Shown: piece by piece, positions 1 through 64,000 of the stretch
Numbering within the stretch: the stretch's first letter is position 1
Layout of the letters: each line of letters opens with the position of its first letter
Virus record (IMG/VR): IMGVR_UViG_3300028275_000006
Coordinates: 148,543 to 212,542 of that record
DNA: 64,000 bases
Strand: one strand, 5' to 3'
Notes under the pieces: model-generated
Told to the model about the DNA's origin: nothing
Database searches by the model: none
Seen by the model: the letters and a program-made list of their open reading frames with translations, nothing else
Translations under genes and position numbers: made by a program

Positions 1-191
1 TTATCCGGAATAAAAAATACAACTGTTTGTAAATGATCCAATCCTTCTTCTGCTAACCACCAACGGATAGGATACGCGGCTTTAGCACGAGATTCCCACT
101 CGTCCCACTCTTCGCTAGTCCCACACTTTAGTTTAGTAGTACCACGAAGCCAATCTGCAAATTTTGAACAAGTCCAATAATGATTACGCAT
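1..191 (-). CDS. hypothetical phage protein, 5' part only (MRNHYWTCSKFADWLRG...), runs off the window
   Basis: Translated by hand from ATG at 191; open frame to position 1; not in ORF track. Confidence 0.7.
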   Translation of the reverse strand, partial: MRNHYWTCSKFADWLRGTTKLKCGTSEEWDEWESRAKAAYPIRWWLAEEGLDHLQTVVFFIPD

Positions 192-192
192 T

Positions 193-327
193 TTAATCTA
201 TCTTATCTATTCCGTAGAGTTGCATGAAGCCGACCTTGTACACCGAAAACTCTATTGCCTCACTTAGTGTAGCAAACGTTCTCGATGAAAGTGTTCCAGC
301 AGTCATGTAGTATCTTACCTTATACAT
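193..327 (-). CDS. small hypothetical protein, 44 aa (MYKVRYYMTAG...)
   Basis: Hand-translated ORF that fills the gap between the ClpP-like stop and the next ATG. Confidence 0.55.
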   Translation of the reverse strand: MYKVRYYMTAGTLSSRTFATLSEAIEFSVYKVGFMQLYGIDKID

Positions 328-329
328 CA

Positions 330-893
330 CTATACTATATGATCCGCTACCCCAAAGTCAACCACTTCTTGTGCAGTTAGGTAAACATCGCTGGCTGGTA
401 GTAGTTTTGCTTTAACTCTACTTTTAACCAAGCCTGTTGTTTCGGTTAGAATTGTTATCATCTTTTCATTTAACAATTCGGTTTCTTTCATTTCTGCTTT
501 TAGGTCGTGATACTTAGCATCCATTCCGGATGTAAATTGGTGACACATAAAACTAGTATTACTAGCCGCATAACGATGCTTTTTATCACCGCAGGCAAAA
601 ATTAAAAATGCCGCACTCATGACAGCACCAATTCCAATAGTTCTTACAATATGTGGACTGCTACGCATTACATCAATTAACGCTAGAGCCTGATACAAAT
701 CTCCGCCCGTGCTGTTAATATACAAGGTCAAAGTTCTACCTTCGCCTTGTAAATTTTCATAGAGAATCCATTTGATGGCTTCGCCTACTGTATCTTCATC
801 TATCTCTCCATTCAAATAAAAAGTAGAATTTTCCAGTAATCTAAGATCAATTCTATCTTCCGCATTGAACTCATCAATTTTTTTCATTTTCAC
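330..893 (-). CDS. clpP: ClpP-like serine protease subunit (likely start ATG 887)
   Basis: YLNGEI, LYINSTGG, catalytic Ser region MSAA, His region FMCHQ, C-terminal DVYLTAQEVVDFGVADHI. Confidence 0.85.
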   Translation of the reverse strand: MKMKKIDEFNAEDRIDLRLLENSTFYLNGEIDEDTVGEAIKWILYENLQGEGRTLTLYINSTGGDLYQALALIDVMRSSPHIVRTIGIGAVMSAAFLIFACGDKKHRYAASNTSFMCHQFTSGMDAKYHDLKAEMKETELLNEKMITILTETTGLVKSRVKAKLLPASDVYLTAQEVVDFGVADHIV

Positions 894-1177
894 TCCGGTA
901 TATATTGTCCAAAGCCGTTCTCTTGGAAGTGTGTGTATACGGCATCTTTATCTATTTCATCTAATGCTTTTACTTCTTGTGCAAATGTATTAATGTTAAT
1001 AGTTCCGTTTGAACTTTTAGAACTTTTTAACATTTGGAGTATATCTGCTAAATGGCCTAATCTTTCCAATCCAACATCTACTTCTCCATCTTCAAATAAC
1101 TTGTATGCCCTTTCGGCATGGTCCGAGCAATACTCAAACATAGATGCTTCGAACTTCTGAACGTGTGCTTGTGACAT
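890..1177 (-). CDS. hypothetical protein
   Basis: ORF with SD (AAGGA) and an upstream sigma70 promoter; overlaps the clpP start. Confidence 0.7.
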   Translation of the reverse strand: MSQAHVQKFEASMFEYCSDHAERAYKLFEDGEVDVGLERLGHLADILQMLKSSKSSNGTININTFAQEVKALDEIDKDAVYTHFQENGFGQYIPE

Positions 1178-1203
1178 GATTCCTTACTTTATTAAGTGCT
1201 ACT

Positions 1204-1231
1204 ATTATAACACATTTATTTAACCTGTCAA
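1204..1231 (-). promoter_or_regulatory. sigma70-type early promoter TTGACA-16-TATAAT with extended -10 TG
   Basis: Minus strand reads TTGACAGGTTAAATAAATGTGTTATAAT. Confidence 0.7.
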
Positions 1232-1253
1232 ATACTTATCTACTCAGTTAACA

Positions 1254-1259
1254 TAAATA
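1254..1259 (+). promoter_or_regulatory. T4-like late promoter TAAATA
   Basis: CATAAATAC upstream of ATG 1284; motif recurs before many genes. Confidence 0.55.
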
Positions 1260-1283
1260 CACGTATAAAGAGCGGAGCGTAAA

Positions 1284-1565
1284 ATGGGTGATATATTCAA
1301 AATAATTGGTGATTTGGGTATGCCGGTAGCGGCGGCATTGGCAGGTGGATACTTTGTTTACCTAACAATCAAATTACTACTACAAGGTGTTTTGGGAAGT
1401 ATCAAAGGTATGGCCGGTATTATTACTGCGTTAGACAATCGTGTAAAAACAATGAACCACGATGTTGTACGTATTGATACTATTGTGTCCAACGCATTAG
1501 GTTTACGCCCTGACGTAGATCGTATTGCTAGAGCAGATGGTAAGAACGATGCTAGACGAGACTAA
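1284..1565 (+). CDS. small single-pass membrane protein (YvrJ/holin-like), paralog of 2045..2422
   Basis: LGMPVAAALAGGYFVY TM segment followed by an amphipathic ALDNRVKTMNHDVVRID. Confidence 0.6.
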   Translation: MGDIFKIIGDLGMPVAAALAGGYFVYLTIKLLLQGVLGSIKGMAGIITALDNRVKTMNHDVVRIDTIVSNALGLRPDVDRIARADGKNDARRD

Positions 1566-1719
1566 TACAAAATTACAAGATGCAATTATAACGTTGCATG
1601 ACATAGCCAGACTAATTGAACAAGAAGTTGGCCGAGGTAACCTTAGTGACGATATTAGAAACTGTGCTAATAGAGTCAATGTATTGATTAAGGAAAGAGT
1701 CGAAAATGCTGTATGTTGA
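1525..1719 (+). CDS. small hypothetical protein (start possibly 1549)
   Basis: ORF track; couples to neighbours. Confidence 0.45.
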   Translation: MLEQMVRTMLDETNTKLQDAIITLHDIARLIEQEVGRGNLSDDIRNCANRVNVLIKERVENAVC

Positions 1720-1903
1720 TTACAGTTGGGATTTAAATCCTAGCGGTATCATATTCGATGAAGAACTTGATATTGATAAGTTAGGTTGGAAGCACGGCGA
1801 TTGCTTTAGAATTACCAACGTTAATGGTAAGGCAATGCTGGTTAAAATGCACCCAGTAGAGCAATTTGTAAAAGGATACCCAGTAAATGTTCAAGAAGAA
1901 TAA
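1706..1903 (+). CDS. small hypothetical protein
   Basis: ORF track; overlapping start/stop with neighbours. Confidence 0.6.
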   Translation: MLYVDYSWDLNPSGIIFDEELDIDKLGWKHGDCFRITNVNGKAMLVKMHPVEQFVKGYPVNVQEE

Positions 1904-2045
1904 ATGGCAGTTGTGGTATGATGCACAACCCCAACACATCAAAGATTGGATGGATCAGCCAAGAGCAATTTGGTATGACAGCGATATGTGGAAGGCTGGC
2001 ATTACTGGATTAGTTGTTGGTTTAATAATAGGGATGATTATATAA
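1887..2045 (+). CDS. 52-aa protein with C-terminal TM helix (MFKKNKWQLWYDAQP...GLVVGLIIGMII)
   Basis: Hand-translated; TAATG overlap with the ATG at 2045; not in track. Confidence 0.65.
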   Translation: MFKKNKWQLWYDAQPQHIKDWMDQPRAIWYDSDMWKAGITGLVVGLIIGMII

Positions 2046-2422
2046 TGGATGTCGTAGAGTTAGTCAATAAGTATGGGTTTCCAATCGTTATGGCGGTTGG
2101 TATGGGTTTCATTATCAAATACGTTTGGGAATGGGCCACAAAAGAAGTTAAGCCAGTTATCAGCGATGCTAATACTGTGTTGATTGCTCTTATCGACCGT
2201 ATCCGTATGCTAGACAATGACTTGATTCGTCTTAACCAAAAAGTTAATACAGTCTTACACCTACGTGGTAAGATGATTGAATCGGATCGTGTTATGGAAA
2301 CTGCACTTGTAGAAGCACAGGCTAACAAGAAGTTCCACGAAGCAATGGAAGAAGCAGACAAGATTGGCGCAAAGAAAGTTGACCCGGACGATAAAAAGAC
2401 TGCGGCCGCTGGCGAGAGTTAA
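2045..2422 (+). CDS. single-pass membrane protein (YvrJ/holin-like); true start 2045, not 1988
   Basis: KYGFPIVMAVGMGFII TM segment; ALIDRIRMLDNDLIRL aligns with 1284..1565. Confidence 0.65.
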   Translation: MDVVELVNKYGFPIVMAVGMGFIIKYVWEWATKEVKPVISDANTVLIALIDRIRMLDNDLIRLNQKVNTVLHLRGKMIESDRVMETALVEAQANKKFHEAMEEADKIGAKKVDPDDKKTAAAGES

Positions 2423-2424
2423 TA

Positions 2425-3129
2425 ATGTCAACAATTATAGCCACCTTGGTGATGGTTCAAATCACCATAGCCTGTGTTACCCTTTATCTTCATAGAGGAC
2501 AAACACACAGAGCAGTAACATTCCATCCAGCAGTAAATCACTTCATGCGTTTTTGGCTTTGGCTTACAACAGGTATGGTTACCAAGCAATGGGTAGCAAT
2601 ACATCGCAAACATCATCAAGCCAGCGATACAGATTTAGATCCGCACAGTCCACAAGTTTACGGTATTAAAACTGTGCTATTCAAAGGCTGGAGTTTATAT
2701 CACTCTGCCAGTAAAGATACCGCAATGGTTGAAAAGTTAGGAGTAGGTACTCCTGATGATTGGCTAGAGCGTAATGTTTACACCCTACACAGCCGCCTTG
2801 GAATTCTCTTAATGTTAGTCATAGACTTATTGTTCTTTGGTCCTTGGGGTATTCTTGTGTGGGGCATTCAAATGATATGGATTCCATTCTGGGCCGCTGG
2901 TGTTATTAATGGACTGGCACATTGGTGGGGATATCGTAATACTGACACCAAAGACACTAGCCGTAACTTATGGCCTTGGGCTATTTGGATCGGTGGTGAG
3001 GAACTACATAACAATCATCATGCCGATGGGGCCAATGCTAGTTTCCGTCAACGTTGGTTTGAATTAGATATCGGTTGGATCTATATTAAGGTACTACGCT
3101 TCTTTAACCTTGCACAGGTTAGGAATTAA
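2425..3129 (+). CDS. membrane fatty acid desaturase (delta-9/DesA-like)
   Basis: Three His boxes HRGQTH, HRKHH, HNNHH and TM segments. Confidence 0.9.
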   Translation: MSTIIATLVMVQITIACVTLYLHRGQTHRAVTFHPAVNHFMRFWLWLTTGMVTKQWVAIHRKHHQASDTDLDPHSPQVYGIKTVLFKGWSLYHSASKDTAMVEKLGVGTPDDWLERNVYTLHSRLGILLMLVIDLLFFGPWGILVWGIQMIWIPFWAAGVINGLAHWWGYRNTDTKDTSRNLWPWAIWIGGEELHNNHHADGANASFRQRWFELDIGWIYIKVLRFFNLAQVRN

Positions 3130-3868
3130 CAGCAATAAACTCTGCTTCAGGAATACGTGTCTTAGTATTCTTACTTCCTAGTACTACTACAATTCTGCGT
3201 CCTATTTCTGTATCCAACATCATTACTATGCAACCTCCACTGGCTCTTATGTAGCCAGTTTTGCTGACAATAAATTCATGACGCTTGCCAATAATTGGAT
3301 TAGTATTATTAAAGATAAACCACTTTTTCTTTATCTTAATTTTAACCTGCGGTGTGCGTGATGCTTCAATAATCTCTGCGTAGTTCTTTGCCGCTAGAAC
3401 TAGTTTAATTAAATCAGTGGCTGTGCTTACATTAAACACACTAAGCCCTGTAGGTTCGACATACTTTGTGTCGTGCATACCTAACAGATGTGCTTTAGTA
3501 TTCATTGCTCTAACACAGGCATCCTTACCATTAGGATAGTATTGACACAGTAGATCAGCCGCTTTGTTGTCGCTGTGTACTAATGCTAGTTGTATTGTTT
3601 CGGCTCGGGTATACTTACCGATTTGTTCATCTAAGTTTTGATTAGCATCTAACACAACCATTGCCGTCATTAGTTTAGTAATGCTGGCAATACTACGCTG
3701 TTGATCTATGTTTTCGCTTTGAATAATTCTGCCGGATTCATCGGCCACGAGCCAGCTCTGAGCGGTGATAGACAGAGGTTTGGCAGTGGCGGCGCTTGTT
3801 TGCCCATGATGTAAAAAGGCAAAAAATACCAATATAGATATAACTCTACACATCTGTCTATTGTACAC
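3119..3868 (-). CDS. peptidase S11 D-Ala-D-Ala endo/carboxypeptidase (PBP7-like)
   Basis: Signal peptide; SxxK (SITK), SxN (SDN) and KTG motifs. Confidence 0.9.
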   Translation of the reverse strand: MYNRQMCRVISILVFFAFLHHGQTSAATAKPLSITAQSWLVADESGRIIQSENIDQQRSIASITKLMTAMVVLDANQNLDEQIGKYTRAETIQLALVHSDNKAADLLCQYYPNGKDACVRAMNTKAHLLGMHDTKYVEPTGLSVFNVSTATDLIKLVLAAKNYAEIIEASRTPQVKIKIKKKWFIFNNTNPIIGKRHEFIVSKTGYIRASGGCIVMMLDTEIGRRIVVVLGSKNTKTRIPEAEFIAVNS

Positions 3869-3889
3869 TCTGCTATAATCTCTGTCAAA

Positions 3890-5941
3890 TTATTTTTCAT
3901 GTGCTATGAATTCACCATTCCAATTATCTGGAAGGTTCTGTTCTTTCATAAACTCGCAACGTTCAATCCAGATTTTGTAGTACTTGTCCATTTGTCCACC
4001 AAAGTTGCCTTTTAGTTTTTTACACATAGCGGCTGCTTCGTCGAACTTCTTTTGTTTATACAAGGCATGCATCAACTCGTGCTGTACTTTATCTTTACTG
4101 TAATCTTCACCTTTGGTTCTTAATGCTGTATAGATTAAGTCTGCTACAGTTTTGCCTTTAGGTTGTAAGTTATCTAGCATTAGATAGAAGAAGTCATCTT
4201 TAGTACGGTTGTAAGTTTCAGCACCGATGATACATAACACGCCATAGGCCTTACAACGTGCTTCTAAACGAGCGGCGGTTGAAACCATGTCACCTAAGAT
4301 GTCGTAACTATGTCTGTCAGTTGATCCCATCTCACCAATAAAGCCAATACCTGAGTTACAACCCCAACCCATTGCGGCTGGTGGTAAGCCTTGTGCTTCC
4401 ATTAGTTTAGTATACTCATCAACAGCATCTAACATCTGTAAACCAACAGCAACAATAGTACGGGCATGATTAGGATCTTCAATCGGAGCACCGTGTATGT
4501 GCATACTTGCGTCACCTACATACTTTATGACCATACCCTTGTTGTCCATGATAGGCTGACTAATAGCATCCATGTAACCGTTCATATACTTGCCTAATCC
4601 AGCAACATCATCACCGTAGTGTTCTCCAATGGGTGTAAAGCCACGCAAGTCACTGAACATAACGGATACGTCTTTACGCACACCACGCTTGATTAGGTCT
4701 GGATCTTTTTGTAGCATTTCTACTACTTCCTTACTACAGTATCCAGCGAACTGTTTCTTAATTGCCTGTTTCTGTAAAAACTCGCTTATAAACTTAACGC
4801 CATAACAATGAAGAGCAACGATAATAAGGCCAAACGCGATCGCAGTCGCGTCTCCCAAGACGAGCCAATTATTGAAAGCGTAGATAGTACCAGGAACGAT
4901 GGCACCAACAATAACCACAGTAGCACCAATGCCAACATAAGTCCACCTCGATAAGAAAATTAATAATATGCCAAGTGATACTAATGCTAAAATTTCAACC
5001 CCGTCGGCATAGTCGGGACGTTGAATAACAATGCCGTTAACCATTGTACCAATTACTGCGGCCTGCACTTCGTGAGGAAATACAGCACCTTTGCTTGTCG
5101 GTAACGGATTACTAATACCAGCGGCAGTAGGACCTACAATAACGACGGCGCCACCTAAATCTTTTGGAAGTTTAACAGCACTAACGCTATGAGCTTCTTG
5201 GCTCCAATCGATCCAAATTCTTCCTAAACTATCTGTAGCAATAGGACCAAACTTTGGAATACGCATTTTCTCAACGCCGCCTTCAAAAAGTTTTACTTGG
5301 AAGGTAGAGTCTCCTGCGGCGACTCTAAGTGTCTCTAAACTCAATGCTGGATATAATTTGCCGTCTACAGTAACAATTAACGGCATGCGGCGATTAACAC
5401 CATCTACTTCTGGAAGTGTTCCTGTAATGCCAACACCTGCGGCATTTTGTTCTAGTTGAGGAACGTTGGCGATTAGTCCCGGGTATTGAATAATTTGATC
5501 TAGATGTTCTGGACCTAGTACAGCCGATCCTGGAACACGTGGTGTATTCTTTGTTTTCTGTGCTGGCGCACTTCCTAGTACTACAGGGAACTCTTTTAGA
5601 GTTTGTCCTAGCGCACCATCTCCACCAGTACGATCTGTCTCTGGCATAAGAACATTAAGTACAACAAGTCCTGCATTTCTTTGGTATAGTTCCTTCACAA
5701 GTTTAGCATATTCTGCTCTTGGTAAGGGCCACTGACCATATTTGTCTAACGTGGCTTCGTCGATATTTACAGTAACTATGTTGTTAACTGTAACTTCTTT
5801 ACTTGTAATTAATGTGTCAAAATAACGTAGTCTTACGCTTTCAACAAATGTAGGATCTGCAACTCTGACACCAACAACTAGTGCTAGAGTTAGTAAAGCA
5901 GTCCATGGACTTACTAGTATTTTTTTGAATTGTATTTTCAT
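3890..5941 (-). CDS. CHASE2-domain class III adenylate cyclase
   Basis: N-terminal TM, periplasmic CHASE2 (GQWPLPR, DGVNRRMPL), 3 TM, then FSDLRGFT, IKYVGD, YDILGD, AARLE. Confidence 0.92.
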   Translation of the reverse strand: MKIQFKKILVSPWTALLTLALVVGVRVADPTFVESVRLRYFDTLITSKEVTVNNIVTVNIDEATLDKYGQWPLPRAEYAKLVKELYQRNAGLVVLNVLMPETDRTGGDGALGQTLKEFPVVLGSAPAQKTKNTPRVPGSAVLGPEHLDQIIQYPGLIANVPQLEQNAAGVGITGTLPEVDGVNRRMPLIVTVDGKLYPALSLETLRVAAGDSTFQVKLFEGGVEKMRIPKFGPIATDSLGRIWIDWSQEAHSVSAVKLPKDLGGAVVIVGPTAAGISNPLPTSKGAVFPHEVQAAVIGTMVNGIVIQRPDYADGVEILALVSLGILLIFLSRWTYVGIGATVVIVGAIVPGTIYAFNNWLVLGDATAIAFGLIIVALHCYGVKFISEFLQKQAIKKQFAGYCSKEVVEMLQKDPDLIKRGVRKDVSVMFSDLRGFTPIGEHYGDDVAGLGKYMNGYMDAISQPIMDNKGMVIKYVGDASMHIHGAPIEDPNHARTIVAVGLQMLDAVDEYTKLMEAQGLPPAAMGWGCNSGIGFIGEMGSTDRHSYDILGDMVSTAARLEARCKAYGVLCIIGAETYNRTKDDFFYLMLDNLQPKGKTVADLIYTALRTKGEDYSKDKVQHELMHALYKQKKFDEAAAMCKKLKGNFGGQMDKYYKIWIERCEFMKEQNLPDNWNGEFIAHEK

Positions 5942-6474
5942 TTTTTAAATCCTGGCTTTGGTAAGTGGTTGCGGCCGTAACTAATTCTACTGCCTATAAT
6001 TTGTTCTAATGCTGTATGTAAGGCTTGTCCTGATAAATGTTTACGCAACCATTTTTCTGCTAAGTTGTTAATAATCTTTTCATTAGCGTGTGCAAAGCCG
6101 CCTTTACTTTTAGCGTGTACATAAGCGTGATATGCTTCGTGGGCCGCAACAGCAACGTCTCGTGCCGCGGTGCTGTCTAGATTTGGTAAGTTGATACTGC
6201 CAACGCCGTCGCCTGTATCCCTAAACATTGGATCTCCGCTACTCTGGTAGACATAATACATTCCAGGACCTAATTCGTCATCATCGTCAGTTACTCTATC
6301 TCTACCTAGAATATTTCTAACTACATCATATGCTGTCCAAAGCGTGGCTGCAGGTTCTCTGCTTAATTTTGTAGTTGGAAGCATTATTTTATCTTCAGGA
6401 TCGAAGTCACCATATCTTGCTTTTAAATCGGCGTCACTTGCTTCTGCTTCTTTTATAAATTCTTTTGCTCTCAT
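5938..6474 (-). CDS. MRAKEF-family protein with HExxH zinc-metalloprotease-like motif; true start 6474
   Basis: ATG at 6474 gives MRAKEFIKEA; HEAYH with downstream NEKIIN. Confidence 0.7.
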   Translation of the reverse strand: MRAKEFIKEAEASDADLKARYGDFDPEDKIMLPTTKLSREPAATLWTAYDVVRNILGRDRVTDDDDELGPGMYYVYQSSGDPMFRDTGDGVGSINLPNLDSTAARDVAVAAHEAYHAYVHAKSKGGFAHANEKIINNLAEKWLRKHLSGQALHTALEQIIGSRISYGRNHLPKPGFKK

Positions 6475-6614
6475 GATCTTGGTGCCGCGCCGTTTCGAGT
6501 AGCAGGATCCCATGAGTGGCAACCCTTGGGTCGTCCGTCTTTGTCGCAAAATGCTATTCCGGCGCAGCCTGCTAAGGTTGTAATAATTGCTAATATTAAG
6601 ATGTTTTTCAGCAT
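6471..6614 (-). CDS. 47-aa lipoprotein (MLKNILILAIITTLAG-C...) missed by the ORF track
   Basis: Lipobox LAGC; TAAATA 4 nt upstream; ATGA overlap with next gene. Confidence 0.75.
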   Translation of the reverse strand: MLKNILILAIITTLAGCAGIAFCDKDGRPKGCHSWDPATRNGAAPRS

Positions 6615-6632
6615 CCAATATTTAGTTAGATT

Positions 6633-9026
6633 TTATTGGCGAACAACTGTGCTACAACCCGCTGGATTTGTACAACTTTGAATGATGCTAAATGATTTGC
6701 CGCCTGTTTGTTGCAGGTCAACACTGGCTGGGCCACCTGCGTTAGTTACATCAATAACTGCTCTGTTAGCAGTATTTCCTGTTTGTGTCACTAGTGCTGA
6801 GTTGTTATTTCCTGTTAGTGTAATATCAGCGAAATGGCCAGCACCGCCAGACTGTGTAGTGTTTACAGTATTAATATCGCCTGTAACTTTACTGAACAAT
6901 ATGTGATTACCGGTTTGTGTATGATTTACAGTATTACCATTTCCTTGTATTTTAGTTTCAGCATAATTTGAACCACTAGCATTTGACTGATTAGTAGTTA
7001 TGTTATTGCCCCACCCAGGCACTTCTTGCTTTAAGTAGTTACTGCCAGTTTGAGTATTATTAACAATATTGTTGTTTCCTTCTAAGGTAAATTCGATTTT
7101 GTTCTTAGTACCACTTTGTGTAATAGTTACATTATTGTTAGTACCGTATGTTTGTGTGATGTACAATTCGTTATTGTAGTTTTGTGTACCGTTGTTCCAA
7201 GTATTAATTCTAGTTTGTTTAACATCTATATCTGCTGGAGGAACGTATGAGCCACCGCTACCTATAACTTGATCACCAGGCGCATTTGTTTGTGTAATTG
7301 TTCCACCTTCAACTACTGGTCCTAATAAAACTGTTGTACCCGACACGTCAACTACTGCGCTGTTAGAATAAACAAATCCACTAGTGTCAATTGTATTTGT
7401 TTCAGTAATCCACCCTGTAGTAAATGCAGAGTTAGGTACGTTCATACGGCCTGCACCGTAGTCCCATTGAAAACGTAGTCCATAGCCGCCGGTGTCGTTC
7501 CAGTACCATGCTTCAAAATTATAAGTCTGTCCTGCTACTATGTCTATCCAGCCAGACGCTGTATAGCCACCTATACTCTGAAGTTGGAATGTAGATCTAT
7601 CGTTGATAACTGTTTGTCCGTTTACACTCATAACAAATCCGTCATCGCTGTTGCTATAGAAGTATAATCTATATACAGTACCTGCAGGATAATTTTGTGT
7701 CGTCGGAGCAGTAATCGTTCCGTTGAATCTAACTAAGGTACCAGTGTCCATATTTGGAAAACTGCCGTTAGTCGGAACATAAACTCCGTTACTAGTTGTA
7801 CCAATACTAACAGGCTGTCCACCAGGTGGCATATCAGGTACACGATATGGCCCTAACCAGTTTTTAATACAACCTAACCAACCGCAGTTATAAGTGTAAG
7901 GATCGAATTTGTAGACTTTATAGTTTAATCCCTGCTGTATGTTTTGTGTTGTAGTTGTTGCTGTGCCGTTTGCTTCTATGGTGCTGCCATTAACGCCGGT
8001 TGTAGTAACTGTATTAATTGGTGTTGTAGTTGTTGTCAGAACACCGTTTACAATTTTTGTAGTTACTACGTTAGACGCAACCTTAGTTTGATATACTGCT
8101 TCAGTACCATTTGTACTTGTGCTAGTTCCGTCGCTGTAAGTTGTTGTAGTTACAGGTGTGCGATAAACAGTAGTTGTATTACCATTAACCACAGTTCTAG
8201 TTGTATAAGTTACACTAGTTCCTGTTACTGTAGGAGTCGGAGCAGGAGCCGCACCGGCAGTTGCGCCCGTGCCAGCATTGGTCACTGACATTGTGTTATT
8301 ATATCCACCAGCAGTACCACTAGTAGTACCACCAGTAGCACTAGGGCCGCCACCGTTAGCGTTAGCAACTAAGCCAACTGTACTCGAACCAGGCACTCCA
8401 TCGCTGTTAACGATACAGGCATTTGATCCGCCCCATGCACCTTGACAAGCACCGAACCCTGGATTTGATACCCAACCTTGTGCTGTTATATTATTATAAG
8501 GCCCAAACTCCGGGTTATACAATAAGTTGCCGCCGCCATTAAGTTGGAATGTAGGAGCACGATACCAAGGACCATAATCACCTGCCCAGTAACTTCCATC
8601 AATACCGTACATACTGACTGTGGCATAGGCTACTTGGCTTGCTTGTGCCGCAGTAAGCGTTGCACTGATAGTTACTGTAGTCCAAGGTACCGCAGTATCA
8701 ATACAAGGATTACCACACACAGCATTTGGGTTTGGTAAGTTAGCAGAGTTAGTTGAGTTTACGCTAGTGATTAATCCACCACTGCTGTTATAGAACTGTA
8801 TCTTTACGTTAGCCGTATCACTTTGTCCTGCACGGCCGCCGCCGTTGTGTGCTAGTACACTCATTGTAAATGTACCGCCTTGTTGCATATTACTATCAAA
8901 CACTACTTGTTGACTAATTGTAGTAGTAACATAAGCAGTAGCAATAGCATTATAAGTCACAGCCTGACTATGTGCGCTAATGCACACAGTTAAAAACACA
9001 AGGAACTGTAATAAACGTTTTATCAT
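6633..9026 (-). CDS. secreted 797-aa protein: FBA-like lectin domain, Thr-rich linker, PA14 domain, C-terminal curlin-like repeats
   Basis: Signal peptide; GIDGSYWAGDYGP; SDDG...GQTYNFEAWY; repeated (I/V)xQxGxxN. Confidence 0.75.
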   Translation of the reverse strand: MIKRLLQFLVFLTVCISAHSQAVTYNAIATAYVTTTISQQVVFDSNMQQGGTFTMSVLAHNGGGRAGQSDTANVKIQFYNSSGGLITSVNSTNSANLPNPNAVCGNPCIDTAVPWTTVTISATLTAAQASQVAYATVSMYGIDGSYWAGDYGPWYRAPTFQLNGGGNLLYNPEFGPYNNITAQGWVSNPGFGACQGAWGGSNACIVNSDGVPGSSTVGLVANANGGGPSATGGTTSGTAGGYNNTMSVTNAGTGATAGAAPAPTPTVTGTSVTYTTRTVVNGNTTTVYRTPVTTTTYSDGTSTSTNGTEAVYQTKVASNVVTTKIVNGVLTTTTTPINTVTTTGVNGSTIEANGTATTTTQNIQQGLNYKVYKFDPYTYNCGWLGCIKNWLGPYRVPDMPPGGQPVSIGTTSNGVYVPTNGSFPNMDTGTLVRFNGTITAPTTQNYPAGTVYRLYFYSNSDDGFVMSVNGQTVINDRSTFQLQSIGGYTASGWIDIVAGQTYNFEAWYWNDTGGYGLRFQWDYGAGRMNVPNSAFTTGWITETNTIDTSGFVYSNSAVVDVSGTTVLLGPVVEGGTITQTNAPGDQVIGSGGSYVPPADIDVKQTRINTWNNGTQNYNNELYITQTYGTNNNVTITQSGTKNKIEFTLEGNNNIVNNTQTGSNYLKQEVPGWGNNITTNQSNASGSNYAETKIQGNGNTVNHTQTGNHILFSKVTGDINTVNTTQSGGAGHFADITLTGNNNSALVTQTGNTANRAVIDVTNAGGPASVDLQQTGGKSFSIIQSCTNPAGCSTVVRQ

Positions 9027-10129
9027 TTTTGTATCAAGGTAATAATAGTATTACCTCCCTGATTTATTCTGTTCTTAAATTCTAAATTGCCCTGTGTTTG
9101 TAATATTGTTGAGTTTTGTGTGAGTGGTGTTTTAACACATTGTATGTCAGCACCGTTGTCGCGACAGAGTTCAACACTCATATCATCTTTGTAGGCTATA
9201 ATGCCACTGGACTTTTTATAGTCTGGTAGCACAGGATCTACAGGATCTAAAAACTTTTGATCCAGTATGTTTCCCACAATGTCGAATAAGTTAGCAAGGA
9301 AATCATTAGACAAAAAGTTTTTGGCTAACTTATCTTCATAAATCATATTGGCCTGCATATCTAAATAATTCTCCAAACCTTTCTCTTTTAAAAAGTCAAA
9401 GTCTAAAGCATTAAATGTTCTCTGTTGTTCTTGTTGTGCTTGTTTGACTTCGCGCGGAGGACTGACAATTAACATATTGCCAATGGCCATTTCACTTAGA
9501 TTTAATACTTTAGGCGGTGTAGGAGGTTGTGTTCTACTTTGAACTTTAGTTACTTGGAAGGGTTGATTTAGTATTACAGTACCTACATCATTGCTAACTT
9601 CAATACTGCCAGTCTTACAGTTAGTTTCAATATCTCTAACTGAGCGTGTTGGTCTATCATTAGGACAACTAGGTAAAAGAATAATTGTACTTTCGCCTAG
9701 CTCGTCTACAGTGGCAGTAAAGTCAGTACCGCGTACAGCAACAGTAGCACTAGGAGTAGAAAGGGCCACATTCTGAGGCGAATTCTTAGCAATCTGTCCA
9801 GACGCATAACGAACTGTGCCAAGAGCAATCTTAGCACCTAGTTTACCCGCCTTACTTTTTGGATCATAAACGAAATCATCAATTACAAGTTTAGAATTTT
9901 CATTGACTTGGACTTTAGTATCGTCCTCAAATGTTATCCCCACCTTGCCCTGCTGGGTCTTGATCGCATCGTTCATTTCCACTCCAGTCCCTTTCGACGC
10001 CGTTAGTGTCGAATTCTGTCTCTGGATAGTCGGGGGTGTATTGATTTGTTCCGTTACTTTGCCTATCGCGGCGTAGGCCAACGATGTACTCAGCAACGGA
10101 ACGCATAATACTACCATCCATAATTTCAT
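9023..10129 (-). CDS. periplasmic FecR-domain protein
   Basis: Signal peptide; GVEMNDAIKT, ITFEDDTKVQVNENSKLVID, TPSATVAVRGTDF. Confidence 0.85.
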   Translation of the reverse strand: MKLWMVVLCVPLLSTSLAYAAIGKVTEQINTPPTIQRQNSTLTASKGTGVEMNDAIKTQQGKVGITFEDDTKVQVNENSKLVIDDFVYDPKSKAGKLGAKIALGTVRYASGQIAKNSPQNVALSTPSATVAVRGTDFTATVDELGESTIILLPSCPNDRPTRSVRDIETNCKTGSIEVSNDVGTVILNQPFQVTKVQSRTQPPTPPKVLNLSEMAIGNMLIVSPPREVKQAQQEQQRTFNALDFDFLKEKGLENYLDMQANMIYEDKLAKNFLSNDFLANLFDIVGNILDQKFLDPVDPVLPDYKKSSGIIAYKDDMSVELCRDNGADIQCVKTPLTQNSTILQTQGNLEFKNRINQGGNTIITLIQK

Positions 10130-10138
10130 GGAACCCTC

Positions 10139-11113
10139 TTAGTTTTTCTGTAAAATAGTGTAAGTGTTGCCACTTCCTGATATAGCAAGATTAGTTAGAT
10201 TGCTAACTGATCCTTGTTGTGTAATACCAATAGTATTAGTACTACCTGTTACAGATAACGTTGTGCTGTGTCCAGTAGCAGATCCACCTGTTTGTGCAAG
10301 TGTAATGCCATTGCTACCGCCTGTTACAGTAATACTAGCATAGTGATCGTACGCACCAGTTTGTGTTACGTCTGTAGTATTACCAGAACCTGTGATGTTG
10401 ATAATTGCTTGAGCACCAGTTACACCGTATGCACTCTGTGTTACAGATGTAGTGTTAGTTGCACCAACAGTTGTTAGACTAACTTGACCTTTGTTTCCGG
10501 TCATGTTAAGTGTAGTTGCGTTGCCGCCGCCACCTGTTTGACTAACAGTTGCTACAGTTTCATCAGCGTTGATTGTACCTGTAAATGTGTTGTTAGCACC
10601 ACCACTAGTTCCAACAGTTAATTGGTTACTTGTACCAGTCATGTTAAGTGTTGTAGTTGCACTACCGCCACTTTGAACAAAACTAACAACGTTACCACTG
10701 GCTGTGCCTGTACCATTATTGTTAATATTAATGTAACCTGTGTTTCCACCACCACTTACTTGGTAATTTAAATTCACACCAATATTAGCATAACCTTGTA
10801 CAGTACCACCTTGTGTTGAGTTAACACCTAACGCCAATACGTTAGTTGCTCCTGTTTGCTCAATGTTGATAGTCTGTGCGGCACCAGTTAGTTTAGCAGG
10901 ATCAGTTGTTCCACCTGCTGTGCCATTTAATAATATACCCTTTACTTTGTTTCCTGCTCCGTCTTGAGTCATAGTAATAGTACTATTATCGCCGGACTGA
11001 TCAATGTAAATGCTATTGTCAGCCGCATAACCCAATGTTGTCATTGCAGACAACACCAGAATTGTGAGTAATTTTCTCGACAACCCACCAGCGCCTGTGA
11101 TTCTCTTATGCAT
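10139..11113 (-). CDS. curlin-repeat (CsgA/CsgB-like) beta-solenoid secreted protein
   Basis: Signal peptide; many Q-x-G-x-x-N repeats; Gly/Thr/Asn-rich. Confidence 0.8.
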   Translation of the reverse strand: MHKRITGAGGLSRKLLTILVLSAMTTLGYAADNSIYIDQSGDNSTITMTQDGAGNKVKGILLNGTAGGTTDPAKLTGAAQTINIEQTGATNVLALGVNSTQGGTVQGYANIGVNLNYQVSGGGNTGYININNNGTGTASGNVVSFVQSGGSATTTLNMTGTSNQLTVGTSGGANNTFTGTINADETVATVSQTGGGGNATTLNMTGNKGQVSLTTVGATNTTSVTQSAYGVTGAQAIINITGSGNTTDVTQTGAYDHYASITVTGGSNGITLAQTGGSATGHSTTLSVTGSTNTIGITQQGSVSNLTNLAISGSGNTYTILQKN

Positions 11114-11196
11114 CGTTTTTACAGAATTAGGTTATCTTCCCTAACTCGCTCCTTGGTCTAAGACCATTAAAAAATTTAAAGTGCTACCTCTCTTTC

Positions 11197-12366
11197 TTAT
11201 TTTTGTTTGTTAACTACTTCTTTTTTAACAAACCCTTTACGCTTCTCTACGTCCTGCACTTGTACCCAATCACCTTCGCTCCCGGTTATGAATACTCGTG
11301 TATTTGGCTTAAACTGCCAAGTCCTTTGACTCTTTTCGTTTGGCTCCTTGTATATAAACTGAGCATCCTTTAGAATTGCTTCTGTAGGTAACTTCTCTAG
11401 TTCTTTTGCGGCGGTACTGGGTACGGCCTTGGTTTCGGTTTCGGATTTGGTTTGTGATTGAACCACGACATCTTTCTTCTCCTCTACTTTAACTTCTTCT
11501 TTAATCTCAGAGCTAATTACCGGCTGGGCCGCTGGTGCTGGTACAGGTGCCTTGGCCGCTGGTGCGGATTCTGGTTTAAACTCCCATACACCTTTACGTT
11601 GTCCTTCCTTAATTAACTCTACGACTGCCATTTCAATAGTTGCCTTTGTAGCGTAAGTGCCAGGTTCATTGATAGTTAAACCTGCTTCTGCTTCAAATGC
11701 CTTAGTGCCTGCGTCAAAGAATTTTAATGCAGATACGCTGTCTGCTGAACTTAAGATAGTCTTTTGTACTGTCACTGTGGCTAATACCTTACCAGTGTTT
11801 ACGCTAACTGCTCGTAAACTTACTGTTACTGTATCAGTGCTCCACTGTGTATTTTTGCCTATGCCAAATATACGTTGACCTACACCACCGCTGGTAGTGC
11901 TTTGATCGTAGCCTACTATTCCGCCTTCTACAATAATTCCAGCGAATTGCATTGGTAGCAATGGTTTAGCATCTTTACCTTCATATGCTTCGCGCATTTG
12001 CCTAATAATTAAACGTTCTTTAGTTAGGTTATCAATGCCCACACGTTCTACAACGTCGAACCATTGACCGCGTCCTACATTTTGTAATGCCTGTATTAAG
12101 AATGTTTCTGCACCCTGTGTCACTGCTGTTGATAAACTGGCAATGTTTGCCTGCGGTCTACGTTGACCTGTTTTATCAGTAAAACTATAAACGGCCACGC
12201 TTAGTGGTCTTCCAGCGATTGGACTAGGTATTGTATCAAATTCTTTCTTAACATTAGTCATTTGCCCTGTAACTTCAGGACTCTTGTCTAGTACTCCAGT
12301 TGTCTGCATAACAGCACAACCTGAAAGCATAGTTAAAACTGCTAGGGATAGTATTGTCTTTTTCAT
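11197..12366 (-). CDS. csgG: CsgG curli secretion channel lipoprotein with a C-terminal SH3b-like extension
   Basis: Lipobox LSGC; AVYSFTDKTGQ, STAVTQGA, WFDVVERVGIDNLTKERLIIR, EAEAG; Pro/Ala linker then GDWVQV..GFV. Confidence 0.9.
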   Translation of the reverse strand: MKKTILSLAVLTMLSGCAVMQTTGVLDKSPEVTGQMTNVKKEFDTIPSPIAGRPLSVAVYSFTDKTGQRRPQANIASLSTAVTQGAETFLIQALQNVGRGQWFDVVERVGIDNLTKERLIIRQMREAYEGKDAKPLLPMQFAGIIVEGGIVGYDQSTTSGGVGQRIFGIGKNTQWSTDTVTVSLRAVSVNTGKVLATVTVQKTILSSADSVSALKFFDAGTKAFEAEAGLTINEPGTYATKATIEMAVVELIKEGQRKGVWEFKPESAPAAKAPVPAPAAQPVISSEIKEEVKVEEKKDVVVQSQTKSETETKAVPSTAAKELEKLPTEAILKDAQFIYKEPNEKSQRTWQFKPNTRVFITGSEGDWVQVQDVEKRKGFVKKEVVNKQK

Positions 12367-12369
12367 GTC

Positions 12370-12909
12370 TTAGTTCCCCGGCATTTGGAATGAACTTAAT
12401 GGAACATACACACAACTCATTCCAGTGTCTGTGCATGATGCTGTACTTGGGTTAGTGGCTGTAGGATCTGCAATCTTTAACATAATGCAGTATCCGTAGG
12501 CTGTTGAACAGTTAGCATCGTTAGCACTACTAACTCTGCCCCAACTAATATAGTTGCCCTGGAAGTCAATGTTGCCAGAACAGTTTGTGTTGCTACTTGC
12601 TGTACAGTTGTTATTGGCAAACATAGCGGTTGCTACGTTCTGACTAATCTGTGCATAGATACGTGATTCTAAGTTACTAACAAACTTAGCAAGGTTGGTG
12701 TTTTTCTTATCTGCGGCTGCTTTGTCAATTTCAGCCTGTAGTTTATCTGCACGTTCTTTCTGACGTGTGCGCTCTTGATTCTCAATGGTTAATACATGAC
12801 TGCTGTAACCTACGCCGTTAAAGGCAGGACTCTTAAAGGTGTAATCACCTAAAGGTGCTGCCGATACAATCATAGGCAATAATGCTATAAGTGATAATAG
12901 TTTTTTCAT
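12370..12909 (-). CDS. csgF: CsgF-like curli assembly protein
   Basis: Signal peptide; YTFKSPAFNG, FVSNLESRIYAQIS; directly upstream of csgG. Confidence 0.8.
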   Translation of the reverse strand: MKKLLSLIALLPMIVSAAPLGDYTFKSPAFNGVGYSSHVLTIENQERTRQKERADKLQAEIDKAAADKKNTNLAKFVSNLESRIYAQISQNVATAMFANNNCTASSNTNCSGNIDFQGNYISWGRVSSANDANCSTAYGYCIMLKIADPTATNPSTASCTDTGMSCVYVPLSSFQMPGN

Positions 12910-12976
12910 TCGGTTCGCTCCCGGCTATCTCACTATTATTTAATCTAGAGCAAGAAAGATTCTATTACCACATAAT

Positions 12977-13002
12977 AAAAAAGGGCTCCGAAGAGCCCTT
13001 TT
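12977..13002 (-). terminator. intrinsic terminator (UUCG loop), possibly bidirectional
   Basis: AAAAGGGCTC-TTCG-GAGCCCTTTTTT after the BI-1 gene. Confidence 0.85.
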
Positions 13003-13023
13003 ATTAATTAACATACTAGTTAA

Positions 13024-13713
13024 TTATTTTCTATCACCAAACAACTGTAGTAAATTAATGAACAGATTAATAAAATCCATATATAGTGTTAATGCACCTG
13101 TTACTTCGGTTGCAGGATCAGAGTCGATTGAAACCATTTCTCGTATTTGCTGTGTATCGTAAGCAGTTAATCCTAGAAAGATAATAATTGCTAATGCACT
13201 GATAACCATGGCCATTACACTACTACCAATAAAGATGTTAACAATACTGGCAATAACAATAGCAATCAATCCAATGAACATAAACTGTCCAAGACTTTCC
13301 AAACTACGTTTTGTAAAGTATCCATAGAAGCTCATTGTACCAAACAAGATCGCCGCACCCATAAACGCACTAACAATACTGCCCATGGTAAAGATAGCAA
13401 AAATTGTAGCAAAGCTCAAACCCATTAATGCCGCAAAACCATGTAAGCATAGTTGGGCGACTTGTTTACTAGGGTTATTAGATAGTACCATGCTAACACC
13501 AAAGATAGCAACCAGTGGTGCAAAAATTACAATCCACTTCATTACACCTGTAAAGAAGAATTGTAACAATTCTGGGCTAGTACCTACAAAGTAACTAACA
13601 ATCATAGACACAAGAACTGCTAGGCTCATGTGTCCATAGACACGACCCATTGCTTCATTGATCTGTGCGGCTGAACGGTAAATTCCAGTACCTGTGTAAC
13701 TTGCACCAAACAT
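13024..13713 (-). CDS. Bax inhibitor-1/YccA family membrane protein
   Basis: 7 TM; LTAYDTQQIR, GALTLYMDFINLF. Confidence 0.9.
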   Translation of the reverse strand: MFGASYTGTGIYRSAAQINEAMGRVYGHMSLAVLVSMIVSYFVGTSPELLQFFFTGVMKWIVIFAPLVAIFGVSMVLSNNPSKQVAQLCLHGFAALMGLSFATIFAIFTMGSIVSAFMGAAILFGTMSFYGYFTKRSLESLGQFMFIGLIAIVIASIVNIFIGSSVMAMVISALAIIIFLGLTAYDTQQIREMVSIDSDPATEVTGALTLYMDFINLFINLLQLFGDRK

Positions 13714-13735
13714 AAATTTCTCCTGAAGTTAAAAA

Positions 13736-13811
13736 TGGTGCCCCTTGTCCGACTCGAACAGACCACCTACTGATTACAAATCAGTTGCTCTACCAGATGA
13801 GCTAAAGGGGC
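13736..13811 (-). tRNA. trnT: tRNA-Thr(UGU), CCA encoded
   Basis: GCCCCTT acceptor/AAGGGGC-ACCA; D arm AGCTCATCTGGTAGAGC; anticodon stem ACTGA-TTTGTAA-TCAGT; T loop TTCGAGT. Confidence 0.95.
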
Positions 13812-13820
13812 AATGTTTTT

Positions 13821-13850
13821 ATTATATATGAACTTCGTAAGATTTGTCAA
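13821..13850 (-). promoter_or_regulatory. sigma70-type promoter for the tRNA/BI-1 unit
   Basis: TTGACA-18-TATAAT on the minus strand, ending 10 nt before the tRNA. Confidence 0.6.
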
Positions 13851-13861
13851 CTAGATTTGGC

Positions 13862-15415
13862 TTAACGGATTGCGAAACCCATTTTACCAACTGGTCTTCT
13901 TGTAGCGTAGAAGTTACTGCTGGCATCCAATTTAATTGTGCCCGTGAATACTGGAGGATAGATAACTTCAAAATTGGAGAAGTATGCTCCATTTGATGGT
14001 TTACCTTCAGCGTCCTTAGTAGGCTTCTGTTGTAATGAAGTTTTGACTTGTAACATATTGGAACGTTCCAGAACTGCTTTGAAGAAAGCATCTGTCTTGT
14101 AGTCCTTGTTTACTTTATTTGCTGTGCCAGTTGCTACTGCGGCTAATAAATGCCAACCAATTCTGTAGTCTGGTCTTGTCGAATCGTCTGTGCCTTTATA
14201 AACTAACAATCCTTTTAAGTCGCCTAGTGTTTCGTCATCAACATGCGGCTGATCGCTGTCAATGATTTCCATAATTTTTTCTGCTTGTGTACCATCGATG
14301 ATGCCTACTTTGACACCTAATTCTAATGCACCAGCAATAGAACCATTTCGTTTCCATTGTGCGCTTTTAGCCACATAACTCATGTCAGGGTCTTTAATAA
14401 TGTTTACAATGTCTAGTAGCTCTTGGAAGCCTGGGTTGACTTTAGGATCAAACAATCCTTCATAACGTTGCGGGTATGCCGCTATATCGTCTACCACACC
14501 AGATACAGATGCCTTTGCGCCGCCTTGCTTGTCTTTGGAACTTACACGAATCTTCACATCACCTGAAAACTTCAAATAACTATCGTATAGTTTTTCAGCA
14601 GGATCGTTTGGAAATTCTACACCAACGGCTTCTTCAAACTTCAAACCCATTCCGGCTTCGGCCTGTTGCCATGCACCACTTAAGAACTTTTTCTTAATTA
14701 ATGAAATTGGTGCGGCTGTTTCACCTAAATCAATTTCGTAACTCTTAGCATAGTCGCCGGCGCCGGGGACAGGATTACTGCTACCAGAAGCAACAGCCTG
14801 CAATAGTTGTACTACCTGTTGTTTAATAGCATCTGCTAGATCATCACGCTCTTGAATAGAACCTTGCACTTGTGTAGGAATATCATCTACAGCAATGGTT
14901 GTATTAGTAGGAATAATTCCAACAGGTTTTAAATTAGTTAGAGCACGTTGTTGTACTCCAGAAATTTTATCTTCCTCTCCTGCTTTGCCGCTTAGTTGTA
15001 CATAACCAGTTAGGTCTGAAAACTGTTTAGTCTGTAAGAAGATTGGATAAGCACCTGGCTTCTTAGCAGGCTTAAGAGCGATCCATGCTATGTTCTTTTT
15101 AGATTTTTCATCTTTAAAAATCATTACTAATGCGGCACCTGCTTTTTCAGGTATGCTTAGTCCGCCCACTGGCGGAAGTGTTAGTGCGTTAGATACTGCT
15201 ACATTGTTAGCCTTCACATAGTCCATAATCTCTGGAACTAGTTCTTGATAATTGTCTCGCTTGTCTACGTCTTGTGGAAACACTTGAGATGCAATCATAT
15301 GAATAACATTTCCATCTGCATTTTTAAATGCTACACGTTTGCCACGGCCGGCTTCTTCTGCACGGCGGGCCATGCCGCCTTCAGATTCAAATAAAATAAA
15401 TTCTTTTGCTCTCAT
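13862..15415 (-). CDS. MRAKEF-family 517-aa protein, possible PD-(D/E)xK nuclease-like core
   Basis: N-terminus MRAKEFILFES; LYDSY...IRVSSK resembles a D...(E/S)xK motif (weak). Confidence 0.55.
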   Translation of the reverse strand: MRAKEFILFESEGGMARRAEEAGRGKRVAFKNADGNVIHMIASQVFPQDVDKRDNYQELVPEIMDYVKANNVAVSNALTLPPVGGLSIPEKAGAALVMIFKDEKSKKNIAWIALKPAKKPGAYPIFLQTKQFSDLTGYVQLSGKAGEEDKISGVQQRALTNLKPVGIIPTNTTIAVDDIPTQVQGSIQERDDLADAIKQQVVQLLQAVASGSSNPVPGAGDYAKSYEIDLGETAAPISLIKKKFLSGAWQQAEAGMGLKFEEAVGVEFPNDPAEKLYDSYLKFSGDVKIRVSSKDKQGGAKASVSGVVDDIAAYPQRYEGLFDPKVNPGFQELLDIVNIIKDPDMSYVAKSAQWKRNGSIAGALELGVKVGIIDGTQAEKIMEIIDSDQPHVDDETLGDLKGLLVYKGTDDSTRPDYRIGWHLLAAVATGTANKVNKDYKTDAFFKAVLERSNMLQVKTSLQQKPTKDAEGKPSNGAYFSNFEVIYPPVFTGTIKLDASSNFYATRRPVGKMGFAIR

Positions 15416-16320
15416 TCACAGTTCCAACGTTTACGTGCTTTGCAGATTGCCTTGTCTGGTGTCTTAGTGCAATCAATATTGTGCATTTTCTTTTGGCCAT
15501 CACTTCTAGCACAAAAACTTGATCTACGCTTACTTGCCTTAGATCCTTTCTTTAATTTGCTAGGAGGTGTAGTGACTGCTGTTTTTAATTTACTACCAGG
15601 ATGTTCTCTACGATATGCTTTAACGGCTTTACTGCTCATGCCATCGGTTTTGTCTTTCTTATTAACCTTCTGCCAATCTTCTGACATACCTTCTGGGCCA
15701 ATTTGAACTAACCATTCTAATTCATCGTCTGCATCTCTAACACTGAAGAATTTAACATTAGGAATCTTCTTAGCCGCAAACCATTTGTTAGCCACTTTAA
15801 CCATTAGGGCACGATGTTGACGATCATTAACATCCGGTTCATATCCGCCTGTTAAGTTTGCCCACAATGCACTTGGATTGCCATGGCGATCGTAACCCAA
15901 CAATTCACGCCATTGTTGTTGTAAGCGATCTGGCACATACTGATCCAATTCAGTGTCGCTCATCCACTCTCGGCCAATATCGACACCTTCCGCCATGGCG
16001 GCTTCAGTTAAGTCTTCTGGGGCAAAACCAATATAACTCTTACCATGCTCATCGCCAGACTGCACAACAAATGCGCCGCCTTCTTCTGATTCGATTTCGC
16101 CAATTTCCCAACCCATACGATTTAATAGTTTTTCAACTTTTTGTTGTATGTCGTCATCGCCATTGTACCAAATACGAGCGTACTTGAGTAATGTTTCTTC
16201 TTCGTCGCCACTATTATCCGGCGCAAATTCTTTTACATTTTGCTTTTTCTTTTTAGCAATAGCGATAGCGGCTTGTTGTGCGGCATTGGTTGCTTCTGTG
16301 ATGAATTCTTTTGCTCTCAT
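15412..16320 (-). CDS. MRAKEF-family modular protein with basic Cys-containing C-terminal domain seen in T4-like phages
   Basis: MRAKEFITEA; C-terminal GSKLKTAVT...RRSSFCAR...CKARKRWNC. Confidence 0.7.
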   Translation of the reverse strand: MRAKEFITEATNAAQQAAIAIAKKKKQNVKEFAPDNSGDEEETLLKYARIWYNGDDDIQQKVEKLLNRMGWEIGEIESEEGGAFVVQSGDEHGKSYIGFAPEDLTEAAMAEGVDIGREWMSDTELDQYVPDRLQQQWRELLGYDRHGNPSALWANLTGGYEPDVNDRQHRALMVKVANKWFAAKKIPNVKFFSVRDADDELEWLVQIGPEGMSEDWQKVNKKDKTDGMSSKAVKAYRREHPGSKLKTAVTTPPSKLKKGSKASKRRSSFCARSDGQKKMHNIDCTKTPDKAICKARKRWNCE

Positions 16321-16343
16321 GGTAAAATCCGTCTATTCTGTAT

Positions 16344-17024
16344 TTAGCGAATTTCTGGGAACAAACATTCCTGTATGAATACCCTAACATCCTCTTCATC
16401 TAAGCCTAAACTAGCCATTACACGTGGAGTATGTGGGTTACATTTTTGATTGATTGCGTAGTAGTTCTGCGCTTCTGTGGTATTTTCAGTAGTATTATTA
16501 GTTTCTGCTACAGTTTCTAAGTAATGTGCCAGTGTATCTTTAGCCATTTCTATAATCTGCGCTAGTTCTTCTTCGCTCTGCACATTACCTGCGGCTACCA
16601 TGCTAGGGCTGAATATGTTGGTAGCCCATTCTGGTAGTTGGCGTTCTCTGCGCCATTCGAGTCGTTTAACATAATCAGCAAACCATTCCATCATAGGATG
16701 ATTAGAATCTCCTGCTTTGCTGTAATCATGAAAACAGCCAGTAATCTTATTCTTGCCTGCTACAACGTCAAAGCCGTAAATTGGTGCTGGATTGTGTAAG
16801 TGTGGGAAGATGCAACAATGCATCATCCAGAGTCCTTTGGTTTCTCTAGCATCCACAACATCAACGTGAGCACGGCGATAAGACCCACTGGTCCAAACAC
16901 GATTAACCCAACCAGGCTGATTAAAGCGATCCATGCCCGGTTCAAAGATTTCTGTTCCTGTTTCATTAAAACTGCTTTCTAAAAGATGCTGAACTTCAAT
17001 CAGCGTGTCCCATACTTTACTCAT
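16344..17024 (-). CDS. pcyX: ferredoxin-dependent bilin reductase (PcyX/PcyA-like)
   Basis: RRAHVDVVD, LWMMHCCIFP, PIYGFDVVAG, FHDYS, LPEWATNIFS, NPHTPRVM; adjacent to heme oxygenase. Confidence 0.85.
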   Translation of the reverse strand: MSKVWDTLIEVQHLLESSFNETGTEIFEPGMDRFNQPGWVNRVWTSGSYRRAHVDVVDARETKGLWMMHCCIFPHLHNPAPIYGFDVVAGKNKITGCFHDYSKAGDSNHPMMEWFADYVKRLEWRRERQLPEWATNIFSPSMVAAGNVQSEEELAQIIEMAKDTLAHYLETVAETNNTTENTTEAQNYYAINQKCNPHTPRVMASLGLDEEDVRVFIQECLFPEIR

Positions 17025-17571
17025 AGTGTGGAACTATATCCATCATTTGATCAAAGAATTTTGCCGCAAAATCAAAACATACTCTTGCTTCATCTGCTAG
17101 ACTATCATCTAGTTTTGCACGAATTGCTTCTTTGATCTTTTCAGGTTCGTCTCCAAACTGATAGTATTTGCCACTGCCTGGAACTCTTTTAGCAATCATT
17201 TGACCGCCTGATAAATCTCCCATGTGACGTACATAAATGTGTGCCATCAACTTTTTAGGATCATCTTTGATGCTGAGAATATATTTGATATATTCATCCA
17301 CTACCGGACACATTTTTGGTTCTTCAGGATTGTCTGAGCCCCATAGTTCTATGAAGTCAGATAAAATTGCAGGTGCTCTGCGTATCTCTGGTAGACCGGA
17401 AAGTAATCCATGTGGCATAGCACAGACTTCTAAAATCTCATACATTGGATGTTGATTTTTTAGATATGTTGCGTATAGTTTAGGATTTACATTTCCTGAA
17501 AATAAGACTTTAACAAAAGGCCTTGTTTCTGCTCTGCGATGTTGCTCGTGTGTAAGTTCTTTTAGACTCAT
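17017..17571 (-). CDS. hemO: heme oxygenase
   Basis: LKELTHEQHRRAE proximal His; AHIYVRHMGDLSGGQMI distal helix. Confidence 0.92.
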   Translation of the reverse strand: MSLKELTHEQHRRAETRPFVKVLFSGNVNPKLYATYLKNQHPMYEILEVCAMPHGLLSGLPEIRRAPAILSDFIELWGSDNPEEPKMCPVVDEYIKYILSIKDDPKKLMAHIYVRHMGDLSGGQMIAKRVPGSGKYYQFGDEPEKIKEAIRAKLDDSLADEARVCFDFAAKFFDQMMDIVPHYE

Positions 17572-17876
17572 TCGGAATCCACTTTAATTTGTAATGGGAA
17601 GCCTGCTTGACGTGCAAGGTGTGTTGCCTCAACACCTTTCTGCTCGGCGATCTCGTAGGTATAAACACCTACTACTGCTGAACCTTCATTGTGTACAGTT
17701 AATGTAATCTGTTCAGCATTTTCTCTGGAGTGCTTAAACACAGTCATTAGTAATTCAATAACAAAGTCGATTGGAGTTTTGTTATCATTTAAAAACAATA
17801 CCTTGTAACGCTTAGGTTCAGTGATATCGATTTTAATCTTTTCGTCAATTTTAATTTCGGTGTCTACAGTTGGCAT
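17568..17876 (-). CDS. clpS: ClpS N-degron adaptor
   Basis: YKVLFLNDNKTPIDFVIELL, VHNEGSAVVGVYTYEIAE, FPLQ. Confidence 0.92.
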   Translation of the reverse strand: MPTVDTEIKIDEKIKIDITEPKRYKVLFLNDNKTPIDFVIELLMTVFKHSRENAEQITLTVHNEGSAVVGVYTYEIAEQKGVEATHLARQAGFPLQIKVDSE

Positions 17877-17898
17877 ATTGGCCCTCCATTCTTAATGG

Positions 17899-17925
17899 TA
17901 TTTATTAGTGGGGGCCGGAGCCCCC
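17899..17925 (-). promoter_or_regulatory. GC hairpin followed by late promoter TAAATA upstream of clpS
   Basis: GGGGGC-TCCG-GCCCCC then ACTAATAAATA. Confidence 0.55.
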
Positions 17926-17931
17926 GATTTT

Positions 17932-18378
17932 TTACTTAACTTCTTTCACTTCAATCTTACGTGGCAGAAGTGCTTCAGGAACAATGCGCTCGATTTGAAT
18001 TGTAAGCACACCATCCTTAATTTCTGCTGACTTGATTTCCATGTGTTCTGCTAGAGTAAATCTACGTTCGAAATCACGGAAAGCAAGACCTCTGTGTAAG
18101 TACTCAACTTGGTATTCGCCTTCGTTAGCATTGATTGCCTTCTCGCCGCGAATAGTTAATTGATCACCTTCCACTTCTACTGCAACTTCATCTTTACCGA
18201 ATCCTGCTACAGCAACAACTATATTATACTGGTTTTCTCCAGACTTTTCAATATTATATGGAGGATAGTTGTTCGAAATCTGATGTGCAAAGCGTGTTTC
18301 GAAAGTATCGAATAGATTGTCGAAACCGATTAATGCTCTGTTTAGAGCGGCTGTGTCAAAACGTGTTAATTGTGTCAT
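17932..18378 (-). CDS. small heat shock protein Hsp20 (IbpA-like)
   Basis: NYPPYNIEK, AVAGF, YLHRGLAFRDFERRFTLA, DGVLTI. Confidence 0.93.
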   Translation of the reverse strand: MTQLTRFDTAALNRALIGFDNLFDTFETRFAHQISNNYPPYNIEKSGENQYNIVVAVAGFGKDEVAVEVEGDQLTIRGEKAINANEGEYQVEYLHRGLAFRDFERRFTLAEHMEIKSAEIKDGVLTIQIERIVPEALLPRKIEVKEVK

Positions 18379-18435
18379 TTTATATCTCCTTTAATTAAGC
18401 AAGAATTTTAGTAGGGCCCCACCCGGGCACCCTAC
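18376..18435 (-). promoter_or_regulatory. ROSE-like RNA thermometer in the hsp20 5' UTR
   Basis: UCUUGCU-UAAUUAA-AGGAGA pairing SD with a bulged G; upstream GUAGGG/CCCUAC hairpin. Confidence 0.7.
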
Positions 18436-18444
18436 ATAACGAGT

Positions 18445-20310
18445 TTAGTTTGTTTCCTTAAACTCGGCATTGATTGCATCTTCCTGAACAGGTTCAAATG
18501 GCTTGTCCTGTTTGGCCTGTGCAATCGCTTGACTGGCCACTGCTAGTTCGCTAGTCTTTTGTACGATAGCGTCTTTGTCAGAACCTGTCAATTCTGTTTG
18601 AAGTGCTTTAACAGCATCTTCGATCTTTGTTTTATCTGTGTCTGAAAGTGTTGTTTCTTTCATGTCGTTTTCAACATTGTTGATCAACGCCTCGGCTGTG
18701 TTCCTAGCATCGATAAGTTCACGTGCCTTCTTATCTGATTCGGCATTAACTTCTGCATCACGAACCATTTGTTCGATCTGCTCTTTGCTTAGACCACTGT
18801 CACTCTTAATTGTGATTTGATTTTCTTTGCCGGTGTTTTTATCTTTAGCACTAATTTTCATAATGCCGTTAGCATCGATGTCAAATGTAACTTCAATCTG
18901 TGGAGTGCCACGACGTGCTGGAGCAATACCGTCTAACTTAAACTCACCCAGGAGTTTGTTGTATTGGAATAGTTCACGCTCGCCTTGTGCTACTTTGATA
19001 TCAACTGCTGGTTGATTATCTTCTGCTGTGCTAAACACTTGGCTAGCCTTAGTAGGTATAGTTGTGTTCTTTTGTACAAGTTTAGTAAACACACCTCCCA
19101 TAGTTTCAATGCCTAGTGACAATGGTGTTACGTCTAACAATAGAACGTCTGTACGATCACCTGCTAGTACTGAACCTTGAATAGCCGCACCAACTGCTAC
19201 TGCTTCGTCTGGGTTAACGTCTTTGCGTGGAGCCTTACCGAATAGTTTTTCAACTGCTTCTTGTACCTTGGGCATACGTGTTTGCCCACCAACAAGAATA
19301 ACTTCGTCAATTTCTGATGGAGTAACACCTGCATCCTTCATAGCAACCTTACATGGTTCGATACTACGTTGGATTAGTTCTTCTACCAATGCTTCTAACT
19401 TAGCACGAGTAATCTTAACATTCATGTGCTTAGGACCACTTGCGTCTGCTGTGATGTAAGGTAAGTTAACATCAGTGCTGGCACTGCTAGATAACTCAAT
19501 CTTGGCTTTTTCAGCGGCTTCTTTTAGACGTTGTAAGGCCAACATGTCTTTCTTAAGGTTCATGCCTGACTCTTTCTTAAACTCGTCGACCAAGTAGTCC
19601 ATAATACGTTGGTCAAAGTCTTCACCACCTAAGAATGTGTCGCCGTTAGTGCTTAGTACTTCGATTTGTTTTTCGCCATCCACGTTGGCAATTTCAATGA
19701 TCGATACATCGAAAGTACCACCACCAAGGTCATAAACAGCAACTTTGCGATCTGCTTTGTCGTTTTTATCAACACCATAAGCAAGAGCTGCCGCAGTAGG
19801 CTCGTTAATAATACGCAATACTTCCAAGCCTGCGATTTTTCCAGCATCCTTAGTTGCCTGTCTTTGGCTGTCATTAAAGTATGCGGGAACTGTGATAACT
19901 GCTTGAGTAACTTTTTCACCTAAATAATCCTCTGCTGTCTTTTTCATCTTACGCAGAACTTCAGCACTAATCTGCGGAGGTGCTAATTCTTTACCCTGTG
20001 CGCGAACCCATGCATCTCCATTCTTGGATTCCATGATTTCGTAAGGCATTAGGTCAATATCTTTTTGTACAGCCTGTTCTTTGAACTTACGTCCAATAAG
20101 ACGCTTGGCCGCATAGATTGTGTTTTTGGGATTTGTTACTGCTTGACGTTTAGCACTAGCACCTACAAGTACTTCGTCTGTAGAATAGGCAACAATACTA
20201 GGTGTAGTTCTTGCACCTTCGCTGTTTTCAATAACTTTGGAATTTCCTGACTCGATGACTGCTACGCATGAATTGGTAGTACCCAAGTCGATACCGATGA
20301 CTTTGCTCAT
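18445..20310 (-). CDS. dnaK: Hsp70 chaperone DnaK
   Basis: [47 protein letters not shown]. Confidence 0.98.
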
Positions 20311-20400
20311 AACATTTCTCCTTATAATTAAGCAAGATTTTAATTGTGGGCAACTGCCCGTTTCGTAAAACCCTATTGGCGTTCTACAAAATTATTTATA
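20308..20400 (-). promoter_or_regulatory. late promoter TATAAATA plus multi-hairpin ROSE-like leader of dnaK
   Basis: TATAAATA at 20393-20400; stems GUAGAAC/GUUUUAC and GGGC/GCCC; final UCUUGCU-UAAUUAUA-AGGAGA. Confidence 0.68.
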
Positions 20401-20685
20401 TCAGATTTTATCTAAATTTGGTATTTTAGACCATTTTTTTAACTTTTCGACTTTTGCCCTTTTTGCTTCGTGCAATTTGCCCCAACTGACTACTTCGTTG
20501 ATCATTAGTATATCAATCATAGCCAGCATATCCCCTAGTTCTTCTTCTAGGTGCTGTCGATTGGTCTGCTCTGTTCCGTGTTTAGCATTGTCTATGCCAA
20601 AACGCCTAATTTTACTTACTGCTTGAATAACTTCTGCACACTCTTCCTGCAGAATGTCCATAACTTCGTTATTTTGTTCGTCCAT
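20401..20685 (-). CDS. MazG-like NTP pyrophosphohydrolase
   Basis: ILQEECAEVIQA...LEEELGDMLAMI acidic helices. Confidence 0.8.
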   Translation of the reverse strand: MDEQNNEVMDILQEECAEVIQAVSKIRRFGIDNAKHGTEQTNRQHLEEELGDMLAMIDILMINEVVSWGKLHEAKRAKVEKLKKWSKIPNLDKI

Positions 20686-20687
20686 TT

Positions 20688-20921
20688 TTAATACATTTTT
20701 TTAGGTAGTTGTTGTTTACGCAGTTCTTTTTGCCAACGATTCTTAGCCGCAGACTTTGCTCGCTTACGAGCAGTTGTTGGCTTTTCATAGAACTCGCGAT
20801 CTCTTAGTTCCTGCAATAATCCGCTATCCTGTATTTTCTTTTTGAAACGGCGTAGAGCTCTTTCAACGGGTTCACCGTCTTTTACAGTAACTCCACTACC
20901 ACGTAGTTGTTTATCCCTCAT
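20688..20921 (-). CDS. rpsU: ribosomal protein bS21
   Basis: VTVKDGEPVERALRRFKKK, REFYEKPTTARKR. Confidence 0.93.
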   Translation of the reverse strand: MRDKQLRGSGVTVKDGEPVERALRRFKKKIQDSGLLQELRDREFYEKPTTARKRAKSAAKNRWQKELRKQQLPKKMY

Positions 20922-21303
20922 TATCTTCCTCTGTTAATTTTGGAAAGTCGTAAAAACGATTTTTATTTATTAAATCCCAAGGTGCTTGCATATTCGTGCA
21001 TCTATAGTATGTAGTAGGAATACTCAAAATGTAAGCAAAGAACTGGCTTATACTTACAGGACTATTATCCATATCTATAAGAATAGTGTCGACGGAATTG
21101 GCTACGCTGAGTAACCATGCTATGTTGTCTTCGTCGCCTGTGTACAGATATATGTTTAAGTGTTCACTACAGTCTAAAGCATATTCCTGTACAGCGTCTT
21201 TGAGTGTGTCGCTAGGAGTAATAACTAGCATTGTTTGACTTTGATCGTATATACGATCCGGAGCGGTTATGATTTTGATTTTCTTCTTTGTATTCTCTGC
21301 CAT
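20911..21303 (-). CDS. hypothetical protein
   Basis: ORF track, coupled to rpsU. Confidence 0.7.
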   Translation of the reverse strand: MAENTKKKIKIITAPDRIYDQSQTMLVITPSDTLKDAVQEYALDCSEHLNIYLYTGDEDNIAWLLSVANSVDTILIDMDNSPVSISQFFAYILSIPTTYYRCTNMQAPWDLINKNRFYDFPKLTEEDNEG

Positions 21304-21340
21304 AATGTCTCTGTGTCTTGTTCAGCGTTTTGGACGTAGG

Positions 21341-22708
21341 TTACTCCTTGGTCTTGGTCACTTGTTGATTCTGTTCCTTCACTATGTAGGTTGTCTTTTT
21401 TTTTGAACTGTCAGGTTCTATGACTTCTGTAAGATCGGGCTTGTATCTGTCTCCTGTTACTTCGGATATATAATCCCCAGGACGCTCGTCCAAAGTTTCC
21501 TTCCAAGGTAACTCTTCAATTACACCAGATTCTTTTAATTTTTCCTGATGCTTAATAGTGTCATCTGGATTCTGTTCCTTCCAAATGCGCTTGGCTTCTT
21601 TTTCTTTTTCAAGTTCGCGTTCTGCTTCTTCAATCATTTTATTCCATTGCTCTAGTCCAATGTCTTCAACAATGTCCTTTTCTTCTTCTGGAATATAAGA
21701 TCTAGCATGTTCTACTATTTCAGCATCTTCATCGTCGGCATCTTCTACTTGATAGTTTTGGATGTCTGCGTGTTTAGGATACATCCAACCAATTGGATGC
21801 GGATCAGCACTTTCTTTAATCTGTTCGACTTGCTCTTCGACTAATGGACCATCGTCTGCTTCGTATTTAGGTTCATTCTGTGCATCAATTGGAGTTGGCA
21901 CAATTGGCGCTGGCTCAGGTTCTTCCTCTTCTTGTTTCCTAAACCATTGGAAACTATATTGGCTAGCCAGCAACAAAATAACAGCCAATGGGTCAAATAC
22001 TATAACAATAATAATGATTACCCAGGTAACTGCTTTTTCTAAAATCGTTTCATTTGTCTCGCCATAGACAAACGATGCGATATACTTAATTGGACCAACT
22101 TCGGCTTCGACCTTGCGTACCTCGGCGGCAATAGGCGCACGGGCATCATTAAGTTCCGCGATAGACTTCTGCGACTGTGATATTTCTGCTTGAAGTCTAG
22201 CACGTTCTTTCTGCTGGGACTTACGCAAAGCCACAGCCTTGTCGGCACCTTTTTCATCTGCTGAGCGACCCAATACTTGGTCCACTCCTTCATCCATCTG
22301 TTTAAGTGCTTTACGGTTTGCTTCAATATTTTCTTTTTCGGTTTTGATCTTTTCATCATAGATAGCAATCTTACTTTGAACATCGCCGCTTACTAGACTT
22401 TGGTCACTGTGTGCTTTGGATAAGAAACCAAAAATACCCATAGAGGTAATAAGCATTAGTATAGCAATAGCGGATAATAGATAACCTCTAATAAAGTTAG
22501 GTGCCCTGGACCAATTTTGTTTTAGCCAAACAGTTGCGGCTAACTTACTAACTTCTAGGGCTACACCCATAACAATGATAGGAATAACAGCCGCAGAGAA
22601 AATGGCCATTAGGCCCGCTACGCTGTAATAAATGGCTACAGCGGATATGGTTAATCCGCTGAACAATGTTAGCCAAGCAATTAGTTTGTCACTAGTTTGA
22701 TATCGCAT
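21341..22708 (-). CDS. membrane protein: 3 TM, coiled coil, TM, acidic cytoplasmic tail
   Basis: Hydrophobic N-terminus, heptad-rich middle, FDPLAVILLLA, Glu-rich C-terminus. Confidence 0.75.
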   Translation of the reverse strand: MRYQTSDKLIAWLTLFSGLTISAVAIYYSVAGLMAIFSAAVIPIIVMGVALEVSKLAATVWLKQNWSRAPNFIRGYLLSAIAILMLITSMGIFGFLSKAHSDQSLVSGDVQSKIAIYDEKIKTEKENIEANRKALKQMDEGVDQVLGRSADEKGADKAVALRKSQQKERARLQAEISQSQKSIAELNDARAPIAAEVRKVEAEVGPIKYIASFVYGETNETILEKAVTWVIIIIVIVFDPLAVILLLASQYSFQWFRKQEEEEPEPAPIVPTPIDAQNEPKYEADDGPLVEEQVEQIKESADPHPIGWMYPKHADIQNYQVEDADDEDAEIVEHARSYIPEEEKDIVEDIGLEQWNKMIEEAERELEKEKEAKRIWKEQNPDDTIKHQEKLKESGVIEELPWKETLDERPGDYISEVTGDRYKPDLTEVIEPDSSKKKTTYIVKEQNQQVTKTKE

Positions 22709-22718
22709 AATCTATTAT

Positions 22719-23177
22719 TTATTGGCGAGCAAAAGTCCAAAACTGACTATCTAATGTATAGCAACCAACTTCTTCATATTCTCTACTTTTGCCTTGTTTA
22801 TAAACTAGAGTAATTAATTTACGGCATACACCGCCTTGAACATGCCAAGACAATACCGGTTTAATTTTACCCCACGATTCTTCTGTGTTGTTATACCACT
22901 CCATAACCTGTCCATCTGGTACAGATTCTAATGTTAGTATAACAGCATTTGTGTGTCTACGTCTATCTTCTTTACTCAATGCGCCATCCCAACTTTTAAT
23001 TAGGTTGGCAAAAACACTAACAGCACTTCCAGGATAATCGTAATCATTTCTCACACCTCCGGTTGCACTTAATGGAACACGGAGATCTGAAGCCTGACTA
23101 GTTTGACAGATTAGCAGGGTCAGAAATGTAAACGTAATGACCTTGACGATGTGTTTCGCAAACATAGTTTCTTCCAT
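22719..23177 (-). CDS. secreted protein similar to RT0821/17-kDa surface antigen C-terminal domain
   Basis: Signal peptide; WYN...GKIKPV...GVCR...EVGC. Confidence 0.55.
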   Translation of the reverse strand: MEETMFAKHIVKVITFTFLTLLICQTSQASDLRVPLSATGGVRNDYDYPGSAVSVFANLIKSWDGALSKEDRRRHTNAVILTLESVPDGQVMEWYNNTEESWGKIKPVLSWHVQGGVCRKLITLVYKQGKSREYEEVGCYTLDSQFWTFARQ

Positions 23178-23436
23178 ATTGTGTAACTACAGGACGACAA
23201 TTTTGATCTACGCCAATTCTTGCAGGAACATGACGTTCAATAAAATCATCGGAGCATCTTACAGTAGTTTTGCTAGACACATTGGCTCCATCGACTACTT
23301 CGATAGTTTTTGATGTGTTACAAAACTGTGCCGTTTTAGTAGGAGCAGAACTACAGCCCGAGAGTAGAGCAATAATCACAAACATTACAATTATTGCTAA
23401 CCACAGATAGTTCTTAACTGTATAAGGGTGTGTCAT
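23098..23436 (-). CDS. lipoprotein, Cys-rich
   Basis: Lipobox LLSGC; four further Cys. Confidence 0.7.
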   Translation of the reverse strand: MTHPYTVKNYLWLAIIVMFVIIALLSGCSSAPTKTAQFCNTSKTIEVVDGANVSSKTTVRCSDDFIERHVPARIGVDQNCRPVVTQYGRNYVCETHRQGHYVYISDPANLSN

Positions 23437-23900
23437 TACTGAGCCTTTGCCTTAAGACGATTGAAAGTATCTTCAGTCATTTTCAAACGAACATAAGTGT
23501 AATATTGTCCGTTTAACGAGTACTGATGTTTCTTAGACTCTAATTGATCTTGTATCAATTGGTTACCAGTAGATGTTTCTACTCGGGTCTGAGTAGCCTT
23601 TCGTTCGTCGATAATTTCTACTTTAGTCAAAGAATTGACTCGACTACCTAAGCGTTTGGCAAAGCCGTCTAATGCAAAGGCATCTGCTTGTGCTTCTGAT
23701 GCTTGCTGGTAACGACTTTCGCCCATACCGCAAGAATAGACATAACCCTCACGTGCCCAAAACCAGCCTTCTTTGCCTCGTTGTTCGCAATCAGCATACC
23801 AACTTGGGTGTGCCGCAGTTTTACGGACTTCAATTTCCTTCATGCTTGAACAAGCAGAAAGAATACTTACCATAGATATTGCCAAAAGTGCCTTTTTCAT
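23436..23900 (-). CDS. lipoprotein (LPP20-like)
   Basis: Lipobox ILSAC; PSWY, YSCGMGES, ASEAQADAFA. Confidence 0.7.
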   Translation of the reverse strand: MKKALLAISMVSILSACSSMKEIEVRKTAAHPSWYADCEQRGKEGWFWAREGYVYSCGMGESRYQQASEAQADAFALDGFAKRLGSRVNSLTKVEIIDERKATQTRVETSTGNQLIQDQLESKKHQYSLNGQYYTYVRLKMTEDTFNRLKAKAQ

Positions 23901-23941
23901 AATGTGCCTTTCTGTGTGTGAAACAATTTACGACAGTTAAA

Positions 23942-23970
23942 AGTATAACACCACCCGAAGGTGGTGTCAA
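23942..23970 (-). promoter_or_regulatory. sigma70 promoter whose spacer is a UUCG hairpin (overlapping terminator)
   Basis: TTGACA-CCACCTTCGGGTGGTGT(17)-TATACT; ACACCACC-TTCG-GGTGGTGT. Confidence 0.75.
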
Positions 23971-23987
23971 CTGGTTTGGTAATCGAA

Positions 23988-24290
23988 TTACTTAAAGAAT
24001 ATCAATGCCATTAAAACGGCTTGAACAATAAAACCAAAGCCAATTGTAACTACATTTAGCATATCCTTTTGGACAGCGGCTTTGACAAACAACAGCGCAA
24101 GTCCGGACCAAACTAACAGTACCAAATCAACTGCTGGTAGTCTATCTGTAAGTCCACTCATTACTGCTAACAAACTTGGAATGGTACTAGCGTGTAATAC
24201 AATGACTGCTAACCAACCAAATGTTTCTGCGGAAATTTGAGATACTTTGGTAGTAACAAACTCTTTGAGTTGATCAATATTATTAATCAT
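23988..24290 (-). CDS. small multi-pass membrane protein
   Basis: Three hydrophobic segments. Confidence 0.7.
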   Translation of the reverse strand: MINNIDQLKEFVTTKVSQISAETFGWLAVIVLHASTIPSLLAVMSGLTDRLPAVDLVLLVWSGLALLFVKAAVQKDMLNVVTIGFGFIVQAVLMALIFFK

Positions 24291-24856
24291 ATTTTGGTTT
24301 CCTTGCCTTTATAAAAAATGTGTTGTCCAATTTTGCCTATTTTTTCCAAATTCCATCTTGGGTTGACGTAGGAGGCATGATAGTATAAAGCATCTTTGAG
24401 AACGTCCAATCTGAAATTCTCAAGTAAAACCTTCTTAGCAACTTCGTAACTTTCATTATAAGCCTCCTTGTTTACAGGTTTAGTTTTTGCCGCAGAGTCA
24501 CATGCCCATGAAAATTGGCACACAACTTTTTCCATAATTACGTTCTTTTGGTAAACGACACCGCAGACATCTTGTCCAAATTTGCCTGATGCAACACGGT
24601 TCATTGTTACTTGGGCAACAGCAACCTTACCTTCGAATGGCTCATAACCTGCTTCGCGATAAATGTTGATTGCCAAACAATCTAATTGACGCTCTCGTGT
24701 CTTGATAGACACTACGTCCTGTGAGTATAGCCCGCCTCGTTCACGCAATGACTGAAACTTTGTAGTCGTTACAGTTTGAACCAAAACGGCAACCATAACT
24801 AATCCTAAAAAATAGGATACTAATCTAAATGACTTTTCCATAAGTCCTCCTTTCAC
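24287..24856 (-). CDS. cell wall hydrolase, SleB/Hydrolase_2 family (likely start 24841)
   Basis: CLAINIYREAGYEP, AVAQVTMNRV, VCGVVYQ, CQFSW, ALYYHA, IGQHIFY. Confidence 0.9.
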   Translation of the reverse strand: MKGGLMEKSFRLVSYFLGLVMVAVLVQTVTTTKFQSLRERGGLYSQDVVSIKTRERQLDCLAINIYREAGYEPFEGKVAVAQVTMNRVASGKFGQDVCGVVYQKNVIMEKVVCQFSWACDSAAKTKPVNKEAYNESYEVAKKVLLENFRLDVLKDALYYHASYVNPRWNLEKIGKIGQHIFYKGKETKI

Positions 24857-24859
24857 TTA

Positions 24860-25110
24860 GTGTTATTTTGGGCATAATATTGCACCGCAACAACATTACA
24901 TTAAGGGAGTTAACTTCACGAGGCTCAATTAAAGAACCCTGGGTTCGTGTAGTTGTCTCCATTGGACGCACAATCTCATAACTTGTGTGCCTTTGGCGAA
25001 CTTGACCGCCCGAATCTCACGGGTTTCCAATTGGCCAAGACTCGCAGGATTGTTTCTGCTTGTGACATACTTTAATCCAACTATCTTAGTTTCTTTGCGA
25101 AACGTACAAA
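24860..25110 (-). ncRNA. candidate structured leader RNA upstream of the cell wall hydrolase
   Basis: About 290-nt gap with several stems (GCAG/CTGC, CCCG/CGGG, GGCG/CGCC, GCACA/TGTGC, CACGA/TCGTG, GGAG..AACT/AGTT..CTCC). Confidence 0.45.
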
Positions 25111-25150
25111 TATATAGTTCATAATTCCAAAATCACTAGTTAAATAGGCC

Positions 25151-25552
25151 CTATCTTCTCATTTTGGAGATTTCTACGGCTTCTTCATTACTAAAAATTG
25201 GAACTGCATTACTCTTGTGCATAGTACCGATGCCTTTGATCATTGTGCCTGTATAAACTTTATCTGGTGCTTTTAAACAAGGACCGCCAGTAAATGGTAA
25301 ACTAGCAATCTTTGGTGTTTCTCTAACGAATGGCTTGTTGACTACCGGATTCATCGTCGGTGCCGCTAGTCCACGCTTACGTTTTTTATCTTCGGCTTCG
25401 ATGGCCCACTTCTTTTGAAGTGCCTTCCAACTTTCGTCTAACTCTCTAGCCTTTTTGGCATGTTCAGCAGAACGAAACTTTTGTTTGCCTTTCTTTTTGC
25501 CAGTGGTACTAAGCCACGGGCCTTCTAAGTGCATACTCAAAGTTACCTCCAA
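25151..25552 (-). CDS. conserved T4-like phage hypothetical protein
   Basis: C-terminal VYTGTMIKGIGTMHKSNAVP motif recalled from T4-like phages. Confidence 0.7.
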   Translation of the reverse strand: MEVTLSMHLEGPWLSTTGKKKGKQKFRSAEHAKKARELDESWKALQKKWAIEAEDKKRKRGLAAPTMNPVVNKPFVRETPKIASLPFTGGPCLKAPDKVYTGTMIKGIGTMHKSNAVPIFSNEEAVEISKMRR

Positions 25553-25571
25553 ATATTGTTACTATAGGATT

Positions 25572-25600
25572 ATTATATAACAACTTTTGGTAACTGTCAA
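25572..25600 (-). promoter_or_regulatory. consensus sigma70 promoter
   Basis: TTGACA-17-TATAAT. Confidence 0.8.
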
Positions 25601-25610
25601 GTGTTTTGGT

Positions 25611-25931
25611 TTATACTCGAAATGACTCGCCACAGCCACAACGGTCACGTTCATTTGGATTGGTAAAGTCAAATCCTTCGTTAAGACCTTTCTTTACCCA
25701 TTCAACTTGTACACCGTCCAGGTATGCTAGACTTTTTGGATCAACAAATACGTGTACACCGTGACTAACAAAACTCATATCTTCTTTTGTGGGCTCGTCA
25801 ACAAATTCAATCATATAAGCCATTCCACTACAGCCTGTAGTTTTAACACCTAATCGAATGCCTAGCCCTTTGCCCCTACGGTCTAGTGTAATCTTTACTC
25901 GCTCTGCGGCTTTCTCAGACAGTGATATCAT
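25611..25931 (-). CDS. iscA: A-type Fe-S carrier IscA
   Basis: [25 protein letters not shown]. Confidence 0.93.
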
Positions 25932-26304
25932 TTTTTGCCTTGTAGTCTGCTACTGCGGCTTTGATAGCATCTTCCGCAAGAATTGAACAATGGATTTTAA
26001 CGGGTGGAAGTGCAAGTTCTTCGGCAATCGCGCTGTTCTTAATCTCTCCCGCTTGATCCAACGTTTTTCCTTTGAGCCACTCGGTGACCAACGATGAACT
26101 AGCAATAGCACTTCCGCATCCGTATGTCTTGAATTTCGCATCCTCAATAATGCCCTCGTTATTAACTTTAATTTGTAACTTCATCACGTCGCCGCAAGCA
26201 GGTGCTCCCACCATGCCTGTGCCAACGCCTTCCTCGTCTTTAGGGAAACTACCTACGTTGCGAGGATTTTCGTAGTGATCTATAACTCTATCGGAATAAG
26301 CCAT
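25915..26304 (-). CDS. iscU: Fe-S scaffold IscU
   Basis: [37 protein letters not shown]. Confidence 0.96.
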
Positions 26305-26313
26305 TTAATCTCC

Positions 26314-26619
26314 TTAAACTGAAAACGAACTTCCACATCCACAAGTTGTTTGTGCATTTGGATTTTCAATATTAAAACTAGAGCCCATTAAGTCATCGAT
26401 AAAGTCGACTTTGGCTCCTTGCAAATAGTTCATGCTCATTGAATCTATTAATATTCTACCAAATTCAAAGTCGTCTTCTTCTTTGTTTTTTGCAAAATCG
26501 AACACGTAATTAAATCCCGAACATCCTCCACCTTCTATTGCAATTCTAAGGTATTTTTCTTTGCTTTCATCCAGCACCATTTGAATTTCTTTTTCAGCGG
26601 TTTCTGTTATTGTAATCAT
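26314..26619 (-). CDS. erpA: A-type Fe-S carrier ErpA/HesB family
   Basis: GGGCSGFNY, NPNAQTTCGCGSSF. Confidence 0.85.
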   Translation of the reverse strand: MITITETAEKEIQMVLDESKEKYLRIAIEGGGCSGFNYVFDFAKNKEEDDFEFGRILIDSMSMNYLQGAKVDFIDDLMGSSFNIENPNAQTTCGCGSSFSV

Positions 26620-26705
26620 GTCGTGTCTCCGTTGTAGTAATATTTATCGCACAATTATCGTAGTTTAGTATTATTTTTGGTAGTTGTCAACCGATAAATA
26701 TGAAT

Positions 26706-27023
26706 ATGCCAGCACTAGCAAGATTAACAGATTTGGGAGAAGGAAAATGTCCTTTGCACTCCCCTAGCCCACCGGTAGATTATACTACCACACACATTGC
26801 CGGATGCAGTACTGTGTTTACAAACAACCTAGCACAACTAGTAGCCACTAGAGATCCTGGCGAACAATCCTGCGGACATACTAGCCAAACACTTACTGGA
26901 TCTGCTACTGTGTTTGCAGAAAACTTGCCTGTGCATCGTATTGGAGATACAGGCCTTGGACAAGGCGGAGATACATATACAACTATCACCGGAAGTTCTA
27001 ATGTGTTTAATGACGGAGCGTAA
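26706..27023 (+). CDS. PAAR-repeat spike tip protein (T4 gp5.4-like); likely start 26706
   Basis: PALARLTD, GCSTVFTN, CGH, GSATVFAENLPVHRIGD, GSSNVF. Confidence 0.85.
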   Translation: MPALARLTDLGEGKCPLHSPSPPVDYTTTHIAGCSTVFTNNLAQLVATRDPGEQSCGHTSQTLTGSATVFAENLPVHRIGDTGLGQGGDTYTTITGSSNVFNDGA

Positions 27024-27025
27024 CA

Positions 27026-28687
27026 ATGCCTTTACTAAATTTACCTAGCCCACCAGATGGGTTTGATTTTGCTACTAATGGATTTGGTCAACAAACCGGT
27101 ACATTAATCAAATCTGCGGCTAGTATAGTTAATGATGCGGCAAAGAAGATAGCCAGTTCATTTCCTAAGCCTCCTGCAGATGCAGGCACATTTACTCCCC
27201 CGGCAGATTCTAATGGTCCTAGTTTAAATGCTACTATAGATGCTATTAAAAATGGATCTATTAATAAAAGTATTACCGCTTCGATTAATAAAATCGGCGA
27301 CGTTGCTGGATCATTGCCTTCTGATGTCAGCGAAGGACTTGCTTCTGCACAGGCCGCAGTAGCCGCAAAGATGGCCGCGGCGCAGGCGCAACTTCCTAAA
27401 TTAATGGCAGTAGCACAGGCTAATATGGATCTAACAACTAAGAAAGCATTAGCAGCCGGTGCACCACCAACTGAAGAACAACTAAAAGCCGCCAGCGGTG
27501 CATTGGCTATATTTCAAGATGGACCTGCCGCTCTAAAAGCACAGGCAGAGGCTGTTAGTAAAACTGTAGCACAGGCAGGAGCAGACTTTGGTGCAAAACT
27601 TCCTGCGGCATTAAACACCGCATCTAATTTTGCTAAGGCAGGTTTAGATAAAGTATCAAGTCTTGCCACCGGCGCAGGCGCATCAATTACTTCGTTTGCT
27701 AATAGTGTACCTCCGCAGACTATCCCGGATCCACAGAATCCCAGTGGTCCTCCTATTACTAATCCGGCATATACTACATTTGCCGCTAATCCTGATAATG
27801 CCAGTAAGTTAAGTAGTCTAGCAAATTTAAAAACTGCTATGACTACTGCGGGTGCTGGTCTTACTGCGGCATTTGGTGCAATCGAAACTAAAGCCAATAC
27901 GGCTGTTAGTGCAGGTGTTGCAGATTTAAAGGCATTTGCATTTGCTAATCAATTGGCTCAACCTGCAGGTGGCATTATGGCCACGGCCAGGGCCGCTACG
28001 ATTGATGCTAGTCAAGTTAGTGCCGCACAAATTAATAAAGTTGTTGCACAGGCCGCTGCCAGCAATCCAGCACAACCGCCTAAGTCTCCAGAGTCTGAGA
28101 TTAAAGAAACAAAAATTAAAGAACCTGAAACTACTACTACAACTACACCTAAAACAGGAATCTTTGGCAAAGATCCTAATGAAAAAATTTCAGAGGCATT
28201 TGTTGAAGCCTATGCAATAAAATGGAGACAAATTAGGACTTACTTCGAGACTATTACTGCCAAAGATAATTTTGAAAAAAATCTTAATGCTTGGTACCCT
28301 GGATATGTTGCTATACGAGATAAAGGAAGACAAGTAGTAAAAGACAAACCAGATCCTGCTACTAGAACAGCCGAAGAAACGTATTACTCAGATAAGCGTG
28401 ATAAACTTAACGCAAACTTCCAAGAATATTCTGTTTTTTGGAAAGGTGCTAGTCGTACTCAAGCTCAAACTAATGAGAGAGCACGTCAGTGGCAATTGCT
28501 TAAAAAGTTATTTGACGAAAATAAAACATACGGCGAAGCACCGTTGAGTATTGAAACTGCTATTAAAACATCGGCTGTATTATCCGATGAAGAGGAAGCA
28601 AAATATTTTAAAACGTATGCGGATTTGATAAAGGCAAAGCCTGAAGCGGCCTTGCCTAGTAGTTTAGATCAACCGTTTTCAGCGTAA
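27026..28687 (+). CDS. Ala-rich 553-aa protein, probably virion-associated
   Basis: Directly follows PAAR; Ala-rich N-terminal part, Pro/Thr/Lys linker, distinct C-terminal domain. Confidence 0.6.
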   Translation: MPLLNLPSPPDGFDFATNGFGQQTGTLIKSAASIVNDAAKKIASSFPKPPADAGTFTPPADSNGPSLNATIDAIKNGSINKSITASINKIGDVAGSLPSDVSEGLASAQAAVAAKMAAAQAQLPKLMAVAQANMDLTTKKALAAGAPPTEEQLKAASGALAIFQDGPAALKAQAEAVSKTVAQAGADFGAKLPAALNTASNFAKAGLDKVSSLATGAGASITSFANSVPPQTIPDPQNPSGPPITNPAYTTFAANPDNASKLSSLANLKTAMTTAGAGLTAAFGAIETKANTAVSAGVADLKAFAFANQLAQPAGGIMATARAATIDASQVSAAQINKVVAQAAASNPAQPPKSPESEIKETKIKEPETTTTTTPKTGIFGKDPNEKISEAFVEAYAIKWRQIRTYFETITAKDNFEKNLNAWYPGYVAIRDKGRQVVKDKPDPATRTAEETYYSDKRDKLNANFQEYSVFWKGASRTQAQTNERARQWQLLKKLFDENKTYGEAPLSIETAIKTSAVLSDEEEAKYFKTYADLIKAKPEAALPSSLDQPFSA

Positions 28688-28981
28688 TTAAGACGCTAAC
28701 GTGATCCCAGTTGTTGTTTGAATGAACTGATCTGCAAACTGTTTGTCTGTTGCTTCTGCTACAGTTACAGTAGTCTTAAGTAGTTTAACTTCTTTGTCGG
28801 GACTTACTGTAAACAAATACGGCATAAGTCCTGGTCCTTTTGCACCCATACCAATAACCATTGGCTTACTCAACTTATAGTAAGTTGCTGTTTCCTCTGT
28901 AAGTTTGGCTACTAATTCTTCTCCTGAAGTTAGTTTAAGTGTAATTACTTCGCCTACTGATACGCCTTTGTCAATTAACAT
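28688..28981 (-). CDS. conserved phage protein, possible Sm-like fold
   Basis: VITLKLTSGEELVAK pattern. Confidence 0.55.
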   Translation of the reverse strand: MLIDKGVSVGEVITLKLTSGEELVAKLTEETATYYKLSKPMVIGMGAKGPGLMPYLFTVSPDKEVKLLKTTVTVAEATDKQFADQFIQTTTGITLAS

Positions 28982-28982
28982 A

Positions 28983-29225
28983 TTATCCCTTTAATGTTTC
29001 AAAAAATGCTTCGTCTTTACCTGCTAGGCCCTGATAGCCACCAGGAAGGAGAACGCCATCCTTAAAAATTTGTGGAACACTACGCAAGCCTTGATCCATA
29101 AGGAACTCACGTGCATCTGGTTCATCTTCCATCATAATTGTTTTAAATGGAATACCTTTGCTTTCTAACAATGCTTTTGCTCTGTCACAAAACGGACAGT
29201 TTTGTTTTGAATATACTGTAATCAT
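28983..29225 (-). CDS. glutaredoxin
   Basis: CPFC active site, RSVPQIF; follows nrdB. Confidence 0.92.
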   Translation of the reverse strand: MITVYSKQNCPFCDRAKALLESKGIPFKTIMMEDEPDAREFLMDQGLRSVPQIFKDGVLLPGGYQGLAGKDEAFFETLKG

Positions 29226-29234
29226 ACTTCTCTC

Positions 29235-30335
29235 TTATAAATTTGGTAATGCGTCATAATCGATTGCATCGCTCATAACGCCAATAACGTAGTTAGTGCT
29301 TTCATTCTCTTGTAGAGCAGTTTGTTTTTTACTAGTATCGCTGTGCTTGTTAAACCAAGGAATAGGAGTTGTCTTAGGTGCAGGGTTAGTGTACTTAATG
29401 CCAATCTCCTTGAGTGCGTTATATGCGGTGTAATCTACAAAGTCTTTAAGAATGTTAGCGTTTAATCCAATCACTGGTCCTTTTTGGAACAAGTAGTCGG
29501 CCCATGCTTTTTCTTCACGTATTACATCCATATATAGCGCCAAGACTTCTGCTTCACACTCTGTCTTGATTCGAGCAAAGCGTGGATCTTCTTTGACTAC
29601 TTGATTGATCAAATAGGCAGTCCAACCTTTGTGTAGTAATTCATCTTGTAGAATTAAACTGATAATGTTGCCATTACCAATAAAGATTTTATTTTCTACC
29701 ATTGCTAGACTTGTAGCAAACGATACCATAAAGCGGAATGCTTCTAAGGCATAACTTGCGTTCAACGCTAACCAAATTGACTTGACGTGTTCTACTTCGG
29801 AAATTTCTTCGCCTAGTTCTTTGCGGCAGTTAATTAAGTGTAGGTCGTCATAATACTTGCCTACACTACTAGCCATGTCTACAATCTCTTTAGTGTCGTG
29901 GATAGTATTGAATACTTCTTTAGGCACATTATAGATGTTACGGATGATATGACTGTAACTACGACTATGAATATTTGTTTCAAAGAATGTCCAGTTGTAA
30001 ACCAGTGCTTCTAGTTCTGGCAGACTTACGACCGGAGTAAAGATTTGACTTGGGCCACGGCCTTGTAAACTATCTAACGCTGTTTGACGCAACAAGTTAG
30101 ATGTAAAGATATGTTTTACGGCATCGCTGGCATCTTTAAAGTCCTGTGCGTCCTTAGTTAAACTAATTTCTTCAGGTACCCAAAAGAAGCCGCGAGCAGT
30201 AGTTTCGAAATTTTGAATTTTAGGATACTTTACTTCCTCAAATCTTTGAATAGTAACAGGACCCTGTGGGTCCAAGAACATCTTACGATTAAGATAGTCT
30301 GTCTTTGTGTTTAAATTGTATTGCGCTTTACTCAT
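29235..30335 (-). CDS. nrdB: ribonucleotide reductase class Ia beta subunit
   Basis: FFWVPEEI, ETNIHSRSY, LEAFRF, QDELLH, QENE. Confidence 0.96.
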   Translation of the reverse strand: MSKAQYNLNTKTDYLNRKMFLDPQGPVTIQRFEEVKYPKIQNFETTARGFFWVPEEISLTKDAQDFKDASDAVKHIFTSNLLRQTALDSLQGRGPSQIFTPVVSLPELEALVYNWTFFETNIHSRSYSHIIRNIYNVPKEVFNTIHDTKEIVDMASSVGKYYDDLHLINCRKELGEEISEVEHVKSIWLALNASYALEAFRFMVSFATSLAMVENKIFIGNGNIISLILQDELLHKGWTAYLINQVVKEDPRFARIKTECEAEVLALYMDVIREEKAWADYLFQKGPVIGLNANILKDFVDYTAYNALKEIGIKYTNPAPKTTPIPWFNKHSDTSKKQTALQENESTNYVIGVMSDAIDYDALPNL

Positions 30336-30505
30336 TTTGTTTCCAATGTTATTTGTCCGTCTACGATTGTTACACGTTTAACTGGACGGCCATCGACGTA
30401 CACAGGAACTTCAGTAAAGTTTTTCTTAATATTCGTAGCATCGGCCTTGTGTGCCAACTGTTGCCACGCTTTAAATATTTCTTGATGTATGTCGTAAGCG
30501 TCCAT
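30332..30505 (-). CDS. 57-aa protein between nrdA and nrdB (MDAYDIHQEIFKAW...)
   Basis: Hand-translated; TAATG and ATGA overlaps on both sides; not in track. Confidence 0.7.
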   Translation of the reverse strand: MDAYDIHQEIFKAWQQLAHKADATNIKKNFTEVPVYVDGRPVKRVTIVDGQITLETK

Positions 30506-32832
30506 TATAATTTACATGCCTCACAATCGTCTTCTAAATCTACTTCTACATAATTCTGTGCTACAGTTTGTACTAGTTCTTCTTCTTTGGCTTTACTACC
30601 TGCCTTGTTGATTAGGCTATAATAGAAAGTTTTTAGTCCCCAGTAGTGTGCCTGCATCAAGTTCTTAGCAATCAATGTAGTTGGCACTTTACGATCCGCA
30701 AAGTGTGCTGGATTGTAGAATGTGTTTGTACTAATTGACTGGTCAACATAGGCCGCAAGTACAGCCGCAGTCTTTAAGTAACCATCGCAGTCTTTCTGTT
30801 CCCACATCATTTGATATTTGTTCTTGAGTTTATGATACTCGGGGACAACTTGTACAAAGGAACCTGCTTTGCTTTCCTTAACTGAAATAAGCGACATAGG
30901 CATTTCAATGCCATTAGTGCTGTTAATGACAACACTAGAACTTTCAACAGGGGCAATGGCCATAAGTGTAGCATTTCTAACTCCGTGTTCTAACATCTCG
31001 CCACGCAAAGTTTCCCAATCAAGTTCCGGAGTAAAGTCTGCTAGTTCATTAACACCTTTAGCACGTAACTCCCAAGGAAACTCTCCCTGACCGTATCGTG
31101 TATGTGCGCTATGCAGACAAGGTCCACGTTCTTTGGCCAATTCAACTGTGGCTTCTGTTAGGTAGTAGGCTTGATGCTCCATCCATGTCTTGACATCTTG
31201 TAGTGCATCTTTTTCGCCATACTTGAGTCCACGCTTGGCGTGCCAGTATGCTAAGTTAGTAACGCCAATACCCAATGGTTGGATTTCGTCGTTGCTTAGT
31301 TTACTTTGAATACTTAGGAAGTCTTGGTAGTCCAGTATGTTGCATAGACTACGCTGAAGGATGCGGCAAGCTCTACGCATATCCTCAGGATTGCGGAATG
31401 CTCCCCAATTAATGGAGCCCAGAGTACAGAGAGCGATACGACCAGCATCGTCATCGAGACGCTTAAATGGCTTAGTAGGTAATAGTATTTCACAGCACAA
31501 ATTACTTTGATAGATTGTATGATACTCAGGATCAAATGGACCTTGGTTCATTACGTTGTCTACAAACACAAGATAGATACGTCCTGTGTCTGTACGTTCT
31601 TTTAGAATACCGCCTTTAAAAACTTCTTCTGCTGAAATTACTTTCTTGCGAAGATCTTTTTGCTTTTCATATTTGACATATAATTCTTCAAATAGTTTAG
31701 TATCCTGATAAAATGCTTCGTACAAATCTGGTACTTCATTAGGATCAAAGAATGTTATGTTTTCTTTGTTCTTGAATCGGCGCCAAAAGAACGCTGAGAG
31801 GACGACTCCGTAGTCCATGTGGCGGACTCTTGTCTCCTCAGTTCCTTGATTATTCTTGAGAACAATAAGATCATCGAACTGATGATGCCAAATAGGATAA
31901 AACACAGTAGCACTTGCATTACGAATGCCTCCTTGACTGCAACTCCTTAAATCACCGAACCACTTCTTCAAGAAGGGGATCATGCCAGTGTGCATGATTT
32001 CTCCACCACGGATCGGGGAGCCCAATGGGCGTAGTCGACCGATTTCCAATCCAATCCCCGCTCTCTTACTGGCGTACTTAGCCATCATCTCTCCAGAAGC
32101 AAATATGCTATCCAGATCGTCGTCACTGCGGATAAGAACACAACTAGAAAACTGCTTAGTTGGAGTGCCAAGCCCTGCCAACACAGGTGTAGCAAGAGTA
32201 AACAAACCATCGGATGCTGCCGCATAGTATTCTTTAATGTAACGCATTCTTGCACTATTCGGTTCTTCCTTATGGAAGACTGTAGCCGCGGCCACCATAT
32301 ATCTAACCTGTGGAGTTTCATAAATTTCCTTTGTCGCACGATTGCGTACCAAATACTTCTCTATTAACTGCTCAATAGCCGCATAACTATACTCTTCATC
32401 TTTAGAATGGTCTAACATATCATCCATTCTATTCCAATCATCTTCGCTATACCAATTCATTAGTTCTGGTGTGTATAGTCCGACTTCAATATTTTTCTTT
32501 ACGATCTCGTAGAGGCGAGGAGGCTCGTATTCGCCATATACATCCTTACGTAGCATACTCAAGCGTTGCTTGCCTGCTACATATTGATAATTTACATGAC
32601 CTACATCTGGATTATGTTCAACGTCAATTAAATCTACAATCGCTCGTAGTGTAATTTCATCGATTTCTTGAGTAGTAATGCCATCATAGAAATGAGGCTG
32701 TGCTTTAATTTCAATCATCGACTGACTTACGTCTGCAATACCAGCACATACTTTCGCTACCTGTGCCTGCCACTTTTCAATCGTTAATTTCTCTCTGTTA
32801 CCGTTTCTTTTTATTACTGTTATATTTGTCAT
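30505..32832 (-). CDS. nrdA: ribonucleotide reductase class Ia alpha subunit with ATP cone
   Basis: VIKRNG ATP cone; FSSCVL, QSNLCCEI, LMAIAP, C-terminal CEACKL. Confidence 0.97.
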   Translation of the reverse strand: MTNITVIKRNGNREKLTIEKWQAQVAKVCAGIADVSQSMIEIKAQPHFYDGITTQEIDEITLRAIVDLIDVEHNPDVGHVNYQYVAGKQRLSMLRKDVYGEYEPPRLYEIVKKNIEVGLYTPELMNWYSEDDWNRMDDMLDHSKDEEYSYAAIEQLIEKYLVRNRATKEIYETPQVRYMVAAATVFHKEEPNSARMRYIKEYYAAASDGLFTLATPVLAGLGTPTKQFSSCVLIRSDDDLDSIFASGEMMAKYASKRAGIGLEIGRLRPLGSPIRGGEIMHTGMIPFLKKWFGDLRSCSQGGIRNASATVFYPIWHHQFDDLIVLKNNQGTEETRVRHMDYGVVLSAFFWRRFKNKENITFFDPNEVPDLYEAFYQDTKLFEELYVKYEKQKDLRKKVISAEEVFKGGILKERTDTGRIYLVFVDNVMNQGPFDPEYHTIYQSNLCCEILLPTKPFKRLDDDAGRIALCTLGSINWGAFRNPEDMRRACRILQRSLCNILDYQDFLSIQSKLSNDEIQPLGIGVTNLAYWHAKRGLKYGEKDALQDVKTWMEHQAYYLTEATVELAKERGPCLHSAHTRYGQGEFPWELRAKGVNELADFTPELDWETLRGEMLEHGVRNATLMAIAPVESSSVVINSTNGIEMPMSLISVKESKAGSFVQVVPEYHKLKNKYQMMWEQKDCDGYLKTAAVLAAYVDQSISTNTFYNPAHFADRKVPTTLIAKNLMQAHYWGLKTFYYSLINKAGSKAKEEELVQTVAQNYVEVDLEDDCEACKL

Positions 32833-32869
32833 TTACGCCTCGATTGCAAAGTATGATATTTAGTACTGT

Positions 32870-33295
32870 TCAAAACTGTTCGGACAATACATGAGTTTTT
32901 TCTATATGTATGTTCTTTGGAATGTCTTTAATATGCACACTTTTTTCTTGGTCTAGTCCTATTACACGGTCGCCCGCAATTAACATATAATATAACTTGG
33001 ACTGTTCTTTGTCAAGGCCAACTTGAATCTCATAATGCCAATCTTTAAATTTTTCAGTTAGCATTAATGTATATCCAATTGCCAGTGTTGCGGTGTACTC
33101 GCAATAGACATTCTCCTCAATCATCTCCCATGGATCTGGCCATGTTGTTTGGTCATAAGGATCGATGTTACGCACAGATTTTGGAATTGTGTTCCAAAAG
33201 TCTATGGCTGTTTGAATTGGATCAGTGTCAGAGGTTAATTGGTCTCTGAGACCTCTCCAGGCGGCTAGGCGATCTTCGAATCGTTTGAGAACCAT
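32870..33295 (-). CDS. hypothetical protein (transglutaminase-like Cys possible)
   Basis: WPDPWEMIEENVYCEY. Confidence 0.65.
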   Translation of the reverse strand: MVLKRFEDRLAAWRGLRDQLTSDTDPIQTAIDFWNTIPKSVRNIDPYDQTTWPDPWEMIEENVYCEYTATLAIGYTLMLTEKFKDWHYEIQVGLDKEQSKLYYMLIAGDRVIGLDQEKSVHIKDIPKNIHIEKTHVLSEQF

Positions 33296-33298
33296 GTA

Positions 33299-34927
33299 TT
33301 AACTAATTGTTTCGTACCAATAGTTAATATAACCATCCTCAGAGACTGCTGTATTTGTATATCTAACAAACACAGTTGGATCATTGGTAAATGTTCCTGC
33401 GTTTTCTAAAGTTGCTGAAAAACTTAGGTCTTCAATGTTTGAAGAATTACCAATGGTACTACAGTCGTCTGTAAGGTGTACTAGATCATTTTCTCTATCT
33501 ACATTAACAAAAATAGTTCCTTGTCTTGTAACGGCCTGTGCAGGGCTTGTATAGAAATAATGAATGATGTGAGAAGTGCTGGTATTAGCAGGCAGTTTAA
33601 TAAACGGACTACCAGTTGCACCCGAGTCGATATAAATTTCGTTGTTGTATTTGTGTTCCGATTTTACTATGCCTTTTACTTCTGGAATATAAGGAATAGA
33701 ATTCAAGTATGTTGGATTAGAAGTTAATTCGATACTTCTTTCAAAGTAATCGTTAGTAGAAACGTTACCGCCTGAAACAAAATTAACTACTTCATAGGTT
33801 GCAGTTTCTTCAGTACCGCCGTCATTACCAACTTGTACATAGGTATTGCTTTCAGATACGTTGCCTGTACCTGCAATAATTTCGTATCCAGTTTCTGTAA
33901 TTCTAGAAAAACGTGAATGTGTAACTTTGTTTTCGTGCGGACCATACTGACGTCCACTGGCTAATGAATCTACGTTGTGGCCAAATCTAATTCCTCTACG
34001 TAGTTCATAGAATGTACTGTTGGTAAAATGATTAGATTCGATGTCGTATGTACTGTCGATACCATAAGCAAAGTTTGTAATGTCAACATTGTCAAACAAA
34101 TTACCAGTACAAGATACGCTGGCTGATTTTGCCACTAATCTTAATCCAACGCTGTCTGCATTTAAGGCTGTACTTGGGTATGCCCATACACCTTTAATCT
34201 TTAGATTACTAAATGTAGAATTTTTAGCGGCTATTAATTCTAAGCCAGGCTTATTTGCCACAGTATTTTCTAAGGTCATGTCGGACATGCCTATTAACTG
34301 TGGTTGATTTAAACTGGTCATAGTAGATGTGTCTGTATAGACACCTGGAGTACTGTCGCTACCAACTGTATATGCTACTGCAAATGCACCTGTCTGGCGA
34401 ATCACTGTTTTATCTTTGCCAGCACCTTGTAAGTTTGCATAAGGAGGAATACGTAGTGGAGAAGTAATTTTATAGATACCTGCTTCAAACACTAATTTAA
34501 TTCTGCTGGCTGTAGATCCTTTGGTAGCATCGTTTAGATATAATTGATCAATAGCACGTTGAATGGCTAATGTATCGTCTGTAGTACCATTTCCCACAGC
34601 ACCAAATGCTCTAACAGAAACTACATCATCAAGACGTTCTTGAACAGTACGTTGTATCGGTTGCGCGGCGCTTGGACCTGTTTGGATTGTGGCATCATTT
34701 CTCTTGTACTGATATTGTAATGCTAGGTCAAGAATGTTGTCGTGTTCTGTAATAATTTTAGTGTTGCCCACATACGGAGCACCTTCACTAACACTACCAT
34801 TACCTATGAACAATTCTTGCGTGTCAATTGCCCAACCAATTTCTCCGCTGGCTAACTGCGGTAAACTAGTACCTGAATTTTTACGTCCTCTTCGATGCTG
34901 AATTTTTGATATTTGCACTACAGCCAT
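33299..34927 (-). CDS. virion structural protein with Mtd-like N-terminus and pectate-lyase-like beta-helix
   Basis: QISKIQHRRG..LPQLASGEIGWAID; VSVRAFGAVGNGTTDDTLAIQRAI. Confidence 0.75.
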   Translation of the reverse strand: MAVVQISKIQHRRGRKNSGTSLPQLASGEIGWAIDTQELFIGNGSVSEGAPYVGNTKIITEHDNILDLALQYQYKRNDATIQTGPSAAQPIQRTVQERLDDVVSVRAFGAVGNGTTDDTLAIQRAIDQLYLNDATKGSTASRIKLVFEAGIYKITSPLRIPPYANLQGAGKDKTVIRQTGAFAVAYTVGSDSTPGVYTDTSTMTSLNQPQLIGMSDMTLENTVANKPGLELIAAKNSTFSNLKIKGVWAYPSTALNADSVGLRLVAKSASVSCTGNLFDNVDITNFAYGIDSTYDIESNHFTNSTFYELRRGIRFGHNVDSLASGRQYGPHENKVTHSRFSRITETGYEIIAGTGNVSESNTYVQVGNDGGTEETATYEVVNFVSGGNVSTNDYFERSIELTSNPTYLNSIPYIPEVKGIVKSEHKYNNEIYIDSGATGSPFIKLPANTSTSHIIHYFYTSPAQAVTRQGTIFVNVDRENDLVHLTDDCSTIGNSSNIEDLSFSATLENAGTFTNDPTVFVRYTNTAVSEDGYINYWYETIS

Positions 34928-34960
34928 AATCTACACTCCGTTATGACTGTATTTATGTGT

Positions 34961-35653
34961 TTAGGGTAGTCTATAATATTGTGCCACCCTGTCACACCAG
35001 CGATTTGTCCAGTAGTCAAAATCTGAAGGTTCTAATATAAACTCTTGATATTCGTAGTCTTTGCTACACATTAAAATAACACCCTTGCGTATATTAGTGC
35101 CGTGTATTTCGTTGTGTGCTAGAGCGTAGGCTGTTAACTGTAAAAAGTAATCCTCGATCCACTCAAGTTTCTTGGGTTTGTTAGTCTGCTTAAAGTCTAG
35201 GATACTTTCGTCGCCTTCGTGTATGCCTACACAGTCTGTGGTTCCTGCATATAATTCTGGGAAATACAAAGGAACTTCACTGCCCCATACTTCCTTAATT
35301 TTAGGGAATCCTTGTGCAATAACAATCTTAGCCATGTCCAGGCTTTGTTGTGCATAAGGGTTACTCACACTTTCTTTTAGTGGCTCACCTTTAATGTAGT
35401 TTTCTAGGTATGTGTGCATCCTAGTTCCGCGACTGGCGGCTTCGGTGGTAATCTGTTGTGCTTTTTGTTCGCCAACAGCCTTTTTCCAATTAGCCAGTGC
35501 TTCACGGGCTTCTGCTGGTTTAGTTTTATCTAGGATTGTTGTTACACTGGGAACTTTAAACCCATCTGGGCAAGCATATAAACGCTTGCCAGTGGATTCA
35601 TCTCTATTAAGTTTAGTGTAGGTATATTTTGGCTGTAATAATGTCGTAGTCAT
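34961..35653 (-). CDS. PD-(D/E)xK exonuclease
   Basis: PSVTTIL, RGTRMHTYLE, EVPL, YAGTTDC, ILDFKQT, QLTAY. Confidence 0.88.
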   Translation of the reverse strand: MTTTLLQPKYTYTKLNRDESTGKRLYACPDGFKVPSVTTILDKTKPAEAREALANWKKAVGEQKAQQITTEAASRGTRMHTYLENYIKGEPLKESVSNPYAQQSLDMAKIVIAQGFPKIKEVWGSEVPLYFPELYAGTTDCVGIHEGDESILDFKQTNKPKKLEWIEDYFLQLTAYALAHNEIHGTNIRKGVILMCSKDYEYQEFILEPSDFDYWTNRWCDRVAQYYRLP

Positions 35654-35659
35654 GACGCA

Positions 35660-35688
35660 ATTATAACATTATGTTTACAGCCTGTCAA
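35660..35688 (-). promoter_or_regulatory. consensus sigma70 promoter for the exonuclease
   Basis: TTGACA-17-TATAAT. Confidence 0.8.
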
Positions 35689-36017
35689 GAGGCCATTGCT
35701 GTATTTGTTGCGTGTTTTGCCATTTGTGCAACAGCGTCACTGCCTGTGTCGCCGTCTACTGGACCTTGTGGTGGTGTTTGATTTTTAGTCTTTAGTTCAA
35801 TGCCGTTTTGATCAAATCGTGCTACTAATTTTTGTAGATTAGGATCTGCATCGAAGGTTAATTTAAATGTGTCGTAGTCGAATTCTTCTTGGCCAATGTT
35901 TGTCATGAAACGATTAATTTCGTCCCATCTAAAATTGCCTGGAATGTTTTTGCTATCGGCTTTACCGATCAAACTCCTAAGAATTAGGATTAGGTTTGGA
36001 TCGGTTGCCTCAATTAC
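35685..36017 (-). CDS. start-less ORF, probable -1 frameshift extension of 36014..36901
   Basis: Frame open from 36047; no ATG/GTG before TTG 35972, and that TTG is only 1 nt from AGGAG. Confidence 0.6.
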   Translation of the reverse strand, partial: VIEATDPNLILILRSLIGKADSKNIPGNFRWDEINRFMTNIGQEEFDYDTFKLTFDADPNLQKLVARFDQNGIELKTKNQTPPQGPVDGDTGSDAVAQMAKHATNTAMAS

Positions 36018-36023
36018 TTTTTT
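35958..36023 (-). promoter_or_regulatory. candidate -1 frameshift signal: A_AAA_AAG plus downstream hairpin
   Basis: Heptamer 36023-36017; hairpin 36009-35958 (GGC/GCC, ACCGAT/ATCGGT, CAAAC/GTTTG, TCCTAA/TTAGGA). Confidence 0.7.
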
Positions 36024-36901
36024 TTTGGTGCTAGTAAACTTGCTAGTTTACGGCTAAACTCGATTGATTCACGAGTAGCACGACCTGCGGGCTCTTCGCC
36101 ACCTGCCGCTGGAGCAGCCGCTCCTGCTTCTTCTTCACCGCCAACTACTGTGCCTGATTCAGCACCTGCTTCTGGTTCTTCTGCGCCTGCTTCTGGTGCT
36201 GGCTCTGCGCCCATTGTTGGAGCGGCTCCTTCACCTTCGCCTGTTAAGATAGCAACTGCTTGTGTTAGTTGCTGACGTGAACTTTCTAATGCTGTGTAGA
36301 TAGTTGCAAGGGCTGGTTTAACAACTCCCTCGAACTCCATTGATGTATCACTGCCCATTTCGTCTCTTATAGAGTCAATTAATTCTAACATTGATTCGGC
36401 CTGCATATTTGCTGTGTCTTCCATCCAGCCTGTAACGCGGTCAACCATGTCACGAGCGGCCATGATTAACTCGGCCTTTTCTTCTTCGCCTTCACGTAGT
36501 ACAGATTCTACTTGTACTACGGCTTTGTTCTTATTAACTTTATTCTGTAATTCTTCTGGAAGATCTTCAAATGCGATAACACCTTGCTCTACTTTTTCTA
36601 ATACCATGCTTTCCATTTCAGTATAGCCGCTGTCAGTAGTCATTTCGTTGCTACGCTCTTCGATAGCACGATTTAACACATCTAGGAACAGTTTGTTCTT
36701 AGAATATGTTTCGTCTTCGTAGACAGCATTGTAGCTCTCGCTGGCTTCAAACTGACTAATCTTTGTACGTAACTTGTTACGTGCATCTTCTAACTGTTCA
36801 AGAGTGAAACTCTCTAAATCAATTTTCTGTCCAAATTGCTGGGCTACGCTTTCGTTTAACGCCTTGGCAGTTAATGGTTTGTTAAGTTCTGTAATACGCA
36901 T
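36014..36901 (-). CDS. acidic coiled-coil protein, probable prohead core/scaffold-like
   Basis: Glu-rich, heptads, many (L/I/V)xE sites; late promoter TATAAATA at 36932-36939. Confidence 0.55.
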   Translation of the reverse strand: MRITELNKPLTAKALNESVAQQFGQKIDLESFTLEQLEDARNKLRTKISQFEASESYNAVYEDETYSKNKLFLDVLNRAIEERSNEMTTDSGYTEMESMVLEKVEQGVIAFEDLPEELQNKVNKNKAVVQVESVLREGEEEKAELIMAARDMVDRVTGWMEDTANMQAESMLELIDSIRDEMGSDTSMEFEGVVKPALATIYTALESSRQQLTQAVAILTGEGEGAAPTMGAEPAPEAGAEEPEAGAESGTVVGGEEEAGAAAPAAGGEEPAGRATRESIEFSRKLASLLAPKKK

Positions 36902-36934
36902 GGTTAAAATCTTCCTGTGAAGTTGTTTTATTAT

Positions 36935-37378
36935 TTATACAATCGACGAGTAGAACAGGTTGTCGATTCGAGCCTTGGCTGTCTTAGCATAATCCTTGAC
37001 TAACTCAAATCTCCAGTAAGCACTTTCCCTAGTCACAGGGTCCTTTGCGTTCTGGGCTGTTTTTCTGTAAAACTGTGAATCTATATAGTTCTTTCTAAAA
37101 ATCTCATCGTTGTTTTTAATATCATCGATGCTGTGTTTTTTGCCTTTTTCGTGCATTTTGCATATAGCAAAAGCACTTACTTTTAAAAATACTGTGGCCA
37201 CGTGAATTTTGCGTTTGTCTGCTAAAATTACGTTCCAATTATCGTCTGTACCTTTTACAATGATATACTTCTTGTATCGTATCTGACGTTTGTTTACTGC
37301 TACAAAGATGCCCTGCTTGACAACTATGTCATAGAGCATGGAATCTAAATCTGCGGCGGCTTGTTTAATATCAAACAT
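36935..37378 (-). CDS. hypothetical protein
   Basis: ORF track, coupled operon. Confidence 0.7.
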   Translation of the reverse strand: MFDIKQAAADLDSMLYDIVVKQGIFVAVNKRQIRYKKYIIVKGTDDNWNVILADKRKIHVATVFLKVSAFAICKMHEKGKKHSIDDIKNNDEIFRKNYIDSQFYRKTAQNAKDPVTRESAYWRFELVKDYAKTAKARIDNLFYSSIV

Positions 37379-37571
37379 TTGGATATACGTAAGAAGAATG
37401 TTTACCTTGTACTTTAATTAACAGACTCTTACGTATAAGACTTTCGATTATGGATTGCTCTCTTTCATTAAATCCTGCTAAGATGCTGGGCTCAGTGATA
37501 GTTTCAAGAAGTTCTTGTTCCTCCTTGCTGGTCCATACATCTATTTTTCTTACAAATTCGTTAATTTTCAT
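37371..37571 (-). CDS. small hypothetical protein (MKINEF...)
   Basis: ORF track, overlapping junctions. Confidence 0.65.
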   Translation of the reverse strand: MKINEFVRKIDVWTSKEEQELLETITEPSILAGFNEREQSIIESLIRKSLLIKVQGKHSSYVYPNV

Positions 37572-37831
37572 TTTAATTCAGCCATCTGCTTTTTAAGGTC
37601 AGTTATCTGTTTTGTTAAATCAGCGATTTGATCAGTAATTTCTTTTTTCTTGTCTTGCACTTCTTTTTGATGCTGTGCTATCTGTAACTGCATTTGTTTT
37701 TGCTGTGCGGCAGGATCCTGAGCAACCATTTGATTATTAGGATCCAGTGTGGCTCCTTGCGCTGTGGCTCCTGGAGCGGGCGCGGCACCTGGTGCTGGGG
37801 GTACTGCTTCTAATAAGTCTGATATTTTCAT
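37568..37831 (-). CDS. small coiled-coil protein (MKISDLLEA...)
   Basis: ORF track; Pro/Ala linker and Gln/Lys heptads. Confidence 0.65.
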   Translation of the reverse strand: MKISDLLEAVPPAPGAAPAPGATAQGATLDPNNQMVAQDPAAQQKQMQLQIAQHQKEVQDKKKEITDQIADLTKQITDLKKQMAELK

Positions 37832-38556
37832 AGTTGTCTCTGCTCTATACTTAATTCTTGATCTTGTAGTGTGTTAATATGATCATTGAGTTTTTCGATC
37901 CATCCCTGACTGCGTAGCATTTTGAATACTAAATTCTCTGTGCCAAATTCTCCATCACGGGCTAGACCTGCCTGTCGCATACGTTTTATGTCTTTCCACA
38001 TATCTTCTGCTAGGGCAATGTCATTGTCGCCTAACACTACAATAATTCTATCTCTGTAGTTCTTGTACTTATCCTTAACATCCTGTGTGTTAATATCTAC
38101 ATCTTGTCGTGTGGGTTTTTCAATCCAACGACTCCTTAACACGCTGTAAATTCCCAAACTGTGGTGCTCTTGGTTTACGTCCTGGGCATATAGCTCTACG
38201 TCTATACCTCGCACTTTGATGTCATGTCTAGCATTATATACATTTTTCTTGGCATCCAGCAGTTCGCGGAATTCTGGCTTGTCTGGTACAGCAACAACAA
38301 TGTGCAGATCCAAGTCACTCTGTGGAGTATAACTGAATGCCGCGTTACTGCCGCTGACTGTGATATCTTTAACGTCTAACTCAACTCCTATGAAATCTTT
38401 AAAGTGGCGAGCAATATCAATCAACGCTCTGCGTACTTCCCCGTGCATCATACCCGACTCAGTGAACAATTTAGGGTTCAGTATGTCGTGGAAGACCACA
38501 GCATTACTAATGCTAAAGTCGGGACTAGGAATACCAGTTAATTCTGTGACGTTCAT
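37828..38556 (-). CDS. Pol-beta-superfamily nucleotidyltransferase; likely start 38556
   Basis: ITVSGSNA...SDLDLHIVV (GS..DxD) plus later VELY. Confidence 0.75.
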   Translation of the reverse strand: MNVTELTGIPSPDFSISNAVVFHDILNPKLFTESGMMHGEVRRALIDIARHFKDFIGVELDVKDITVSGSNAAFSYTPQSDLDLHIVVAVPDKPEFRELLDAKKNVYNARHDIKVRGIDVELYAQDVNQEHHSLGIYSVLRSRWIEKPTRQDVDINTQDVKDKYKNYRDRIIVVLGDNDIALAEDMWKDIKRMRQAGLARDGEFGTENLVFKMLRSQGWIEKLNDHINTLQDQELSIEQRQL

Positions 38557-38563
38557 ACTATAT

Positions 38564-38989
38564 TTATTCGTCGTCCGACGCAAAAATTACTGTGTTCTTG
38601 TGCTGTGGAGATTTAGTATCCAGCAGAGCACGTTCCAAGTCTGCTGTTTCGTTCAAGTCTACAATCATTGGAATGAAGTTTAAATCTTCAATTAACAGAC
38701 CTGCATTGTTTCCTTCTGCATCTTTGTATCCGTCAGCATACTCTATGCTAAACTTAAATGTCCAGATATTGTGCTGGCCTTTGTAGGCAGATCCAAATCC
38801 ATAGTCCTTGACATCATCTTCCCTAAGTTTGGGACTGTTGATGTAGTGCGGGTTTACACGCATACCTATGGTTTGAATCAACATTGTAAAGTTTTGATTT
38901 TGGAAATAGTCTATTTCCTTGCCCGGCTCTTTTCTTCGCTGTCCAGTCTCAGTAATATCTACTAACGTCTGTATGGTAAACTCTTTCAT
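38564..38989 (-). CDS. hypothetical protein; likely start 38989
   Basis: TAAATA 5 nt upstream of ATG 38989. Confidence 0.65.
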   Translation of the reverse strand: MKEFTIQTLVDITETGQRRKEPGKEIDYFQNQNFTMLIQTIGMRVNPHYINSPKLREDDVKDYGFGSAYKGQHNIWTFKFSIEYADGYKDAEGNNAGLLIEDLNFIPMIVDLNETADLERALLDTKSPQHKNTVIFASDDE

Positions 38990-39008
38990 GTGAGTATTTA
39001 ACAGCCAC

Positions 39009-39034
39009 AAAAAAAGCCCTAGTTAAACTAGAGC
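39009..39034 (-). terminator. intrinsic terminator
   Basis: GCTCTAG-TTTAA-CTAGGGC-T7. Confidence 0.8.
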
Positions 39035-39053
39035 TTTAATGTATCCTGTTGGT

Positions 39054-39296
39054 TCAACCCATCTTTAATAAGATTGCTACTACTAACGAAATAACGCCTG
39101 CAATGATAGTGCCGGCTGTGCCAATAATAACTTTGGTTAAACTCTTTTGACCTTCGATGATATCGTTATGCACTGACTCTACTTTTTCTTCAAGTGCAGT
39201 TAAACGACCTTCAAGTTGTCCATAGCGTAAAGCACAAAGGTCAACGTGTGCTTCTAAACTAGTTTTTTCTAATTCTGTTGTAGGCGCTGTAGCCAT
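39054..39296 (-). CDS. small coiled-coil plus C-terminal TM protein (XhlA/holin-like)
   Basis: Heptads then IIGTAGTIIAGVISLVVAILL. Confidence 0.55.
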   Translation of the reverse strand: MATAPTTELEKTSLEAHVDLCALRYGQLEGRLTALEEKVESVHNDIIEGQKSLTKVIIGTAGTIIAGVISLVVAILLKMG

Positions 39297-39347
39297 GTTT
39301 TATCTCCAAAATAAAAATACATGCCTAGTTGTGTGCCTTTGTTATAT

Positions 39348-39677
39348 TTATTTATCGGTATTGACCGATTTGCGACCTTTGACAAAGTCTTTGATGTCTC
39401 GAAGTTCCACCAAGACTTCACCAACATTGTCTCTAGTTTTATCCCACTGGTGTACTAGTTTGTTGATAACATATATTGCCCACCACCACCATATCACTGC
39501 TATGGCAAACATACTAGTCTCACCAAATACCATAGCCCTGGCAAAGAGAGTGTTGTCGCCAAATACCCATATAAAGAAAATGCCTGCAAGAGATACCAAG
39601 GGTAGTACTGCCGCTAACCATGCCCATATTTTAATTTGTTTAAGTGTTTTTATTCTGAAGTTGTTGAAGTCGTTCAT
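39348..39677 (-). CDS. two-TM membrane protein
   Basis: Two hydrophobic segments, charged C-terminus. Confidence 0.65.
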   Translation of the reverse strand: MNDFNNFRIKTLKQIKIWAWLAAVLPLVSLAGIFFIWVFGDNTLFARAMVFGETSMFAIAVIWWWWAIYVINKLVHQWDKTRDNVGEVLVELRDIKDFVKGRKSVNTDK

Positions 39678-39722
39678 TTTAATTGTGCCTCTATGAACAA
39701 TTATTTAATGTATTTTCCAGTC

Positions 39723-39749
39723 AAAAAAAAGCCCTAGATAAACTAGGGC
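39723..39749 (-). terminator. intrinsic terminator
   Basis: GCCCTAG-TTTAT-CTAGGGC-T8. Confidence 0.85.
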
Positions 39750-39779
39750 CCTTCCTTCCCATCCCTGGGTTATTTGCTA

Positions 39780-40118
39780 TTAAGCGATTGTTAAACTAGA
39801 TGCTAAAGTAACAGTTGCACCGCTTAGGTCGTAACCGTTAACAGTACCCATTGCTTGGATACGTGCTTGTAGTGTTGTTGCATCTACAGCGTGACCATCA
39901 ACGATAACATGGATCTTGTCTGTTGCTGAATAGTACATTAAAGGTTGTACTTCACGAACTACTGCTTCAAGAGCTTGATCTACTTCACCTGCGCCGTCGC
40001 CATCTTGATCTGCTAGTGTTGCACCAGCATCGATAACGAATGCTTTTAATTGATATACTGAGTATACAGTACCTTGCACAAATTTTGTGCTACCATTATA
40101 ACGTGTTGTTGCTGACAT
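39780..40118 (-). CDS. small protein, probable late/virion protein
   Basis: Strong SD AGGAG, own late promoter and terminator. Confidence 0.65.
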   Translation of the reverse strand: MSATTRYNGSTKFVQGTVYSVYQLKAFVIDAGATLADQDGDGAGEVDQALEAVVREVQPLMYYSATDKIHVIVDGHAVDATTLQARIQAMGTVNGYDLSGATVTLASSLTIA

Positions 40119-40120
40119 AA

Positions 40121-40192
40121 TTTTTCTCCTCGTGTCATATGCCTATTACTCTATAGGACTTTTGTAATTTTATTTAGCCAAAAGGAGAAAAA
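40121..40192 (-). promoter_or_regulatory. anti-SD/SD 10-bp inverted repeat flanking a late promoter
   Basis: TTTTTCTCCT (40192-40183), TAAATA (40176-40171), AGGAGAAAAA (40130-40121). Confidence 0.65.
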
Positions 40193-40206
40193 CCGGTGTC
40201 TATCGG

Positions 40207-40482
40207 TTAGTTTTCAGGATTATTTTTAGCGGCTCTGCGCTGTTCTTGAATTTTCTGTACTCCACGGCGGAATTTGCGTGGGTCACCTGTGCGTATAGCA
40301 TTAAGGAAACGGCGTTCTAGTTCTGCACTTTCTTCCTCATTGAACTGCTGGCGCACTAAACTTAGTAGATTAACTGCGCTGTCAATGATATTTTGACCTC
40401 TATTTTCTATTAGAAGTTCTGTATTTCTACTATTGCCTAAACTACTAAGTTCTTCTAAAATCGAACGTGTACGTTTTTTCAT
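40207..40482 (-). CDS. hypothetical protein
   Basis: ORF track; upstream TTGCAA-17-TATAAT at 40512-40540. Confidence 0.7.
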   Translation of the reverse strand: MKKRTRSILEELSSLGNSRNTELLIENRGQNIIDSAVNLLSLVRQQFNEEESAELERRFLNAIRTGDPRKFRRGVQKIQEQRRAAKNNPEN

Positions 40483-40631
40483 AAGCCCTGTTTCCTGTTA
40501 TGTATTTACCTATTATACATTAAAGATTTTGGAATTGCAAGAGTCAACGGAAGTATGTGGCACTGCGTTATATTGTATAAATATATCAGTAGAAACCATG
40601 AGTTACTACACACATACACGGAGAATACAAA

Positions 40632-40742
40632 ATGTTCAAATTTATTGCTGACTTTTTAAAGTCGTTTCAAAAAGCGCGAGTAGCCGCACACTTCGCAAGA
40701 ATGGGTGATTACAAAGCCGCACAATCAATCTACAGAGATTAA
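40632..40742 (+). CDS. 36-aa basic small protein (MFKFIADFLKSFQKARVAAHFARMG...)
   Basis: Hand-translated; SD GGAG; TATAAATA at 40576-40583; not in track. Confidence 0.6.
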   Translation: MFKFIADFLKSFQKARVAAHFARMGDYKAAQSIYRD

Positions 40743-40744
40743 TA

Positions 40745-41317
40745 ATGTCTTACACTATCTATAAACTGCCGACTCACGAGTTCTATAGATATAGAACTCA
40801 CTTGTTAAGTCTCGACGACGAAACTAGATATCTACGATTTGGATTTCATATTCCAAATATAACAATTAATGAATTAGTTAATCGTTGGGAATTAAATTCG
40901 GATAAGCATAAAATATTTGCTATTGAAAACGATAACTTAGAAGTTGTTGCTGTAGCACATATCAGTCTAGAAGACGATCCAGCAGAACTAGCCTTTAGTG
41001 TTTTTAAAGAATGTCAAGGTCAAGGTATGGGCGATGCTCTAATGGCTCGTGCTATTGAATACTGTCAAAATCGTAATATCAAACACGGCTGTATGGTCTG
41101 TTTAGGTATCAATGACAAAATTAAAAGCCTGGCTAGAAAACACAATGTTCTTGTTAAAACAGAATACAGTGACAGCCACGGTGAAATAGAAATTCCAAAC
41201 CCTACTCCAGTTAGTCTATGGAAAGAGTACATGGAAGACAATTTTGCTAAGATAGACCATCTAGGCAAAACACAAAGGAAATTTGCTCAAATATTCAGAT
41301 TTCCGTTGCTTTTTTAA
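40745..41317 (+). CDS. GNAT-family acetyltransferase
   Basis: AELAFSV...QGQGMGDALM acetyl-CoA motif A. Confidence 0.88.
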   Translation: MSYTIYKLPTHEFYRYRTHLLSLDDETRYLRFGFHIPNITINELVNRWELNSDKHKIFAIENDNLEVVAVAHISLEDDPAELAFSVFKECQGQGMGDALMARAIEYCQNRNIKHGCMVCLGINDKIKSLARKHNVLVKTEYSDSHGEIEIPNPTPVSLWKEYMEDNFAKIDHLGKTQRKFAQIFRFPLLF

Positions 41318-41390
41318 CAGAAGGCATATATACTATAGATTACTAGCAAGGTGCTAGTTAATCGTAACATACACACACAAGGAGAAAATT

Positions 41391-41597
41391 ATGTTTACAC
41401 CAGACTTTTACATCGACGGCGTTCAAAACGCTAAAAAGCAAATCGTTAATACATTTATCACTAACGATTCATTCAAAAAAGAACTTATCAAACTAGTTGA
41501 TGCACAGACTGAGTTTGCCAAGGGTCAAGTTAAAACTACTCTAGCAATCGCAGAAGCATTCGTTAAGAACGCATCAGCCGCTGTTTACACTAAGTAA
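41391..41597 (+). CDS. small amphipathic helical protein, phasin-like
   Basis: Helical pattern LVDAQTEFAK; tentative. Confidence 0.45.
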   Translation: MFTPDFYIDGVQNAKKQIVNTFITNDSFKKELIKLVDAQTEFAKGQVKTTLAIAEAFVKNASAAVYTK

Positions 41598-41626
41598 TCA
41601 TTAATTAACACACACAGGAGAAAATT

Positions 41627-41893
41627 ATGAGTGATTTAACACCAAAACTACCAGAAGTAAAATTCAACAAAAACGGTTATGAAATTCGTACTGACATACT
41701 AGCAATGGCTAAAGACTTAGTTAGCCAAGACTTCCATGTGAAGTTTCAAGGTTGGGAAATGACTGCTACTCGTGATGAGAAGACAGGTCAGATTGTTAGC
41801 AAAGTAGATATGCCAGAGTTTCCAGGACTTGAGAAAGTTTTAGAAGCCGCTGAAAAGATGTACGCTTTTGTTAATACTGGCGCAAAGAAATAA
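41627..41893 (+). CDS. conserved hypothetical protein
   Basis: KNGYEIRTDILAMAKD...AEKMYAFV; strong SD. Confidence 0.7.
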   Translation: MSDLTPKLPEVKFNKNGYEIRTDILAMAKDLVSQDFHVKFQGWEMTATRDEKTGQIVSKVDMPEFPGLEKVLEAAEKMYAFVNTGAKK

Positions 41894-41932
41894 TAATTAT
41901 TATATTAATCCCATAGGGAAATTATAGAAAAT

Positions 41933-41960
41933 AAAAAAGGACTCTTCGGAGTCCTTTTTT
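41933..41960. terminator. bidirectional intrinsic terminator
   Basis: AAAAAAGGACTC-TTCG-GAGTCCTTTTTT between convergent genes. Confidence 0.9.
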
Positions 41961-43371
41961 ATACTTGAGCGGCAAATATTGTGCCGCCTATCTTTTCGCC
42001 GCCAGCGGCTATCATCTTATCTCTAAATCCAATGTTAGTGCCTGCACCGTAGGCCGCACTAGAAGCCGCTGTAAAGTATTTGAGATTTGTTGGAACTTGC
42101 GGAAGAATATTAATTGCGCCATCTACAATGTTAGCCAATTGTCTATCAGTTGGGCCACGTGTAAAGTTAGCACTTGGGCCCGGATCAAATCTTGTACCAG
42201 TAACTGCTTGGAACTGATTTGGAGCTCTTAACACACTGATAACATTGTCGCCCCAATTACCTGTGCGTGTTCTGTTTAGGATAACGCCCATAACATAGGC
42301 TTGTTCTTTACTGTTATTGCTTGCTTCAGCAGTTGTAGCACGTAACAAGTAATTCCATTCTTTGTCGTCCATTGGACGTCCTAGATACTTTTCTGCTGTT
42401 GCTCTTGCCTTTTGCGTACTCTCGGTGCTAGTTAAGGCTGCAACTTCTTCAGCACCTCTGCTATAGTCTAATGACTTAACATCCTTGTTAGTACTCTTTG
42501 TTAAAGTAGCCAATACTTCAGGCTTGGCTTTGAGCATGGCGTTCATTTTATCCGCAGTTTGCTGATTAACAATTCCTGTTGCTTCTAAGCCATTCTTCTC
42601 TTGGAAGGTTTTGATAGCACCTGTTGTTTCTTTACCTTGAATCCCATCAACACCATATTTAGGTAAAGGTACGCCCAATGCTTCTAATGCCTTTTGTGCA
42701 TCTGCAATTAATGGGCCACGTTTGCCGTCTGGAACTTCTACACTAAATGGAACTGCCGTAGCATCTTTTTCTTTATTGTCTGCTGTATCTTTACTAGCAG
42801 GTGCGGCAATAGAAGAACCTGCTTGAAATAGTTTACTGTATCCGTTAAACGGGTGTATGCCATCGCCCTTGGCTATGTTTGGATCAAAGGTGTTTAGTGA
42901 ACCTAAAAACTTTGCTCCTGCGCCTGCGGCAATGCCGGATAGTTTTTGATTTGCGCCTGTGTAATCTACAGTCCATTGTTTACCATTAGTAAACTTTGTA
43001 GGCTTTTGCAAAGGTGTTTTGCCATCAGCAACACCAACTAGTGCTACCGATGCTCCTGCATCTTTTAACGCTTTAATCTGTTGACTAATTGGACCAAAGT
43101 TTTCCGATTGAATCTGTGTTCCGTCTTCTGTTTCTACTTTACCACTGTTAGCGGCTCCACTACTTAAAATAACAATAGCACCTTTTGCTTTGCCACTTTT
43201 AACAAAGGGCGTTACAAGATTTTGTAGAACAAATGTAGTGTTTTTTCCAGGATTAGTGTATTCTTTGCTAACGCCACCGGCGCCAGCAATGCCATTGGCA
43301 ATACTGTCTCCAATTACGTAAACGTTGGATTTTGATTCAAAAAGTTTGGATAAGAATTCTTTGGCTCTCAT
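41959..43371 (-). CDS. MRAKEF-family fusion: SGNH hydrolase, PG-binding domain, SleB-like cell wall hydrolase
   Basis: VIGDS...DGIHP; VDGIQGKETTGAIKTFQ..NGLEATG; TTAEA...VILNR...NQFQAV. Confidence 0.82.
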   Translation of the reverse strand: MRAKEFLSKLFESKSNVYVIGDSIANGIAGAGGVSKEYTNPGKNTTFVLQNLVTPFVKSGKAKGAIVILSSGAANSGKVETEDGTQIQSENFGPISQQIKALKDAGASVALVGVADGKTPLQKPTKFTNGKQWTVDYTGANQKLSGIAAGAGAKFLGSLNTFDPNIAKGDGIHPFNGYSKLFQAGSSIAAPASKDTADNKEKDATAVPFSVEVPDGKRGPLIADAQKALEALGVPLPKYGVDGIQGKETTGAIKTFQEKNGLEATGIVNQQTADKMNAMLKAKPEVLATLTKSTNKDVKSLDYSRGAEEVAALTSTESTQKARATAEKYLGRPMDDKEWNYLLRATTAEASNNSKEQAYVMGVILNRTRTGNWGDNVISVLRAPNQFQAVTGTRFDPGPSANFTRGPTDRQLANIVDGAINILPQVPTNLKYFTAASSAAYGAGTNIGFRDKMIAAGGEKIGGTIFAAQV

Positions 43372-43462
43372 AGTCTTATTTATGTAAACTTCTCTGTTGG
43401 GTTAGGCGTTATTATATTATAGCACTTAAAAAGGTGGATTACTATGTTGATGAGGACCAATT

Positions 43463-43828
43463 ATGAAACGCTTAGTAGTATTCATTGCGTTGACAACAAG
43501 TTTGACATTAAGCCTGGCAAATACGAGCTTGAAAAACCCGACCCATTCAGTCTCCGTTGCCCAACACCCGACTGTGATACGAAGCGCACAGGTCCGTGTA
43601 AATCTACCGAAAATCCAAAAACCTAAGATATTTGTTGGACATCCACATAAAATCTTTGTCTCTGATTGGGACGGAGATTTCCTAGAAATTGATGATGTTA
43701 TCACCAGTTATCGTCGTAGGGATTTAAACAAGATTGAACACGAAGACGGTATCAGTGATAATGTTCGTTGGCGATTGTTTTTAGCTCGCCAACTAGCATT
43801 ACTCAAATATAGACAAATTTACAGTTAA
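43463..43828 (+). CDS. hypothetical secreted protein
   Basis: N-terminal signal-like segment; SD GAGG. Confidence 0.55.
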   Translation: MKRLVVFIALTTSLTLSLANTSLKNPTHSVSVAQHPTVIRSAQVRVNLPKIQKPKIFVGHPHKIFVSDWDGDFLEIDDVITSYRRRDLNKIEHEDGISDNVRWRLFLARQLALLKYRQIYS

Positions 43829-44634
43829 TCTGCTTTGCCGCACTTAGCACGTTTAGCATTAGTTAACGCACCGTAGTCCACAGGCCATTCTTGTCCAGGT
43901 TGTAGTTCTTTTGCGTTAGCAGGATACTTGAATGTAACGCCTGCTTGTTGTTGTATTTGTGCTACTGGTACACGGAACTTGGTCAAGTCGTTGCCAAGAT
44001 TAACATATGGTTTAGTGTGTGGGAAAGCCCAACCAGCAATAGCACCTGTTTGTTGATCAATAACAATCTTGTAGTAGCCATGTGGAACAATAACGCCATT
44101 GCCAATTACACCGTCACCAGCGCCATAAAATGCTCCAACGTATATTGTAAACGGACGATTCTGCTGTACCGCCCACCCACGTACTGAAGTTTCCAGTAGT
44201 TTCCAAATTCCACGATTTAAACTGCCGTGTTGTGGATACATATTGGTCATTAGGAAACTCTCATACTCCACGATCTGTGACCAACTTAGGTCACCATCGG
44301 GAGCGGCATGTCCTTTGTCGTAGCCTGTGCCTGCGTAGTCATTAGGAGTAGCACCCCCAGGAACTGACTGATCCGCAACGAATGCGTTCGTACGTGGAAA
44401 GCATCCTAAAGCATTTTGTGGAAGTAATGTGTATGCTACATAAGCAGGAATCTTAACAGGAGCATCGTATGCTACTAGATATGCTTCGCGGCAAATTGGA
44501 GCAACTTGTCGTTGTGTTTGAGCAAAGCCGTAAGGACTGTGTACTTGACAGGCTTGTACTGGTAGTGGAGCACGTTGTTCCCAGGCAAACACTTGGGTTG
44601 AAACAAACGCTAACAATAATAATAACTTCTTCAT
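43825..44634 (-). CDS. secreted DNA/RNA non-specific endonuclease (NucA/EndA-like)
   Basis: Signal peptide; YDKGHAAP, TNMYPQ, LNRGIWKLLE, VPHGYYKIV. Confidence 0.9.
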   Translation of the reverse strand: MKKLLLLLAFVSTQVFAWEQRAPLPVQACQVHSPYGFAQTQRQVAPICREAYLVAYDAPVKIPAYVAYTLLPQNALGCFPRTNAFVADQSVPGGATPNDYAGTGYDKGHAAPDGDLSWSQIVEYESFLMTNMYPQHGSLNRGIWKLLETSVRGWAVQQNRPFTIYVGAFYGAGDGVIGNGVIVPHGYYKIVIDQQTGAIAGWAFPHTKPYVNLGNDLTKFRVPVAQIQQQAGVTFKYPANAKELQPGQEWPVDYGALTNAKRAKCGKAD

Positions 44635-44667
44635 AATAATCCTTAGTAATTAAGTGCTATTATTTAG

Positions 44668-47600
44668 TTATCGAGCGATCTCTGTAATACGAAGTGTTAG
44701 TGCTGTTGATGAATTTGTAACGGTTATGCTATCGTCCGCTGAGTCTCTACGAACACCAACGGTAATAGTCTTTGCTGTGGTACTTGAATTTGTATATCTA
44801 CCCGTTAGCGGAAATAAATTACCTGTTCTACCGCTTTCATTACTTCTTGTCATTTGACGAGCGTAGACTATTTCAGAACCATCTACTTTGATACGAGAAA
44901 AATAACTGTCTGTACCAGCACCACCACTATCTGATGCCGCTCTATAGTCTGCCACGTGAACGTGTATGATCAAGTAACTTGAATTGCTGGTCGGTGTATA
45001 ACTGTAGGTAAGAAGATCTGTGTCGCTGGTGCTAGTAGCCACTGTAGTATTATTAACAGTAAACTCGCTGTTGTTCAACATAGTATCTTTGATGACTTGT
45101 CCAGCTCTCCAAGCACCTGCTTGTATAAATCCAGTAGTGGCCAAGTTACCTGTAGTATCTACAGCCATCTTTACTGCGCCGCCACTTTCATTTAGGTTGT
45201 TAGTCACACGGAACAGTTGTCCGCTTAGGACAGTGAATGACCCGTTGTAACTATCAACAGCCCAGTTATTATTGTTGGCATAATACATCAACACACCCGG
45301 AGTGTCTGTAGTGCCGTTGTCTAGGGCAATATCACCAGTGCCCAGTGTTTTGGTGTATGTACCAGTGCCCGCTTTAACAGCACTGGCAATGTTTGTAGTG
45401 CCACTGCTGTTGCCAATGTTTAGAGTAGTTGCGGCACCTGCAAAGTTAACGGTAGTTGCTGTTGTGTTAAAGATATTAGCACTAGTGTTTCCGGTTAATA
45501 AATTCTGTGCTGTAACATCGCCGGTACTGGTAGAGAACCCGCCGGCATAGATAGTGCCAACTGAGTTGATACCGCCACCAAGATATATGTTACCAGCAAC
45601 ACCTACACCACCAGATACTTTCAATGCTCCAGTTGTTGTGTTTGCGCTGTTAGTAGTATCTGTAATGCTAACTGCACCACTAGATGTTAAACCAGTTAAT
45701 GTTCCTACACTAGTCAAACTACTGTTTACCACAGTAGATTTTAATGTTACGCCAGTTAGAGTATCTGCGGCTGCTGTAACGGTAATGTTTGCGCTACCAT
45801 TAAAACTTACACCGTTAATATTACGAGCAGTTTGTAGAGTAGTTGCTGTAGTAGCATTACCAGTATAGGCTGTTGTTTGTACAGTACTATCTGGGAATGT
45901 TATCTGTCCAGCCTTGTCAAATACCCAAGTCTTGATAGACCTTACACTTGCTGTTCCTGATGACACATAAAGAGTAACACCTGAAGTATCAGTTGTTACA
46001 TAACTGTCAAAAGGAAGTCCTGCTCCAATAGTAGTGGCTTTCCAATACAAATTAGAACTAGATGTATCACCACTGCTCTTTACGCCAATACTGTTAGTGC
46101 CGCTGTCAAGAGTATTACTAGGCAGAGTTGTGGTTCCATCGTTGTTAAACTTCCATTCATAGTATGGTGCTGGGCCGCCTGTTTGGATTGTTAAACCAGT
46201 TGCTTGTCTAAATGTATTTGTGTTAGATAAGATTAAACTGCCGGCGCCATCAAAGCCTAACGAACTAGTAAAGCCACTGGCTTTGATACTGTTGACTTCA
46301 ATAGTAGCACTAGAGCCTAGACTAATACTTGTACCGTTAACTGTGACTGCGCTGTTGGCTAGTTTGCTGTTGGCTATTGATCCAGCCAACATAGTATTAG
46401 TTACTGTACCTGTGTCACCAGTTGTTATCACTGTACCAGTTGTTGCTGGCATTGTGATAGTAGTTGTACCAGCAGCCGCACTTGCTTTCAATACAGTAGT
46501 GCCACTTGTTGATCCGTTGAATGTAGCACCAGTACCACCTATGGTTGGTAATGTCAGCGTTTTGTTAGTCAGTGTCTCACTGCCCGCCAGTGTAGCAAAA
46601 TCTCCATCAGTCAGTGCTGAGTTAAACTGAGCAGTGGTTCCGCTGACTGTATTAGAACCTAGAGCAATAGTTTTGTTGGTTAGTGTTTGGCTACCAGTTA
46701 GGGTTGCTACTGTTGAATCAATAGCGATAGTAACTGCTGAACTACCGTTATAAGTTGTGCCGCTTAATCCTGTGCCAATAGTTAAGGCATTTAAGTTACT
46801 GCCCAGACTTACACCAGATATAGTGCTGTTGGCTAGTTTAGCATTGGCGATTGATCCTGCTAACATTGTATTTGTAACAGTACCAGTATCACCTGTAGTA
46901 ACTACTGTGCCTGTAGTTGCTGGTAAAGTAATAGTTGTAGTACCTGCGGCTGCTGATGCTTTTACTACTGTAGTACCACTTGAGCTGCCGTTGAACGTAG
47001 CGCCAGTACCACCTATCGTTGGTAGTGTTAATGTCTTGTTGGTTAATGTTTCAGCACCAGTTAGAGTAGCATAGCCACTGTCGTTAGTCAGTTGGCTAAC
47101 GTTAGTTGGAACTGTAGGAGCACCAGTTAACTTACTGTAGGCAAGACTTGTTATCCAGGCAGGGTTAGCATACGATCCTGTTGAGTATAATCCGTTGGTA
47201 ACTGTTGCCGCATTACCATCAATGCTTACACCAGTTAGTGTTTGGCTAGCACTTAGTCTTGTAAAGTCTAAACTGGTTGTGCCAATATAAGCACTAGAGT
47301 AGATAGTTGGCTTGTTTGTTAAGTCTGTGTAACTGCCACTAAACAATGTAGGTGTACCAGTTAGTTTGCTGTAGGCTAGGCTTGTTATCCACGCAGGGTT
47401 ACTGTATGTTCCTGTAGTGTAGACTCCATCAGTTACTGTACCGGCATTGCCATCAATGCTTACACCTGTTAAAGTTTGGCTAGCACTTGTTCTGTTTAGT
47501 GCTATGCTGGTTGTACCAATGTAGTGCGTGTCTGCTCGTAGGGCTACGGTTGAGTCTACAGCGATAGTAACTGCGGTACTACCATCAAAACTTGTACCAC

Positions 47601-50600
47601 TCAATCCACTGCCAATAGTTAGTGCGTTAGTTGTACTGGCTGTAACAGTAATGCCAGCAGAGCCGTCAAAGCTCACATTGTTAATTGTTCTTGCTGTGCC
47701 TAGTTTAGTTGCTGTTGCGGCATTGCCTGTAATGCTACCTACAATGCTGTTAGTTGCTGTTAGACTTGTGATAGTCACAGCACCGTTCATAGTTGTTGTA
47801 GTTGTAGCACTACCTAAGTTAAGTGTAGCAGTACCACTTGTAACACCCGTACCAATGTTAATAGTACTTGTACCGCCTGCTAAGTTTGTGCCAATGTTTA
47901 AATTCTTAACATAGGTAGCACCCGTTGCCGCGGTAAGAATGTTTAGTGTGTGATTAAAAACACTACTACTAGGACCCAATGTTAAAGAAGGTGTTGAGGC
48001 ATAAGCATTGGTACTGGTTGTGCTGTCAAGGTTAGTAATGTAAGCAGTACTAATACTTGGACTTGAGTTAGTAACTAATGATGTACCTGTTCCAACCAAT
48101 CCACTCACTAACTGTGTATAAGACAAGTTAGCAGTTGCGTTAGATGCTGTGCTGACTACGGTGAATGTAGTTTGTCTTGCTGTCGCTATAGTATTAGAAA
48201 CTATTTGTGTGCCGGTACTCAACTGATAAGTTATAGTTGCTGCCGAAGTAAAGAATGTAATCTGTTGCCCAGCAGTTAGCGTAGTCAAGTCTGGCAGTTT
48301 GAATATGTGTGTACCGCTTATTGATCCTGTAACATTGTAATATCTAGTTATAGTTGCGGCATCTAATGTTGTAGTAGCACCTGCTGTTGCCACAACGGTA
48401 GTAGTACTTGTATCCAAACTAACTGTGACTGCGGCACTACCATTGAAGGTGCTGGCTGTGCCTGTTAAGCCTCTACCGATAGTTAGTGCGTTGGCTGTGT
48501 TGACTGTGCCACTGCTACCTAAACTTATACTTGTTCCATTAACTGTGATTGTGCTGTTGGCTAACTTGTTATTGGCAATACTGCCGGCCAACATAGTATT
48601 AGTAACAGTACCAGTGTCTGTGGTTAGAACAGCATTAGTAACCTTACTACCTGCTAAACTGGTAATCCAACTTGGATTAGCGTAACTTCCTGTAGTGTAA
48701 ACACCATTAGTCACGGTGGCAGCATTGCCAGCAATACTGTCTGGAACTACGATACTAGATGTTTGTTCAACTGTTAGAATAACTGCCGGGGCTCGTGGCA
48801 CTGAAGGACTTGTTTGTGCGGCAATGGTCTTAAGGTAAACATCAGTGCTAGGACTCTGCCAATATATCTGTATCTGTTCTCCTGCTTCAACAGTTAGAAT
48901 GAACGGATTGATAGCAACCAACTTGCCCAATGATCCTGTATCAGCATCGATAGTATAAACCACTGTACTGTCATCTACGTTTGAAGTAACACCATTGACT
49001 GTAGTCTTTAACCAAACACTGACATCCTGTTCTGCGGCATTGTCATTGACAAACTGTAAACTGAATACGATAGAATATGTGCCAGCATAACTGAACGTGA
49101 TCTTAGATCCGTTCTGTATTGTAATACCGTTGGCTTCATAAGTTCCGCCAATTAATACTAGGTTAGCACTGGTAGCACCTGCGTTAGACTGTTGTGCTGT
49201 GACATCATAGAAACTACCGTAGTAGCCTAGAGCACCTGTAGCACCTCCACCCGATCCGCCTGGTATCCAACTATGTGTAACAGAGTCATAGGTTAATACT
49301 TGTCCTGTGATAGCACCTGTGACGTTAACATCTGTCAGTGCTGACAAGGATGTAGTCAGTGTTGGTTGATTAGTTACGTTGGCCCAATCAACAGAGCCAG
49401 TCCAAGCAGTTGTCTGTGTAGTTTCGTCAGCAAAGTTTATGCTTGGAACAGAGATACCAGACTCTACTGACAGTACACCAGTAGCATAGTCTAAGACAAA
49501 TGCGTTGTCGTGCCAAGCACCATCGTTGCGAGTAATATAGAAACTGTGATCGTTTCTGCGACCCATTGCCAGTTTAGGATCTCCGTTCCATTCAAATGTA
49601 AATGTATTAAATCCTGGACTAGCCGAAACTTGATTAAAGTTAATATCTGGTTCGCTACCAATAACACGAAGAATACCAACACCATCCTGTAAGACACTGG
49701 CTGTCAATGTCATAGCCGGTTGGTTAGTGTTATTACTTTCAAAAGCAAATGTACCGTTGAAGGTTGGATTGTTAATTGTTGGACTGGTAAATGTTTTATT
49801 GGTTAGTGTTTCTTCGCCAGTTAAAGTAGCATAGCCAGATAATGCGGCACTGGTAATAAATCCTGCGTTGTTAGTTAAGTCGCCGGTATCTAATGGAATA
49901 GTTGGAGCATCGGTTAAATCATTCCAACTGTATGTTCCTAACCACGCTGTTGTCTGTGTAGTGTTGTCGTTGAATGTTAACTGTTTGCTCAGTTTAACTT
50001 CTGTACTACTAAATCGAATGACTTCTCTATCGCCTGTGGCTACATTGCCTGCTACAATCTTTGTGTAGGTATTAGCAATACTTGTACCTAATACTAGATT
50101 ACCTCCGCCAGCATTGCCACCTTGAACATACAACCAACCATCACGTTGTCCCACGTTGTCATATAGGCTATTCTCTGCTGTACCATCCCAGCTCGCACCG
50201 TTGATACCCATGTCAATGTAGTAGTCTGTGTCACTGCCATTAGGACTTGTTGCTACCCATTCTGTACTTGAGTGAGCACCGTCGCTGGTATTTTGGAAGT
50301 TATTCTGTGCGTAGTCGTTGACCTGTGCTTGACTTTGGATAACTGTATTTGGTAGTGCTGCCACACCTGCCGCACGTCCTGCGAATACTGCTGTGAATCC
50401 ATCAGCATCGCCAGGGAGGATACCTGTAGTGTGTAACTTGCCATTAGCATCAAGATTGATAGTGTTTAGATCAAAATTACTTTGAACTAGAAAGTTGCTG
50501 TCGTTTGACAGTTGGCTAACTGCTGTAGGTATGCTTGCTGATGTAATATAGCCGCGACTGGTTACATAACTTTGTGTAGCATAACTTGATAATGAACTGG

Positions 50601-51063
50601 ATGTTAGGTATCCGCTGTCGTTAGTAAATGAGCTAACATTTGTAGGCTTGCCAGTTAAGTCGGCGTAAGCACCACTGAATAGTGAAGGCTTGCCTGTGAC
50701 TGCGTCCCAACTTACACCTGTGATAAATCCTGTGTCGTTTGTAAGTTGGCTAACATTTGTTGGAACTGTAGGGGCACCTGATATACTAGAGTAGGGAACT
50801 GTGCCTACACTGATAACGCTGTTATCGATAGCAATAGTTGTGCCATCAATCTTAATACCACCTTTAACTGTGGTAGTTGCTGTAGGTAGCACATAACTAC
50901 TGCCGCCCGCTCCGCCTACGGCTAAACCGCCCGGAGTTTCACCGTCAGAGATGCGTATTGTATTGGTTATTCCATCGTACCAAAGACGGTCTTTTTCACC
51001 TATACGGGTGTCGCCGTCTTCGTAGTTTCTTCGTTGGGTTCGGAAATCTTGTGTAAATGACAT
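44668..51063 (-). CDS. long tail fibre/adhesin, 2131 aa, with internal repeats
   Basis: Mtd-like N-terminus, Thr/Gly-rich fibre repeats, GYYGSFYD domain, C-terminal receptor-binding-like domain. Confidence 0.85.
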   Translation of the reverse strand: MSFTQDFRTQRRNYEDGDTRIGEKDRLWYDGITNTIRISDGETPGGLAVGGAGGSSYVLPTATTTVKGGIKIDGTTIAIDNSVISVGTVPYSSISGAPTVPTNVSQLTNDTGFITGVSWDAVTGKPSLFSGAYADLTGKPTNVSSFTNDSGYLTSSSLSSYATQSYVTSRGYITSASIPTAVSQLSNDSNFLVQSNFDLNTINLDANGKLHTTGILPGDADGFTAVFAGRAAGVAALPNTVIQSQAQVNDYAQNNFQNTSDGAHSSTEWVATSPNGSDTDYYIDMGINGASWDGTAENSLYDNVGQRDGWLYVQGGNAGGGNLVLGTSIANTYTKIVAGNVATGDREVIRFSSTEVKLSKQLTFNDNTTQTTAWLGTYSWNDLTDAPTIPLDTGDLTNNAGFITSAALSGYATLTGEETLTNKTFTSPTINNPTFNGTFAFESNNTNQPAMTLTASVLQDGVGILRVIGSEPDINFNQVSASPGFNTFTFEWNGDPKLAMGRRNDHSFYITRNDGAWHDNAFVLDYATGVLSVESGISVPSINFADETTQTTAWTGSVDWANVTNQPTLTTSLSALTDVNVTGAITGQVLTYDSVTHSWIPGGSGGGATGALGYYGSFYDVTAQQSNAGATSANLVLIGGTYEANGITIQNGSKITFSYAGTYSIVFSLQFVNDNAAEQDVSVWLKTTVNGVTSNVDDSTVVYTIDADTGSLGKLVAINPFILTVEAGEQIQIYWQSPSTDVYLKTIAAQTSPSVPRAPAVILTVEQTSSIVVPDSIAGNAATVTNGVYTTGSYANPSWITSLAGSKVTNAVLTTDTGTVTNTMLAGSIANNKLANSTITVNGTSISLGSSGTVNTANALTIGRGLTGTASTFNGSAAVTVSLDTSTTTVVATAGATTTLDAATITRYYNVTGSISGTHIFKLPDLTTLTAGQQITFFTSAATITYQLSTGTQIVSNTIATARQTTFTVVSTASNATANLSYTQLVSGLVGTGTSLVTNSSPSISTAYITNLDSTTSTNAYASTPSLTLGPSSSVFNHTLNILTAATGATYVKNLNIGTNLAGGTSTINIGTGVTSGTATLNLGSATTTTTMNGAVTITSLTATNSIVGSITGNAATATKLGTARTINNVSFDGSAGITVTASTTNALTIGSGLSGTSFDGSTAVTIAVDSTVALRADTHYIGTTSIALNRTSASQTLTGVSIDGNAGTVTDGVYTTGTYSNPAWITSLAYSKLTGTPTLFSGSYTDLTNKPTIYSSAYIGTTSLDFTRLSASQTLTGVSIDGNAATVTNGLYSTGSYANPAWITSLAYSKLTGAPTVPTNVSQLTNDSGYATLTGAETLTNKTLTLPTIGGTGATFNGSSSGTTVVKASAAAGTTTITLPATTGTVVTTGDTGTVTNTMLAGSIANAKLANSTISGVSLGSNLNALTIGTGLSGTTYNGSSAVTIAIDSTVATLTGSQTLTNKTIALGSNTVSGTTAQFNSALTDGDFATLAGSETLTNKTLTLPTIGGTGATFNGSTSGTTVLKASAAAGTTTITMPATTGTVITTGDTGTVTNTMLAGSIANSKLANSAVTVNGTSISLGSSATIEVNSIKASGFTSSLGFDGAGSLILSNTNTFRQATGLTIQTGGPAPYYEWKFNNDGTTTLPSNTLDSGTNSIGVKSSGDTSSSNLYWKATTIGAGLPFDSYVTTDTSGVTLYVSSGTASVRSIKTWVFDKAGQITFPDSTVQTTAYTGNATTATTLQTARNINGVSFNGSANITVTAAADTLTGVTLKSTVVNSSLTSVGTLTGLTSSGAVSITDTTNSANTTTGALKVSGGVGVAGNIYLGGGINSVGTIYAGGFSTSTGDVTAQNLLTGNTSANIFNTTATTVNFAGAATTLNIGNSSGTTNIASAVKAGTGTYTKTLGTGDIALDNGTTDTPGVLMYYANNNNWAVDSYNGSFTVLSGQLFRVTNNLNESGGAVKMAVDTTGNLATTGFIQAGAWRAGQVIKDTMLNNSEFTVNNTTVATSTSDTDLLTYSYTPTSNSSYLIIHVHVADYRAASDSGGAGTDSYFSRIKVDGSEIVYARQMTRSNESGRTGNLFPLTGRYTNSSTTAKTITVGVRRDSADDSITVTNSSTALTLRITEIAR
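46350..48730 (-). repeat. intragenic protein repeats of the tail fibre (approximate bounds)
   Basis: Two ~75-aa copies TLTNKTLTLPTIGGTG...NTMLAGSIAN.KLANS (~46350-46580, ~46825-47055) and three GNA.TVT.G.Y.TG.Y.NP.WITSLA copies. Confidence 0.8.
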
Positions 51064-51102
51064 TAAACTATCTCACGTTTAATGTATTTACCGTAAAACG
51101 TA

Positions 51103-51309
51103 TCAGTGTTCGCTACGTGTAAGTTTTTGAATAACAGGACTGTCTTTGCCCTGTTCTGCTTTGTCCAGCTCTAAATGCTGTTGTAATGGCGGAACCATTA
51201 CAGGATCTGGGTCTTTTTCTTCGGCATCGTGGCTTTGTTTATCACTAGAGTTATCGTCTAGTGCATCAATTATATCTGCTAGTGATCTTAGGAATTCTGC
51301 GGCTCTCAT
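51103..51309 (-). CDS. small acidic protein starting MRAAEFL; likely start 51309
   Basis: TAAATA 5 nt upstream of ATG 51309. Confidence 0.65.
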   Translation of the reverse strand: MRAAEFLRSLADIIDALDDNSSDKQSHDAEEKDPDPVMVPPLQQHLELDKAEQGKDSPVIQKLTRSEH

Positions 51310-51317
51310 ACAATTAT

Positions 51318-51959
51318 TTAGTTCCACGCAACCATTTTAAATCTTTCTTCAGGAATGCCGAAATATTCGCATTTCCAGCGACTCTGTGCAAAGAAATCCA
51401 AGTGATGCCAAGAATTTTTATGTGCTAGTATCTGCTTACCAGCATCTTCCCAATCTATAGCCAACAACACAGGTTCTATAGTTTCACGTACAGATTCAAT
51501 TTCCGCATAGTCAAAACTATCCCATTCCCAGTGTAGGACTTCAAGTGCGTTGCCCTGTTGATCTACATAGTCCATGCTAAAATCTAATCCCCATTTGGGT
51601 CTTAGAGCTATAACTTTATGTATTAAGGGTAAACTTTTTGCCCAGTACTGTAGTTCTTCTAAGGCGGCTCCTGCGTAACCTTTACGTTCGAATAATAGAC
51701 TGTGATTTAATACACTGCCTTCTATTGTATGTTCCTGAGTAAACCACGGCTGTTTAAGTGCTGTGCGATGTTCCCTATGCTTCTTTGGTTTGGTCCAATT
51801 ACTGTAGGCATAGTGCTTTTCGAGATCAGTTAGGTCATAACCGTTCTGATCAAATAATGCAACATCCTCTACTGTTGGGATATAAACTATCTTTTCTACA
51901 GGTTTATCCCAATAACCGTTGGCGTCAAATTTGTTATCAGTTAGAGCTACGTTGGACAT
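51318..51959 (-). CDS. conserved hypothetical protein
   Basis: ORF track; Trp/Tyr-rich. Confidence 0.7.
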   Translation of the reverse strand: MSNVALTDNKFDANGYWDKPVEKIVYIPTVEDVALFDQNGYDLTDLEKHYAYSNWTKPKKHREHRTALKQPWFTQEHTIEGSVLNHSLLFERKGYAGAALEELQYWAKSLPLIHKVIALRPKWGLDFSMDYVDQQGNALEVLHWEWDSFDYAEIESVRETIEPVLLAIDWEDAGKQILAHKNSWHHLDFFAQSRWKCEYFGIPEERFKMVAWN

Positions 51960-52098
51960 TTTTATCTAAACAATCCGAACAACCACATTCGTTGCAATCG
52001 CAGCCGTCAGTCATACAACTGAATCCGCAATGTGCGGTGCACCAGCACTGACATTTAGGTTTTAATCTTTGATAAGTCGTGTCGTTGTTTTCGCTCAT
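51937..52098 (-). CDS. 53-aa Cys-rich, metallothionein-like protein
   Basis: CQCWCTAHCGFSCMTDGCDCNECGCSDC: 10 Cys and 1 His; SD GAGGA. Confidence 0.6.
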   Translation of the reverse strand: MSENNDTTYQRLKPKCQCWCTAHCGFSCMTDGCDCNECGCSDCLDKNVQRSSN

Positions 52099-52100
52099 AA

Positions 52101-53723
52101 TTAATCCTCGCTCCATACTAATCCTGCAATACAAGGACTAATACTGTTTGTGCTTTTAACAGCAATACTTAACCAACTACCTGGCGGAACTGTGATACGA
52201 TAAGCACTTAGGTCAATGTTAATAGTTCCGTTAATACCACAAAAGCCTGTATATATAGGAGTATCTATAGTGTTATCAAATGTTCCTGTGACTGTACTAC
52301 GAACTTCGTTGCAACGAGTAATAGCATAGTATTCGTGTGTTCCTGAAAAACTACTTGGTTCAAAGTATAAGTAAACTTCCACAGGGTCTGTGCTCTGTAC
52401 TGACAGGCTCATGCTTTTGACAATGGCTTCTTTGGCATTGATGATATAGTTGCCGTTGTTAGCACCTGCTAATCCGTTAGTGACTACAGCATTTTTAATA
52501 GTCATTATATGATGTATGATATCTTTTGCTAGGCCTGTTTTGCTTGTTGAATAAGAGCGTGTGAGTTCGTTTAGGTGAATTGTACCTTCGACAGCGGCAT
52601 AGATACTAGCACCATATACACTTATGTCTGTGGTATTAGTTGTGTTAACAGCGTTGTAGGTAATCTTAAAACTTGGATTAGCAGTATGAGGAGTAGTATG
52701 TTGATTAACATAGTGTTCGCGATGTACATAGATCATTGTTCCCGAATCTTGATCTTCTATAGCATAACTGATTACACCTGCGCCTAACCAGCGCATAGCA
52801 ATTTGGTAGACATTAAGTTTAGTATGATCTAAAGTCATACCACTAGGATTAGAGTCAATGGAATTGCTGCCATCTAGTTTGTCAATGTTCCAATCTTCTT
52901 GATAGGTCCAGTTATCTGTTTGTGCCAACCCTGCTTGTCTTACAGTAAATGTAGCAGTAGCATTGCCTGTACTGCTAAAACTAAATGTGCCATTCATCGG
53001 GCCTAGACTAGGTGCCAACCACATCATAGCGCCATCTGTTTGTTGCATCAACCAACCACCATATCCACCTACACGGTTAACAATTTCTGTAATTGCATGT
53101 GCGGCTGTGCCCGATGTCAGTGCTACAGTATAGGCCGTTCCGTTAAGAGTGATAGTAGCAGTCTGCCCAGCGTTGGGTGCCGTGTTTATAATTAATGTTA
53201 AGATTGTGGCCTTACCGCCTGTGCTTCGAACAACTCCAAAACGATTGCCATTCCAGCCAAAGCCCACACGATTTTCTTGATTGGCTAAACCAGCAAACTG
53301 ACTACTGCCTGCAACGCCCGTAGTAAAACCTGCGGTCATACGACTTATAATGCCCTGTCCTGGACGATAGCGAACAAAACGTTTGCTACGCAATACACCA
53401 TAACCACCTGCTGTGGTTCCTGAGTGTACTCTAAACATCTGATCTACTGAACCGGCACTAGATCCTGTACCGTTTGTGTATGTTTGTATAACATCTGCTG
53501 TGGCGCCATATATACCATCTAATTGTATAACAGCAGTAGGAGTGATTGCTAATGGTTCGCCAAAAGCAGATACCTGACCGGCAACACTAGGCCCTGACAA
53601 TTTAGCCGCTACACGAATCATTGGCTTACCAGCCAAGTCGTACTCCATGGCCTTGTGTAGGTTTAGAAGGTTTGGTTCGTCCGAGTGGACGTAGTCTGTC
53701 GAGTTAGGATTTCTTACACCCAT
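52101..53723 (-). CDS. virion structural protein
   Basis: AFGEPL, SKRFVRYRPGQG, DWNIDKLDG beta-rich pattern recalled from T4-like virion proteins. Confidence 0.6.
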   Translation of the reverse strand: MGVRNPNSTDYVHSDEPNLLNLHKAMEYDLAGKPMIRVAAKLSGPSVAGQVSAFGEPLAITPTAVIQLDGIYGATADVIQTYTNGTGSSAGSVDQMFRVHSGTTAGGYGVLRSKRFVRYRPGQGIISRMTAGFTTGVAGSSQFAGLANQENRVGFGWNGNRFGVVRSTGGKATILTLIINTAPNAGQTATITLNGTAYTVALTSGTAAHAITEIVNRVGGYGGWLMQQTDGAMMWLAPSLGPMNGTFSFSSTGNATATFTVRQAGLAQTDNWTYQEDWNIDKLDGSNSIDSNPSGMTLDHTKLNVYQIAMRWLGAGVISYAIEDQDSGTMIYVHREHYVNQHTTPHTANPSFKITYNAVNTTNTTDISVYGASIYAAVEGTIHLNELTRSYSTSKTGLAKDIIHHIMTIKNAVVTNGLAGANNGNYIINAKEAIVKSMSLSVQSTDPVEVYLYFEPSSFSGTHEYYAITRCNEVRSTVTGTFDNTIDTPIYTGFCGINGTINIDLSAYRITVPPGSWLSIAVKSTNSISPCIAGLVWSED

Positions 53724-53746
53724 AGAATAACTCCGTTATTTAGAAA

Positions 53747-54037
53747 TTAATCTAGGTCTAAAATACTTGTATAACTTTGTGTTGCTGTGTAAATTGCAAC
53801 CTTATTTCCAGATTTGAAGTTAAAAATCATTTGTGCATTTGCAGGGATTACAAATTTTGTAACGCTTGCGGTTGGATTAGTCCCAAATTCAATATAAGTC
53901 GGTTGGGCTCCTGTTGTGATTAAAATTCTTCTTGCTGTAATTGCTGTGCTTTGTACACTGGCATTATTAGTGCTCACAGTTTGATATCGATTAGTATCAA
54001 CACCGTCCAGCGTTTGTATTGTATAATATTGACTCAT
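53747..54037 (-). CDS. small beta-rich protein, probably structural
   Basis: SD AAGGA; late promoter upstream. Confidence 0.6.
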   Translation of the reverse strand: MSQYYTIQTLDGVDTNRYQTVSTNNASVQSTAITARRILITTGAQPTYIEFGTNPTASVTKFVIPANAQMIFNFKSGNKVAIYTATQSYTSILDLD

Positions 54038-54120
54038 TTGTATTTCCTTTGATATTTAAAATCTGTTTGATTAGAATACTGATTTCTAATCAGGATTCCA
54101 TAATATTTGTAACTGTAATA

Positions 54121-54136
54121 TATTTATCGTTAAATA
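54121..54136. promoter_or_regulatory. back-to-back late promoters
   Basis: TAAATA on minus (54121-54126) and on plus (54131-54136). Confidence 0.55.
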
Positions 54137-54142
54137 TTGCTT

Positions 54143-54751
54143 ATGAAACCTTTGTTGATGATACACGAAGTCCGTGAATGGATGTTTGATTTACCCTTAA
54201 ATGATTACATCTTGACCTTTGATGACGGATTGTACAGCCAGTATTACTACAACGATTGTTTCAAACAATTAACTACGCAGAGAATATACTACATCAGTTC
54301 AGGCATTGTTAGCAGTGGTTGTCAAAGCCTAGATTTTCCAAACTGTGTTCAAGCACATAAAAAAGCAAGATTGGGCGACTTTGAAGATTATATGACTGTG
54401 GAACAGATCAAAGAGCTCATGCAAGACCCTAATGTTATCATTGGCGCACACAGCCACAGTCACACTAGGTTAGATAACTTTACTAGTCTAGCAGAAAAAG
54501 TTGCTTATATTAATCAAGACACTGAACAGATGATACAATGGTTTGAAACAAATCTAGGATTTAAACCAACGCACTTCTGTTTCCCTTACAACGAAGATCC
54601 ACACGGACTGTACAAAGGACTAGTTAAAAAGTTTGGGATTACTGACTGCGCTGGATCCGGTCGAATACCAATCGAAATGCTTCGGCATAAGGAAGGCCAA
54701 CCTGATAGCCTCGATACTTTGCCAGCGTGGTCATTGCCTCGATACTCCTAG
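54143..54751 (+). CDS. polysaccharide deacetylase (NodB-like)
   Basis: LTFDDG, IGAHSHSH, FCFPY. Confidence 0.85.
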   Translation: MKPLLMIHEVREWMFDLPLNDYILTFDDGLYSQYYYNDCFKQLTTQRIYYISSGIVSSGCQSLDFPNCVQAHKKARLGDFEDYMTVEQIKELMQDPNVIIGAHSHSHTRLDNFTSLAEKVAYINQDTEQMIQWFETNLGFKPTHFCFPYNEDPHGLYKGLVKKFGITDCAGSGRIPIEMLRHKEGQPDSLDTLPAWSLPRYS

Positions 54752-55298
54752 CATCTGGAAACTCGTAAGTTTCTGTTGAGTATCTACTTAGGGCCTCTTT
54801 CTTAGAGTCAATATAATCACTGATGTCTACATAGGTTGTAGGTTGAAACGCAGGTGTTAGTTGATTAAATGTCCAATCTGTGCTAGACGGCACTTCAAAG
54901 AAATAAAGTTGATTAACAGTACTATCTGGTTTGGGACGACTGGCTATCATAACTGCATCTGCCAATACTCTGTGGTCGTGATTTATATCTGATATGTTAT
55001 GTGTGTAAACTACTTCAGGTTTATGTTGAATAAACAACTGTGTCAATAGATGTGCAGTATCATTAAGTTCTAAACTAAGATCTTTATTATTCCAAATCTT
55101 CCATTCTATTCCTAGTTGTTCGCAGTTGGCTTTGAGTGCAAACACTCTGTCAGCGGCAACTTGTTCAAAGTTCGGACGCTCTCCGTTACACAAGCAGAAT
55201 AGTGTAACCTTATGTCCTTCAGCCACCATCCGAGCCATAGTACCGTATGGACCATATGCTTCATCGTCTGGGTGTGCTAGGACAAACAGTATGTTCAC
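54639..55298 (-). CDS. PIG-L/LmbE family N-acetyl sugar deacetylase
   Basis: AHPDDE, HNISDINHDH, AEAF. Confidence 0.92.
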   Translation of the reverse strand: MNILFVLAHPDDEAYGPYGTMARMVAEGHKVTLFCLCNGERPNFEQVAADRVFALKANCEQLGIEWKIWNNKDLSLELNDTAHLLTQLFIQHKPEVVYTHNISDINHDHRVLADAVMIASRPKPDSTVNQLYFFEVPSSTDWTFNQLTPAFQPTTYVDISDYIDSKKEALSRYSTETYEFPDARSIEAMTTLAKYRGYQVGLPYAEAFRLVFDRIQRSQ

Positions 55299-56167
55299 AG
55301 CATGTCCTTGATAATATCATCTAAGTCATACTGTGCTACAAAACCTGTAAGATATTTTACTTTAGTTAGATCTGGGATTCTACTGACAATGTCACTGTGC
55401 GGTGTTGGCACATAGTTTATCTTAGATGTAGAGTTCGATAGTTTAATCACTCGCTCTGCTAATTCTTTGATAGTCACTACGCTGTCACTGCCTACATTAA
55501 AGATTTCTCCGTTGATGTTTTCGATCTTTAACAACAACTCAACAGCATCATTGATGTGACAGAAACTACGTACCTGCCCGCCATCGCTATAGACTGTAAG
55601 ATCCCTACCAACCTTGGCCGCATCAACAAACCTTGGCAGCACCATGCCATGCTCGCCTAACTGCCCAGGGCCTGTTACATTAAAGAATCTAACTATAGTG
55701 TAAGGGAATGTACTGGCAGATATCATAAACTCTGTCATTAACTTTGCCGCGGCATATCCCCAACGCAAATCTGTAGGAGGACCAATGTGTAGAGTGTTAT
55801 CTTCGCTGAATGGTCCGTCGCCGTAGACTTCTGATGTAGAACTAAAGATTACTTTGTTTTGATATCTTTCAAACAAAGGAATCAAACGACTCATTAGTTC
55901 AATATTGTTTCTTAATGTAGTTGTTGGATTGTTGACTATGTTAGCAACACCTACAGATCCTGCTAGAAAATATACAACATCTGTTTCTAACAGCAATTCA
56001 TCAAGTACAGCGTTGCGTATGTCTGCATGAATGAACTTAACTGGAAAGTTTGGAGCACTGGATGTTATTAAGGAATCAACAATAGTAACATCGTGTCCGT
56101 CTTTGATAAGACGCTTTGCTAAGTGGGCGCCAATAAAACCAGCGCCACCTAATAATAGATACTTCAT
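55295..56167 (-). CDS. NAD-dependent sugar epimerase/dehydratase
   Basis: GGAGFIG, SSTSEVYG, YAAAK, RFFNVTGP. Confidence 0.92.
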   Translation of the reverse strand: MKYLLLGGAGFIGAHLAKRLIKDGHDVTIVDSLITSSAPNFPVKFIHADIRNAVLDELLLETDVVYFLAGSVGVANIVNNPTTTLRNNIELMSRLIPLFERYQNKVIFSSTSEVYGDGPFSEDNTLHIGPPTDLRWGYAAAKLMTEFMISASTFPYTIVRFFNVTGPGQLGEHGMVLPRFVDAAKVGRDLTVYSDGGQVRSFCHINDAVELLLKIENINGEIFNVGSDSVVTIKELAERVIKLSNSTSKINYVPTPHSDIVSRIPDLTKVKYLTGFVAQYDLDDIIKDML

Positions 56168-56961
56168 AGATTAATTATAATCACTTCCCCTGCAAAATCG
56201 TCAAAATAAACATGAGGAATAGTTTTAACGAAATCAGTTTGTTCTGCTGTTAATGTTGAAAACGGAAAGAAGTATCCATTTCCATTTATATACTTTTCAG
56301 AATTCTTTGCAATCATTAATACCCCTAATTTAACATTTGGGTTTTGTAAAAATGACAGACAATCGACACAGTAAACTTTACCGTCAACTAAATGTAATTT
56401 ATCTGTAAGATCTGTTAAAAGTGGATTAATGTTATCTGTGAATGTGTTTTGTATTTTTGTCAGTAAAGTTTTATCGAGCTCGTCTATAGTGATAACATCT
56501 GTACCTACGTCCATACATTTAAAGAACTGAGGAGTTTCTAAAGTAAGCTCTGGAAAACCTGCTGGTCTATTTTTAAACAAATTAGAAAGTTGCTCAAAGT
56601 CAAATGCGTCTAAAATTTGAGAACCTACAACAGAAATATATTTTTTCTTATCATCTACACGACTATTTGGATTATCTTTTAAGAAATCTAATTCGGTAAT
56701 GTCTTCGTTTAAATTAGTTTCTAACCAACCTTTGTAGTAGTATGCGGCGCCTTCGTGTAGACAGTATTGATCCCAATAACCCCATTGCATTTCTGGATCG
56801 ACAAACGTGTCGTATTCTGCTTCTAAAGCAAGTATTGTACTAGTTCTGCGGCAACCAGACTGTCCGTCTGGATTATACTCACAAAGTCTAAAAAGGTTTT
56901 CTTTGGAATTTTCCACAGAAGACGCAGGGATAGAGACTTGTTCGTTAGTAGGTTCTGTCAT
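56164..56961 (-). CDS. hypothetical protein in the sugar-modification cluster
   Basis: ORF track, coupled junction. Confidence 0.65.
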   Translation of the reverse strand: MTEPTNEQVSIPASSVENSKENLFRLCEYNPDGQSGCRRTSTILALEAEYDTFVDPEMQWGYWDQYCLHEGAAYYYKGWLETNLNEDITELDFLKDNPNSRVDDKKKYISVVGSQILDAFDFEQLSNLFKNRPAGFPELTLETPQFFKCMDVGTDVITIDELDKTLLTKIQNTFTDNINPLLTDLTDKLHLVDGKVYCVDCLSFLQNPNVKLGVLMIAKNSEKYINGNGYFFPFSTLTAEQTDFVKTIPHVYFDDFAGEVIIINL

Positions 56962-56970
56962 TTTTATTCC

Positions 56971-57618
56971 TCAATATTCTATAATATTAGCATCTAATAC
57001 AGGATAGTCAATACCCAAATGATTGACTATAGTATCAATATCTGTTCCTTGTTCGATGTATAGTGTATTTACCCTATTATCTTCATTGTAAAGATAGAGA
57101 AAGAACGGCTTGTTATCCTTGAGTTCAAAGTGCTTAAAATCTATTAATTTAATTTGATTGCCGTTTCTAGCCAAATTATAAGTCATGCTGTTGTAGAATG
57201 GAGTGAGTTCTAACTGTTTGTGTTGAAGTTTCAAATAATGAAATTCCTGCTCTGTAACTGATTCTACAGGATCTCCTTCCCAGTATTCATAGACCAAAAA
57301 ACTATCATTGCTTTCTAGTAATTTGGGTAATAGATTTCCCTGATAAGATTCTAAAAATGCAAATATGTCTACGGGCTGTTTTTGTTTTGTCAAATAGCAG
57401 TAGTAAGGATCTACTTCAGTAGTGTAAGTATCTGCATTAGAGTAAATGAATTGTAACGCTCGCCTGTGAACGTACTTTTTGTTATTGTGTTCAAAGAAGT
57501 AAAAATATATCTTACGAGTAAAAGGCGTGTGGTCTAGTCCGTAAATGCGTTTAAAGTCATCACGGGCTTCCTTTATAAATTGCACCTTACTGTTAATAAG
57601 ATATGTATTCATCCTCAC
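56971..57618 (-). CDS. hypothetical protein with kinase-like motif
   Basis: LPKLLES..FLVYEYWEG and YNLARNGNQIKLIDF. Confidence 0.45.
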   Translation of the reverse strand: MRMNTYLINSKVQFIKEARDDFKRIYGLDHTPFTRKIYFYFFEHNNKKYVHRRALQFIYSNADTYTTEVDPYYCYLTKQKQPVDIFAFLESYQGNLLPKLLESNDSFLVYEYWEGDPVESVTEQEFHYLKLQHKQLELTPFYNSMTYNLARNGNQIKLIDFKHFELKDNKPFFLYLYNEDNRVNTLYIEQGTDIDTIVNHLGIDYPVLDANIIEY

Positions 57619-58666
57619 GCACCAAGTCTAATGTTGAGCAATGAATGCCGCCTGCAAAGATTTCACCGTGCTCTAGTTTAATAGGAATGACTGTAAAACC
57701 ATTCTTATCTAATATGTCTGCAACACCAACAGCACGATCGGTAACCAACACAGTATTTTCGTCAACACTTAATACATTAACGTCCATACCACGACTGCTG
57801 GCTAGTCTAATATCAATATCTGTCATACCTCGTACATCAATGTTTGCTGTTAGGTCTTTAGGATACAAGTAAGTCCAGTTGCGGAACTTAGCAGGCAACA
57901 GATCTTTAATGTTTGGGTACAAGGGATTAACTAGGAACACTCCTGGCCGTAGACAGATTAGGCAACCATCGATATGATTATCTGCTACATGTAAGACATG
58001 GAAGTCTGTGTCTGGATAAAAGCTCTTGATCCACTCGTAGCCCAAGTATTGATTATAACTGTTGATGTTAACAACACAGTCTTTGCCTATGCGTAGGAAC
58101 TGTGCGCCATCTACTGCCATTACATAGTTACTGGGAATGTTTGCATAGTCACGACTATCTCCCCAATGCCCTAGGTCAATAGTGTCTTCTGTTAACTCAG
58201 TGTGCGGAGCCTTAATCCATTGCCCGCCACGTCCTCTATCCCATGCACGACTATACACATCATGTAACAGAGTATTTTCATAATAACGATTGCGTACAAA
58301 AGTAGGAGTTTCAATTAACTTGTTGCCATACACTAATGTTAGATCACGTACATTACTTGCCGAACTTAGTTCACTACGAAAACTAGGGGTAGTAAACGGA
58401 ACAATCTTATCTAGCACATCGGGTCTGTGTACTGTTACTCCTAGGCTTTCTAATGTCTTTGCCAACCCATCTAACTGTTCATTGCGTTGATCAATCAATT
58501 CCATGCTGACTGTATAGTTTTCAAACGGTGCTTCGTAGATGCGTTCGTCTAAGGCTTCTCTATAAAACTGTTTGAATGTAATGTCGCTGATACGCTTGGC
58601 TAGTTTTAATTCTCTGCCAACTACTACTTCTTTTAAACGGCCAAAACTTGTGTGTGAGTTAATCAC
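57593..58666 (-). CDS. L-arginine-dependent amidinotransferase (AGAT/StrB1 family)
   Basis: SFGRLKEVVVG, VRD, DGAQ, HIDG, C-terminal GGIHCSTLD. Confidence 0.9.
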   Translation of the reverse strand: MINSHTSFGRLKEVVVGRELKLAKRISDITFKQFYREALDERIYEAPFENYTVSMELIDQRNEQLDGLAKTLESLGVTVHRPDVLDKIVPFTTPSFRSELSSASNVRDLTLVYGNKLIETPTFVRNRYYENTLLHDVYSRAWDRGRGGQWIKAPHTELTEDTIDLGHWGDSRDYANIPSNYVMAVDGAQFLRIGKDCVVNINSYNQYLGYEWIKSFYPDTDFHVLHVADNHIDGCLICLRPGVFLVNPLYPNIKDLLPAKFRNWTYLYPKDLTANIDVRGMTDIDIRLASSRGMDVNVLSVDENTVLVTDRAVGVADILDKNGFTVIPIKLEHGEIFAGGIHCSTLDLVREDEYISY

Positions 58667-59507
58667 GTAACTTCCTCATTCTATTAAAATATTCTACTTT
58701 CTCTCTGACTTTGTCATACACAGGATCATGTATAAGGTGTTCGTGCCAGAAGTATACTGTTCTAAGTTCATCGTCTGTAAACTCCTTTACTGGTGTATAC
58801 CACTCGCCTATCTGATACTTTTGTATTGGCTGTACGGGCCACAGTTTGTTGTTATAGATCTTGTCCATAACGTATTCTTCTAAGTAGTAGTCTCCGCTGA
58901 CTGCACGAACTTTCTCCCATTCAGGATCATGATTAGTCATTGTGTCAGTTAGGACATCAAAGAAGAATTTATAAAATCCACTGTCACGTCTGCTGATAGT
59001 AAAGCCTGTGTCAAATGGATTACTCCATCCTTCTTTAACTGTACGCTGTTGTGCTGTACAGTAGTCATCGTACTGTCCGCAGATCAATGTTTCACTGTTA
59101 ACTAACTCTTCCGGCAAGGGCTTAATCAAATTCATGTCTAAGTCTATTTTGATTAGTACATCTTCTGCAAGCCTCTGCTCTAGCAACATACCTACTAAAG
59201 GAACATTTAAGAAACCACTGATAAATGTTTCTGTGATAGGCTGATACTCTTCTATGTAAGTTACATTTAATTCTTTAAATCGTTCTTTTGTTTTGTCAGT
59301 TACAATGTTGTGTGTGGGACAAAAAGCATAGATAGCACAGTCCTTTAACCATCCGCCATTCTTACGCCAGTTCTCAAAGCACAGTACTGCTTCGCTTTCA
59401 AACAAACGTCTAGTACCAACAATACCTTTCTGCTCGTTAAGGTTGTTAGCATCTCCTTCGATGGCTGTGATTAGGGCATACTTCATACTGCATAGTCCTT
59501 TAAACAC
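58659..59507 (-). CDS. glycosyltransferase-like protein (GT-A fold)
   Basis: IKIDLD DxD motif, FDTGF, FWHEH. Confidence 0.55.
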   Translation of the reverse strand: MFKGLCSMKYALITAIEGDANNLNEQKGIVGTRRLFESEAVLCFENWRKNGGWLKDCAIYAFCPTHNIVTDKTKERFKELNVTYIEEYQPITETFISGFLNVPLVGMLLEQRLAEDVLIKIDLDMNLIKPLPEELVNSETLICGQYDDYCTAQQRTVKEGWSNPFDTGFTISRRDSGFYKFFFDVLTDTMTNHDPEWEKVRAVSGDYYLEEYVMDKIYNNKLWPVQPIQKYQIGEWYTPVKEFTDDELRTVYFWHEHLIHDPVYDKVREKVEYFNRMRKLRD

Positions 59508-60118
59508 GCAAACTTTGAAATGTCTGGATAGTCTTTGTGTGAGCCATTAGTGTAGTGTTCGCTGAGTTGATTAAGCAACAATACACCACGTGCGGCTTCG
59601 TCTGGGCTCATGTACATATGATAACCCATAATGATACCTGTGTCCTGTGCTGTAGGAATAGCACTGTCTCTACCGTCGTGGCGCATACGTTTTAGTTTCT
59701 CATACATCTCTTTGTTGTCTAATAGAATTGCTCCGCCCTTACCTATTGCTAGACGCTTCTTCTGTTGAAAACTAACACACTGGATTTGCCCAGGCACATA
59801 CATATTCTTTTCAAAACCTACAGCATAGTCATAGACATTAGTGTGTCCAATACGATAGTTGCCCATCCAATCATCGAACTCTAACCATACATTGTATCCG
59901 TAGTTGATCAGTGTCATTGGAACACTTAGGTATGTCTGTGTTGGTATACTGACTTTCTGTTTCTTCTTACCATAGTATTCCATTGCTAACAGTATAGCAT
60001 TGGTGCAACGATCTACTGCCACAGCATAAGGAGCACCTGTGTATTCACATAGGCGTTGCTCAAATAGTTCTACAAAATCGTTGTTGTTGTGATAATCTCG
60101 TTTAATGTCTTTAGACAT
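59483..60118 (-). CDS. DegT/DnrJ/StrS PLP sugar aminotransferase (short form)
   Basis: FEQRLCEYTGAPYAVAVDRCT, YDYA, SFQQKKRL..GKGGAI, GYHMYM. Confidence 0.85.
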   Translation of the reverse strand: MSKDIKRDYHNNNDFVELFEQRLCEYTGAPYAVAVDRCTNAILLAMEYYGKKKQKVSIPTQTYLSVPMTLINYGYNVWLEFDDWMGNYRIGHTNVYDYAVGFEKNMYVPGQIQCVSFQQKKRLAIGKGGAILLDNKEMYEKLKRMRHDGRDSAIPTAQDTGIIMGYHMYMSPDEAARGVLLLNQLSEHYTNGSHKDYPDISKFACLKDYAV

Positions 60119-61038
60119 ACTGTATCCTTTTTTAACTCGTCTAGCAAAGTGACTATGTTAGTTATCATAGGCACTGGCTTCCATTCAATTTTCTTAATCA
60201 AAGTGTTGCTAGTATCTTGCAGTTGTTCGTAGTCGTAGAATAATTCTTCTCGTAGTTTCTCTCCAGGTCTACATCCAATTATGACCTGCGGGTAATCTTT
60301 AGGTACTAGGTCCATTATAGACTGCTCGTCGCCCATATCTAAGATGTATGTTGCTTTGGCAAATTCTAAATGAACAATATTAATGATTAACGATACTGCA
60401 TCCTGTACTGAAATAAAGTAACGCTTCATTTCAGGATCTGTAATAGTTATTGGCAAATTGTTTGCTATCTGCCACTCTAATGTTTCTACAAAGGATCCCG
60501 ATGATCTAAAAACATTTCCAAATCTAACAATTTTCATTTCTGTGTCAGATGTTCTAGCATATTGCTGTACAATACGTTCGCACCAAAGTTTAGTGTAGCC
60601 CATATTGTTAGTAGGGTTTACTGCCTTGTCGCTGGATATGTGTATCATACATTTCACTTCGTCCGAATGATTACATAAATTAATAACAGATAGAATATTG
60701 TTCTTAACTACAGAATAAAAGTTATTTTCATCTTCTAGTGTATCTACATGTTTATAGGCAGCGGCATTAAAAATATAATCTATTTGATATTTGTCAAAGA
60801 TCATGTCGACTAACTTCTTGTCGCTGACATCTCCGACTATACAATGCACGTTCTTAGCACCAATGCCGCGCTGTAGTTTATAGATAGCGTATTCGCTGAT
60901 ATCAACTGCTATAATAGTTTTTGCCTGTATCTGATTTACCAATTCACTGCCAATAGTTCCGCCAGCGCCAGTTATTAAAACTGTGCTGTCTAAAAAATTT
61001 TGCAAATCGTCTATGTTTAGTTTGTTTTTTATTTCCAA
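60070..61038 (-). CDS. CapD/PglF-type UDP-sugar 4,6-dehydratase
   Basis: TGAGGTIGSEL, NAAAYKHV, SSDKAVNP, VRFGNV, RPGEKLREEL. Confidence 0.92.
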   Translation of the reverse strand: MEIKNKLNIDDLQNFLDSTVLITGAGGTIGSELVNQIQAKTIIAVDISEYAIYKLQRGIGAKNVHCIVGDVSDKKLVDMIFDKYQIDYIFNAAAYKHVDTLEDENNFYSVVKNNILSVINLCNHSDEVKCMIHISSDKAVNPTNNMGYTKLWCERIVQQYARTSDTEMKIVRFGNVFRSSGSFVETLEWQIANNLPITITDPEMKRYFISVQDAVSLIINIVHLEFAKATYILDMGDEQSIMDLVPKDYPQVIIGCRPGEKLREELFYDYEQLQDTSNTLIKKIEWKPVPMITNIVTLLDELKKDTVCLKTLNEIITTTTIL

Positions 61039-62555
61039 TTTAGTTTCTTCGTTTTATAGTTGTTGACAAACACTTTAAAATTTTCTGTGTGTTTAATAGC
61101 AGTCTCTTCGACTAATTTTAATTTTTCTTCAAGAGTAAGCACATCGCCGTTTTCGTGACACAATATTCTTGACAATAAGTATCCTTCAGTCCTAGCAAGA
61201 TTCTTTTCTCCCACTAACCAAATTTTATCTAATTTGTTACACCAATCCCATGCTTGCATAATATCCATGTTAGGATTCTTCCAGGCTATGGGAGGATTTT
61301 TACCTGTTCCAGGTAACATTACTTTTGTTCTGTCTACTGTTTTATCTTTTTCAAATATAAAATTAGGATTAGGATTAAGATCTATTTCAATCTGTTCATA
61401 TCCGTATTTTTGAAAATCATCGGAAATTCTATTTTCTCTAGAGTCTCCCCAGTCCATTATTTCTAAAGGACAAGCCACTGCTAACTGATCTCTCCAATGA
61501 TTCTTAACCCATTGGTAAGTAGTTTCTAAACTGTCTAATGTTTCGTGTGGCAGGCCTGCTATCAAACTGATAGTTGCCCTGTACTTGTTACCTACGTGCT
61601 TTTGAAAGTATTCTTTAACTTCTACTAGTCCTTCTTTCATTCGTGTAGTGTTACCATTTTTTCCTATGTAACTTGCTGATTTAGGGTTAAATGTTTCTAT
61701 GCCATAGAAATGTCCAAGGAACCCCATTCTTAATAAATCTTCTCTATCGTGCTTACGATTTATTAATAAATCAGCACGGATGAATCCAGCAAAGTATGGC
61801 TTCCACGGTAACGTTTCAACTAAGTCTGCTATTCTAGAAATCTTATAGGGCCTGTCATTGAATGTTTCGTCGCTAATATGATAGTTCTCTATACCAAAAC
61901 GATCATAGGCATCCATGAATTGTTCTCTTACGTTTTTAATATCTCTAGTATAATCTTCTTTGGCACCGATCACAGGAAAATTACAGAACTTACAGGCAAA
62001 CTTACAACCTCGACTGAATTCTATTCTGCCCCATTCGTTAGGCATTAAAAAGTCTCTATCCTCATATTTGATCATAGCATGTTTCATAGGATATGCAGGA
62101 TAGTCTCTATTGGCATTTATAATCTTAGTTCTGCTAGAAATATTTTCAAACTTTGGACTTTGGCCATTTGAAAATTTATAGTTAAGTAACTCTTCTATAG
62201 CATACTCGCCATAGCCATAAATGTGATAGTCCGAATATGAATAATCAATAAGTTGCGATTGCCCGCCTGATATAAAAACTATGTCTGGATAGTTCTTTTT
62301 TATCCATTCAAAGGCTAGACGAAATTTATGTATAGACTGCGCTCTGTTCCAAAGATAAGAAAATCCTATAAACTTTGTATTTGATGTAACTCTAGATTTT
62401 ACAAGTTCTAACAGTTCTTCCGGAGTCCAATACATTATAAAGTCCACAACTTCGCAGTCCCAATTCAAGGAACGAAGGTGATTAGCCATTCTGTGTATGC
62501 CGCCAACTCTATCAATTAGCACAACATTCACAGCCAAAAGTAAACAATGATTCAT
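61029..62555 (-). CDS. B12-binding-type radical SAM enzyme
   Basis: N-terminal cobalamin-binding-like region; SRGCKFACKFC, DETF, GIET, IAGLPHET. Confidence 0.85.
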   Translation of the reverse strand: MNHCLLLAVNVVLIDRVGGIHRMANHLRSLNWDCEVVDFIMYWTPEELLELVKSRVTSNTKFIGFSYLWNRAQSIHKFRLAFEWIKKNYPDIVFISGGQSQLIDYSYSDYHIYGYGEYAIEELLNYKFSNGQSPKFENISSRTKIINANRDYPAYPMKHAMIKYEDRDFLMPNEWGRIEFSRGCKFACKFCNFPVIGAKEDYTRDIKNVREQFMDAYDRFGIENYHISDETFNDRPYKISRIADLVETLPWKPYFAGFIRADLLINRKHDREDLLRMGFLGHFYGIETFNPKSASYIGKNGNTTRMKEGLVEVKEYFQKHVGNKYRATISLIAGLPHETLDSLETTYQWVKNHWRDQLAVACPLEIMDWGDSRENRISDDFQKYGYEQIEIDLNPNPNFIFEKDKTVDRTKVMLPGTGKNPPIAWKNPNMDIMQAWDWCNKLDKIWLVGEKNLARTEGYLLSRILCHENGDVLTLEEKLKLVEETAIKHTENFKVFVNNYKTKKLNWK

Positions 62556-63463
62556 ATAATGTAACGTAAGTCTTTTTTATCGCAGAGTTCTATAACTGCA
62601 CGGTCGCAGTATTTACAGACTTCGTACTGCATGTTCAAAATTTTCTCGTAGTCGCCGTCCCATTCTTTGCCTTTGCTGGCTTCCAAAAACAAATAGCAGG
62701 GATATACTTTGCCGTCAATGTCCACTTGCTGGCTTTTGTTTTCCCAACTCATGCAGTAGGCTTTGCCTTTAACTGGACTAGCATATTTGGCACGGGCAAA
62801 CTTATCCATCTGCTGATAGTCATCTATTTTTTTAGGATTGGGTCTTAATTTAAGTAGGTTCGTTTTGTCTACGTAATTGGATTCTTCTTTCTGCAGGAAT
62901 GTTTCTGTCCAATAGACATGACTAAACTCGCTGACCATTTGTTTGAACTCTAGCCCATCAAAGTCATCGCTGTTATAATAAAAACGAATACACTGAGCAT
63001 AGTCATTCTTATTATCACTACGGAACGCACGAGCATTCTCTAGTATTTTTGCTAGACTAGTTCCTGTACGATATATTTCGTGTAGTTCTTGTGTGCTACC
63101 ACAAATGCTGAAATAAACTTTGTCATCTGCGTTCATTAGAGTAGATAACTCTTTCCACCAGTCGGGCTTGTGTGTTGCTCCGTTAGTACAGATTTCAATC
63201 TTTAGTCCACGGGCCTTCATGTATTTGACTAAAGGAAAGAAGTCTTTGTAGATAGTTGGTTCCGATATAGTACCAACAAGACGTATCCATTCTAAGTCTG
63301 GAAACGTTTCTAATTGATCTATGACTTCCTGTAGTGGACGAACTTTATTCTCTGGGTAGTGTTCTTTGAATGCTGTATAGTTTCTATAGCATAGTCCACA
63401 CTGAGCATTACAGTATGTTGTAAGTTCTAACTCTAGGTCAATAACCTTAGGCATCTTTAACAT
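62552..63463 (-). CDS. radical SAM/SPASM protein
   Basis: CNAQCGLC, GTISEP, TNG, C-terminal C..PC..CKYC. Confidence 0.88.
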   Translation of the reverse strand: MLKMPKVIDLELELTTYCNAQCGLCYRNYTAFKEHYPENKVRPLQEVIDQLETFPDLEWIRLVGTISEPTIYKDFFPLVKYMKARGLKIEICTNGATHKPDWWKELSTLMNADDKVYFSICGSTQELHEIYRTGTSLAKILENARAFRSDNKNDYAQCIRFYYNSDDFDGLEFKQMVSEFSHVYWTETFLQKEESNYVDKTNLLKLRPNPKKIDDYQQMDKFARAKYASPVKGKAYCMSWENKSQQVDIDGKVYPCYLFLEASKGKEWDGDYEKILNMQYEVCKYCDRAVIELCDKKDLRYII

Positions 63464-64000
63464 ACAAAGTCCAATCCCATTTTATCAATAAAGGTACGTG
63501 TACGCTTCTCACATAGGAAACAATCTGGAAACTTAAAGGATAGGATATCACTGTAGTCCATGTCTTCTTTGTCTGCTGGAAAGTAGTCTTGCTCATTCTC
63601 AGCATGAGTATAACAGGCACTGACCTGTCCCCATTGGTTAATGTATATTTTCTTTTGTTGTAGACTACGGCATTGTATGTTGTATTGTTTACCGTCGTTG
63701 GGCTCAGGACGATTCTTAAACAACAACTTAATAGTTTGCTCCCGGGTCTTAACAGGACGAATGCCTAGTTCTACTTCTTTGTTGTAGACGTTTACTCTAC
63801 GCACACCTTCTGTTTCAACTTTCATTACATTACTGAATTGATCAAAGATTGCTTTCATCTCTGGGCTTTCTCTATCCTCTGCATTGTACTCAAAACGGAT
63901 ATGTTGTATCCAATCATTCTTACGTCTGTTCTTACGGAACGCCGCGGCATTGTCTAGGATCTGTTGTAGGTCACTGCCCACACGATACTTGGCATGTATT
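63457..64000 (-). CDS. radical SAM/SPASM paralog, 3' part only
   Basis: Frame open to window end; aligns with 62552..63463; C-terminal C..ACY..CFLC. Confidence 0.75.
   Translation of the reverse strand, partial: IHAKYRVGSDLQQILDNAAAFRKNRRKNDWIQHIRFEYNAEDRESPEMKAIFDQFSNVMKVETEGVRRVNVYNKEVELGIRPVKTREQTIKLLFKNRPEPNDGKQYNIQCRSLQQKKIYINQWGQVSACYTHAENEQDYFPADKEDMDYSDILSFKFPDCFLCEKRTRTFIDKMGLDFVC

What the first reader, a model, noticed from the sequence alone, without database searches (positions are those of the whole stretch)
40121..40192. Late-only translation switch: anti-SD upstream of an internal late promoter
Seen: TTTTTCTCCT is the perfect 10-nt complement of the SD region AGGAGAAAAA of gene 39780..40118; TAAATA lies between them, as does an inner CCTAT/ATAGG hairpin. 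Known: T4 e, soc and 49 are silenced on early read-through transcripts by hairpins that late transcripts lack. Inferred: read-through from the sigma70 promoter at 40512-40540 is translationally silent for this gene, and late transcripts are translated.
Basis: partly seen in the sequence, partly recalled or inferred. Interest (0 to 1): 0.6.

Follow-up and report, generated by a model that had tools for sequence, protein, structure and literature searches.

The report
Phage gene leader that hides its ribosome site
In front of a small, heavily transcribed gene of an uncultured river jumbo phage, RNA arriving from upstream should fold over the gene's ribosome-binding site, while RNA started at the gene's own promoter should leave it open; phage T4 uses the same trick, here next to a conserved leader hairpin that is not in Rfam.

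Summary
On the minus strand, TTTTTCTCCT (40192..40183) is the exact complement of AGGAGAAAAA (40130..40121). TAAATA (40176..40171) and the CCTAT/ATAGG hairpin lie between them.

In silico, any transcript that carries the upstream arm has its Shine-Dalgarno (SD) site paired (P unpaired 0.01). A transcript started after TAAATA has it free (0.84).

TAAATA is this phage's own promoter motif. It is 8.5-fold enriched upstream of genes, a gp55-like sigma factor is encoded, and the motif is kept in every homologue read.

The pairing is recurrent but patchy. It is significant in 16 of 56 distinct leaders of the close clade, against 1 of 37 control genes, and it uses different registers. It is missing from most leaders, including the whole distant clade.

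The T-run belongs to a terminator-like element. That element is weak here and strong in 14 relatives.

The "late-only" timing is not shown. The upstream gene has its own conserved TAAATA, so occluded read-through RNA would also be made late.

The inner hairpin is a gene-specific element with an RGAG loop. It occurs in 46 of 53 leaders (5.6 expected), has 26 different stems, and sits at a fixed distance from the ATG.

Verdict: partly supported. This is a new member of the T4 e/soc/49 kind of control.

The parts
40512..40540 (-). Sigma70-like promoter TTGCAA-17-TATAAT in front of the upstream 91-aa gene. A second candidate, TTGACT-17-TTTAAT, overlaps it.
   Evidence: 10 of 12 matches. Such hits are not enriched in the region (6 found, 7.4 expected). 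A TTGnnn-17-TA(T/C)AAT arrangement is kept at the same place in the two nearest syntenic relatives, L168 and L170. It is not kept in more distant loci.
40503..40508 (-). TAAATA promoter motif of the 91-aa gene, 26 nt before its ATG. It abuts the sigma70-like -10 hexamer.
   Evidence: TAAATA lies 13-28 nt before the ATG of the 91-aa homologue in all 9 other loci examined.
40207..40482 (-). Upstream gene of 91 aa, family phrog_11854, annotated 'virion structural protein' in PA5oct-, Rak2- and CBB-like jumbo phages.
40191..40208 (-). Weak terminator-like hairpin AACCG-N8-CGGTT. It overlaps the stop codon of the 91-aa gene and runs into the T-run.
   Evidence: dG -4.3 to -4.8 kcal/mol. At the same place, 14 of 56 relatives carry a strong canonical terminator (dG -7.8 to -14.2) whose T-run ends 9-10 nt before TAAATA.
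40183..40192 (-). Anti-SD arm TTTTTCTCCT. With its flanks (about 40204..40179) it forms a 13-pair helix plus GACA/UGUC over the AUG.
40171..40176 (-). TAAATA, the gene's own gp55-type promoter motif, 58 nt before the ATG. The start is predicted near 40165-40163 and has not been mapped.
   Evidence: TAAATA is 8.5-fold enriched upstream of genes. The modal distance to the ATG is 27-28 nt. It is kept in all homologous leaders. A metatranscriptome contig, 39752..40151, ends 12-14 nt short of the predicted start.
40142..40157 (-). Leader hairpin CCTAT-AGAGTA-ATAGG with an RGAG loop. The stem ends 23 nt before the ATG.
   Evidence: Present in 46 of 53 distinct close-clade leaders against 5.6 expected. 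There are 26 distinct stems, and the stem ends 20-29 nt before the ATG in all but two leaders. All 6 pairs change on both sides, and 0 of 500 shuffles reach the observed score. It is not a general feature of this genome: 3 of 248 genes, 2.7 expected. No Rfam match.
40116..40130 (-). Ribosome-binding site: SD AGGAG (40130..40126), A-rich spacer, ATG (40118..40116).
39780..40118 (-). Gene for an acidic 112-aa protein of unknown function. It has a small alpha/beta fold and belongs to a large family known only from environmental sequences.
   Evidence: No PHROG or Pfam hit. Model pLDDT 72.7. No PDB match at E <= 0.001. BFVD matches are only uncharacterised phage proteins. At least 222 clusters, every name given being 'hypothetical'.
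39722..39755 (-). Strong intrinsic terminator after the gene: a 13-pair GC-rich stem followed by T8.
   Evidence: dG -22.5 kcal/mol. Metatranscriptome contigs end at 39752-39797.

Best explanation
The stretch is the control region of a self-contained, insulated expression cassette for a small, abundantly transcribed phage protein. In order it contains:
- a terminator-like hairpin with a T-run
- a TAAATA promoter read by the phage's gp55-like sigma factor
- a leader with an RGAG-loop hairpin
- a strong SD, the ORF, and a strong terminator

In this phage the upstream terminator is weak. Its U-tract plus the CUCC that follows is complementary to the SD and spacer. RNA that reads through from the 91-aa gene, from either of that gene's promoters, should therefore close a 13-pair helix (plus 4 pairs over the AUG) across the ribosome-binding site and be poorly translated. 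RNA started at the gene's own TAAATA begins inside the loop, lacks the 5' arm, and should be open.

Shown: the sequence, the thermodynamics, the promoter motif statistics, the recurrence in homologues, and the hairpin covariation. Inferred: the transcription start, real read-through, and any effect on translation.
For: - Exact complement and fold.
- Partition function: SD unpaired 0.01 in all long forms against 0.84 in the short form; anti-SD pairs P = 0.95.
- The loss of ribosome-site accessibility on adding upstream RNA is 0.50. That is larger than in all 35 other TAAATA genes of the genome (mean 0.07, maximum 0.36).
- Best upstream-to-ribosome-site duplex of 248 genes.
- Promoter: TAAATA enrichment and geometry; gp55-like sigma factor (E = 1.6e-7); ATAAATA is predicted as the late promoter of the related phages CBB and GAP32 (PMC5259590).
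- Homologues: the duplex beats dinucleotide shuffles at p < 0.05 in 16 of 56 distinct close-clade leaders (2.8 expected) and at p < 0.01 in 8. Among control genes it does so in 1 of 37 (Fisher p = 0.00095).
- The partners differ between lineages: 3' A-run here; CCATAAAGGAG with CTCCTTTATGG in L011; CGAGGAGAT with ATCTCTTTG in L019; UGAUU with AAUCA flanks in L138. In WIN, L011, L015 and L019, each lineage's own ribosome site is the best partner of its own upstream arm among 15 tested.
- The nearest relatives with the same gene order keep the pairing: L168 -13.2 kcal/mol, L170 -15.0 kcal/mol.
- An RNA-library contig, 40090..40514, spans the whole leader. Another, 39752..40151, runs from the terminator to just short of the predicted start.
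Against: - There are no data on transcript 5' ends, timing or translation. The RNA evidence is contigs only, without strand information, and DNA carry-over cannot be excluded.
- The pairing is absent from about 70% of close-clade leaders and from all of roughly 25 leaders of the distant clade.
- Close relatives differ in having it: L098 has it and L110 does not. This fits weak or intermittent selection.
- Both arms are low-complexity sequence: a U-tract against an A/G-rich site.
- The leaders are phylogenetically related, so 16 of 56 overstates the number of independent events. I count perhaps 6 lineages of about 25, which is still p = 0.001.
- The expected trade-off between a strong terminator and an anti-SD is only a trend: 2 of 14 against 14 of 42, not significant.
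Confidence: 0.55

Rival explanations
1. By-product. The T-run and the pyrimidines after it are only the tail of a decaying intrinsic terminator, and possibly the upstream part of the promoter. Their complementarity to a purine-rich ribosome-binding site is tolerated but not selected and has no regulatory role.
For: - At the same position, 14 of 56 relatives have a textbook terminator.
- The T-run is kept even where there is no significant pairing.
- The pairing comes and goes between close relatives.
- Most homologues lack it.
Against: - The pairing is 16 of 56 against 1 of 37 in calibrated controls.
- Different lineages reach complementarity through different flanks, always covering GGAG.
- The CUCC core is not a terminator feature.
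- Here the helix dominates the ensemble (P = 0.95). If read-through RNA exists, it can hardly be without effect.
Confidence: 0.27
2. A strict temporal switch. Early host-sigma70 transcripts from 40540-40512 read through and are silent, and only late transcripts are translated.
For: - Sigma70-like promoter with 10 of 12 matches.
- Its -10 and -35 positions are kept in L168 and L170.
- T4 precedent (PMC3014915).
Against: - The same upstream gene has a conserved TAAATA promoter, so long occluded RNAs would be made late as well.
- Its product family is annotated as a virion protein.
- The sigma70-like site is not kept outside the nearest relatives.
- Such hits are not enriched locally.
- TAAATA also precedes nrdA and a nuclease gene, so 'late' is not established.
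Confidence: 0.12
3. The long-range helix is an RNA processing or stability element, not a translational one. It could be an RNase III-type site, or a 3' stabiliser of the 91-aa gene's message.
For: About 19 pairs in all with small internal loops. This is roughly the size of phage RNase III sites; that comparison rests on my own knowledge and was not tested.
Against: - Nothing specific supports it.
- The helix is centred on the SD in every lineage that has it, which points to the ribosome-binding site as the target.
- No Rfam or other match.
Confidence: 0.05

Closest known systems
Phage T4 genes e (lysozyme), soc, 49 and I-TevI: ribosome-binding-site occlusion on read-through transcripts, relieved on transcripts from a late promoter that lies inside the structure (Uzan and Miller 2010, PMC3014915)
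   Same: - The SD and AUG are sequestered by a helix whose 5' arm lies upstream of a gp55-type promoter (TATAAATA in T4, TAAATA here).
- Own-promoter RNA lacks that arm.
- A gp55-like sigma factor is encoded.
   Different: - The loop is long (about 50 nt) and holds a second, independently conserved hairpin.
- The 5' arm doubles as the U-tract of a weak terminator.
- The upstream gene itself carries the same promoter type, so the contrast may not be early against late.
- The feature is patchy across homologues.
- Nothing has been tested experimentally.
- The phage is only distantly related to T4: it belongs to the Rak2/PA5oct-like jumbo group.
Predicted ATAAATA late promoters of Rak2-like jumbo phages (vB_PcaM_CBB, GAP32; PMC5259590)
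   Same: Same core motif, the same tendency to precede structural genes, and a gp55-like sigma factor present.
   Different: Here the core is TAAATA with a variable -1/-2 position (GA, GC or CA). It also precedes nrdA and a nuclease gene. This copy sits 58 nt from the ATG instead of the usual 27-28 nt.
Rho-independent terminator-promoter 'insulated' gene cassettes of phages
   Same: Hairpin plus T-run immediately before the promoter, and a strong terminator after the gene. The cassette keeps its form whatever gene lies upstream.
   Different: In this phage the upstream hairpin is weak (5 pairs, -4.3 kcal/mol), and its tail has become complementary to the ribosome-binding site.
5'-UTR stem-loops that stabilise mRNA (for example the ompA leader). 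This comparison rests on my own knowledge and was not tested.
   Same: A conserved hairpin near the 5' end of a highly expressed message.
   Different: - The RGAG-loop hairpin is placed relative to the ATG (stem end 20-29 nt before it) and not relative to the promoter (8-39 nt after TAAATA).
- Its loop is invariant (GAG).
- It is specific to this gene family.
These points suggest a factor-binding or ribosome-recruiting role more than a generic 5' cap.

Membership tests
T4-type translational occlusion with an internal late promoter (e, soc, 49, I-TevI) | The SD and/or AUG lie in a stable helix on the long transcript. | tested here: met
   In silico only. MFE and centroid agree; P(pairs) = 0.95; SD unpaired 0.01 for 156-446-nt transcripts.
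T4-type translational occlusion with an internal late promoter (e, soc, 49, I-TevI) | A phage-specific (gp55-type) promoter lies between the 5' arm and the ribosome-binding site, so its transcript lacks the 5' arm. | tested here: inconclusive
   Met at motif level. TAAATA is enriched 8.5-fold, is kept in all homologous leaders, and a gp55-like gene is present. An RNA-library contig ends at 40151. No 5' end has been mapped.
T4-type translational occlusion with an internal late promoter (e, soc, 49, I-TevI) | Transcripts from upstream (early or middle) promoters really extend across the structure. | tested here: inconclusive
   The terminator is weak (-4.3 kcal/mol). An RNA-library contig, 40090..40514, spans the region. 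However, contigs carry no strand or start information, and DNA carry-over is possible. The timing is unknown, and the upstream gene also has TAAATA.
T4-type translational occlusion with an internal late promoter (e, soc, 49, I-TevI) | The long transcript is translated much less than the short one. | not testable with these tools
   Needs reporter fusions or toeprinting.
T4-type translational occlusion with an internal late promoter (e, soc, 49, I-TevI) | The structure is conserved in related phages. | tested here: inconclusive
   Significant in 16 of 56 close-clade leaders against 1 of 37 controls, with register changes. Kept in the nearest syntenic relatives. Absent from most leaders and from the distant clade.
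Intrinsic (Rho-independent) terminator | A GC-rich stem-loop directly followed by a U-tract. | tested here: inconclusive
   Here: 5 pairs (3 G-C), an 8-nt loop, -4.3 kcal/mol, then UUUUUCUCCUUUU. It passes the simple scan but is weak. The homologous position is a strong terminator in 14 of 56 relatives.
Any Rfam RNA family | A covariance-model match at or near the gathering score. | tested here: not met
   Only one sub-threshold chance hit, elsewhere in the region (AgrB, 21 bits against a gathering score of 40).

The most novel reading that the evidence does not exclude
The RGAG-loop hairpin, about 10 nt upstream of the SD, may be a previously undescribed, gene-specific cis-regulatory RNA. It could be a docking site for a phage or host factor, or a ribosome standby site. 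It defines a portable expression cassette of a very large family of uncultured aquatic jumbo-phage genes. In this reading, the terminator and the anti-SD are interchangeable insulators that evolution swaps at the cassette's 5' edge.
Probability: 0.3. Interest if true: 0.55.

Novelty: new member of a known kind. Interest (0 to 1): 0.36.

Why it matters
If the occlusion works, the T4 solution of hiding the ribosome-binding site on read-through RNA and exposing it from an internal gp55-type promoter reaches far beyond the T-even phages. It would extend to Rak2/PA5oct-like jumbo phages known only from metagenomes. It would also be evolutionarily fluid, perhaps interchangeable with a terminator.

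The analysis also yields a compact, well-delimited natural expression cassette and a covarying leader hairpin that has no Rfam entry. Both could be used to annotate promoters and highly expressed genes in uncultured jumbo phages.

It answers no long-standing question.

Tried and rejected
1. DNA and protein BLAST of the locus against 50,697 phage records found no match for the 112-aa gene. Only the 91-aa neighbour placed the phage.
2. PHROG, Pfam, PDB Foldseek, BFVD, the ESM Atlas and the 5.8-billion-protein search gave no function for the 112-aa protein. RRM-like and TnpA-like fold hits have E = 0.02-0.1 and TM about 0.4, too weak to use. The protein is acidic, so self-binding to its own leader is unlikely.
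3. T-run as a general feature of TAAATA promoters: rejected. The other 37 sites mostly have T-runs of 2-3 nt.
4. T-run as a canonical terminator in every homologue: rejected for the distant clade and many others.
5. Trade-off between terminator strength and anti-SD: only a trend (Spearman 0.20, p = 0.14; 2 of 14 against 14 of 42).
6. Inner hairpin as a generic 5' stabiliser of this phage's leaders: rejected. The RGAG hairpin occurs in 3 of 248 genes, 2.7 expected. Its position tracks the ATG, not the promoter.
7. T4's exact TATAAATA is not the motif here; there are 7 copies in 212 kb.
8. Rfam: nothing.
9. Metatranscriptome contigs cannot give starts, strand or levels. Depth differences between contigs were seen but are not used as evidence.
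10. My first terminator script picked the wrong T-run. It was redone.
11. In L115 my parser took the wrong one of two TAAATA copies, so its row is unreliable.
12. Ascertainment caveat: the hairpin segments counted were chosen because their inner 4 pairs form. The unbiased figure is 46 of 53 against 5.6 expected.

Full report
**What is in the sequence**

Everything reads on the minus strand.
- TTTTTCTCCT at 40192..40183
- TAAATA at 40176..40171
- CCTAT/ATAGG at 40157..40153 and 40146..40142
- AGGAGAAAAA at 40130..40121
- ATG at 40118, heading a 112-codon ORF that ends at 39780

The sigma70-like TTGCAA-17-TATAAT lies at 40540..40512. The T-run is preceded by a 5-pair hairpin, AACCG-N8-CGGTT (40208..40191), which the terminator scan picks up. 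The upstream 91-aa gene (40482..40207) has its own TAAATA at 40508..40503, abutting the sigma70-like -10 hexamer.

**Genome context**

The window is the last 64 kb of a 212.5-kb IMG/VR virus record, estimated 55% complete. The 91-aa neighbour belongs to phrog_11854. It matches "virion structural protein" genes of PA5oct-, Rak2/PBECO4/121Q-, CBB/Serratia BF- and Yersinia fHe-Yen9-like jumbo phages. A gp55-like sigma factor is encoded at G000:148-453 (E = 1.6e-7 against T4 gp55).

T4's TATAAATA is rare here, with 7 copies. TAAATA, in contrast, is the most enriched hexamer upstream of genes: 49 observed against 5.8 expected. Its modal distance is 27-28 nt before the ATG. It precedes tail-spike, tail-fibre and virion-protein genes, but also nrdA and a nuclease gene. 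For the related phages CBB and GAP32, ATAAATA was predicted as the late promoter, together with a gp55-like factor (PMC5259590).

TAAATA is therefore a credible phage-specific promoter core. The label "late" is likely but not strict.

**Folding**

- The 116-nt stretch from the stop codon of the upstream gene folds into the proposed long-range helix. It has 13 pairs (10 Watson-Crick plus wobbles) and GACA/UGUC over the AUG. The helix encloses TAAATA and the inner hairpin. dG is -21.1 kcal/mol and z is -2.06.
- The helix persists in 241-446-nt contexts. The ten core pairs have mean probability 0.95 and the SD is unpaired with probability 0.01.
- A transcript starting 6-12 nt after TAAATA leaves the SD unpaired with probability 0.84.
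- Adding upstream RNA lowers ribosome-site accessibility by 0.50. For 35 other TAAATA genes of the same genome the mean drop is 0.07 (sd 0.13, maximum 0.36).
- Among 248 genes this one has the strongest duplex between upstream region and ribosome-binding site. It is one of two with an exact complement of 10 nt or more.

**Homologues**

The 112-aa protein has no match in isolated phages. It has hundreds of relatives in viral and metagenomic contigs. I read 38 distinct leaders from viral contigs, 52 more from metagenomes, and 4 from the nearest relatives.

Every leader has TAAATA 47-77 nt before the ATG (L115's 84 nt is a parsing error, noted under Tried and rejected) and a hairpin between TAAATA and the SD. 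Nearly every one has a T-run ending 9-11 nt before TAAATA. The cassette keeps this form whatever gene lies upstream. In most loci the 91-aa gene is about 2 kb away, with three genes in between. Only the lineage of this window, with L168 and L170, has it adjacent.

**Is the anti-SD conserved?**

I compared the duplex between the 35 nt before TAAATA and the ribosome-binding site (-20..+4) with 300 dinucleotide-preserving shuffles of the upstream arm.

- In the close clade (112-120-aa proteins) it is significant at p < 0.05 in 16 of 56 distinct leaders (2.8 expected) and at p < 0.01 in 8.
- The same test on 37 other TAAATA genes of this genome gives 1 at p < 0.05. The test is therefore calibrated (Fisher p = 0.00095).
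- The solutions differ between lineages:
  - This window and L015 pair UUUUUCUCC with GGAGAAAAA.
  - L011 pairs CUCCUUUAUGG with CCAUAAAGGAG, using the 5' flank of the SD instead.
  - L019 and L092 pair (A/G)UCUCUUUG with CGAGGAGAU.
  - L138 adds AAUCA with UGAUU.
- In WIN, L011, L015 and L019, the lineage's own ribosome-binding site is the best partner of its own upstream arm among 15 tested.
- The nearest relatives with the same gene order keep it: L168 at -13.2 kcal/mol (p = 0.01) and L170 at -15.0 kcal/mol (p = 0.000).

Against this:
- About 70% of close-clade leaders lack it, and so do all leaders of the distant 130-149-aa clade.
- Close relatives can differ: L098 has it and L110 does not.
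- The leaders are not independent. If I count about 6 lineages of about 25, the excess is still p = 0.001, but that count is my estimate.

**What the T-run is**

In 14 of 56 close-clade leaders the element before the promoter is a textbook terminator: an A-tract, a 7-11-pair GC stem (dG -7.8 to -14.2 kcal/mol) and T6-8. The T-run ends 9-10 nt before TAAATA, and the stems differ between lineages. Here the homologous hairpin is weak, at -4.3 kcal/mol. Only 2 of the 14 strong-terminator leaders also show the anti-SD, against 14 of 42 of the rest. That trend fits "either terminate or occlude", but it is not significant. T-runs are not a general feature of this phage's TAAATA promoters.

**The inner hairpin**

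It is more than a spacer.
- 46 of 53 distinct close-clade leaders have a hairpin of at least 4 pairs with a 5-7-nt loop containing GAG (AGAGA, AGAGUA, GGAGC and others). Shuffles give 5.6. There are 26 distinct stems.
- The stem ends 20-29 nt before the ATG in all but two leaders, while its distance from TAAATA varies from 8 to 39 nt. Some lineages insert an extra 5' hairpin.
- On gap-free alignments of 19 and 9 sequences, all six pairs change on both sides (47 and 24 cells). The GAG of the loop is invariant. None of 500 shuffles and no slid register comes near the observed score. The segments were chosen because their inner four pairs form, so 46 of 53 against 5.6 is the unbiased figure.
- The motif is not general in this genome: 3 of 248 leaders, 2.7 expected. 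It has no Rfam match.
- Its function is unknown. Its fixed position relative to the SD and its invariant purine loop suggest a factor-binding or ribosome-recruiting role more than a plain 5' stabiliser. That is inference.

**RNA evidence**

Six riverine metatranscriptome runs hold the region, but only as assembled contigs.
- In run X18 a 400-nt contig covers 39752..40151. That is from the 3' terminator to 12-14 nt short of the predicted start.
- A separate X18 contig covers 40130..40335.
- In run X17 a contig covers 40090..40514 and so spans the whole leader.

This is compatible with a discrete message of about 410 nt plus some read-through RNA. Contigs carry no start, strand or reliable level, and DNA carry-over cannot be excluded. 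I do not use depth as evidence.

**The timing claim**

TAAATA lies 13-28 nt before the ATG of the 91-aa gene in all loci examined, and that gene's family is annotated as a virion protein. Transcripts from 40508-40503 would carry the anti-SD and would be made at the same time as the gene's own message.

The sigma70-like promoter is kept, as TTGnnn-17-TA(T/C)AAT, in L168 and L170 but not further out. The defensible statement is that read-through RNA is occluded and own-promoter RNA is open. "Early silent, late translated" is one possible consequence and has not been shown.

**The protein**

It is acidic and 112 aa long. The model is a small alpha/beta fold (pLDDT 72.7). There is no PHROG or Pfam family and no PDB match at E <= 0.001. 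BFVD matches are only to uncharacterised phage proteins. At least 222 protein clusters matched, and every name that any source gives is "hypothetical". Its dedicated promoter, strong SD and flanking terminators suggest an abundant product, possibly structural. That is inference.

**Comparison with what is known, and verdict**

The arrangement works like T4 e, soc, 49 and I-TevI (PMC3014915). It meets the in-silico features of that class, but the experimental ones are untested. It differs in four ways:
- The 5' arm doubles as a terminator tail.
- The loop is long and holds an independently conserved hairpin.
- The upstream gene carries the same promoter type.
- The pairing is patchy across relatives.

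I rate it a new member of a known kind, of moderate interest. My confidence that the occlusion is functional in this phage is 0.55. 

Noticed in passing
window 40491-40540 (minus strand): A sigma70-like -10 hexamer (TATAAT, 40517..40512) is followed after 3 nt by TAAATA (40508..40503). Elsewhere in the record, TAAATA sits inside the spacer of strong TTGACA-N17-TATAAT promoters (genes starting at G000 149719, 42168, 116332 and 51898). This suggests deliberately overlapping host-type and phage-type promoters.
   Followed up: partly
window 37385-37445 (minus strand), gene start 37378: This is the only other gene in the 212-kb record with an exact complement of 10 nt or more to its own start region. 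An 11-nt inverted repeat, TATACGTAAGA / TCTTACGTATA, covers -17..-7 of the ATG and lies inside the preceding coding region.
   Followed up: no
window 41370-41801 (plus-strand ORFs 41391..41597 and 41627..41893): All four metatranscriptome runs give contigs over these two small ORFs of unknown function (68 and 88 aa), with identical ends at 41370 and 41770. A related variant joins at 41801. No PHROG hit for the 88-aa product.
   Followed up: no
window 20310-20400 (minus strand); L086 about 50-130; L085 about 885-970: A second class of long leaders: TAAATA, then (A/T)TTTTGTAG, then a very stable hairpin that starts 2-5 nt after the motif (dG -7 to -18 kcal/mol), 82-88 nt before the ATG. It precedes a 621-aa phrog_22485 protein, a PhoH-like protein and a 252-aa unknown protein.
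   Followed up: partly
G000:C1:148-453 (minus strand; outside the window): A gp55-like late sigma factor: 35% identity to T4 gp55 over 103 residues, E = 1.6e-7, in a 280-aa open frame.
   Followed up: partly
window 32832 and 44634 (gene starts, minus strand): TAAATA at the canonical 30-32 nt also precedes the ribonucleotide reductase large subunit and a nuclease gene. The motif is therefore not confined to structural genes.
   Followed up: no
L011 and L019, 500-3000; L167 1-394: In most relatives, three genes separate the 91-aa and 112-aa genes. They encode proteins of about 230 aa, about 375 aa (weak DUF6267 hit) and about 88 aa. In this window and in L168 and L170 the two genes are adjacent, and a homologue of the 230-aa-class protein (251 aa, weak nucleotidyltransferase hit) lies downstream at 37828..38583. 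This is a local rearrangement.
   Followed up: partly
window 40179-40186 and 40159-40164 (minus strand): CTTTTG just before TAAATA is the complement of CAAAAG just after it, so an inverted repeat brackets the promoter core. Several relatives keep CTTTG/CAAAG, while others have CCAAAAG on the upstream side instead. Meaning unknown.
   Followed up: no

What the first reader, a model, noticed from the sequence alone, without database searches (positions are those of the whole stretch)
41959..43371. SGNH esterase / PG-binding / SleB fusion: lytic enzyme that may remove its own inhibitor
Seen: GDS and DGIH catalytic blocks, a PG_binding_1-like domain and a Hydrolase_2 domain with its Glu (TTAEA) in one MRAKEF-tagged protein. 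Known: peptidoglycan O-acetylation blocks lytic transglycosylases and is removed by SGNH esterases (Ape1). Inferred: a virion-delivered enzyme that de-O-acetylates then cleaves host peptidoglycan during entry.
Basis: inference. Interest (0 to 1): 0.65.

Follow-up and report, generated by a model that had tools for sequence, protein, structure and literature searches.

The report
Propeptide-tagged esterase–transglycosylase phage lysin
A river-water giant phage related to T4 encodes a cell-wall-cutting enzyme that joins an esterase, a wall-binding module and a glycan-cutting module behind a short T4-style "pack me into the capsid" tag. It may strip a protective chemical group from the host wall before cutting it, possibly during infection, but no part of this has been tested at the bench.

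Summary
Window 41959–43371 (−) is an intact 470-aa late gene with four parts:
- **Leader:** residues 1–12/16, MRAKEF…L-F-E↓S.
- **SGNH esterase:** a compact domain with S23, G42, N75, D170 and H173, invariant or near-invariant in about 100 homologs. AF2 pLDDT is 92.5, and SGNH folds match at Z 12–14.
- **PG_binding_1:** E 1e-13.
- **SleB-type lytic transglycosylase:** Z 10.8 to SleB, with E349 invariant.

The host genome is a riverine, T4-related jumbo myovirus, nearest to Atu_ph07/Rak2-type phages.

New evidence:
- The leader resembles the T4 capsid-targeting sequence (MKTYQEFIAE). 99 of 102 distinct leaders carry (I/L)-x-E↓(A/S/G), the gp21 cleavage motif, against 8% of control windows.
- Five unrelated ORFs in the window share the leader.
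- A 278-kb relative encodes gp21 protease and gp23 capsid homologs.
- In other phages the same esterase carries a Sec signal peptide instead of the leader, so it acts outside the cytoplasm.
- Within the family, SGNH–PGB is fused only to glycan-strand cleavers (SleB-, λR-, SLT-, PF18013- and GH19-type). A distant cyanophage relative pairs it with an M15 peptidase.

De-O-acetylation and virion delivery remain inferences. An ordinary late endolysin role is not excluded, because no other muralytic gene was found. Verdict: a new variant of known kinds, of moderate to high interest.

The parts
41959..43371 (-). Whole gene: 470-aa leader–SGNH–PG_binding_1–SleB-like lysin (stop codon at 41959–41961)
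   Evidence: There are 212 homologs, most with the same architecture.
43377..43382 (-). TAAATA late-promoter-like motif, 5 nt upstream of the ATG with no Shine-Dalgarno sequence between
   Evidence: It is the most enriched upstream hexamer on the contig (40 of 242 genes against 2.1 expected). It precedes the wedge, fiber, tailspike and virion-protein genes.
43336..43371 (-). N-terminal leader, residues 1–12 (MRAKEF…L10-F11-E12, then S13). Putative T4-type capsid-targeting propeptide with an L-x-E cleavage site. The predicted helix runs to residue 16.
   Evidence: AF2 predicts helix 3–16 at pLDDT 62–77. The T4 CTS and gp21 motif come from PMC8442874 and PMC9026906.
42802..43323 (-). SGNH/GDSL esterase domain, residues 17–190. 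Block I is G21-D22-S23 (S23 codon 43303–43305). Block II is G42. Block III is G72-A73-A74-N75. Block V is D170-G-I-H173 (42853–42864).
   Evidence: AF2 pLDDT is 92.5. Foldseek and VIA match SGNH folds at Z 12–14.
42544..42720 (-). PG_binding_1 domain, residues 218–276
   Evidence: Pfam E 9.7e-14. The six-frame family search also finds it.
41962..42414 (-). SleB/Hydrolase_2-type lytic-transglycosylase domain, residues about 320–470. The catalytic-candidate E349 codon is at 42325–42327.
   Evidence: Pfam. Alignment A2 has E349 invariant. The profile hits SleB. AF2 pLDDT is 87. VIA gives Z 10.8 and 10.6 to SleB 4fet and 4f55, with the next hit at Z 5.4.
15412..16320 (-). Second leader-bearing ORF (302 aa, MRAKEFITE↓A) with a basic DUF6321 C-terminal domain
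   Evidence: TAAATA lies 20 nt upstream.
13862..15415 (-). Third leader-bearing ORF (517 aa, MRAKEFILFE↓S). Function unknown. An orthologue with the same leader is present in G001.
5938..6474 (-). Fourth leader-bearing ORF (178 aa, MRAKEFIKE↓A)
51103..51309 (-). Fifth leader-like ORF (68 aa, MRAAEF…). It has no (I/L)-x-E motif. TAAATA lies 5 nt upstream.

Best explanation
The gene encodes a late-expressed, modular murein-degrading enzyme of a T4-related jumbo myovirus from river water.

**Shown by sequence, profile or fold:**
- a 12–16-residue N-terminal leader;
- a compact SGNH serine esterase with an intact Ser-His-Asp triad and oxyanion residues;
- a PG_binding_1 module;
- a SleB-type lytic transglycosylase with its conserved Glu.

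**Inferred mechanism:**
1. PG_binding_1 docks the enzyme on murein.
2. The esterase removes an O-linked acyl group, most probably the 6-O-acetyl of MurNAc.
3. That frees the C6 hydroxyl which a lytic transglycosylase must use to form 1,6-anhydro-MurNAc.
4. The C-terminal domain then cuts the glycan strand.

**Inferred delivery:**
1. The leader is a T4-type capsid-targeting propeptide.
2. It brings the protein into the prohead core.
3. A gp21-type protease cuts it off after L-F-E12.
4. The mature enzyme travels in the head with other leader-tagged proteins.
5. It is released at infection to open the wall locally.

In this phage the gp5-like tail hub has no detectable lysozyme domain.
For: **Architecture:**

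**Extracytoplasmic, murein-directed esterase:**
- The esterase is fused to PG_binding_1 in all full-length homologs.
- 25 distinct stand-alone homologs carry a Sec signal peptide exactly where the leader sits.
- Sub-threshold DUF459 (PatB family) hits occur in 7 of 55 N-domains and in the second SGNH domain of tandem forms (PMC9487903).
- C. jejuni PatB ranks 2 and 4 in Foldseek, and OatA-C scores Z 13.1.

**Coupling to glycan cleavage:**
- The C-terminal partners are SleB-type (86 of 121), λ-lysozyme-type (25; PDB 1am7, E 2e-6), PF18013 (5), GH19 (1) and SLT (1). None is an amidase or peptidase.
- Lytic transglycosylases are blocked by 6-O-acetylation, and bacteria use an SGNH esterase (Ape) to unblock them (PMC6174289).

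**Leader as propeptide:**
- Five otherwise unrelated ORFs share it, and their upstream DNA is not conserved.
- It is kept on leader–SGNH, leader–PGB–LT and tandem-SGNH variants.
- 99 of 102 leaders have (I/L)-x-E at positions 9–12 followed by A/S/G, against 8.3% of control windows.
- This matches the gp21 motif L/I-X-E and the 10–19-residue T4 CTS MKTYQEFIAE (PMC9026906, PMC8442874).

**Lineage and timing:**
- The lineage is T4-related, with a gp6-like wedge, a gp5-like hub, rIIA and a family-B polymerase.
- Relative G001 has Peptidase_S77 (E 6e-27) next to gp23 (E 6e-99) and its own leader-tagged lysin.
- A late-promoter-like motif is shared with structural genes.
- No lysozyme domain is detectable in the hub protein.

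**Precedents:**
- S-H38 gp166 carries the same SGNH subtype in a baseplate-module wall hydrolase.
- φ11 Tal Gp44 is a virion-associated hydrolase with an SGNH domain (PMC4876445).
Against: - No biochemical or proteomic data exist, because the phage is uncultured.
- The fold search ties thioesterases, aryl esterases, carbohydrate acetylesterases and OatA/PatB within about 2 Z units, so the substrate is not resolved.
- The domain lacks the Ape1 insertion domain, and Ape1 is not among the top matches.
- S-H38 pairs the esterase with an M15 peptidase, which does not need de-O-acetylation.
- The own contig (about 55% complete) has no gp21 or gp23 hit.
- The host is unknown, and so is whether its murein is O-acetylated.
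- The lysin is the only recognisable muralytic enzyme in the available parts of G000 and G001. This is what one would expect of the endolysin.
- Sec-exported paralogs in other phages argue for action from inside the infected cell, at least there.
- About 160 residues of the hub protein are unassigned and could hide a divergent lysozyme.
Confidence: 0.5

Rival explanations
1. The protein is simply the phage's endolysin. It is made late, stays in the cytoplasm and reaches the wall through a holin at the end of infection. The esterase still helps the transglycosylase, but from within the cell. The leader has another role, such as regulating activity, membrane association or folding, or it is removed without any packaging.
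For: - It is the only protein with a recognised muralytic domain in 55% of G000 and 75% of G001.
- PG_binding_1 plus a transglycosylase is the usual layout of modular endolysins of Gram-negative jumbo phages (own knowledge).
- A late-promoter-like motif precedes it.
- Two small membrane proteins that could act as holins lie 2–4 kb away at 39054–39677.
- Sec-exported stand-alone paralogs in other phages must act from within the infected cell.
- JGI and PHROGs label its relatives as endolysins or PG hydrolases.
Against: - The leader is shared with four unrelated ORFs of the window and is conserved family-wide.
- It carries a motif matching gp21 cleavage specificity in 99 of 102 cases. An endolysin has no known need for this.
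- There is no adjacent holin or spanin in any of seven loci examined.
- No T4 holin family hit was found, although that search rang nowhere, including the controls.
- Both genomes are incomplete, so another endolysin may lie on the missing part.
Confidence: 0.3
2. The SGNH domain does not de-O-acetylate murein. It is instead a lipase, lysophospholipase or other envelope esterase that attacks membrane lipids, LPS acyl or acetyl groups, or another wall polymer. The fusion then combines membrane or surface attack with murein cleavage.
For: - The top VIA match is TesA/lysophospholipase L1 (Z 13.8), with aryl esterases and carbohydrate acetylesterases tied.
- JGI names some homologs 'lysophospholipase L1-like esterase'.
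- Many phage SGNH domains sit in tail fibers or spikes that deacetylate surface polysaccharides.
- The S-H38 partner is a peptidase, which is not sensitive to O-acetylation.
Against: - Within this clade the domain is always next to PG_binding_1 and a glycan-strand cleaver, never in a fiber or spike.
- DUF459/PatB and OatA-C are among the nearest sub-families.
- The domain is minimal at about 170 residues, with no lid or extra binding module.
Confidence: 0.17
3. The SGNH domain works as a PatB/OatA-like O-acetyltransferase that modifies host murein, for example to exclude other phages, rather than as an esterase.
For: - PatB and OatA-C are structural neighbours.
- There are weak DUF459 hits.
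- A GNAT acetyltransferase gene lies nearby on the other strand at 40745–41317.
Against: - No PatA/MBOAT or AT3 donor partner was seen.
- Acetylating the substrate would block the fused transglycosylase.
- Sub-family hits are below Pfam cut-offs.
Confidence: 0.03

Closest known systems
O-acetylpeptidoglycan esterase Ape1 with lytic transglycosylases of Gram-negative bacteria (Neisseria, Campylobacter)
   Same: An SGNH serine esterase acts on murein so that lytic transglycosylases, which need the free MurNAc C6-OH, can cut (PMC6174289). Both have a Ser-His-Asp triad and the block I/II/III/V motifs.
   Different: - Here the two activities are fused in one phage protein with a PG_binding_1 module.
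- The esterase is a minimal domain of about 170 residues without Ape1's inserted carbohydrate-binding domain.
- There is no OAP (patA/patB) gene context.
- The activity is untested.
SleB, the germination-specific lytic transglycosylase of Bacillus (PDB 4fet, 4f55; Pfam Hydrolase_2)
   Same: The C-terminal domain shares the fold (Z 10.8, 121 of 122 residues aligned, rmsd 2.9 Å) and the conserved Glu. SleB also pairs its catalytic domain with a PG_binding_1 domain (own knowledge).
   Different: - Sequence identity is about 20%, and the Pfam score is only just above the cut-off.
- It is a phage protein, not a spore protein.
- SleB recognises muramic-δ-lactam cortex, and nothing suggests that here.
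T4 internal proteins IPI–III and Alt with their capsid-targeting sequence (CTS)
   Same: Both are short N-terminal peptides shared by otherwise unrelated proteins of one phage. Both have an -E-F-I-x-E- core and end in the gp21 motif L/I-X-E followed by a small residue (PMC9026906, PMC8442874). The lineage has gp21 and gp23 homologs.
   Different: - The leader is one residue shorter and starts MR(A/F)xEF or MK/RI(L)(D/E)II.
- The cargo is a large wall-degrading enzyme rather than a small basic anti-restriction protein or an ADP-ribosyltransferase.
- Packaging and cleavage have not been shown.
Capsid-internal or virion-associated murein hydrolases: T7 gp16 (own knowledge) and φ11 Tal Gp44 with an SGNH domain (PMC4876445)
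   Same: These are phage particle proteins that carry murein-cleaving domains to open the wall at entry. φ11 Gp44 also combines a wall hydrolase with an SGNH domain.
   Different: - They come from different phage types and have different domain orders.
- T7 gp16 has no esterase.
- The SGNH activity of φ11 Gp44 is uncharacterised, and it is a tail protein rather than a head protein.
Synechococcus phage S-H38 gp166 (a cultured T4-like cyanomyovirus)
   Same: It has the same SGNH subtype, with GDSIA, LSSG..N and GD.IH motifs (31% identity, pairwise E 2e-8). The domain sits inside a wall-hydrolase protein encoded in the baseplate module.
   Different: - It is 1,196 aa long.
- The partner is a Peptidase_M15_4 domain, not a transglycosylase.
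- It has no PG_binding_1 hit.
- The SGNH domain is internal, and there is no leader.
Modular endolysins of Gram-negative jumbo phages (such as φKZ gp144: PG_binding_1 plus a transglycosylase), and the 'Lipase_GDSL_2' endolysins listed from uncultured phages
   Same: They share the PG_binding_1 plus glycan-cleaving layout. A 2018 survey already listed Lipase_GDSL_2 among the domains of putative endolysins of uncultured phages (PMC5968864).
   Different: - That survey gave 'no obvious role' for the domain.
- It did not describe the leader, the module swapping or the Sec-exported paralogs.
- φKZ-type endolysins have no esterase and no leader.

Membership tests
SGNH/GDSL hydrolase superfamily | Three-layer α/β/α fold with a parallel β-sheet | tested here: met
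   AF2 pLDDT is 92.5. VIA gives Z 12–14 over 143–165 aligned residues to many SGNH structures. Foldseek probability is 1.00.
SGNH/GDSL hydrolase superfamily | Block I GDS with the nucleophile Ser, block II Gly, block III GxN(D) Asn, and block V DxxH | tested here: met
   - G21-D22-S23 is conserved in 101 of 101 homologs, and G42 in 96 of 101.
- G72 is conserved in 100 of 101.
- N75 is present in 74; the other 27 have the canonical GAND shifted by one residue.
- D170 is conserved in 100 of 101 and H173 in 101 of 101.
- The profile alignment to PDB GDSL proteins places all blocks in register.
SGNH/GDSL hydrolase superfamily | Pfam family hit on the protein itself | tested here: not met
   There is no Pfam hit on residues 1–205. 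Membership rests on 25 of 55 homologs hitting PF13472, on the family profile and on the fold.
O-acetylpeptidoglycan esterase (Ape1) family | SGNH domain with an inserted carbohydrate-binding β-sandwich. The protein is periplasmic and encoded with patA/patB. | tested here: not met
   The domain is compact at about 170 residues with no insertion. Ape1 structures are not among the top 50 matches. The context is a phage genome without patA or patB.
O-acetylpeptidoglycan esterase (Ape1) family | Hydrolysis of 6-O-acetyl groups of MurNAc in murein | not testable with these tools
   This needs an enzyme assay on O-acetylated sacculi.
PG_binding_1 (PF01471) | Pfam score above the gathering cut-off | tested here: met
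   The score is 51.7 bits against a cut-off of 23, E 9.7e-14, over residues 218–276.
SleB / Hydrolase_2 lytic transglycosylases (PF07486) | Pfam score above the gathering cut-off | tested here: met
   The score is 29.0 bits against a cut-off of 27, so it is marginal. The family profile hits SleB 4fet and 4f55 at E 1.5e-3.
SleB / Hydrolase_2 lytic transglycosylases (PF07486) | SleB catalytic-domain fold with a conserved catalytic Glu | tested here: met
   VIA wide search gives Z 10.8 and 10.6, with 121 of 122 residues aligned. The next fold, MltG, scores Z 5.4. E349 is invariant in 34 of 34 sequences and aligns to the SleB Glu.
SleB / Hydrolase_2 lytic transglycosylases (PF07486) | Formation of 1,6-anhydro-MurNAc products | not testable with these tools
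   This needs muropeptide analysis.
T4-type capsid-targeting propeptide (CTS) | A short (10–19 aa) N-terminal peptide shared by otherwise unrelated proteins of the phage | tested here: met
   Five ORFs carry it. Their upstream DNA is unrelated. The leader is kept on differently composed homologs.
T4-type capsid-targeting propeptide (CTS) | Ends in the gp21 cleavage motif L/I-X-E | tested here: met
   99 of 102 leaders carry the motif. P3 is I (60) or L (37), the Glu is at position 9–12, and P1′ is A/S/G in 81 of 99. Control windows carry it at 8.3%.
T4-type capsid-targeting propeptide (CTS) | The phage encodes a gp21-type prohead protease and a T4-type capsid | tested here: inconclusive
   Neither is found on the own contig, which is about 55% complete. 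Both are present in relative G001, which has its own leader-tagged lysin.
T4-type capsid-targeting propeptide (CTS) | Actual packaging into proheads and proteolytic removal | not testable with these tools
   This needs virion proteomics or a reporter-packaging test.
Canonical endolysin of a lysis cassette | Adjacent holin and/or spanin genes | tested here: inconclusive
   There is no adjacent small membrane protein in seven loci. Candidate membrane proteins lie 2–4 kb away. The PF11031 search rang nowhere, including the controls.

The most novel reading that the evidence does not exclude
T4-related jumbo phages of fresh water use a CTS-like propeptide to load a set of envelope-active cargo proteins into the capsid. 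One cargo is a two-step 'deprotect then cut' murein enzyme, an O-acetyl esterase joined to a lytic transglycosylase. It would be matured by the prohead protease and ejected at infection. It would take over the wall-opening job of the lysozyme domain that the tail hub of these phages appears to lack. The same esterase module has been re-routed in sister phages by swapping the propeptide for a Sec signal peptide.
Probability: 0.35. Interest if true: 0.78.

Novelty: new variant of a known kind. Interest (0 to 1): 0.6.

Why it matters
**Murein O-acetylation as a barrier to phages.** O-acetylation is known as a bacterial way to control autolysins and resist lysozymes. It has hardly been considered as a barrier to phage lysins. 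This family suggests that phages answer it with a built-in esterase. The family has at least 212 members in public metagenomes, and none in 50,697 deposited phage records. Because the glycan-cleaving partner is swapped freely while the esterase and binding half stays constant, the family offers a natural experiment for testing the coupling.

**Capsid targeting beyond the T-even phages.** If the leader is a working capsid-targeting sequence, it extends a mechanism known from T4 to uncultured jumbo phages and to a much larger enzymatic cargo. It also gives a simple sequence rule for predicting their ejected proteins: MR(A/F)xEF…(I/L)xE↓A/S.

**Practical use.** An esterase–transglycosylase fusion is a candidate lysin against bacteria whose O-acetylated walls resist ordinary lysozymes.

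Tried and rejected
**Searches that led nowhere**
- Pfam and single-sequence PDB searches on the N-domain gave nothing. Single-sequence PDB search on the C-domain gave nothing. Profiles and folds were needed.
- The own contig has no gp21 (PF03420) or gp23 (PF07068) hit.
- Megablast and tblastn of the whole protein, and of each catalytic domain, against 50,697 phage records found no true homolog. They found only PG_binding_1 hits and a weak S-H38 hit.
- The 517-aa leader protein has no match in phage records or PHROGs.
- Cultured cyanophage homologs of the DUF6321 leader protein do not carry the leader, so they give no support for the tag.
- A literature search for the leader strings found nothing relevant. 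No paper links an O-acetyl-PG esterase, lytic transglycosylases and phages.
- The genome-collection scans with P0136 and alignment A4 found no relative in 185,579 species genomes.
- The T4 holin family search rang nowhere, including the controls, so it is uninformative.
- No consistent holin or spanin neighbour was found.
- RNA-library contigs cover the gene and break near its ends in three of four runs. Contigs cannot prove transcription, strand or ends.

- Complex prediction, because no binding claim is made.

- Read laying was given 5,901 letters.

**Considered and rejected**
- The leader as a Sec, Tat or SAR signal: it has no hydrophobic core and no twin arginine.
- The leader as a shared translation-initiation region: upstream DNA is unrelated, and conservation is at the peptide level with synonymous changes.
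Full report
**1. Observation**

Window 41959–43371 (minus strand) holds an intact 470-aa ORF that starts MRAKEF.
- Pfam finds PG_binding_1 at residues 218–276 (E 9.7e-14).
- Pfam finds Hydrolase_2 at 354–437 (29 bits against a cut-off of 27).
- Pfam finds nothing on residues 1–200.

A word-index search returned 212 relatives, all from metagenomes and most with the same length and layout.

**2. The three domains**

*N-terminal domain.*
- 25 of 55 family members hit Lipase_GDSL_2 on their own.
- A profile of the family hits GDSL-like structures in PDB at E 1.7e-8 over the whole domain, with all blocks in register.
- The AlphaFold model is confident (pLDDT 92.5).
- It matches SGNH hydrolases at Z 12–14 with 143–165 aligned residues.
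- Foldseek ranks C. jejuni PatB second and fourth, and lists OatA-C and N. gonorrhoeae PatB.
- These matches are tied with thioesterases, aryl esterases and carbohydrate or sialate acetylesterases, so the fold does not name the substrate.

*C-terminal domain.*
- The model has pLDDT 87.
- It matches the SleB catalytic domain at Z 10.8 and 10.6, with 121 of 122 residues aligned. The next fold, MltG, scores Z 5.4.
- E349 is invariant in 34 diverse sequences and aligns with the Glu of the SleB 'YGES' segment.

It is not an Ape1 orthologue, because it has no inserted binding domain and no OAP gene context.

**3. Whose gene it is**

- The window is the last 64 kb of a 212.5-kb IMG/VR contig, estimated about 55% complete.
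- The contig carries a gp6-like baseplate wedge, a gp5-like hub, rIIA, a family-B DNA polymerase, a ligase, a Lon-like protease, DnaK, RNR and giant fiber genes.
- The wedge protein is 35–38% identical to those of Sinorhizobium phage Phosso, Agrobacterium phage Atu_ph07, Salicola phage SCTP-2 and the Rak2-like phages of enterobacteria, which have genomes of 340–490 kb.
- The DNA recurs in 14 riverine metagenome runs and in 6 metatranscriptome runs.
- In three of the four RNA runs laid, contigs break close to the gene's ends. That hints at real transcripts, but contigs cannot prove it.
- TAAATA is the most enriched upstream hexamer on the contig (40 of 242 genes against 2.1 expected). It precedes the wedge, fiber, tailspike and virion-protein genes, and it lies 5 nt before this gene's ATG. 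I read it as a T4-late-type promoter and the gene as a late gene.

**4. The leader**

- Five ORFs, all in the window, begin MRA(K/A)EF.
- Their upstream DNA is unrelated, and the shared codons show synonymous differences.
- Across the lysin family the leader is conserved as MR(A/F)xEF… or M(K/R)(I/V)(L/I)(D/E)II….
- It is kept on leader–SGNH, leader–SGNH–PGB, leader–PGB–LT and tandem-SGNH variants.
- Of 102 distinct leaders, 99 contain (I/L)-x-E. P3 is I in 60 and L in 37. The Glu sits at position 9–12. The next residue is A, S or G in 81. Same-length control windows from the same proteins carry the motif in 8.3% of cases.
- T4 gp21 cuts after Glu at L/I-X-E, first seen at a Glu-Ala bond. The T4 internal proteins carry 10–19-residue capsid-targeting propeptides, and the first ten residues (MKTYQEFIAE) suffice for packaging (PMC9026906, PMC8442874). 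MRAKEFI(T/K)E↓A is that pattern, one residue shorter.
- The own contig has no gp21 or gp23 hit.
- A 278-kb relative with its own leader-tagged lysin encodes Peptidase_S77 (E 6e-27) beside gp23 (E 6e-99).

I conclude that the leader is most probably a gp21-processed targeting propeptide. Packaging itself has not been shown.

**5. Where and on what the esterase acts**

- A search with the N-domain alone found stand-alone proteins of about 190 aa. Some keep the leader. Twenty-five distinct ones carry a classical Sec signal peptide at exactly the leader's position.
- Their contexts are phage-like, and cluster members lie on contigs of up to 337 kb.
- The module therefore works outside the cytoplasm.
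- Behind SGNH–PGB, the family carries five module types:
  - SleB-type (86 of 121);
  - a module matching phage λ lysozyme (25 members; PDB 1am7, E 2e-6), which is itself a transglycosylase by my own knowledge;
  - PF18013 (5);
  - GH19 (1);
  - SLT (1).
- None of the partners is an amidase or peptidase.
- Lytic transglycosylases cannot act on 6-O-acetylated MurNAc, and bacteria use an SGNH esterase to unblock them (PMC6174289).
- Weak, sub-threshold DUF459 (PatB family) hits in the family point the same way (PMC9487903).
- One caution applies. The nearest cultured-phage relative of this SGNH subtype, S-H38 gp166, pairs it with an M15 peptidase in a baseplate-module protein. That supports a virion-associated, wall-directed role, but not a strict coupling to glycan cleavage.

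**6. Entry or exit?**

*For entry:*
- the leader logic above;
- the other leader-like proteins with PG-binding and transmembrane segments;
- a tail hub with no detectable lysozyme domain;
- precedents of particle-borne murein hydrolases (PMC4876445, and T7 gp16 from my own knowledge).

*For exit:*
- no other muralytic domain was found in the available 55% and 75% of two genomes;
- the gene is expressed late;
- the Sec-exported paralogs must act from within the cell.

No holin or spanin sits next to the gene in seven loci. I put the packaged-enzyme reading at about one half and the plain endolysin reading at about 0.3.

**7. Novelty**

- No homolog exists in 50,697 deposited phage records.
- None was found in 185,579 species genomes by pattern-seeded scans.
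- A 2018 survey listed Lipase_GDSL_2 among the domains of uncultured-phage endolysins but gave it 'no obvious role' (PMC5968864).
- The leader strings appear in no paper searched.

Each part belongs to a known kind. The combination appears to be undescribed: a CTS-like propeptide on an esterase–transglycosylase fusion, free swapping of the cutting module, and propeptide-for-signal-peptide exchange. I rate it a new variant of known kinds with interest 0.6.

Noticed in passing
window 5938-6474(-), 13862-15415(-), 15412-16320(-), 51103-51309(-): Four more ORFs start MRA(K/A)EF. Three carry (I/L)-x-E↓A/S at residues 7–10. The 68-aa one has Asp-rich repeats instead and no such Glu. They are candidate co-packaged proteins of unknown function.
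   Followed up: partly
G000:C1:55366-57144(-) and 58456-59331(-); G000:C1:63465-64436(-) and 64438-65586(-) (outside the window): There are two further pairs of shared N-termini: MD(I/M)(R/K)xILxxLD and MRLR(N/E)LF. The 592-aa MDIR… protein has a PG_binding_1 domain, coiled-coil or low-complexity regions and a C-terminal TM segment but no catalytic domain. Its 802-aa orthologue in G001 keeps the same leader. This looks like an envelope-spanning ejection protein.
   Followed up: partly
whole contig; e.g. window 43377-43382(-), 51315-51320(-): TAAATA is enriched 19-fold upstream of genes, usually about 20–25 nt before the ATG with an SD sequence between. In about 9 genes, including the lysin, it lies only 4–7 nt from the ATG with no SD. 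That suggests leaderless late mRNAs.
   Followed up: partly
window 43825-44634(-): A DNA/RNA non-specific endonuclease (Endonuclease_NS, E 8e-38) with a signal peptide lies directly upstream of the lysin. The same family occurs near a Sec-exported SGNH homolog on another phage contig.
   Followed up: no
window 39054-39296(-) and 39348-39677(-): These are an 80-aa coiled-coil protein with a C-terminal TM anchor (conserved in G001) and a 109-aa protein with two TM helices. They are possible holin- or spanin-like proteins, 2–4 kb from the lysin.
   Followed up: partly
window 40745-41317(+): A GNAT acetyltransferase gene lies on the opposite strand, two genes from the esterase. No link between them was established.
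   Followed up: no
window 15412-16320(-), C-terminal 90 residues: This is a very basic, Cys-containing DUF6321 domain. It is 50–70% identical to proteins of T4-like cyanomyoviruses and is also found in Pelagibacter and Microcystis phages. In the cyanophages the gene lies next to terminase or tail-fiber genes and has no MRAKEF leader.
   Followed up: yes
G000:C1:4560-5951(+) (outside the window): The gp5/VgrG-like baseplate hub protein (464 aa) has OB-fold and β-helix matches only. No lysozyme domain was found by Pfam, six-frame PF00959 or PDB sequence search. About 160 residues remain unassigned.
   Followed up: partly
G000:C1:9907-23988(+) and 85207-94515(-) (outside the window); window 44668-51063(-): There are giant ORFs of 4,694, about 3,100 and 2,131 aa. 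The last is a repeat-rich fiber. The N-domain of the lysin weakly matches an internal stretch of phrog_19273, a 4,846-position profile of giant phage proteins.
   Followed up: no
window 41801-41936: RNA-library contigs of two runs join 41801 to 41936, skipping 134 nt just downstream of the lysin stop. Several contigs diverge at 41957. This is probably strain variation in the intergenic region.
   Followed up: no
window 18445-20310(-): The phage encodes a DnaK (621 aa) about 68% identical to proteobacterial DnaK sequences deposited in phage or contaminant records. The contig also has a Lon-like ATP-dependent protease and RNR.
   Followed up: no
L053 (Synechococcus phage S-H38, NC_070964.1 38631-42221): gp166 (1,196 aa) is annotated as hypothetical. 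It combines an SGNH domain of this subtype (aa 579–699) with Peptidase_M15_4 (aa 997–1047), and its gene lies within the baseplate gene block. It is an unannotated candidate virion-associated wall hydrolase in a cultured phage, where the esterase could be tested.
   Followed up: partly

What the first reader, a model, noticed from the sequence alone, without database searches (positions are those of the whole stretch)
54143..64000. Sugar-modification cluster with an amidinotransferase: possible guanidino-sugar pathway
Seen: one coupled minus-strand run of radical SAM x3 (one B12-type), CapD/PglF dehydratase, DegT aminotransferase, GT-like protein, amidinotransferase, kinase-like protein, unknown, epimerase, PIG-L deacetylase, plus a convergent NodB deacetylase, next to the tail fibre block. 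Known: 4,6-dehydratase plus DegT gives 4-amino-4,6-dideoxy sugars; StrB1-type amidinotransferases convert amines to guanidines in streptidine synthesis. Inferred: the phage makes an amidinated, possibly methylated amino sugar for virion protein glycosylation, DNA modification or host surface remodelling. The target is not visible from sequence.
Basis: partly seen in the sequence, partly recalled or inferred. Interest (0 to 1): 0.8.

Follow-up and report, generated by a model that had tools for sequence, protein, structure and literature searches.

The report
Phage guanidino-sugar and radical-SAM fibre island
A large aquatic T4-like phage carries, beside its tail-fibre genes, a conserved enzyme set that most likely builds an unusual guanidino amino sugar and attaches it to something, probably a fibre protein; the same gene island also sits in the chromosomes of predatory bacteria.

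Summary
The gene run is real. Two labels need correcting. The "DegT" is a conserved 211-aa mini-version. The "epimerase" is a UDP-glucuronate-decarboxylase (UXS/ArnA)-type SDR.

The window holds only the 3' half of an island of about 28 genes. The island continues past base 64000 with eight more radical-SAM genes (11 in all), two GT-B-like genes and a small Cys-rich fibre protein with a Peptidase_S74 chaperone.

The amidinotransferase is a true StrB1/AGAT homologue with an invariant Asp-His-Cys triad. In 52 distinct viral loci it lies within 5 kb of a PLP enzyme in 46, and of a radical-SAM or 2OG/cupin oxidase in all 52. This supports an oxidise, transaminate, amidinate logic. The PglF-type dehydratase and the B12 radical-SAM gene are optional accessories. 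The UXS-like SDR, mini-DegT, GT-A, PIG-L and NodB genes are the conserved sugar core.

The whole island occurs in synteny in Peredibacter and Halobacteriovorax chromosomes, outside any prophage and next to S74 fibres.

Best reading: cytoplasmic synthesis of a guanidinylated amino sugar, transferred to a fibre protein. The product and the target are inferred, not shown. Function is uncharacterised in the literature.

The parts
63457..64000 (-). 3' part of a radical-SAM (twitch/SPASM-type) gene; the gene start lies beyond the window end
   Evidence: phrog_21308 radical-SAM hit. The full-length 324-aa gene with a CxxxCxxC motif is seen in the identical contig L006:4236-5210.
62552..63463 (-). Radical-SAM enzyme with a C-terminal Cys-rich (SPASM-like) region
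   Evidence: Pfam Radical_SAM E=1e-13, SPASM E=0.006. CxxxCxxC at residue 18. No NCBIfam family reaches its cutoff.
61029..62555 (-). Class-B (B12-type)-like radical-SAM enzyme, a putative C-methyltransferase; an accessory gene of the island
   Evidence: Pfam Radical_SAM E=5e-13. Sub-threshold NCBIfam hits to B12-binding/radical-SAM families (TIGR04072, TIGR04013, PhpK, BzaD). Absent from L007, L008 and L010.
60070..61038 (-). Soluble PglF/CapD-type UDP-GlcNAc 4,6-dehydratase; an accessory gene of the island
   Evidence: Polysacc_synt_2 E=1e-72. PDB PglF (WlaL, 5bjw) E=2e-47. The SSDK...M...K motif has Met in place of the SDR Tyr. Absent from L007, L008, L010 and the bacterial loci.
59483..60118 (-). 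Mini-DegT: a 211-aa PLP sugar-aminotransferase-like protein that lacks the C-terminal domain and a core segment of about 43 aa
   Evidence: Pfam DegT E=2e-21. PLP Lys121 and Asp97 are invariant in 17 sequences, one of them the full-length Peredibacter DegT. Lengths of 195-242 aa are conserved across diverged phages.
58659..59507 (-). Retaining-type GT-A-fold glycosyltransferase
   Evidence: Invariant D122-x-D124, E210/E211 and H255. AF2 pLDDT 92. Foldseek matches the UGGT (GT24) catalytic domain and GT6 enzymes at E=1e-9 to 1e-7, TM 0.5-0.66. CP220 gp088 is a homologue.
57593..58666 (-). L-arginine-type amidinotransferase of the AGAT/StrB1 family
   Evidence: PDB StrB1 6e-31, AGAT 7e-31, HsvA and SxtG similar. 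Asp186/His231/Cys343 are invariant. 418 metagenomic protein clusters at E<=1e-10. A distinct subfamily in the tree.
56971..57618 (-). Minimal protein-kinase-like protein, possibly nucleotide-binding; the catalytic Asp is replaced by Asn
   Evidence: ESM-Atlas neighbours are APH, RIO1, WaaY and Kdo kinases. AF2 pLDDT 90. All top-50 Foldseek hits are kinases, but weak (E 5e-3, TM 0.3-0.39). K48 and D160 are conserved; N143 sits at the catalytic-base position.
56164..56961 (-). Fast-evolving protein of unknown function; a distant paralogue of the kinase-like gene
   Evidence: No Pfam, NCBIfam, PHROG or Atlas match. Jackhmmer links it to the 215-aa family. Only 30-49% identical between loci whose amidinotransferases are 74-97% identical.
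55295..56167 (-).
   Evidence: Pfam Epimerase E=6e-45. Best PDB hit is human UDP-glucuronate decarboxylase, E=1e-38 (136 bits), against at most 97 bits for GalE. The sequence shows STSEVYG and YxxxK motifs.
54639..55298 (-). PIG-L family de-N-acetylase
   Evidence: Pfam PIG-L E=2e-18. BshB1/BshB2/MshB sub-threshold hits. AHPDDE metal motif at the N-terminus.
54137..54751 (+). Cytoplasmic NodB/CE4 deacetylase, convergent with PIG-L and overlapping its 3' end
   Evidence: Pfam Polysacc_deac_1 E=1e-7. TFDDG and HSHSH motifs, and no signal peptide or TM segment. Co-conserved in all related loci, and on the same strand in L010 and Peredibacter.
44668..54037 (-). Adjacent structural block: 96-aa ORF, 540-aa virion structural protein, 213-aa and 74-aa ORFs, and a 2131-aa fibre-like ORF
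   Evidence: phrog_1645 virion structural protein for 52101-53723. Patchy tblastn matches of the 2131-aa ORF to annotated tail-fibre and baseplate proteins of Pelagibacter and Synechococcus phages.

Best explanation
Window 54137-64000 is the 3' half of one long, operon-like, entirely cytoplasmic island. The island lies in the host-recognition (tail-fibre) region of a >200-kb aquatic T4-like myovirus related to pelagimyophages. It encodes a nucleotide-sugar tailoring and transfer pathway. All steps below are inferred.

(1) A UDP-4-keto sugar is made by the UXS/ArnA-type decarboxylase from a UDP-uronic acid; a short Ugd-like gene lies upstream. In this phage it can also be made by the accessory PglF-type UDP-GlcNAc 4,6-dehydratase.
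(2) The mini-DegT transaminates the ketone to an amine.
(3) The StrB1/AGAT-type amidinotransferase moves the amidino group of L-arginine onto an amine, giving a guanidino sugar. That amine is either the new C4 amine or a C2 amine freed by the PIG-L and NodB de-N-acetylases.
(4) The B12-type radical-SAM enzyme methylates, and the SPASM/twitch radical-SAM enzymes carry out further anaerobic-style redox or cross-linking chemistry.
(5) The retaining GT-A enzyme, with two GT-B-like enzymes upstream, transfers the sugars to an acceptor. The acceptor is most probably a fibre protein: either the small Cys-rich S74-chaperoned fibre encoded inside the island, or the neighbouring tail fibres.

The kinase-like protein may bind a nucleotide or phosphorylate an intermediate, as in streptidine synthesis, but it lacks the canonical catalytic Asp.

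Shown: gene identities, catalytic motifs, folds, synteny and co-occurrence. Inferred: substrates, order of steps, product and target.
For: Enzyme identities and intact catalytic motifs.

Conserved core across diverged viral islands (radical-SAM genes, mini-DegT, GT-A, amidinotransferase, UXS-like SDR, PIG-L, NodB).

In 52 distinct viral amidinotransferase loci, 46 have a PLP enzyme within 5 kb and 52 have a radical-SAM or 2OG/cupin oxidase within 5 kb.

The island continues upstream with a Cys-rich S74 fibre, GT-B-like genes and more radical-SAM genes.

The whole island is syntenic in Peredibacter and Halobacteriovorax chromosomes. There it has a full-length DegT in the mini-DegT's place, lies between respiratory and housekeeping genes, and is followed by pilin-like S74 fibres.

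A search seeded with the fibre finds 11 viral loci: 10 on contigs already known to hold island genes, and the eleventh (L190) with the same rSAM-rSAM-fibre-u205 block.

No island protein has a transmembrane segment.

Contigs from four metatranscriptome libraries cover most of 54100-60000.

The published host-recognition cluster of pelagimyophages holds tail fibres, glycosyltransferases and radical-SAM cassettes (PMC7029224).
Against: - No product, substrate or acceptor is demonstrated.
- No amidinotransferase of this family is known to me to act on a nucleotide sugar (own knowledge).
- The mini-DegT lacks part of the fold, so its activity is uncertain.
- The kinase-like protein lacks the catalytic Asp.
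- Campylobacter-phage and cyanophage clusters have the amidinotransferase without the Cys-rich fibre. The cyanophage type pairs it with a HisC-like PLP enzyme, so there the acceptor may be an amino-acid-like molecule.
- The radical-SAM genes could serve a different purpose from the sugar genes.
- RNA-library coverage may be DNA carry-over.
Confidence: 0.45

Rival explanations
1. Host-surface remodelling. The enzymes make an Ara4N- or bacillosamine-like cationic sugar that is added to host LPS or capsule during infection, to block superinfection or alter adsorption. This is what has been proposed for glycosyltransferases in pelagimyophage host-recognition clusters.
For: The gene set parallels LPS sugar pathways: Ugd, ArnA-type decarboxylase, DegT/ArnB-type aminotransferase, NodB/ArnD-type deacylase, GT-A and PglF. 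The proposal is published in PMC7029224.
Against: No flippase, polymerase, lipid-carrier transferase or any membrane protein is found in the island. No formyltransferase or ArnT-like gene was seen in it. The island is chromosomal in predatory bacteria, next to fibres. In phages it is always inside the fibre module and contains its own fibre gene.
Confidence: 0.15
2. A free small molecule. The island makes an aminoglycoside- or aminocyclitol-like guanidino compound as an antibiotic or signal. The S-SCSM2R authors proposed this when they called their homologues 'antibiotic synthesis genes'.
For: The toolkit resembles aminoglycoside pathways (own knowledge of those pathways): a StrB1-like amidinotransferase, an APH-like kinase fold, a DegT/StsC-like aminotransferase, a PIG-L deacetylase (BtrD/TunE-like), a B12 radical-SAM enzyme (GenK-like), SPASM radical-SAM enzymes (BtrN-like) and glycosyltransferases. 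The proposal is in PMC12801897.
Against: No cyclitol synthase, exporter or self-resistance gene is found in about 30 kb of island. The UXS-like and PglF-like enzymes point to UDP-sugars. The island is embedded with fibre genes in three independent contexts. This is a lytic T4-like phage.
Confidence: 0.12
3. DNA hypermodification. The sugar or guanidino group is attached to phage DNA bases to evade restriction.
For: Phages commonly glycosylate or hypermodify DNA. A kinase-like protein, a PLP enzyme, radical-SAM enzymes and a glycosyltransferase recall thymidine hypermodification toolkits (own knowledge). Related Campylobacter phages have heavily modified DNA (PMC6884629 is listed, but I did not read it).
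Against: No base hydroxymethylase, DNA transglycosylase, P-loop hmU kinase or DNA-binding domain turned up in the family searches of the island genes. The same island is in non-prophage bacterial chromosomes beside fibre genes. The GT-A model resembles glycan- or protein-directed retaining glycosyltransferases.
Confidence: 0.08
4. Protein-directed chemistry only. The radical-SAM enzymes and the amidinotransferase act directly on the Cys-rich fibre, by thioether cross-links and by converting Lys or an N-terminal amine to a guanidine. The sugar genes are then an unrelated neighbouring glycosylation cassette.
For: The fibre carries four invariant CxC hexads ending exactly at the S74 cleavage site, and two radical-SAM genes always lie immediately upstream of it. 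In cyanophage-type loci the amidinotransferase sits with P4H- and Asp/Asn-hydroxylase-like oxygenases.
Against: In every window-type locus the amidinotransferase is embedded between the GT-A, mini-DegT and kinase-like genes, not next to the fibre. The Sulfurovum contig keeps only the set radical-SAM, amidinotransferase, mini-DegT and GT-A.
Confidence: 0.15

Closest known systems
Streptidine branch of streptomycin biosynthesis (StrB1 amidinotransferase with StsC aminotransferase and a kinase)
   Same: The logic is oxidise, transaminate, (phosphorylate), then amidinate from L-arginine. The amidinotransferase matches StrB1 over its full length (E=6e-31) and has the same Asp-His-Cys triad. A DegT-family aminotransferase and a kinase-fold protein lie adjacent.
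   Different: No cyclitol synthase or inositol dehydrogenase is present. The keto-sugar enzymes are UDP-sugar types. The kinase-like protein lacks the catalytic Asp. The amidinotransferase belongs to a separate subfamily. The setting is a phage fibre module, not an antibiotic cluster.
Arn (L-Ara4N) and bacillosamine (PglF/PglE) nucleotide-sugar pathways
   Same: A Ugd-like gene, an ArnA_C/UXS-type decarboxylase, a DegT-type C4 aminotransferase, a NodB-type deacylase and a GT-A enzyme are present. A PglF-type 4,6-dehydratase is the accessory entry point.
   Different: No formyl- or acetyltransferase, no lipid-carrier or membrane steps, a truncated aminotransferase, and added amidinotransferase, PIG-L and eleven radical-SAM genes.
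Radical-SAM/amidinotransferase modules of Campylobacter phages CP220 and CPt10 (Eucampyvirinae)
   Same: The amidinotransferase is 43% (CP220) and about 30% (CPt10) identical. GT-A-like paralogues, GT-B-like u262/u298 homologues and several radical-SAM genes are shared, and the module lies next to baseplate genes. It was noted in 2010 as an interchangeable module of unknown function (PMC2853527).
   Different: The Campylobacter modules lack the UXS-like, PIG-L, NodB, PglF-like and mini-DegT genes; CPt10 instead has a short CobD-like PLP protein. They also lack the Cys-rich fibre.
Virus-encoded glycosylation of virion fibres or capsids (giant-virus fibril sugars, mycobacteriophage capsid glycosylation)
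   Same: A virus encodes its own amino-sugar pathway (4,6-dehydratase plus DegT-type aminotransferase) and glycosyltransferases next to structural genes (own knowledge of those systems).
   Different: No guanidino sugar, amidinotransferase or radical-SAM array is known to me in those systems. Virion glycosylation is not demonstrated here.
Cyanomyovirus S-SCSM2R 'antibiotic synthesis genes' (AHBA_syn-like, amidinotransferase, radical-SAM maturase)
   Same: The mini-DegT is 40% identical to ORF305, and an amidinotransferase is present at 22% identity, together with glycosyltransferases and a radical-SAM gene.
   Different: The cyanophage type uses 2OG/cupin oxygenases and a HisC-like PLP protein beside the amidinotransferase, plus a carbamoyltransferase. 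Its amidinotransferase falls in the general AGAT clade.

Membership tests
AGAT/StrB1 amidinotransferases (pentein fold) | Full-length homology to solved members | tested here: met
   StrB1 6e-31, AGAT 7e-31, HsvA 5e-30 and SxtG 8e-29, each over about 350 residues.
AGAT/StrB1 amidinotransferases (pentein fold) | Catalytic Asp-His-Cys triad | tested here: met
   D186, H231 and C343 are invariant in 8 diverse phage sequences and align to the catalytic motifs of StrB1.
AGAT/StrB1 amidinotransferases (pentein fold) | L-arginine as donor; identity of the amine acceptor | not testable with these tools
   Needs an enzyme assay.
DegT/DnrJ/EryC1/StrS sugar aminotransferases | PLP-binding Lys and ring-nitrogen Asp | tested here: met
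   K121 (in SFQQKK) and D97 are invariant in 17 sequences.
DegT/DnrJ/EryC1/StrS sugar aminotransferases | Complete two-domain fold-type-I architecture (about 360-400 aa) | tested here: not met
   Only 211 aa. Compared with the Peredibacter orthologue position, it lacks a core segment of about 43 aa and the C-terminal domain of about 80 aa. I therefore file it as a DegT-derived mini-family.
PglF/CapD UDP-GlcNAc 4,6-dehydratases | Rossmann TGxxGxxG, the (S/T)DK catalytic pair, and Met replacing the SDR Tyr | tested here: met
   TGAGGTIGS and SSDKAVNPTNNMGYTK align to the PglF sequence ISSDKAVRPTNIMGCTK; E=2e-47.
UXS/ArnA UDP-glucuronate decarboxylases | Best similarity to decarboxylases rather than 4-epimerases; STSEVYG and YxxxK motifs | tested here: met
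   hUXS1 scores 136 bits against at most 97 bits for GalE. The motifs are read from the translation. Decarboxylase activity itself was not tested.
PIG-L de-N-acetylases | Pfam domain above cutoff; AHPDDE metal motif | tested here: met
   67.5 bits against a cutoff of 28.2. The motif is in the translation.
NodB/CE4 deacetylases | Pfam domain above cutoff; TFDD and H(S/T)xxH motifs | tested here: met
   31.9 bits against a cutoff of 23.1. TFDDG and HSHSH are in the translation.
Class B (cobalamin) radical-SAM methyltransferases | CxxxCxxC plus an N-terminal cobalamin-binding domain | tested here: inconclusive
   CxxxCxxC is at residue 184. Only sub-threshold NCBIfam hits to B12/radical-SAM families, and no Pfam B12-binding hit.
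GT-A retaining glycosyltransferases (GT6/GT8/GT24-like) | GT-A fold with a DxD motif | tested here: met
   AF2 pLDDT 92. Foldseek prob 1.0, TM 0.5-0.66 to UGGT and GT6 enzymes. D122/D124 are invariant. No sequence-level family hit.
Protein-kinase-like phosphotransferases | Kinase fold with beta3 Lys, catalytic-loop Asp and DFG Asp | tested here: inconclusive
   All top-50 Foldseek hits are kinases, but at E>=5e-3 and TM<=0.39. K48 and D160 are conserved; N143 replaces the catalytic Asp.
Aminocyclitol (streptidine/2-DOS) biosynthetic clusters | Cyclitol-forming enzyme (inositol-phosphate or 2-DOI synthase) | tested here: not met
   None was found among the island genes scanned in the phage and bacterial versions.
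Thymidine/cytosine DNA hypermodification systems | Base hydroxymethylase, DNA kinase or transglycosylase in the cluster | tested here: not met
   No such domain in any island gene. The rest of the genome was not examined.

The most novel reading that the evidence does not exclude
The island is a dedicated maturation system for a trimeric, Cys-rich adhesin fibre, and it is shared by horizontal transfer between large aquatic phages and predatory Bacteriovoracia. SPASM/twitch radical-SAM enzymes would cross-link or otherwise modify the four invariant CxC hexads at the fibre tip. Three glycosyltransferases would decorate the fibre with a guanidinylated, C-methylated amino sugar made in situ. The result would be a cationic, arginine-mimicking glycan used to grip prey or host surfaces. 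This would be the first natural guanidino-sugar protein glycan and the first RiPP-like radical-SAM maturation of a virion protein.
Probability: 0.3. Interest if true: 0.9.

Novelty: new variant of a known kind. Interest (0 to 1): 0.74.

Why it matters
Virus-encoded sugar pathways are known. An amidinotransferase wired into one is not, and nor is an eleven-gene radical-SAM array placed around a fibre gene.

Amidinotransferase genes are common in aquatic viruses. More than 558 IMG/VR stretches encode an AGAT-family relative, and the window enzyme alone has 418 related metagenomic protein clusters. They have been noted in Campylobacter phages since 2010 without any function assigned.

Finding the complete island in cultivable predatory bacteria offers a genetic route to the chemistry. 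It also suggests that two very different predators share a tool for recognising prey surfaces.

If the product is a guanidino glycan on fibres, it would bear on host-range determination, on phage engineering, and on the enzymology of amidinotransferases and minimal PLP enzymes.

Tried and rejected
- Megablast of the region against GenBank phages: no match.
- Profile searches of the GT-like and kinase-like families against PDB sequences: nothing.
- The 265-aa protein gave no family, Atlas or fold lead.
- No radical-SAM gene reached an NCBIfam family cutoff, so no specific chemistry (BtrN, anSME, sactisynthase and so on) can be assigned.
- Stop-codon recoding or a frameshift as the cause of the short DegT: rejected. 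The downstream frame is a separate conserved GT-A gene, and the short length is conserved in 16 diverged sequences.
- Prophage origin of the bacterial copies: rejected for Peredibacter, where cytochrome bc1/c genes lie on one flank and FtsK, rpsB and tsf on the other.
- T4 late-promoter motif and sigma-70 and terminator scans: no enrichment and no signal inside the run.
- Literature searches for a function of these clusters, and for the PDB entries 8VR2/8VR3 that matched the SDR and the mini-DegT: nothing usable.
- One Pfam call failed because of wrong coordinates.

Full report
**1. What is in the window**

The minus strand from 64000 down to 54639 carries eleven complete ORFs and one ORF cut by the window end. 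All abut or overlap by 4-50 nt. One convergent plus-strand ORF, 54137-54751, overlaps the last minus-strand gene by 113 nt.

- two SPASM/twitch-type radical-SAM genes (63457-64000, partial; 62552-63463);
- a 508-aa radical-SAM gene with sub-threshold matches to B12-binding radical-SAM families (61029-62555);
- a Polysacc_synt_2 dehydratase (60070-61038);
- a DegT-family protein (59483-60118);
- a 282-aa protein with no family hit (58659-59507);
- a 357-aa protein with only a marginal Pfam hit (57593-58666);
- two unknowns (56971-57618 and 56164-56961);
- an extended SDR (55295-56167);
- PIG-L (54639-55298);
- NodB (54137-54751).

Downstream lie a virion structural protein and a 2131-aa ORF with patchy tail-fibre and baseplate similarity.

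Promoter and terminator scans show nothing inside the run.

**2. Refining the identities**

Amidinotransferase. It matches StrB1, AGAT, HsvA and SxtG over its whole length, E 6e-31 to 8e-29. Asp186, His231 and Cys343 are invariant across eight diverse phage homologues.

Dehydratase. It is closest to C. jejuni PglF (E=2e-47). It has PglF's (S/T)DK pair and Met in place of the SDR Tyr.

The "epimerase". It scores 136 bits against human UDP-glucuronate decarboxylase but at most 97 bits against GalE enzymes. It carries the STSEVYG and YxxxK motifs typical of UXS/ArnA (the motif significance is from my own knowledge). I therefore read it as a decarboxylase-type SDR.

The "DegT". It is 211 aa. It keeps the PLP Lys (K121) and Asp (D97), but it lacks a core segment of about 43 aa and the whole C-terminal domain. 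This is seen by comparison with the full-length DegT that occupies the equivalent position in Peredibacter. Sixteen diverged viral or MAG homologues are all 195-242 aa, so this is a conserved mini-family and not a broken gene.

The GT-like protein.
- It has an invariant DxD.
- Its AlphaFold model is confident (pLDDT 92).
- Foldseek places it with retaining GT-A enzymes, namely the UGGT catalytic domain and GT6, at E 1e-9 to 1e-7 and TM 0.5-0.66.

The 215-aa protein.
- It models confidently (pLDDT 90).
- All of its top fifty structural neighbours are protein kinases, but the matches are weak (TM <=0.39).
- ESM-Atlas neighbours are APH, RIO, WaaY and Kdo kinases.
- The beta3 Lys and the DFG-type Asp are conserved, but Asn occupies the catalytic-base position.

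The 265-aa protein. It is a fast-evolving distant paralogue of the 215-aa protein.

PIG-L and NodB. Both have their metal and catalytic motifs, and neither has a signal peptide.

**3. The phage and the true extent of the island**

The window belongs to a T4-like myovirus.
- Its CHASE2-cyclase is 46% identical to that of Methylophilales phage Melnitz and 36% identical to that of Pelagibacter phage HTVC008M.
- It carries the curli-type CsgG operon reported as a pelagimyophage feature (PMC7029224).
- IMG/VR contigs with the same genes reach 212-278 kb.
- The sequence recurs in at least 18 riverine metagenomes.

Contigs identical to the window show that the run continues beyond base 64000. Reading upstream from the window end:
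- radical-SAM genes e, d, c and b;
- an SDR-like 210-aa gene;
- radical-SAM gene a and one more radical-SAM gene;
- two paralogous ~260-300-aa genes whose Atlas neighbours are GT-B (GT4) glycosyltransferases;
- a 205-aa unknown;
- a 272-aa fibre protein with a Peptidase_S74 chaperone;
- two more radical-SAM genes;
- a short Ugd-like gene.

In total the island has eleven radical-SAM genes with CxxxCxxC motifs. No predicted membrane segment occurs in any island protein.

This is the "host recognition cluster", with tail fibres, glycosyltransferases and radical-SAM cassettes, described in general terms for pelagimyophages.

**4. Conservation**

In diverged viral islands (amidinotransferase identity 38-87%), the following genes are retained:
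- the radical-SAM genes;
- the mini-DegT;
- the GT-A gene;
- the amidinotransferase;
- the UXS-like SDR;
- PIG-L and NodB, in most of them.

The PglF-like and B12 radical-SAM genes are present in only some islands. The kinase-like pair is missing in L010.

A profile scan found more than 558 viral stretches that encode an AGAT-family protein. Among the best 80 loci, 52 hold distinct amidinotransferases with enough flanking sequence. Within 5 kb of the amidinotransferase:
- 46 have a PLP enzyme, either the mini-DegT or a ~300-aa HisC-like protein (the HisC assignment rests on a weak profile match at E=5e-3 with the D...SK...R.G motifs);
- all 52 have a radical-SAM or a 2OG/cupin oxygenase.

The sugar-specific genes (GT-A 11 loci, UXS-like 10, PIG-L 6, NodB 6) mark the window's own sublineage.

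In the tree, the amidinotransferases of the window-type viral islands, the predatory bacteria, a Sulfurovum MAG, CP220 and CPt10 all fall on one side of a 100/100-supported long branch. On the other side are the actinomycete, cyanobacterial and cyanophage-type enzymes.

**5. The bacterial copies**

The closest cellular amidinotransferases are in:
- Peredibacter sp. HCB2-198 (60% identity);
- two Halobacteriovorax genomes (58-59%);
- a Sulfurovum MAG (52%).

The three Bacteriovoracia loci carry the whole island in the same order:
- two radical-SAM genes;
- the Cys-rich protein;
- the 205-aa gene;
- two GT-B-like genes;
- five radical-SAM genes;
- the amidinotransferase;
- the GT-A gene;
- the kinase-like gene;
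- a full-length DegT;
- PIG-L, the UXS-like SDR and NodB (their order and strands differ between the two genera);
- a fibre protein with a pilin-like N-terminus and a Peptidase_S74 C-terminus. In Peredibacter one more radical-SAM gene and a 123-aa ORF precede this fibre, and Halobacteriovorax also has a radical-SAM-like ORF within the PIG-L/NodB/SDR group.

In Peredibacter the island lies between cytochrome bc1/c genes and FtsK, rpsB and tsf, so it is not a prophage.

In Halobacteriovorax the Cys-rich protein ends exactly where S74 autocleavage would cut the phage version. That point is immediately after four invariant CxC hexads.

A search seeded only with the mature fibre sequence recovers 11 viral loci. 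Ten are on contigs already recovered through the amidinotransferase or an island radical-SAM gene. The eleventh has the same block of two radical-SAM genes, the fibre and the 205-aa gene.

**6. Mechanism proposed**

Shown: identities, motifs, folds, synteny and co-occurrence.

Inferred:
1. A UDP-4-keto sugar arises from a UDP-uronic acid through the UXS/ArnA-type SDR, and in this phage also from UDP-GlcNAc through the PglF-type dehydratase.
2. The mini-DegT makes the amine.
3. The amidinotransferase converts an amine to a guanidine using arginine. The amine is either the C4 amine or a C2 amine exposed by PIG-L or NodB.
4. The B12-type radical-SAM enzyme methylates, and the other radical-SAM enzymes act on the sugar or on the fibre.
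5. GT-A and GT-B enzymes transfer the sugars.

The most likely acceptor is a fibre protein, for these reasons:
- all components are soluble;
- no lipid-carrier, export or DNA-directed function is present;
- the island is tied to fibre genes in marine phages, in Campylobacter phages (next to baseplate genes) and in predatory bacteria.

I put this combined reading at 0.45. The chemistry (a guanidino sugar) is somewhat more likely than the target assignment.

**7. Rivals**

- Host LPS remodelling, the published suggestion for pelagimyophage glycosyltransferases. It fits the enzyme types, but not the absence of membrane steps or the bacterial context.
- An aminoglycoside-like free metabolite. This is suggested by the striking toolkit resemblance and by the "antibiotic synthesis" label in the S-SCSM2R paper. 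It lacks a cyclitol synthase, an exporter and a resistance gene.
- DNA hypermodification. It lacks any DNA-directed component and is hard to reconcile with the chromosomal bacterial copies.
- A purely protein-directed role for the amidinotransferase and radical-SAM enzymes. This remains possible and shades into the novel case.

**8. Expression**

Contigs from four riverine metatranscriptome libraries cover most of 54100-60000 at about 100% identity and low depth. This is compatible with transcription, but DNA carry-over is not excluded.

**9. Comparison with the literature**

- The Campylobacter-phage radical-SAM/amidinotransferase module was described in 2010 as an interchangeable block of unknown, probably metabolic, function (PMC2853527). 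It is still only listed in recent genome papers.
- The cyanophage S-SCSM2R paper lists homologues as antibiotic genes. It also detected a different amidinotransferase copy in the virion proteome.
- I found no paper that assigns a product or a target, or that notes the Bacteriovoracia copies.

**10. Verdict**

- This is a new variant of virus-encoded sugar tailoring and glycosylation. It has an unusual amidinotransferase step and an unexplained radical-SAM and fibre component.
- Interest: 0.74.

Noticed in passing
L013:6096-6914 (same phage, beyond window end); also L099:2084-2683, L100:2384-2935: A small fibre protein. Its N-terminus is Cys-rich (MACSG...C...C...C). Four invariant CxC hexads (DCICNSDCxCNxVCxCHNDCGCNY) end exactly at the Peptidase_S74 autocleavage site. 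Two radical-SAM genes always lie just upstream of it. In Halobacteriovorax the protein stops at that exact point.
   Followed up: partly
L099-L101, L179, L180 (Peredibacter sp. HCB2-198, Halobacteriovorax spp.): The complete island of about 20 genes is syntenic in the chromosomes of predatory Bacteriovoracia. It is flanked by housekeeping genes and followed by fibres with a pilin-like N-terminus and an S74 C-terminus. The direction of transfer between phages and these bacteria is unresolved.
   Followed up: partly
window 6633-12366: A curli-type secretion operon in a phage: CsgG with an SH3 domain (11197-12366), curlin-repeat proteins (6633-9026 and 10139-11113) and a FecR-domain protein (9023-10129). 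This matches the pelagimyophage feature reported in PMC7029224.
   Followed up: partly
window 3890-5941: A CHASE2 sensor fused to an adenylate/guanylate cyclase domain, 46% identical to a Methylophilales phage Melnitz protein.
   Followed up: no
window 18445-20310: A phage-encoded DnaK/Hsp70, up to about 69% identical to DnaK sequences in the phage collection. Several of those records look like bacterial contamination.
   Followed up: no
window 54639-54751: The convergent NodB and PIG-L genes overlap by 113 nt at their 3' ends. The overlap is conserved in L009, whereas NodB is co-directional in L010 and in Peredibacter.
   Followed up: no
L029-L098 (cyanophage-like viral contigs): A different, very common amidinotransferase neighbourhood. 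It consists of a ~175-aa cupin/2OG-like protein, a ~300-aa HisC-like PLP protein and the amidinotransferase. Around these lie P4H- and PhyH-type 2OG oxygenases, a B12 radical-SAM gene, a mini-DegT, a NodU/CmcH-type carbamoyltransferase and SGNH-like proteins.
   Followed up: partly
L013:2979-3716 and homologues in L024-L028, L040: A consistently short (240-265 aa) UDP-glucose-dehydrogenase-like protein that lacks the N-terminal part and the C-terminal domain. It often lies next to the UXS-like SDR. Full-length versions occur in L046 and in Halobacteriovorax.
   Followed up: no
window 41959-44634: A peptidoglycan-binding cell-wall hydrolase (41959-43371) and a non-specific DNA/RNA endonuclease (43825-44634) lie directly beside the 2131-aa fibre-like ORF.
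   Followed up: no
window 54100-60000: The sequence is present in at least 18 riverine DNA metagenomes. Contigs from four metatranscriptome libraries contain it at about 100% identity.
   Followed up: partly
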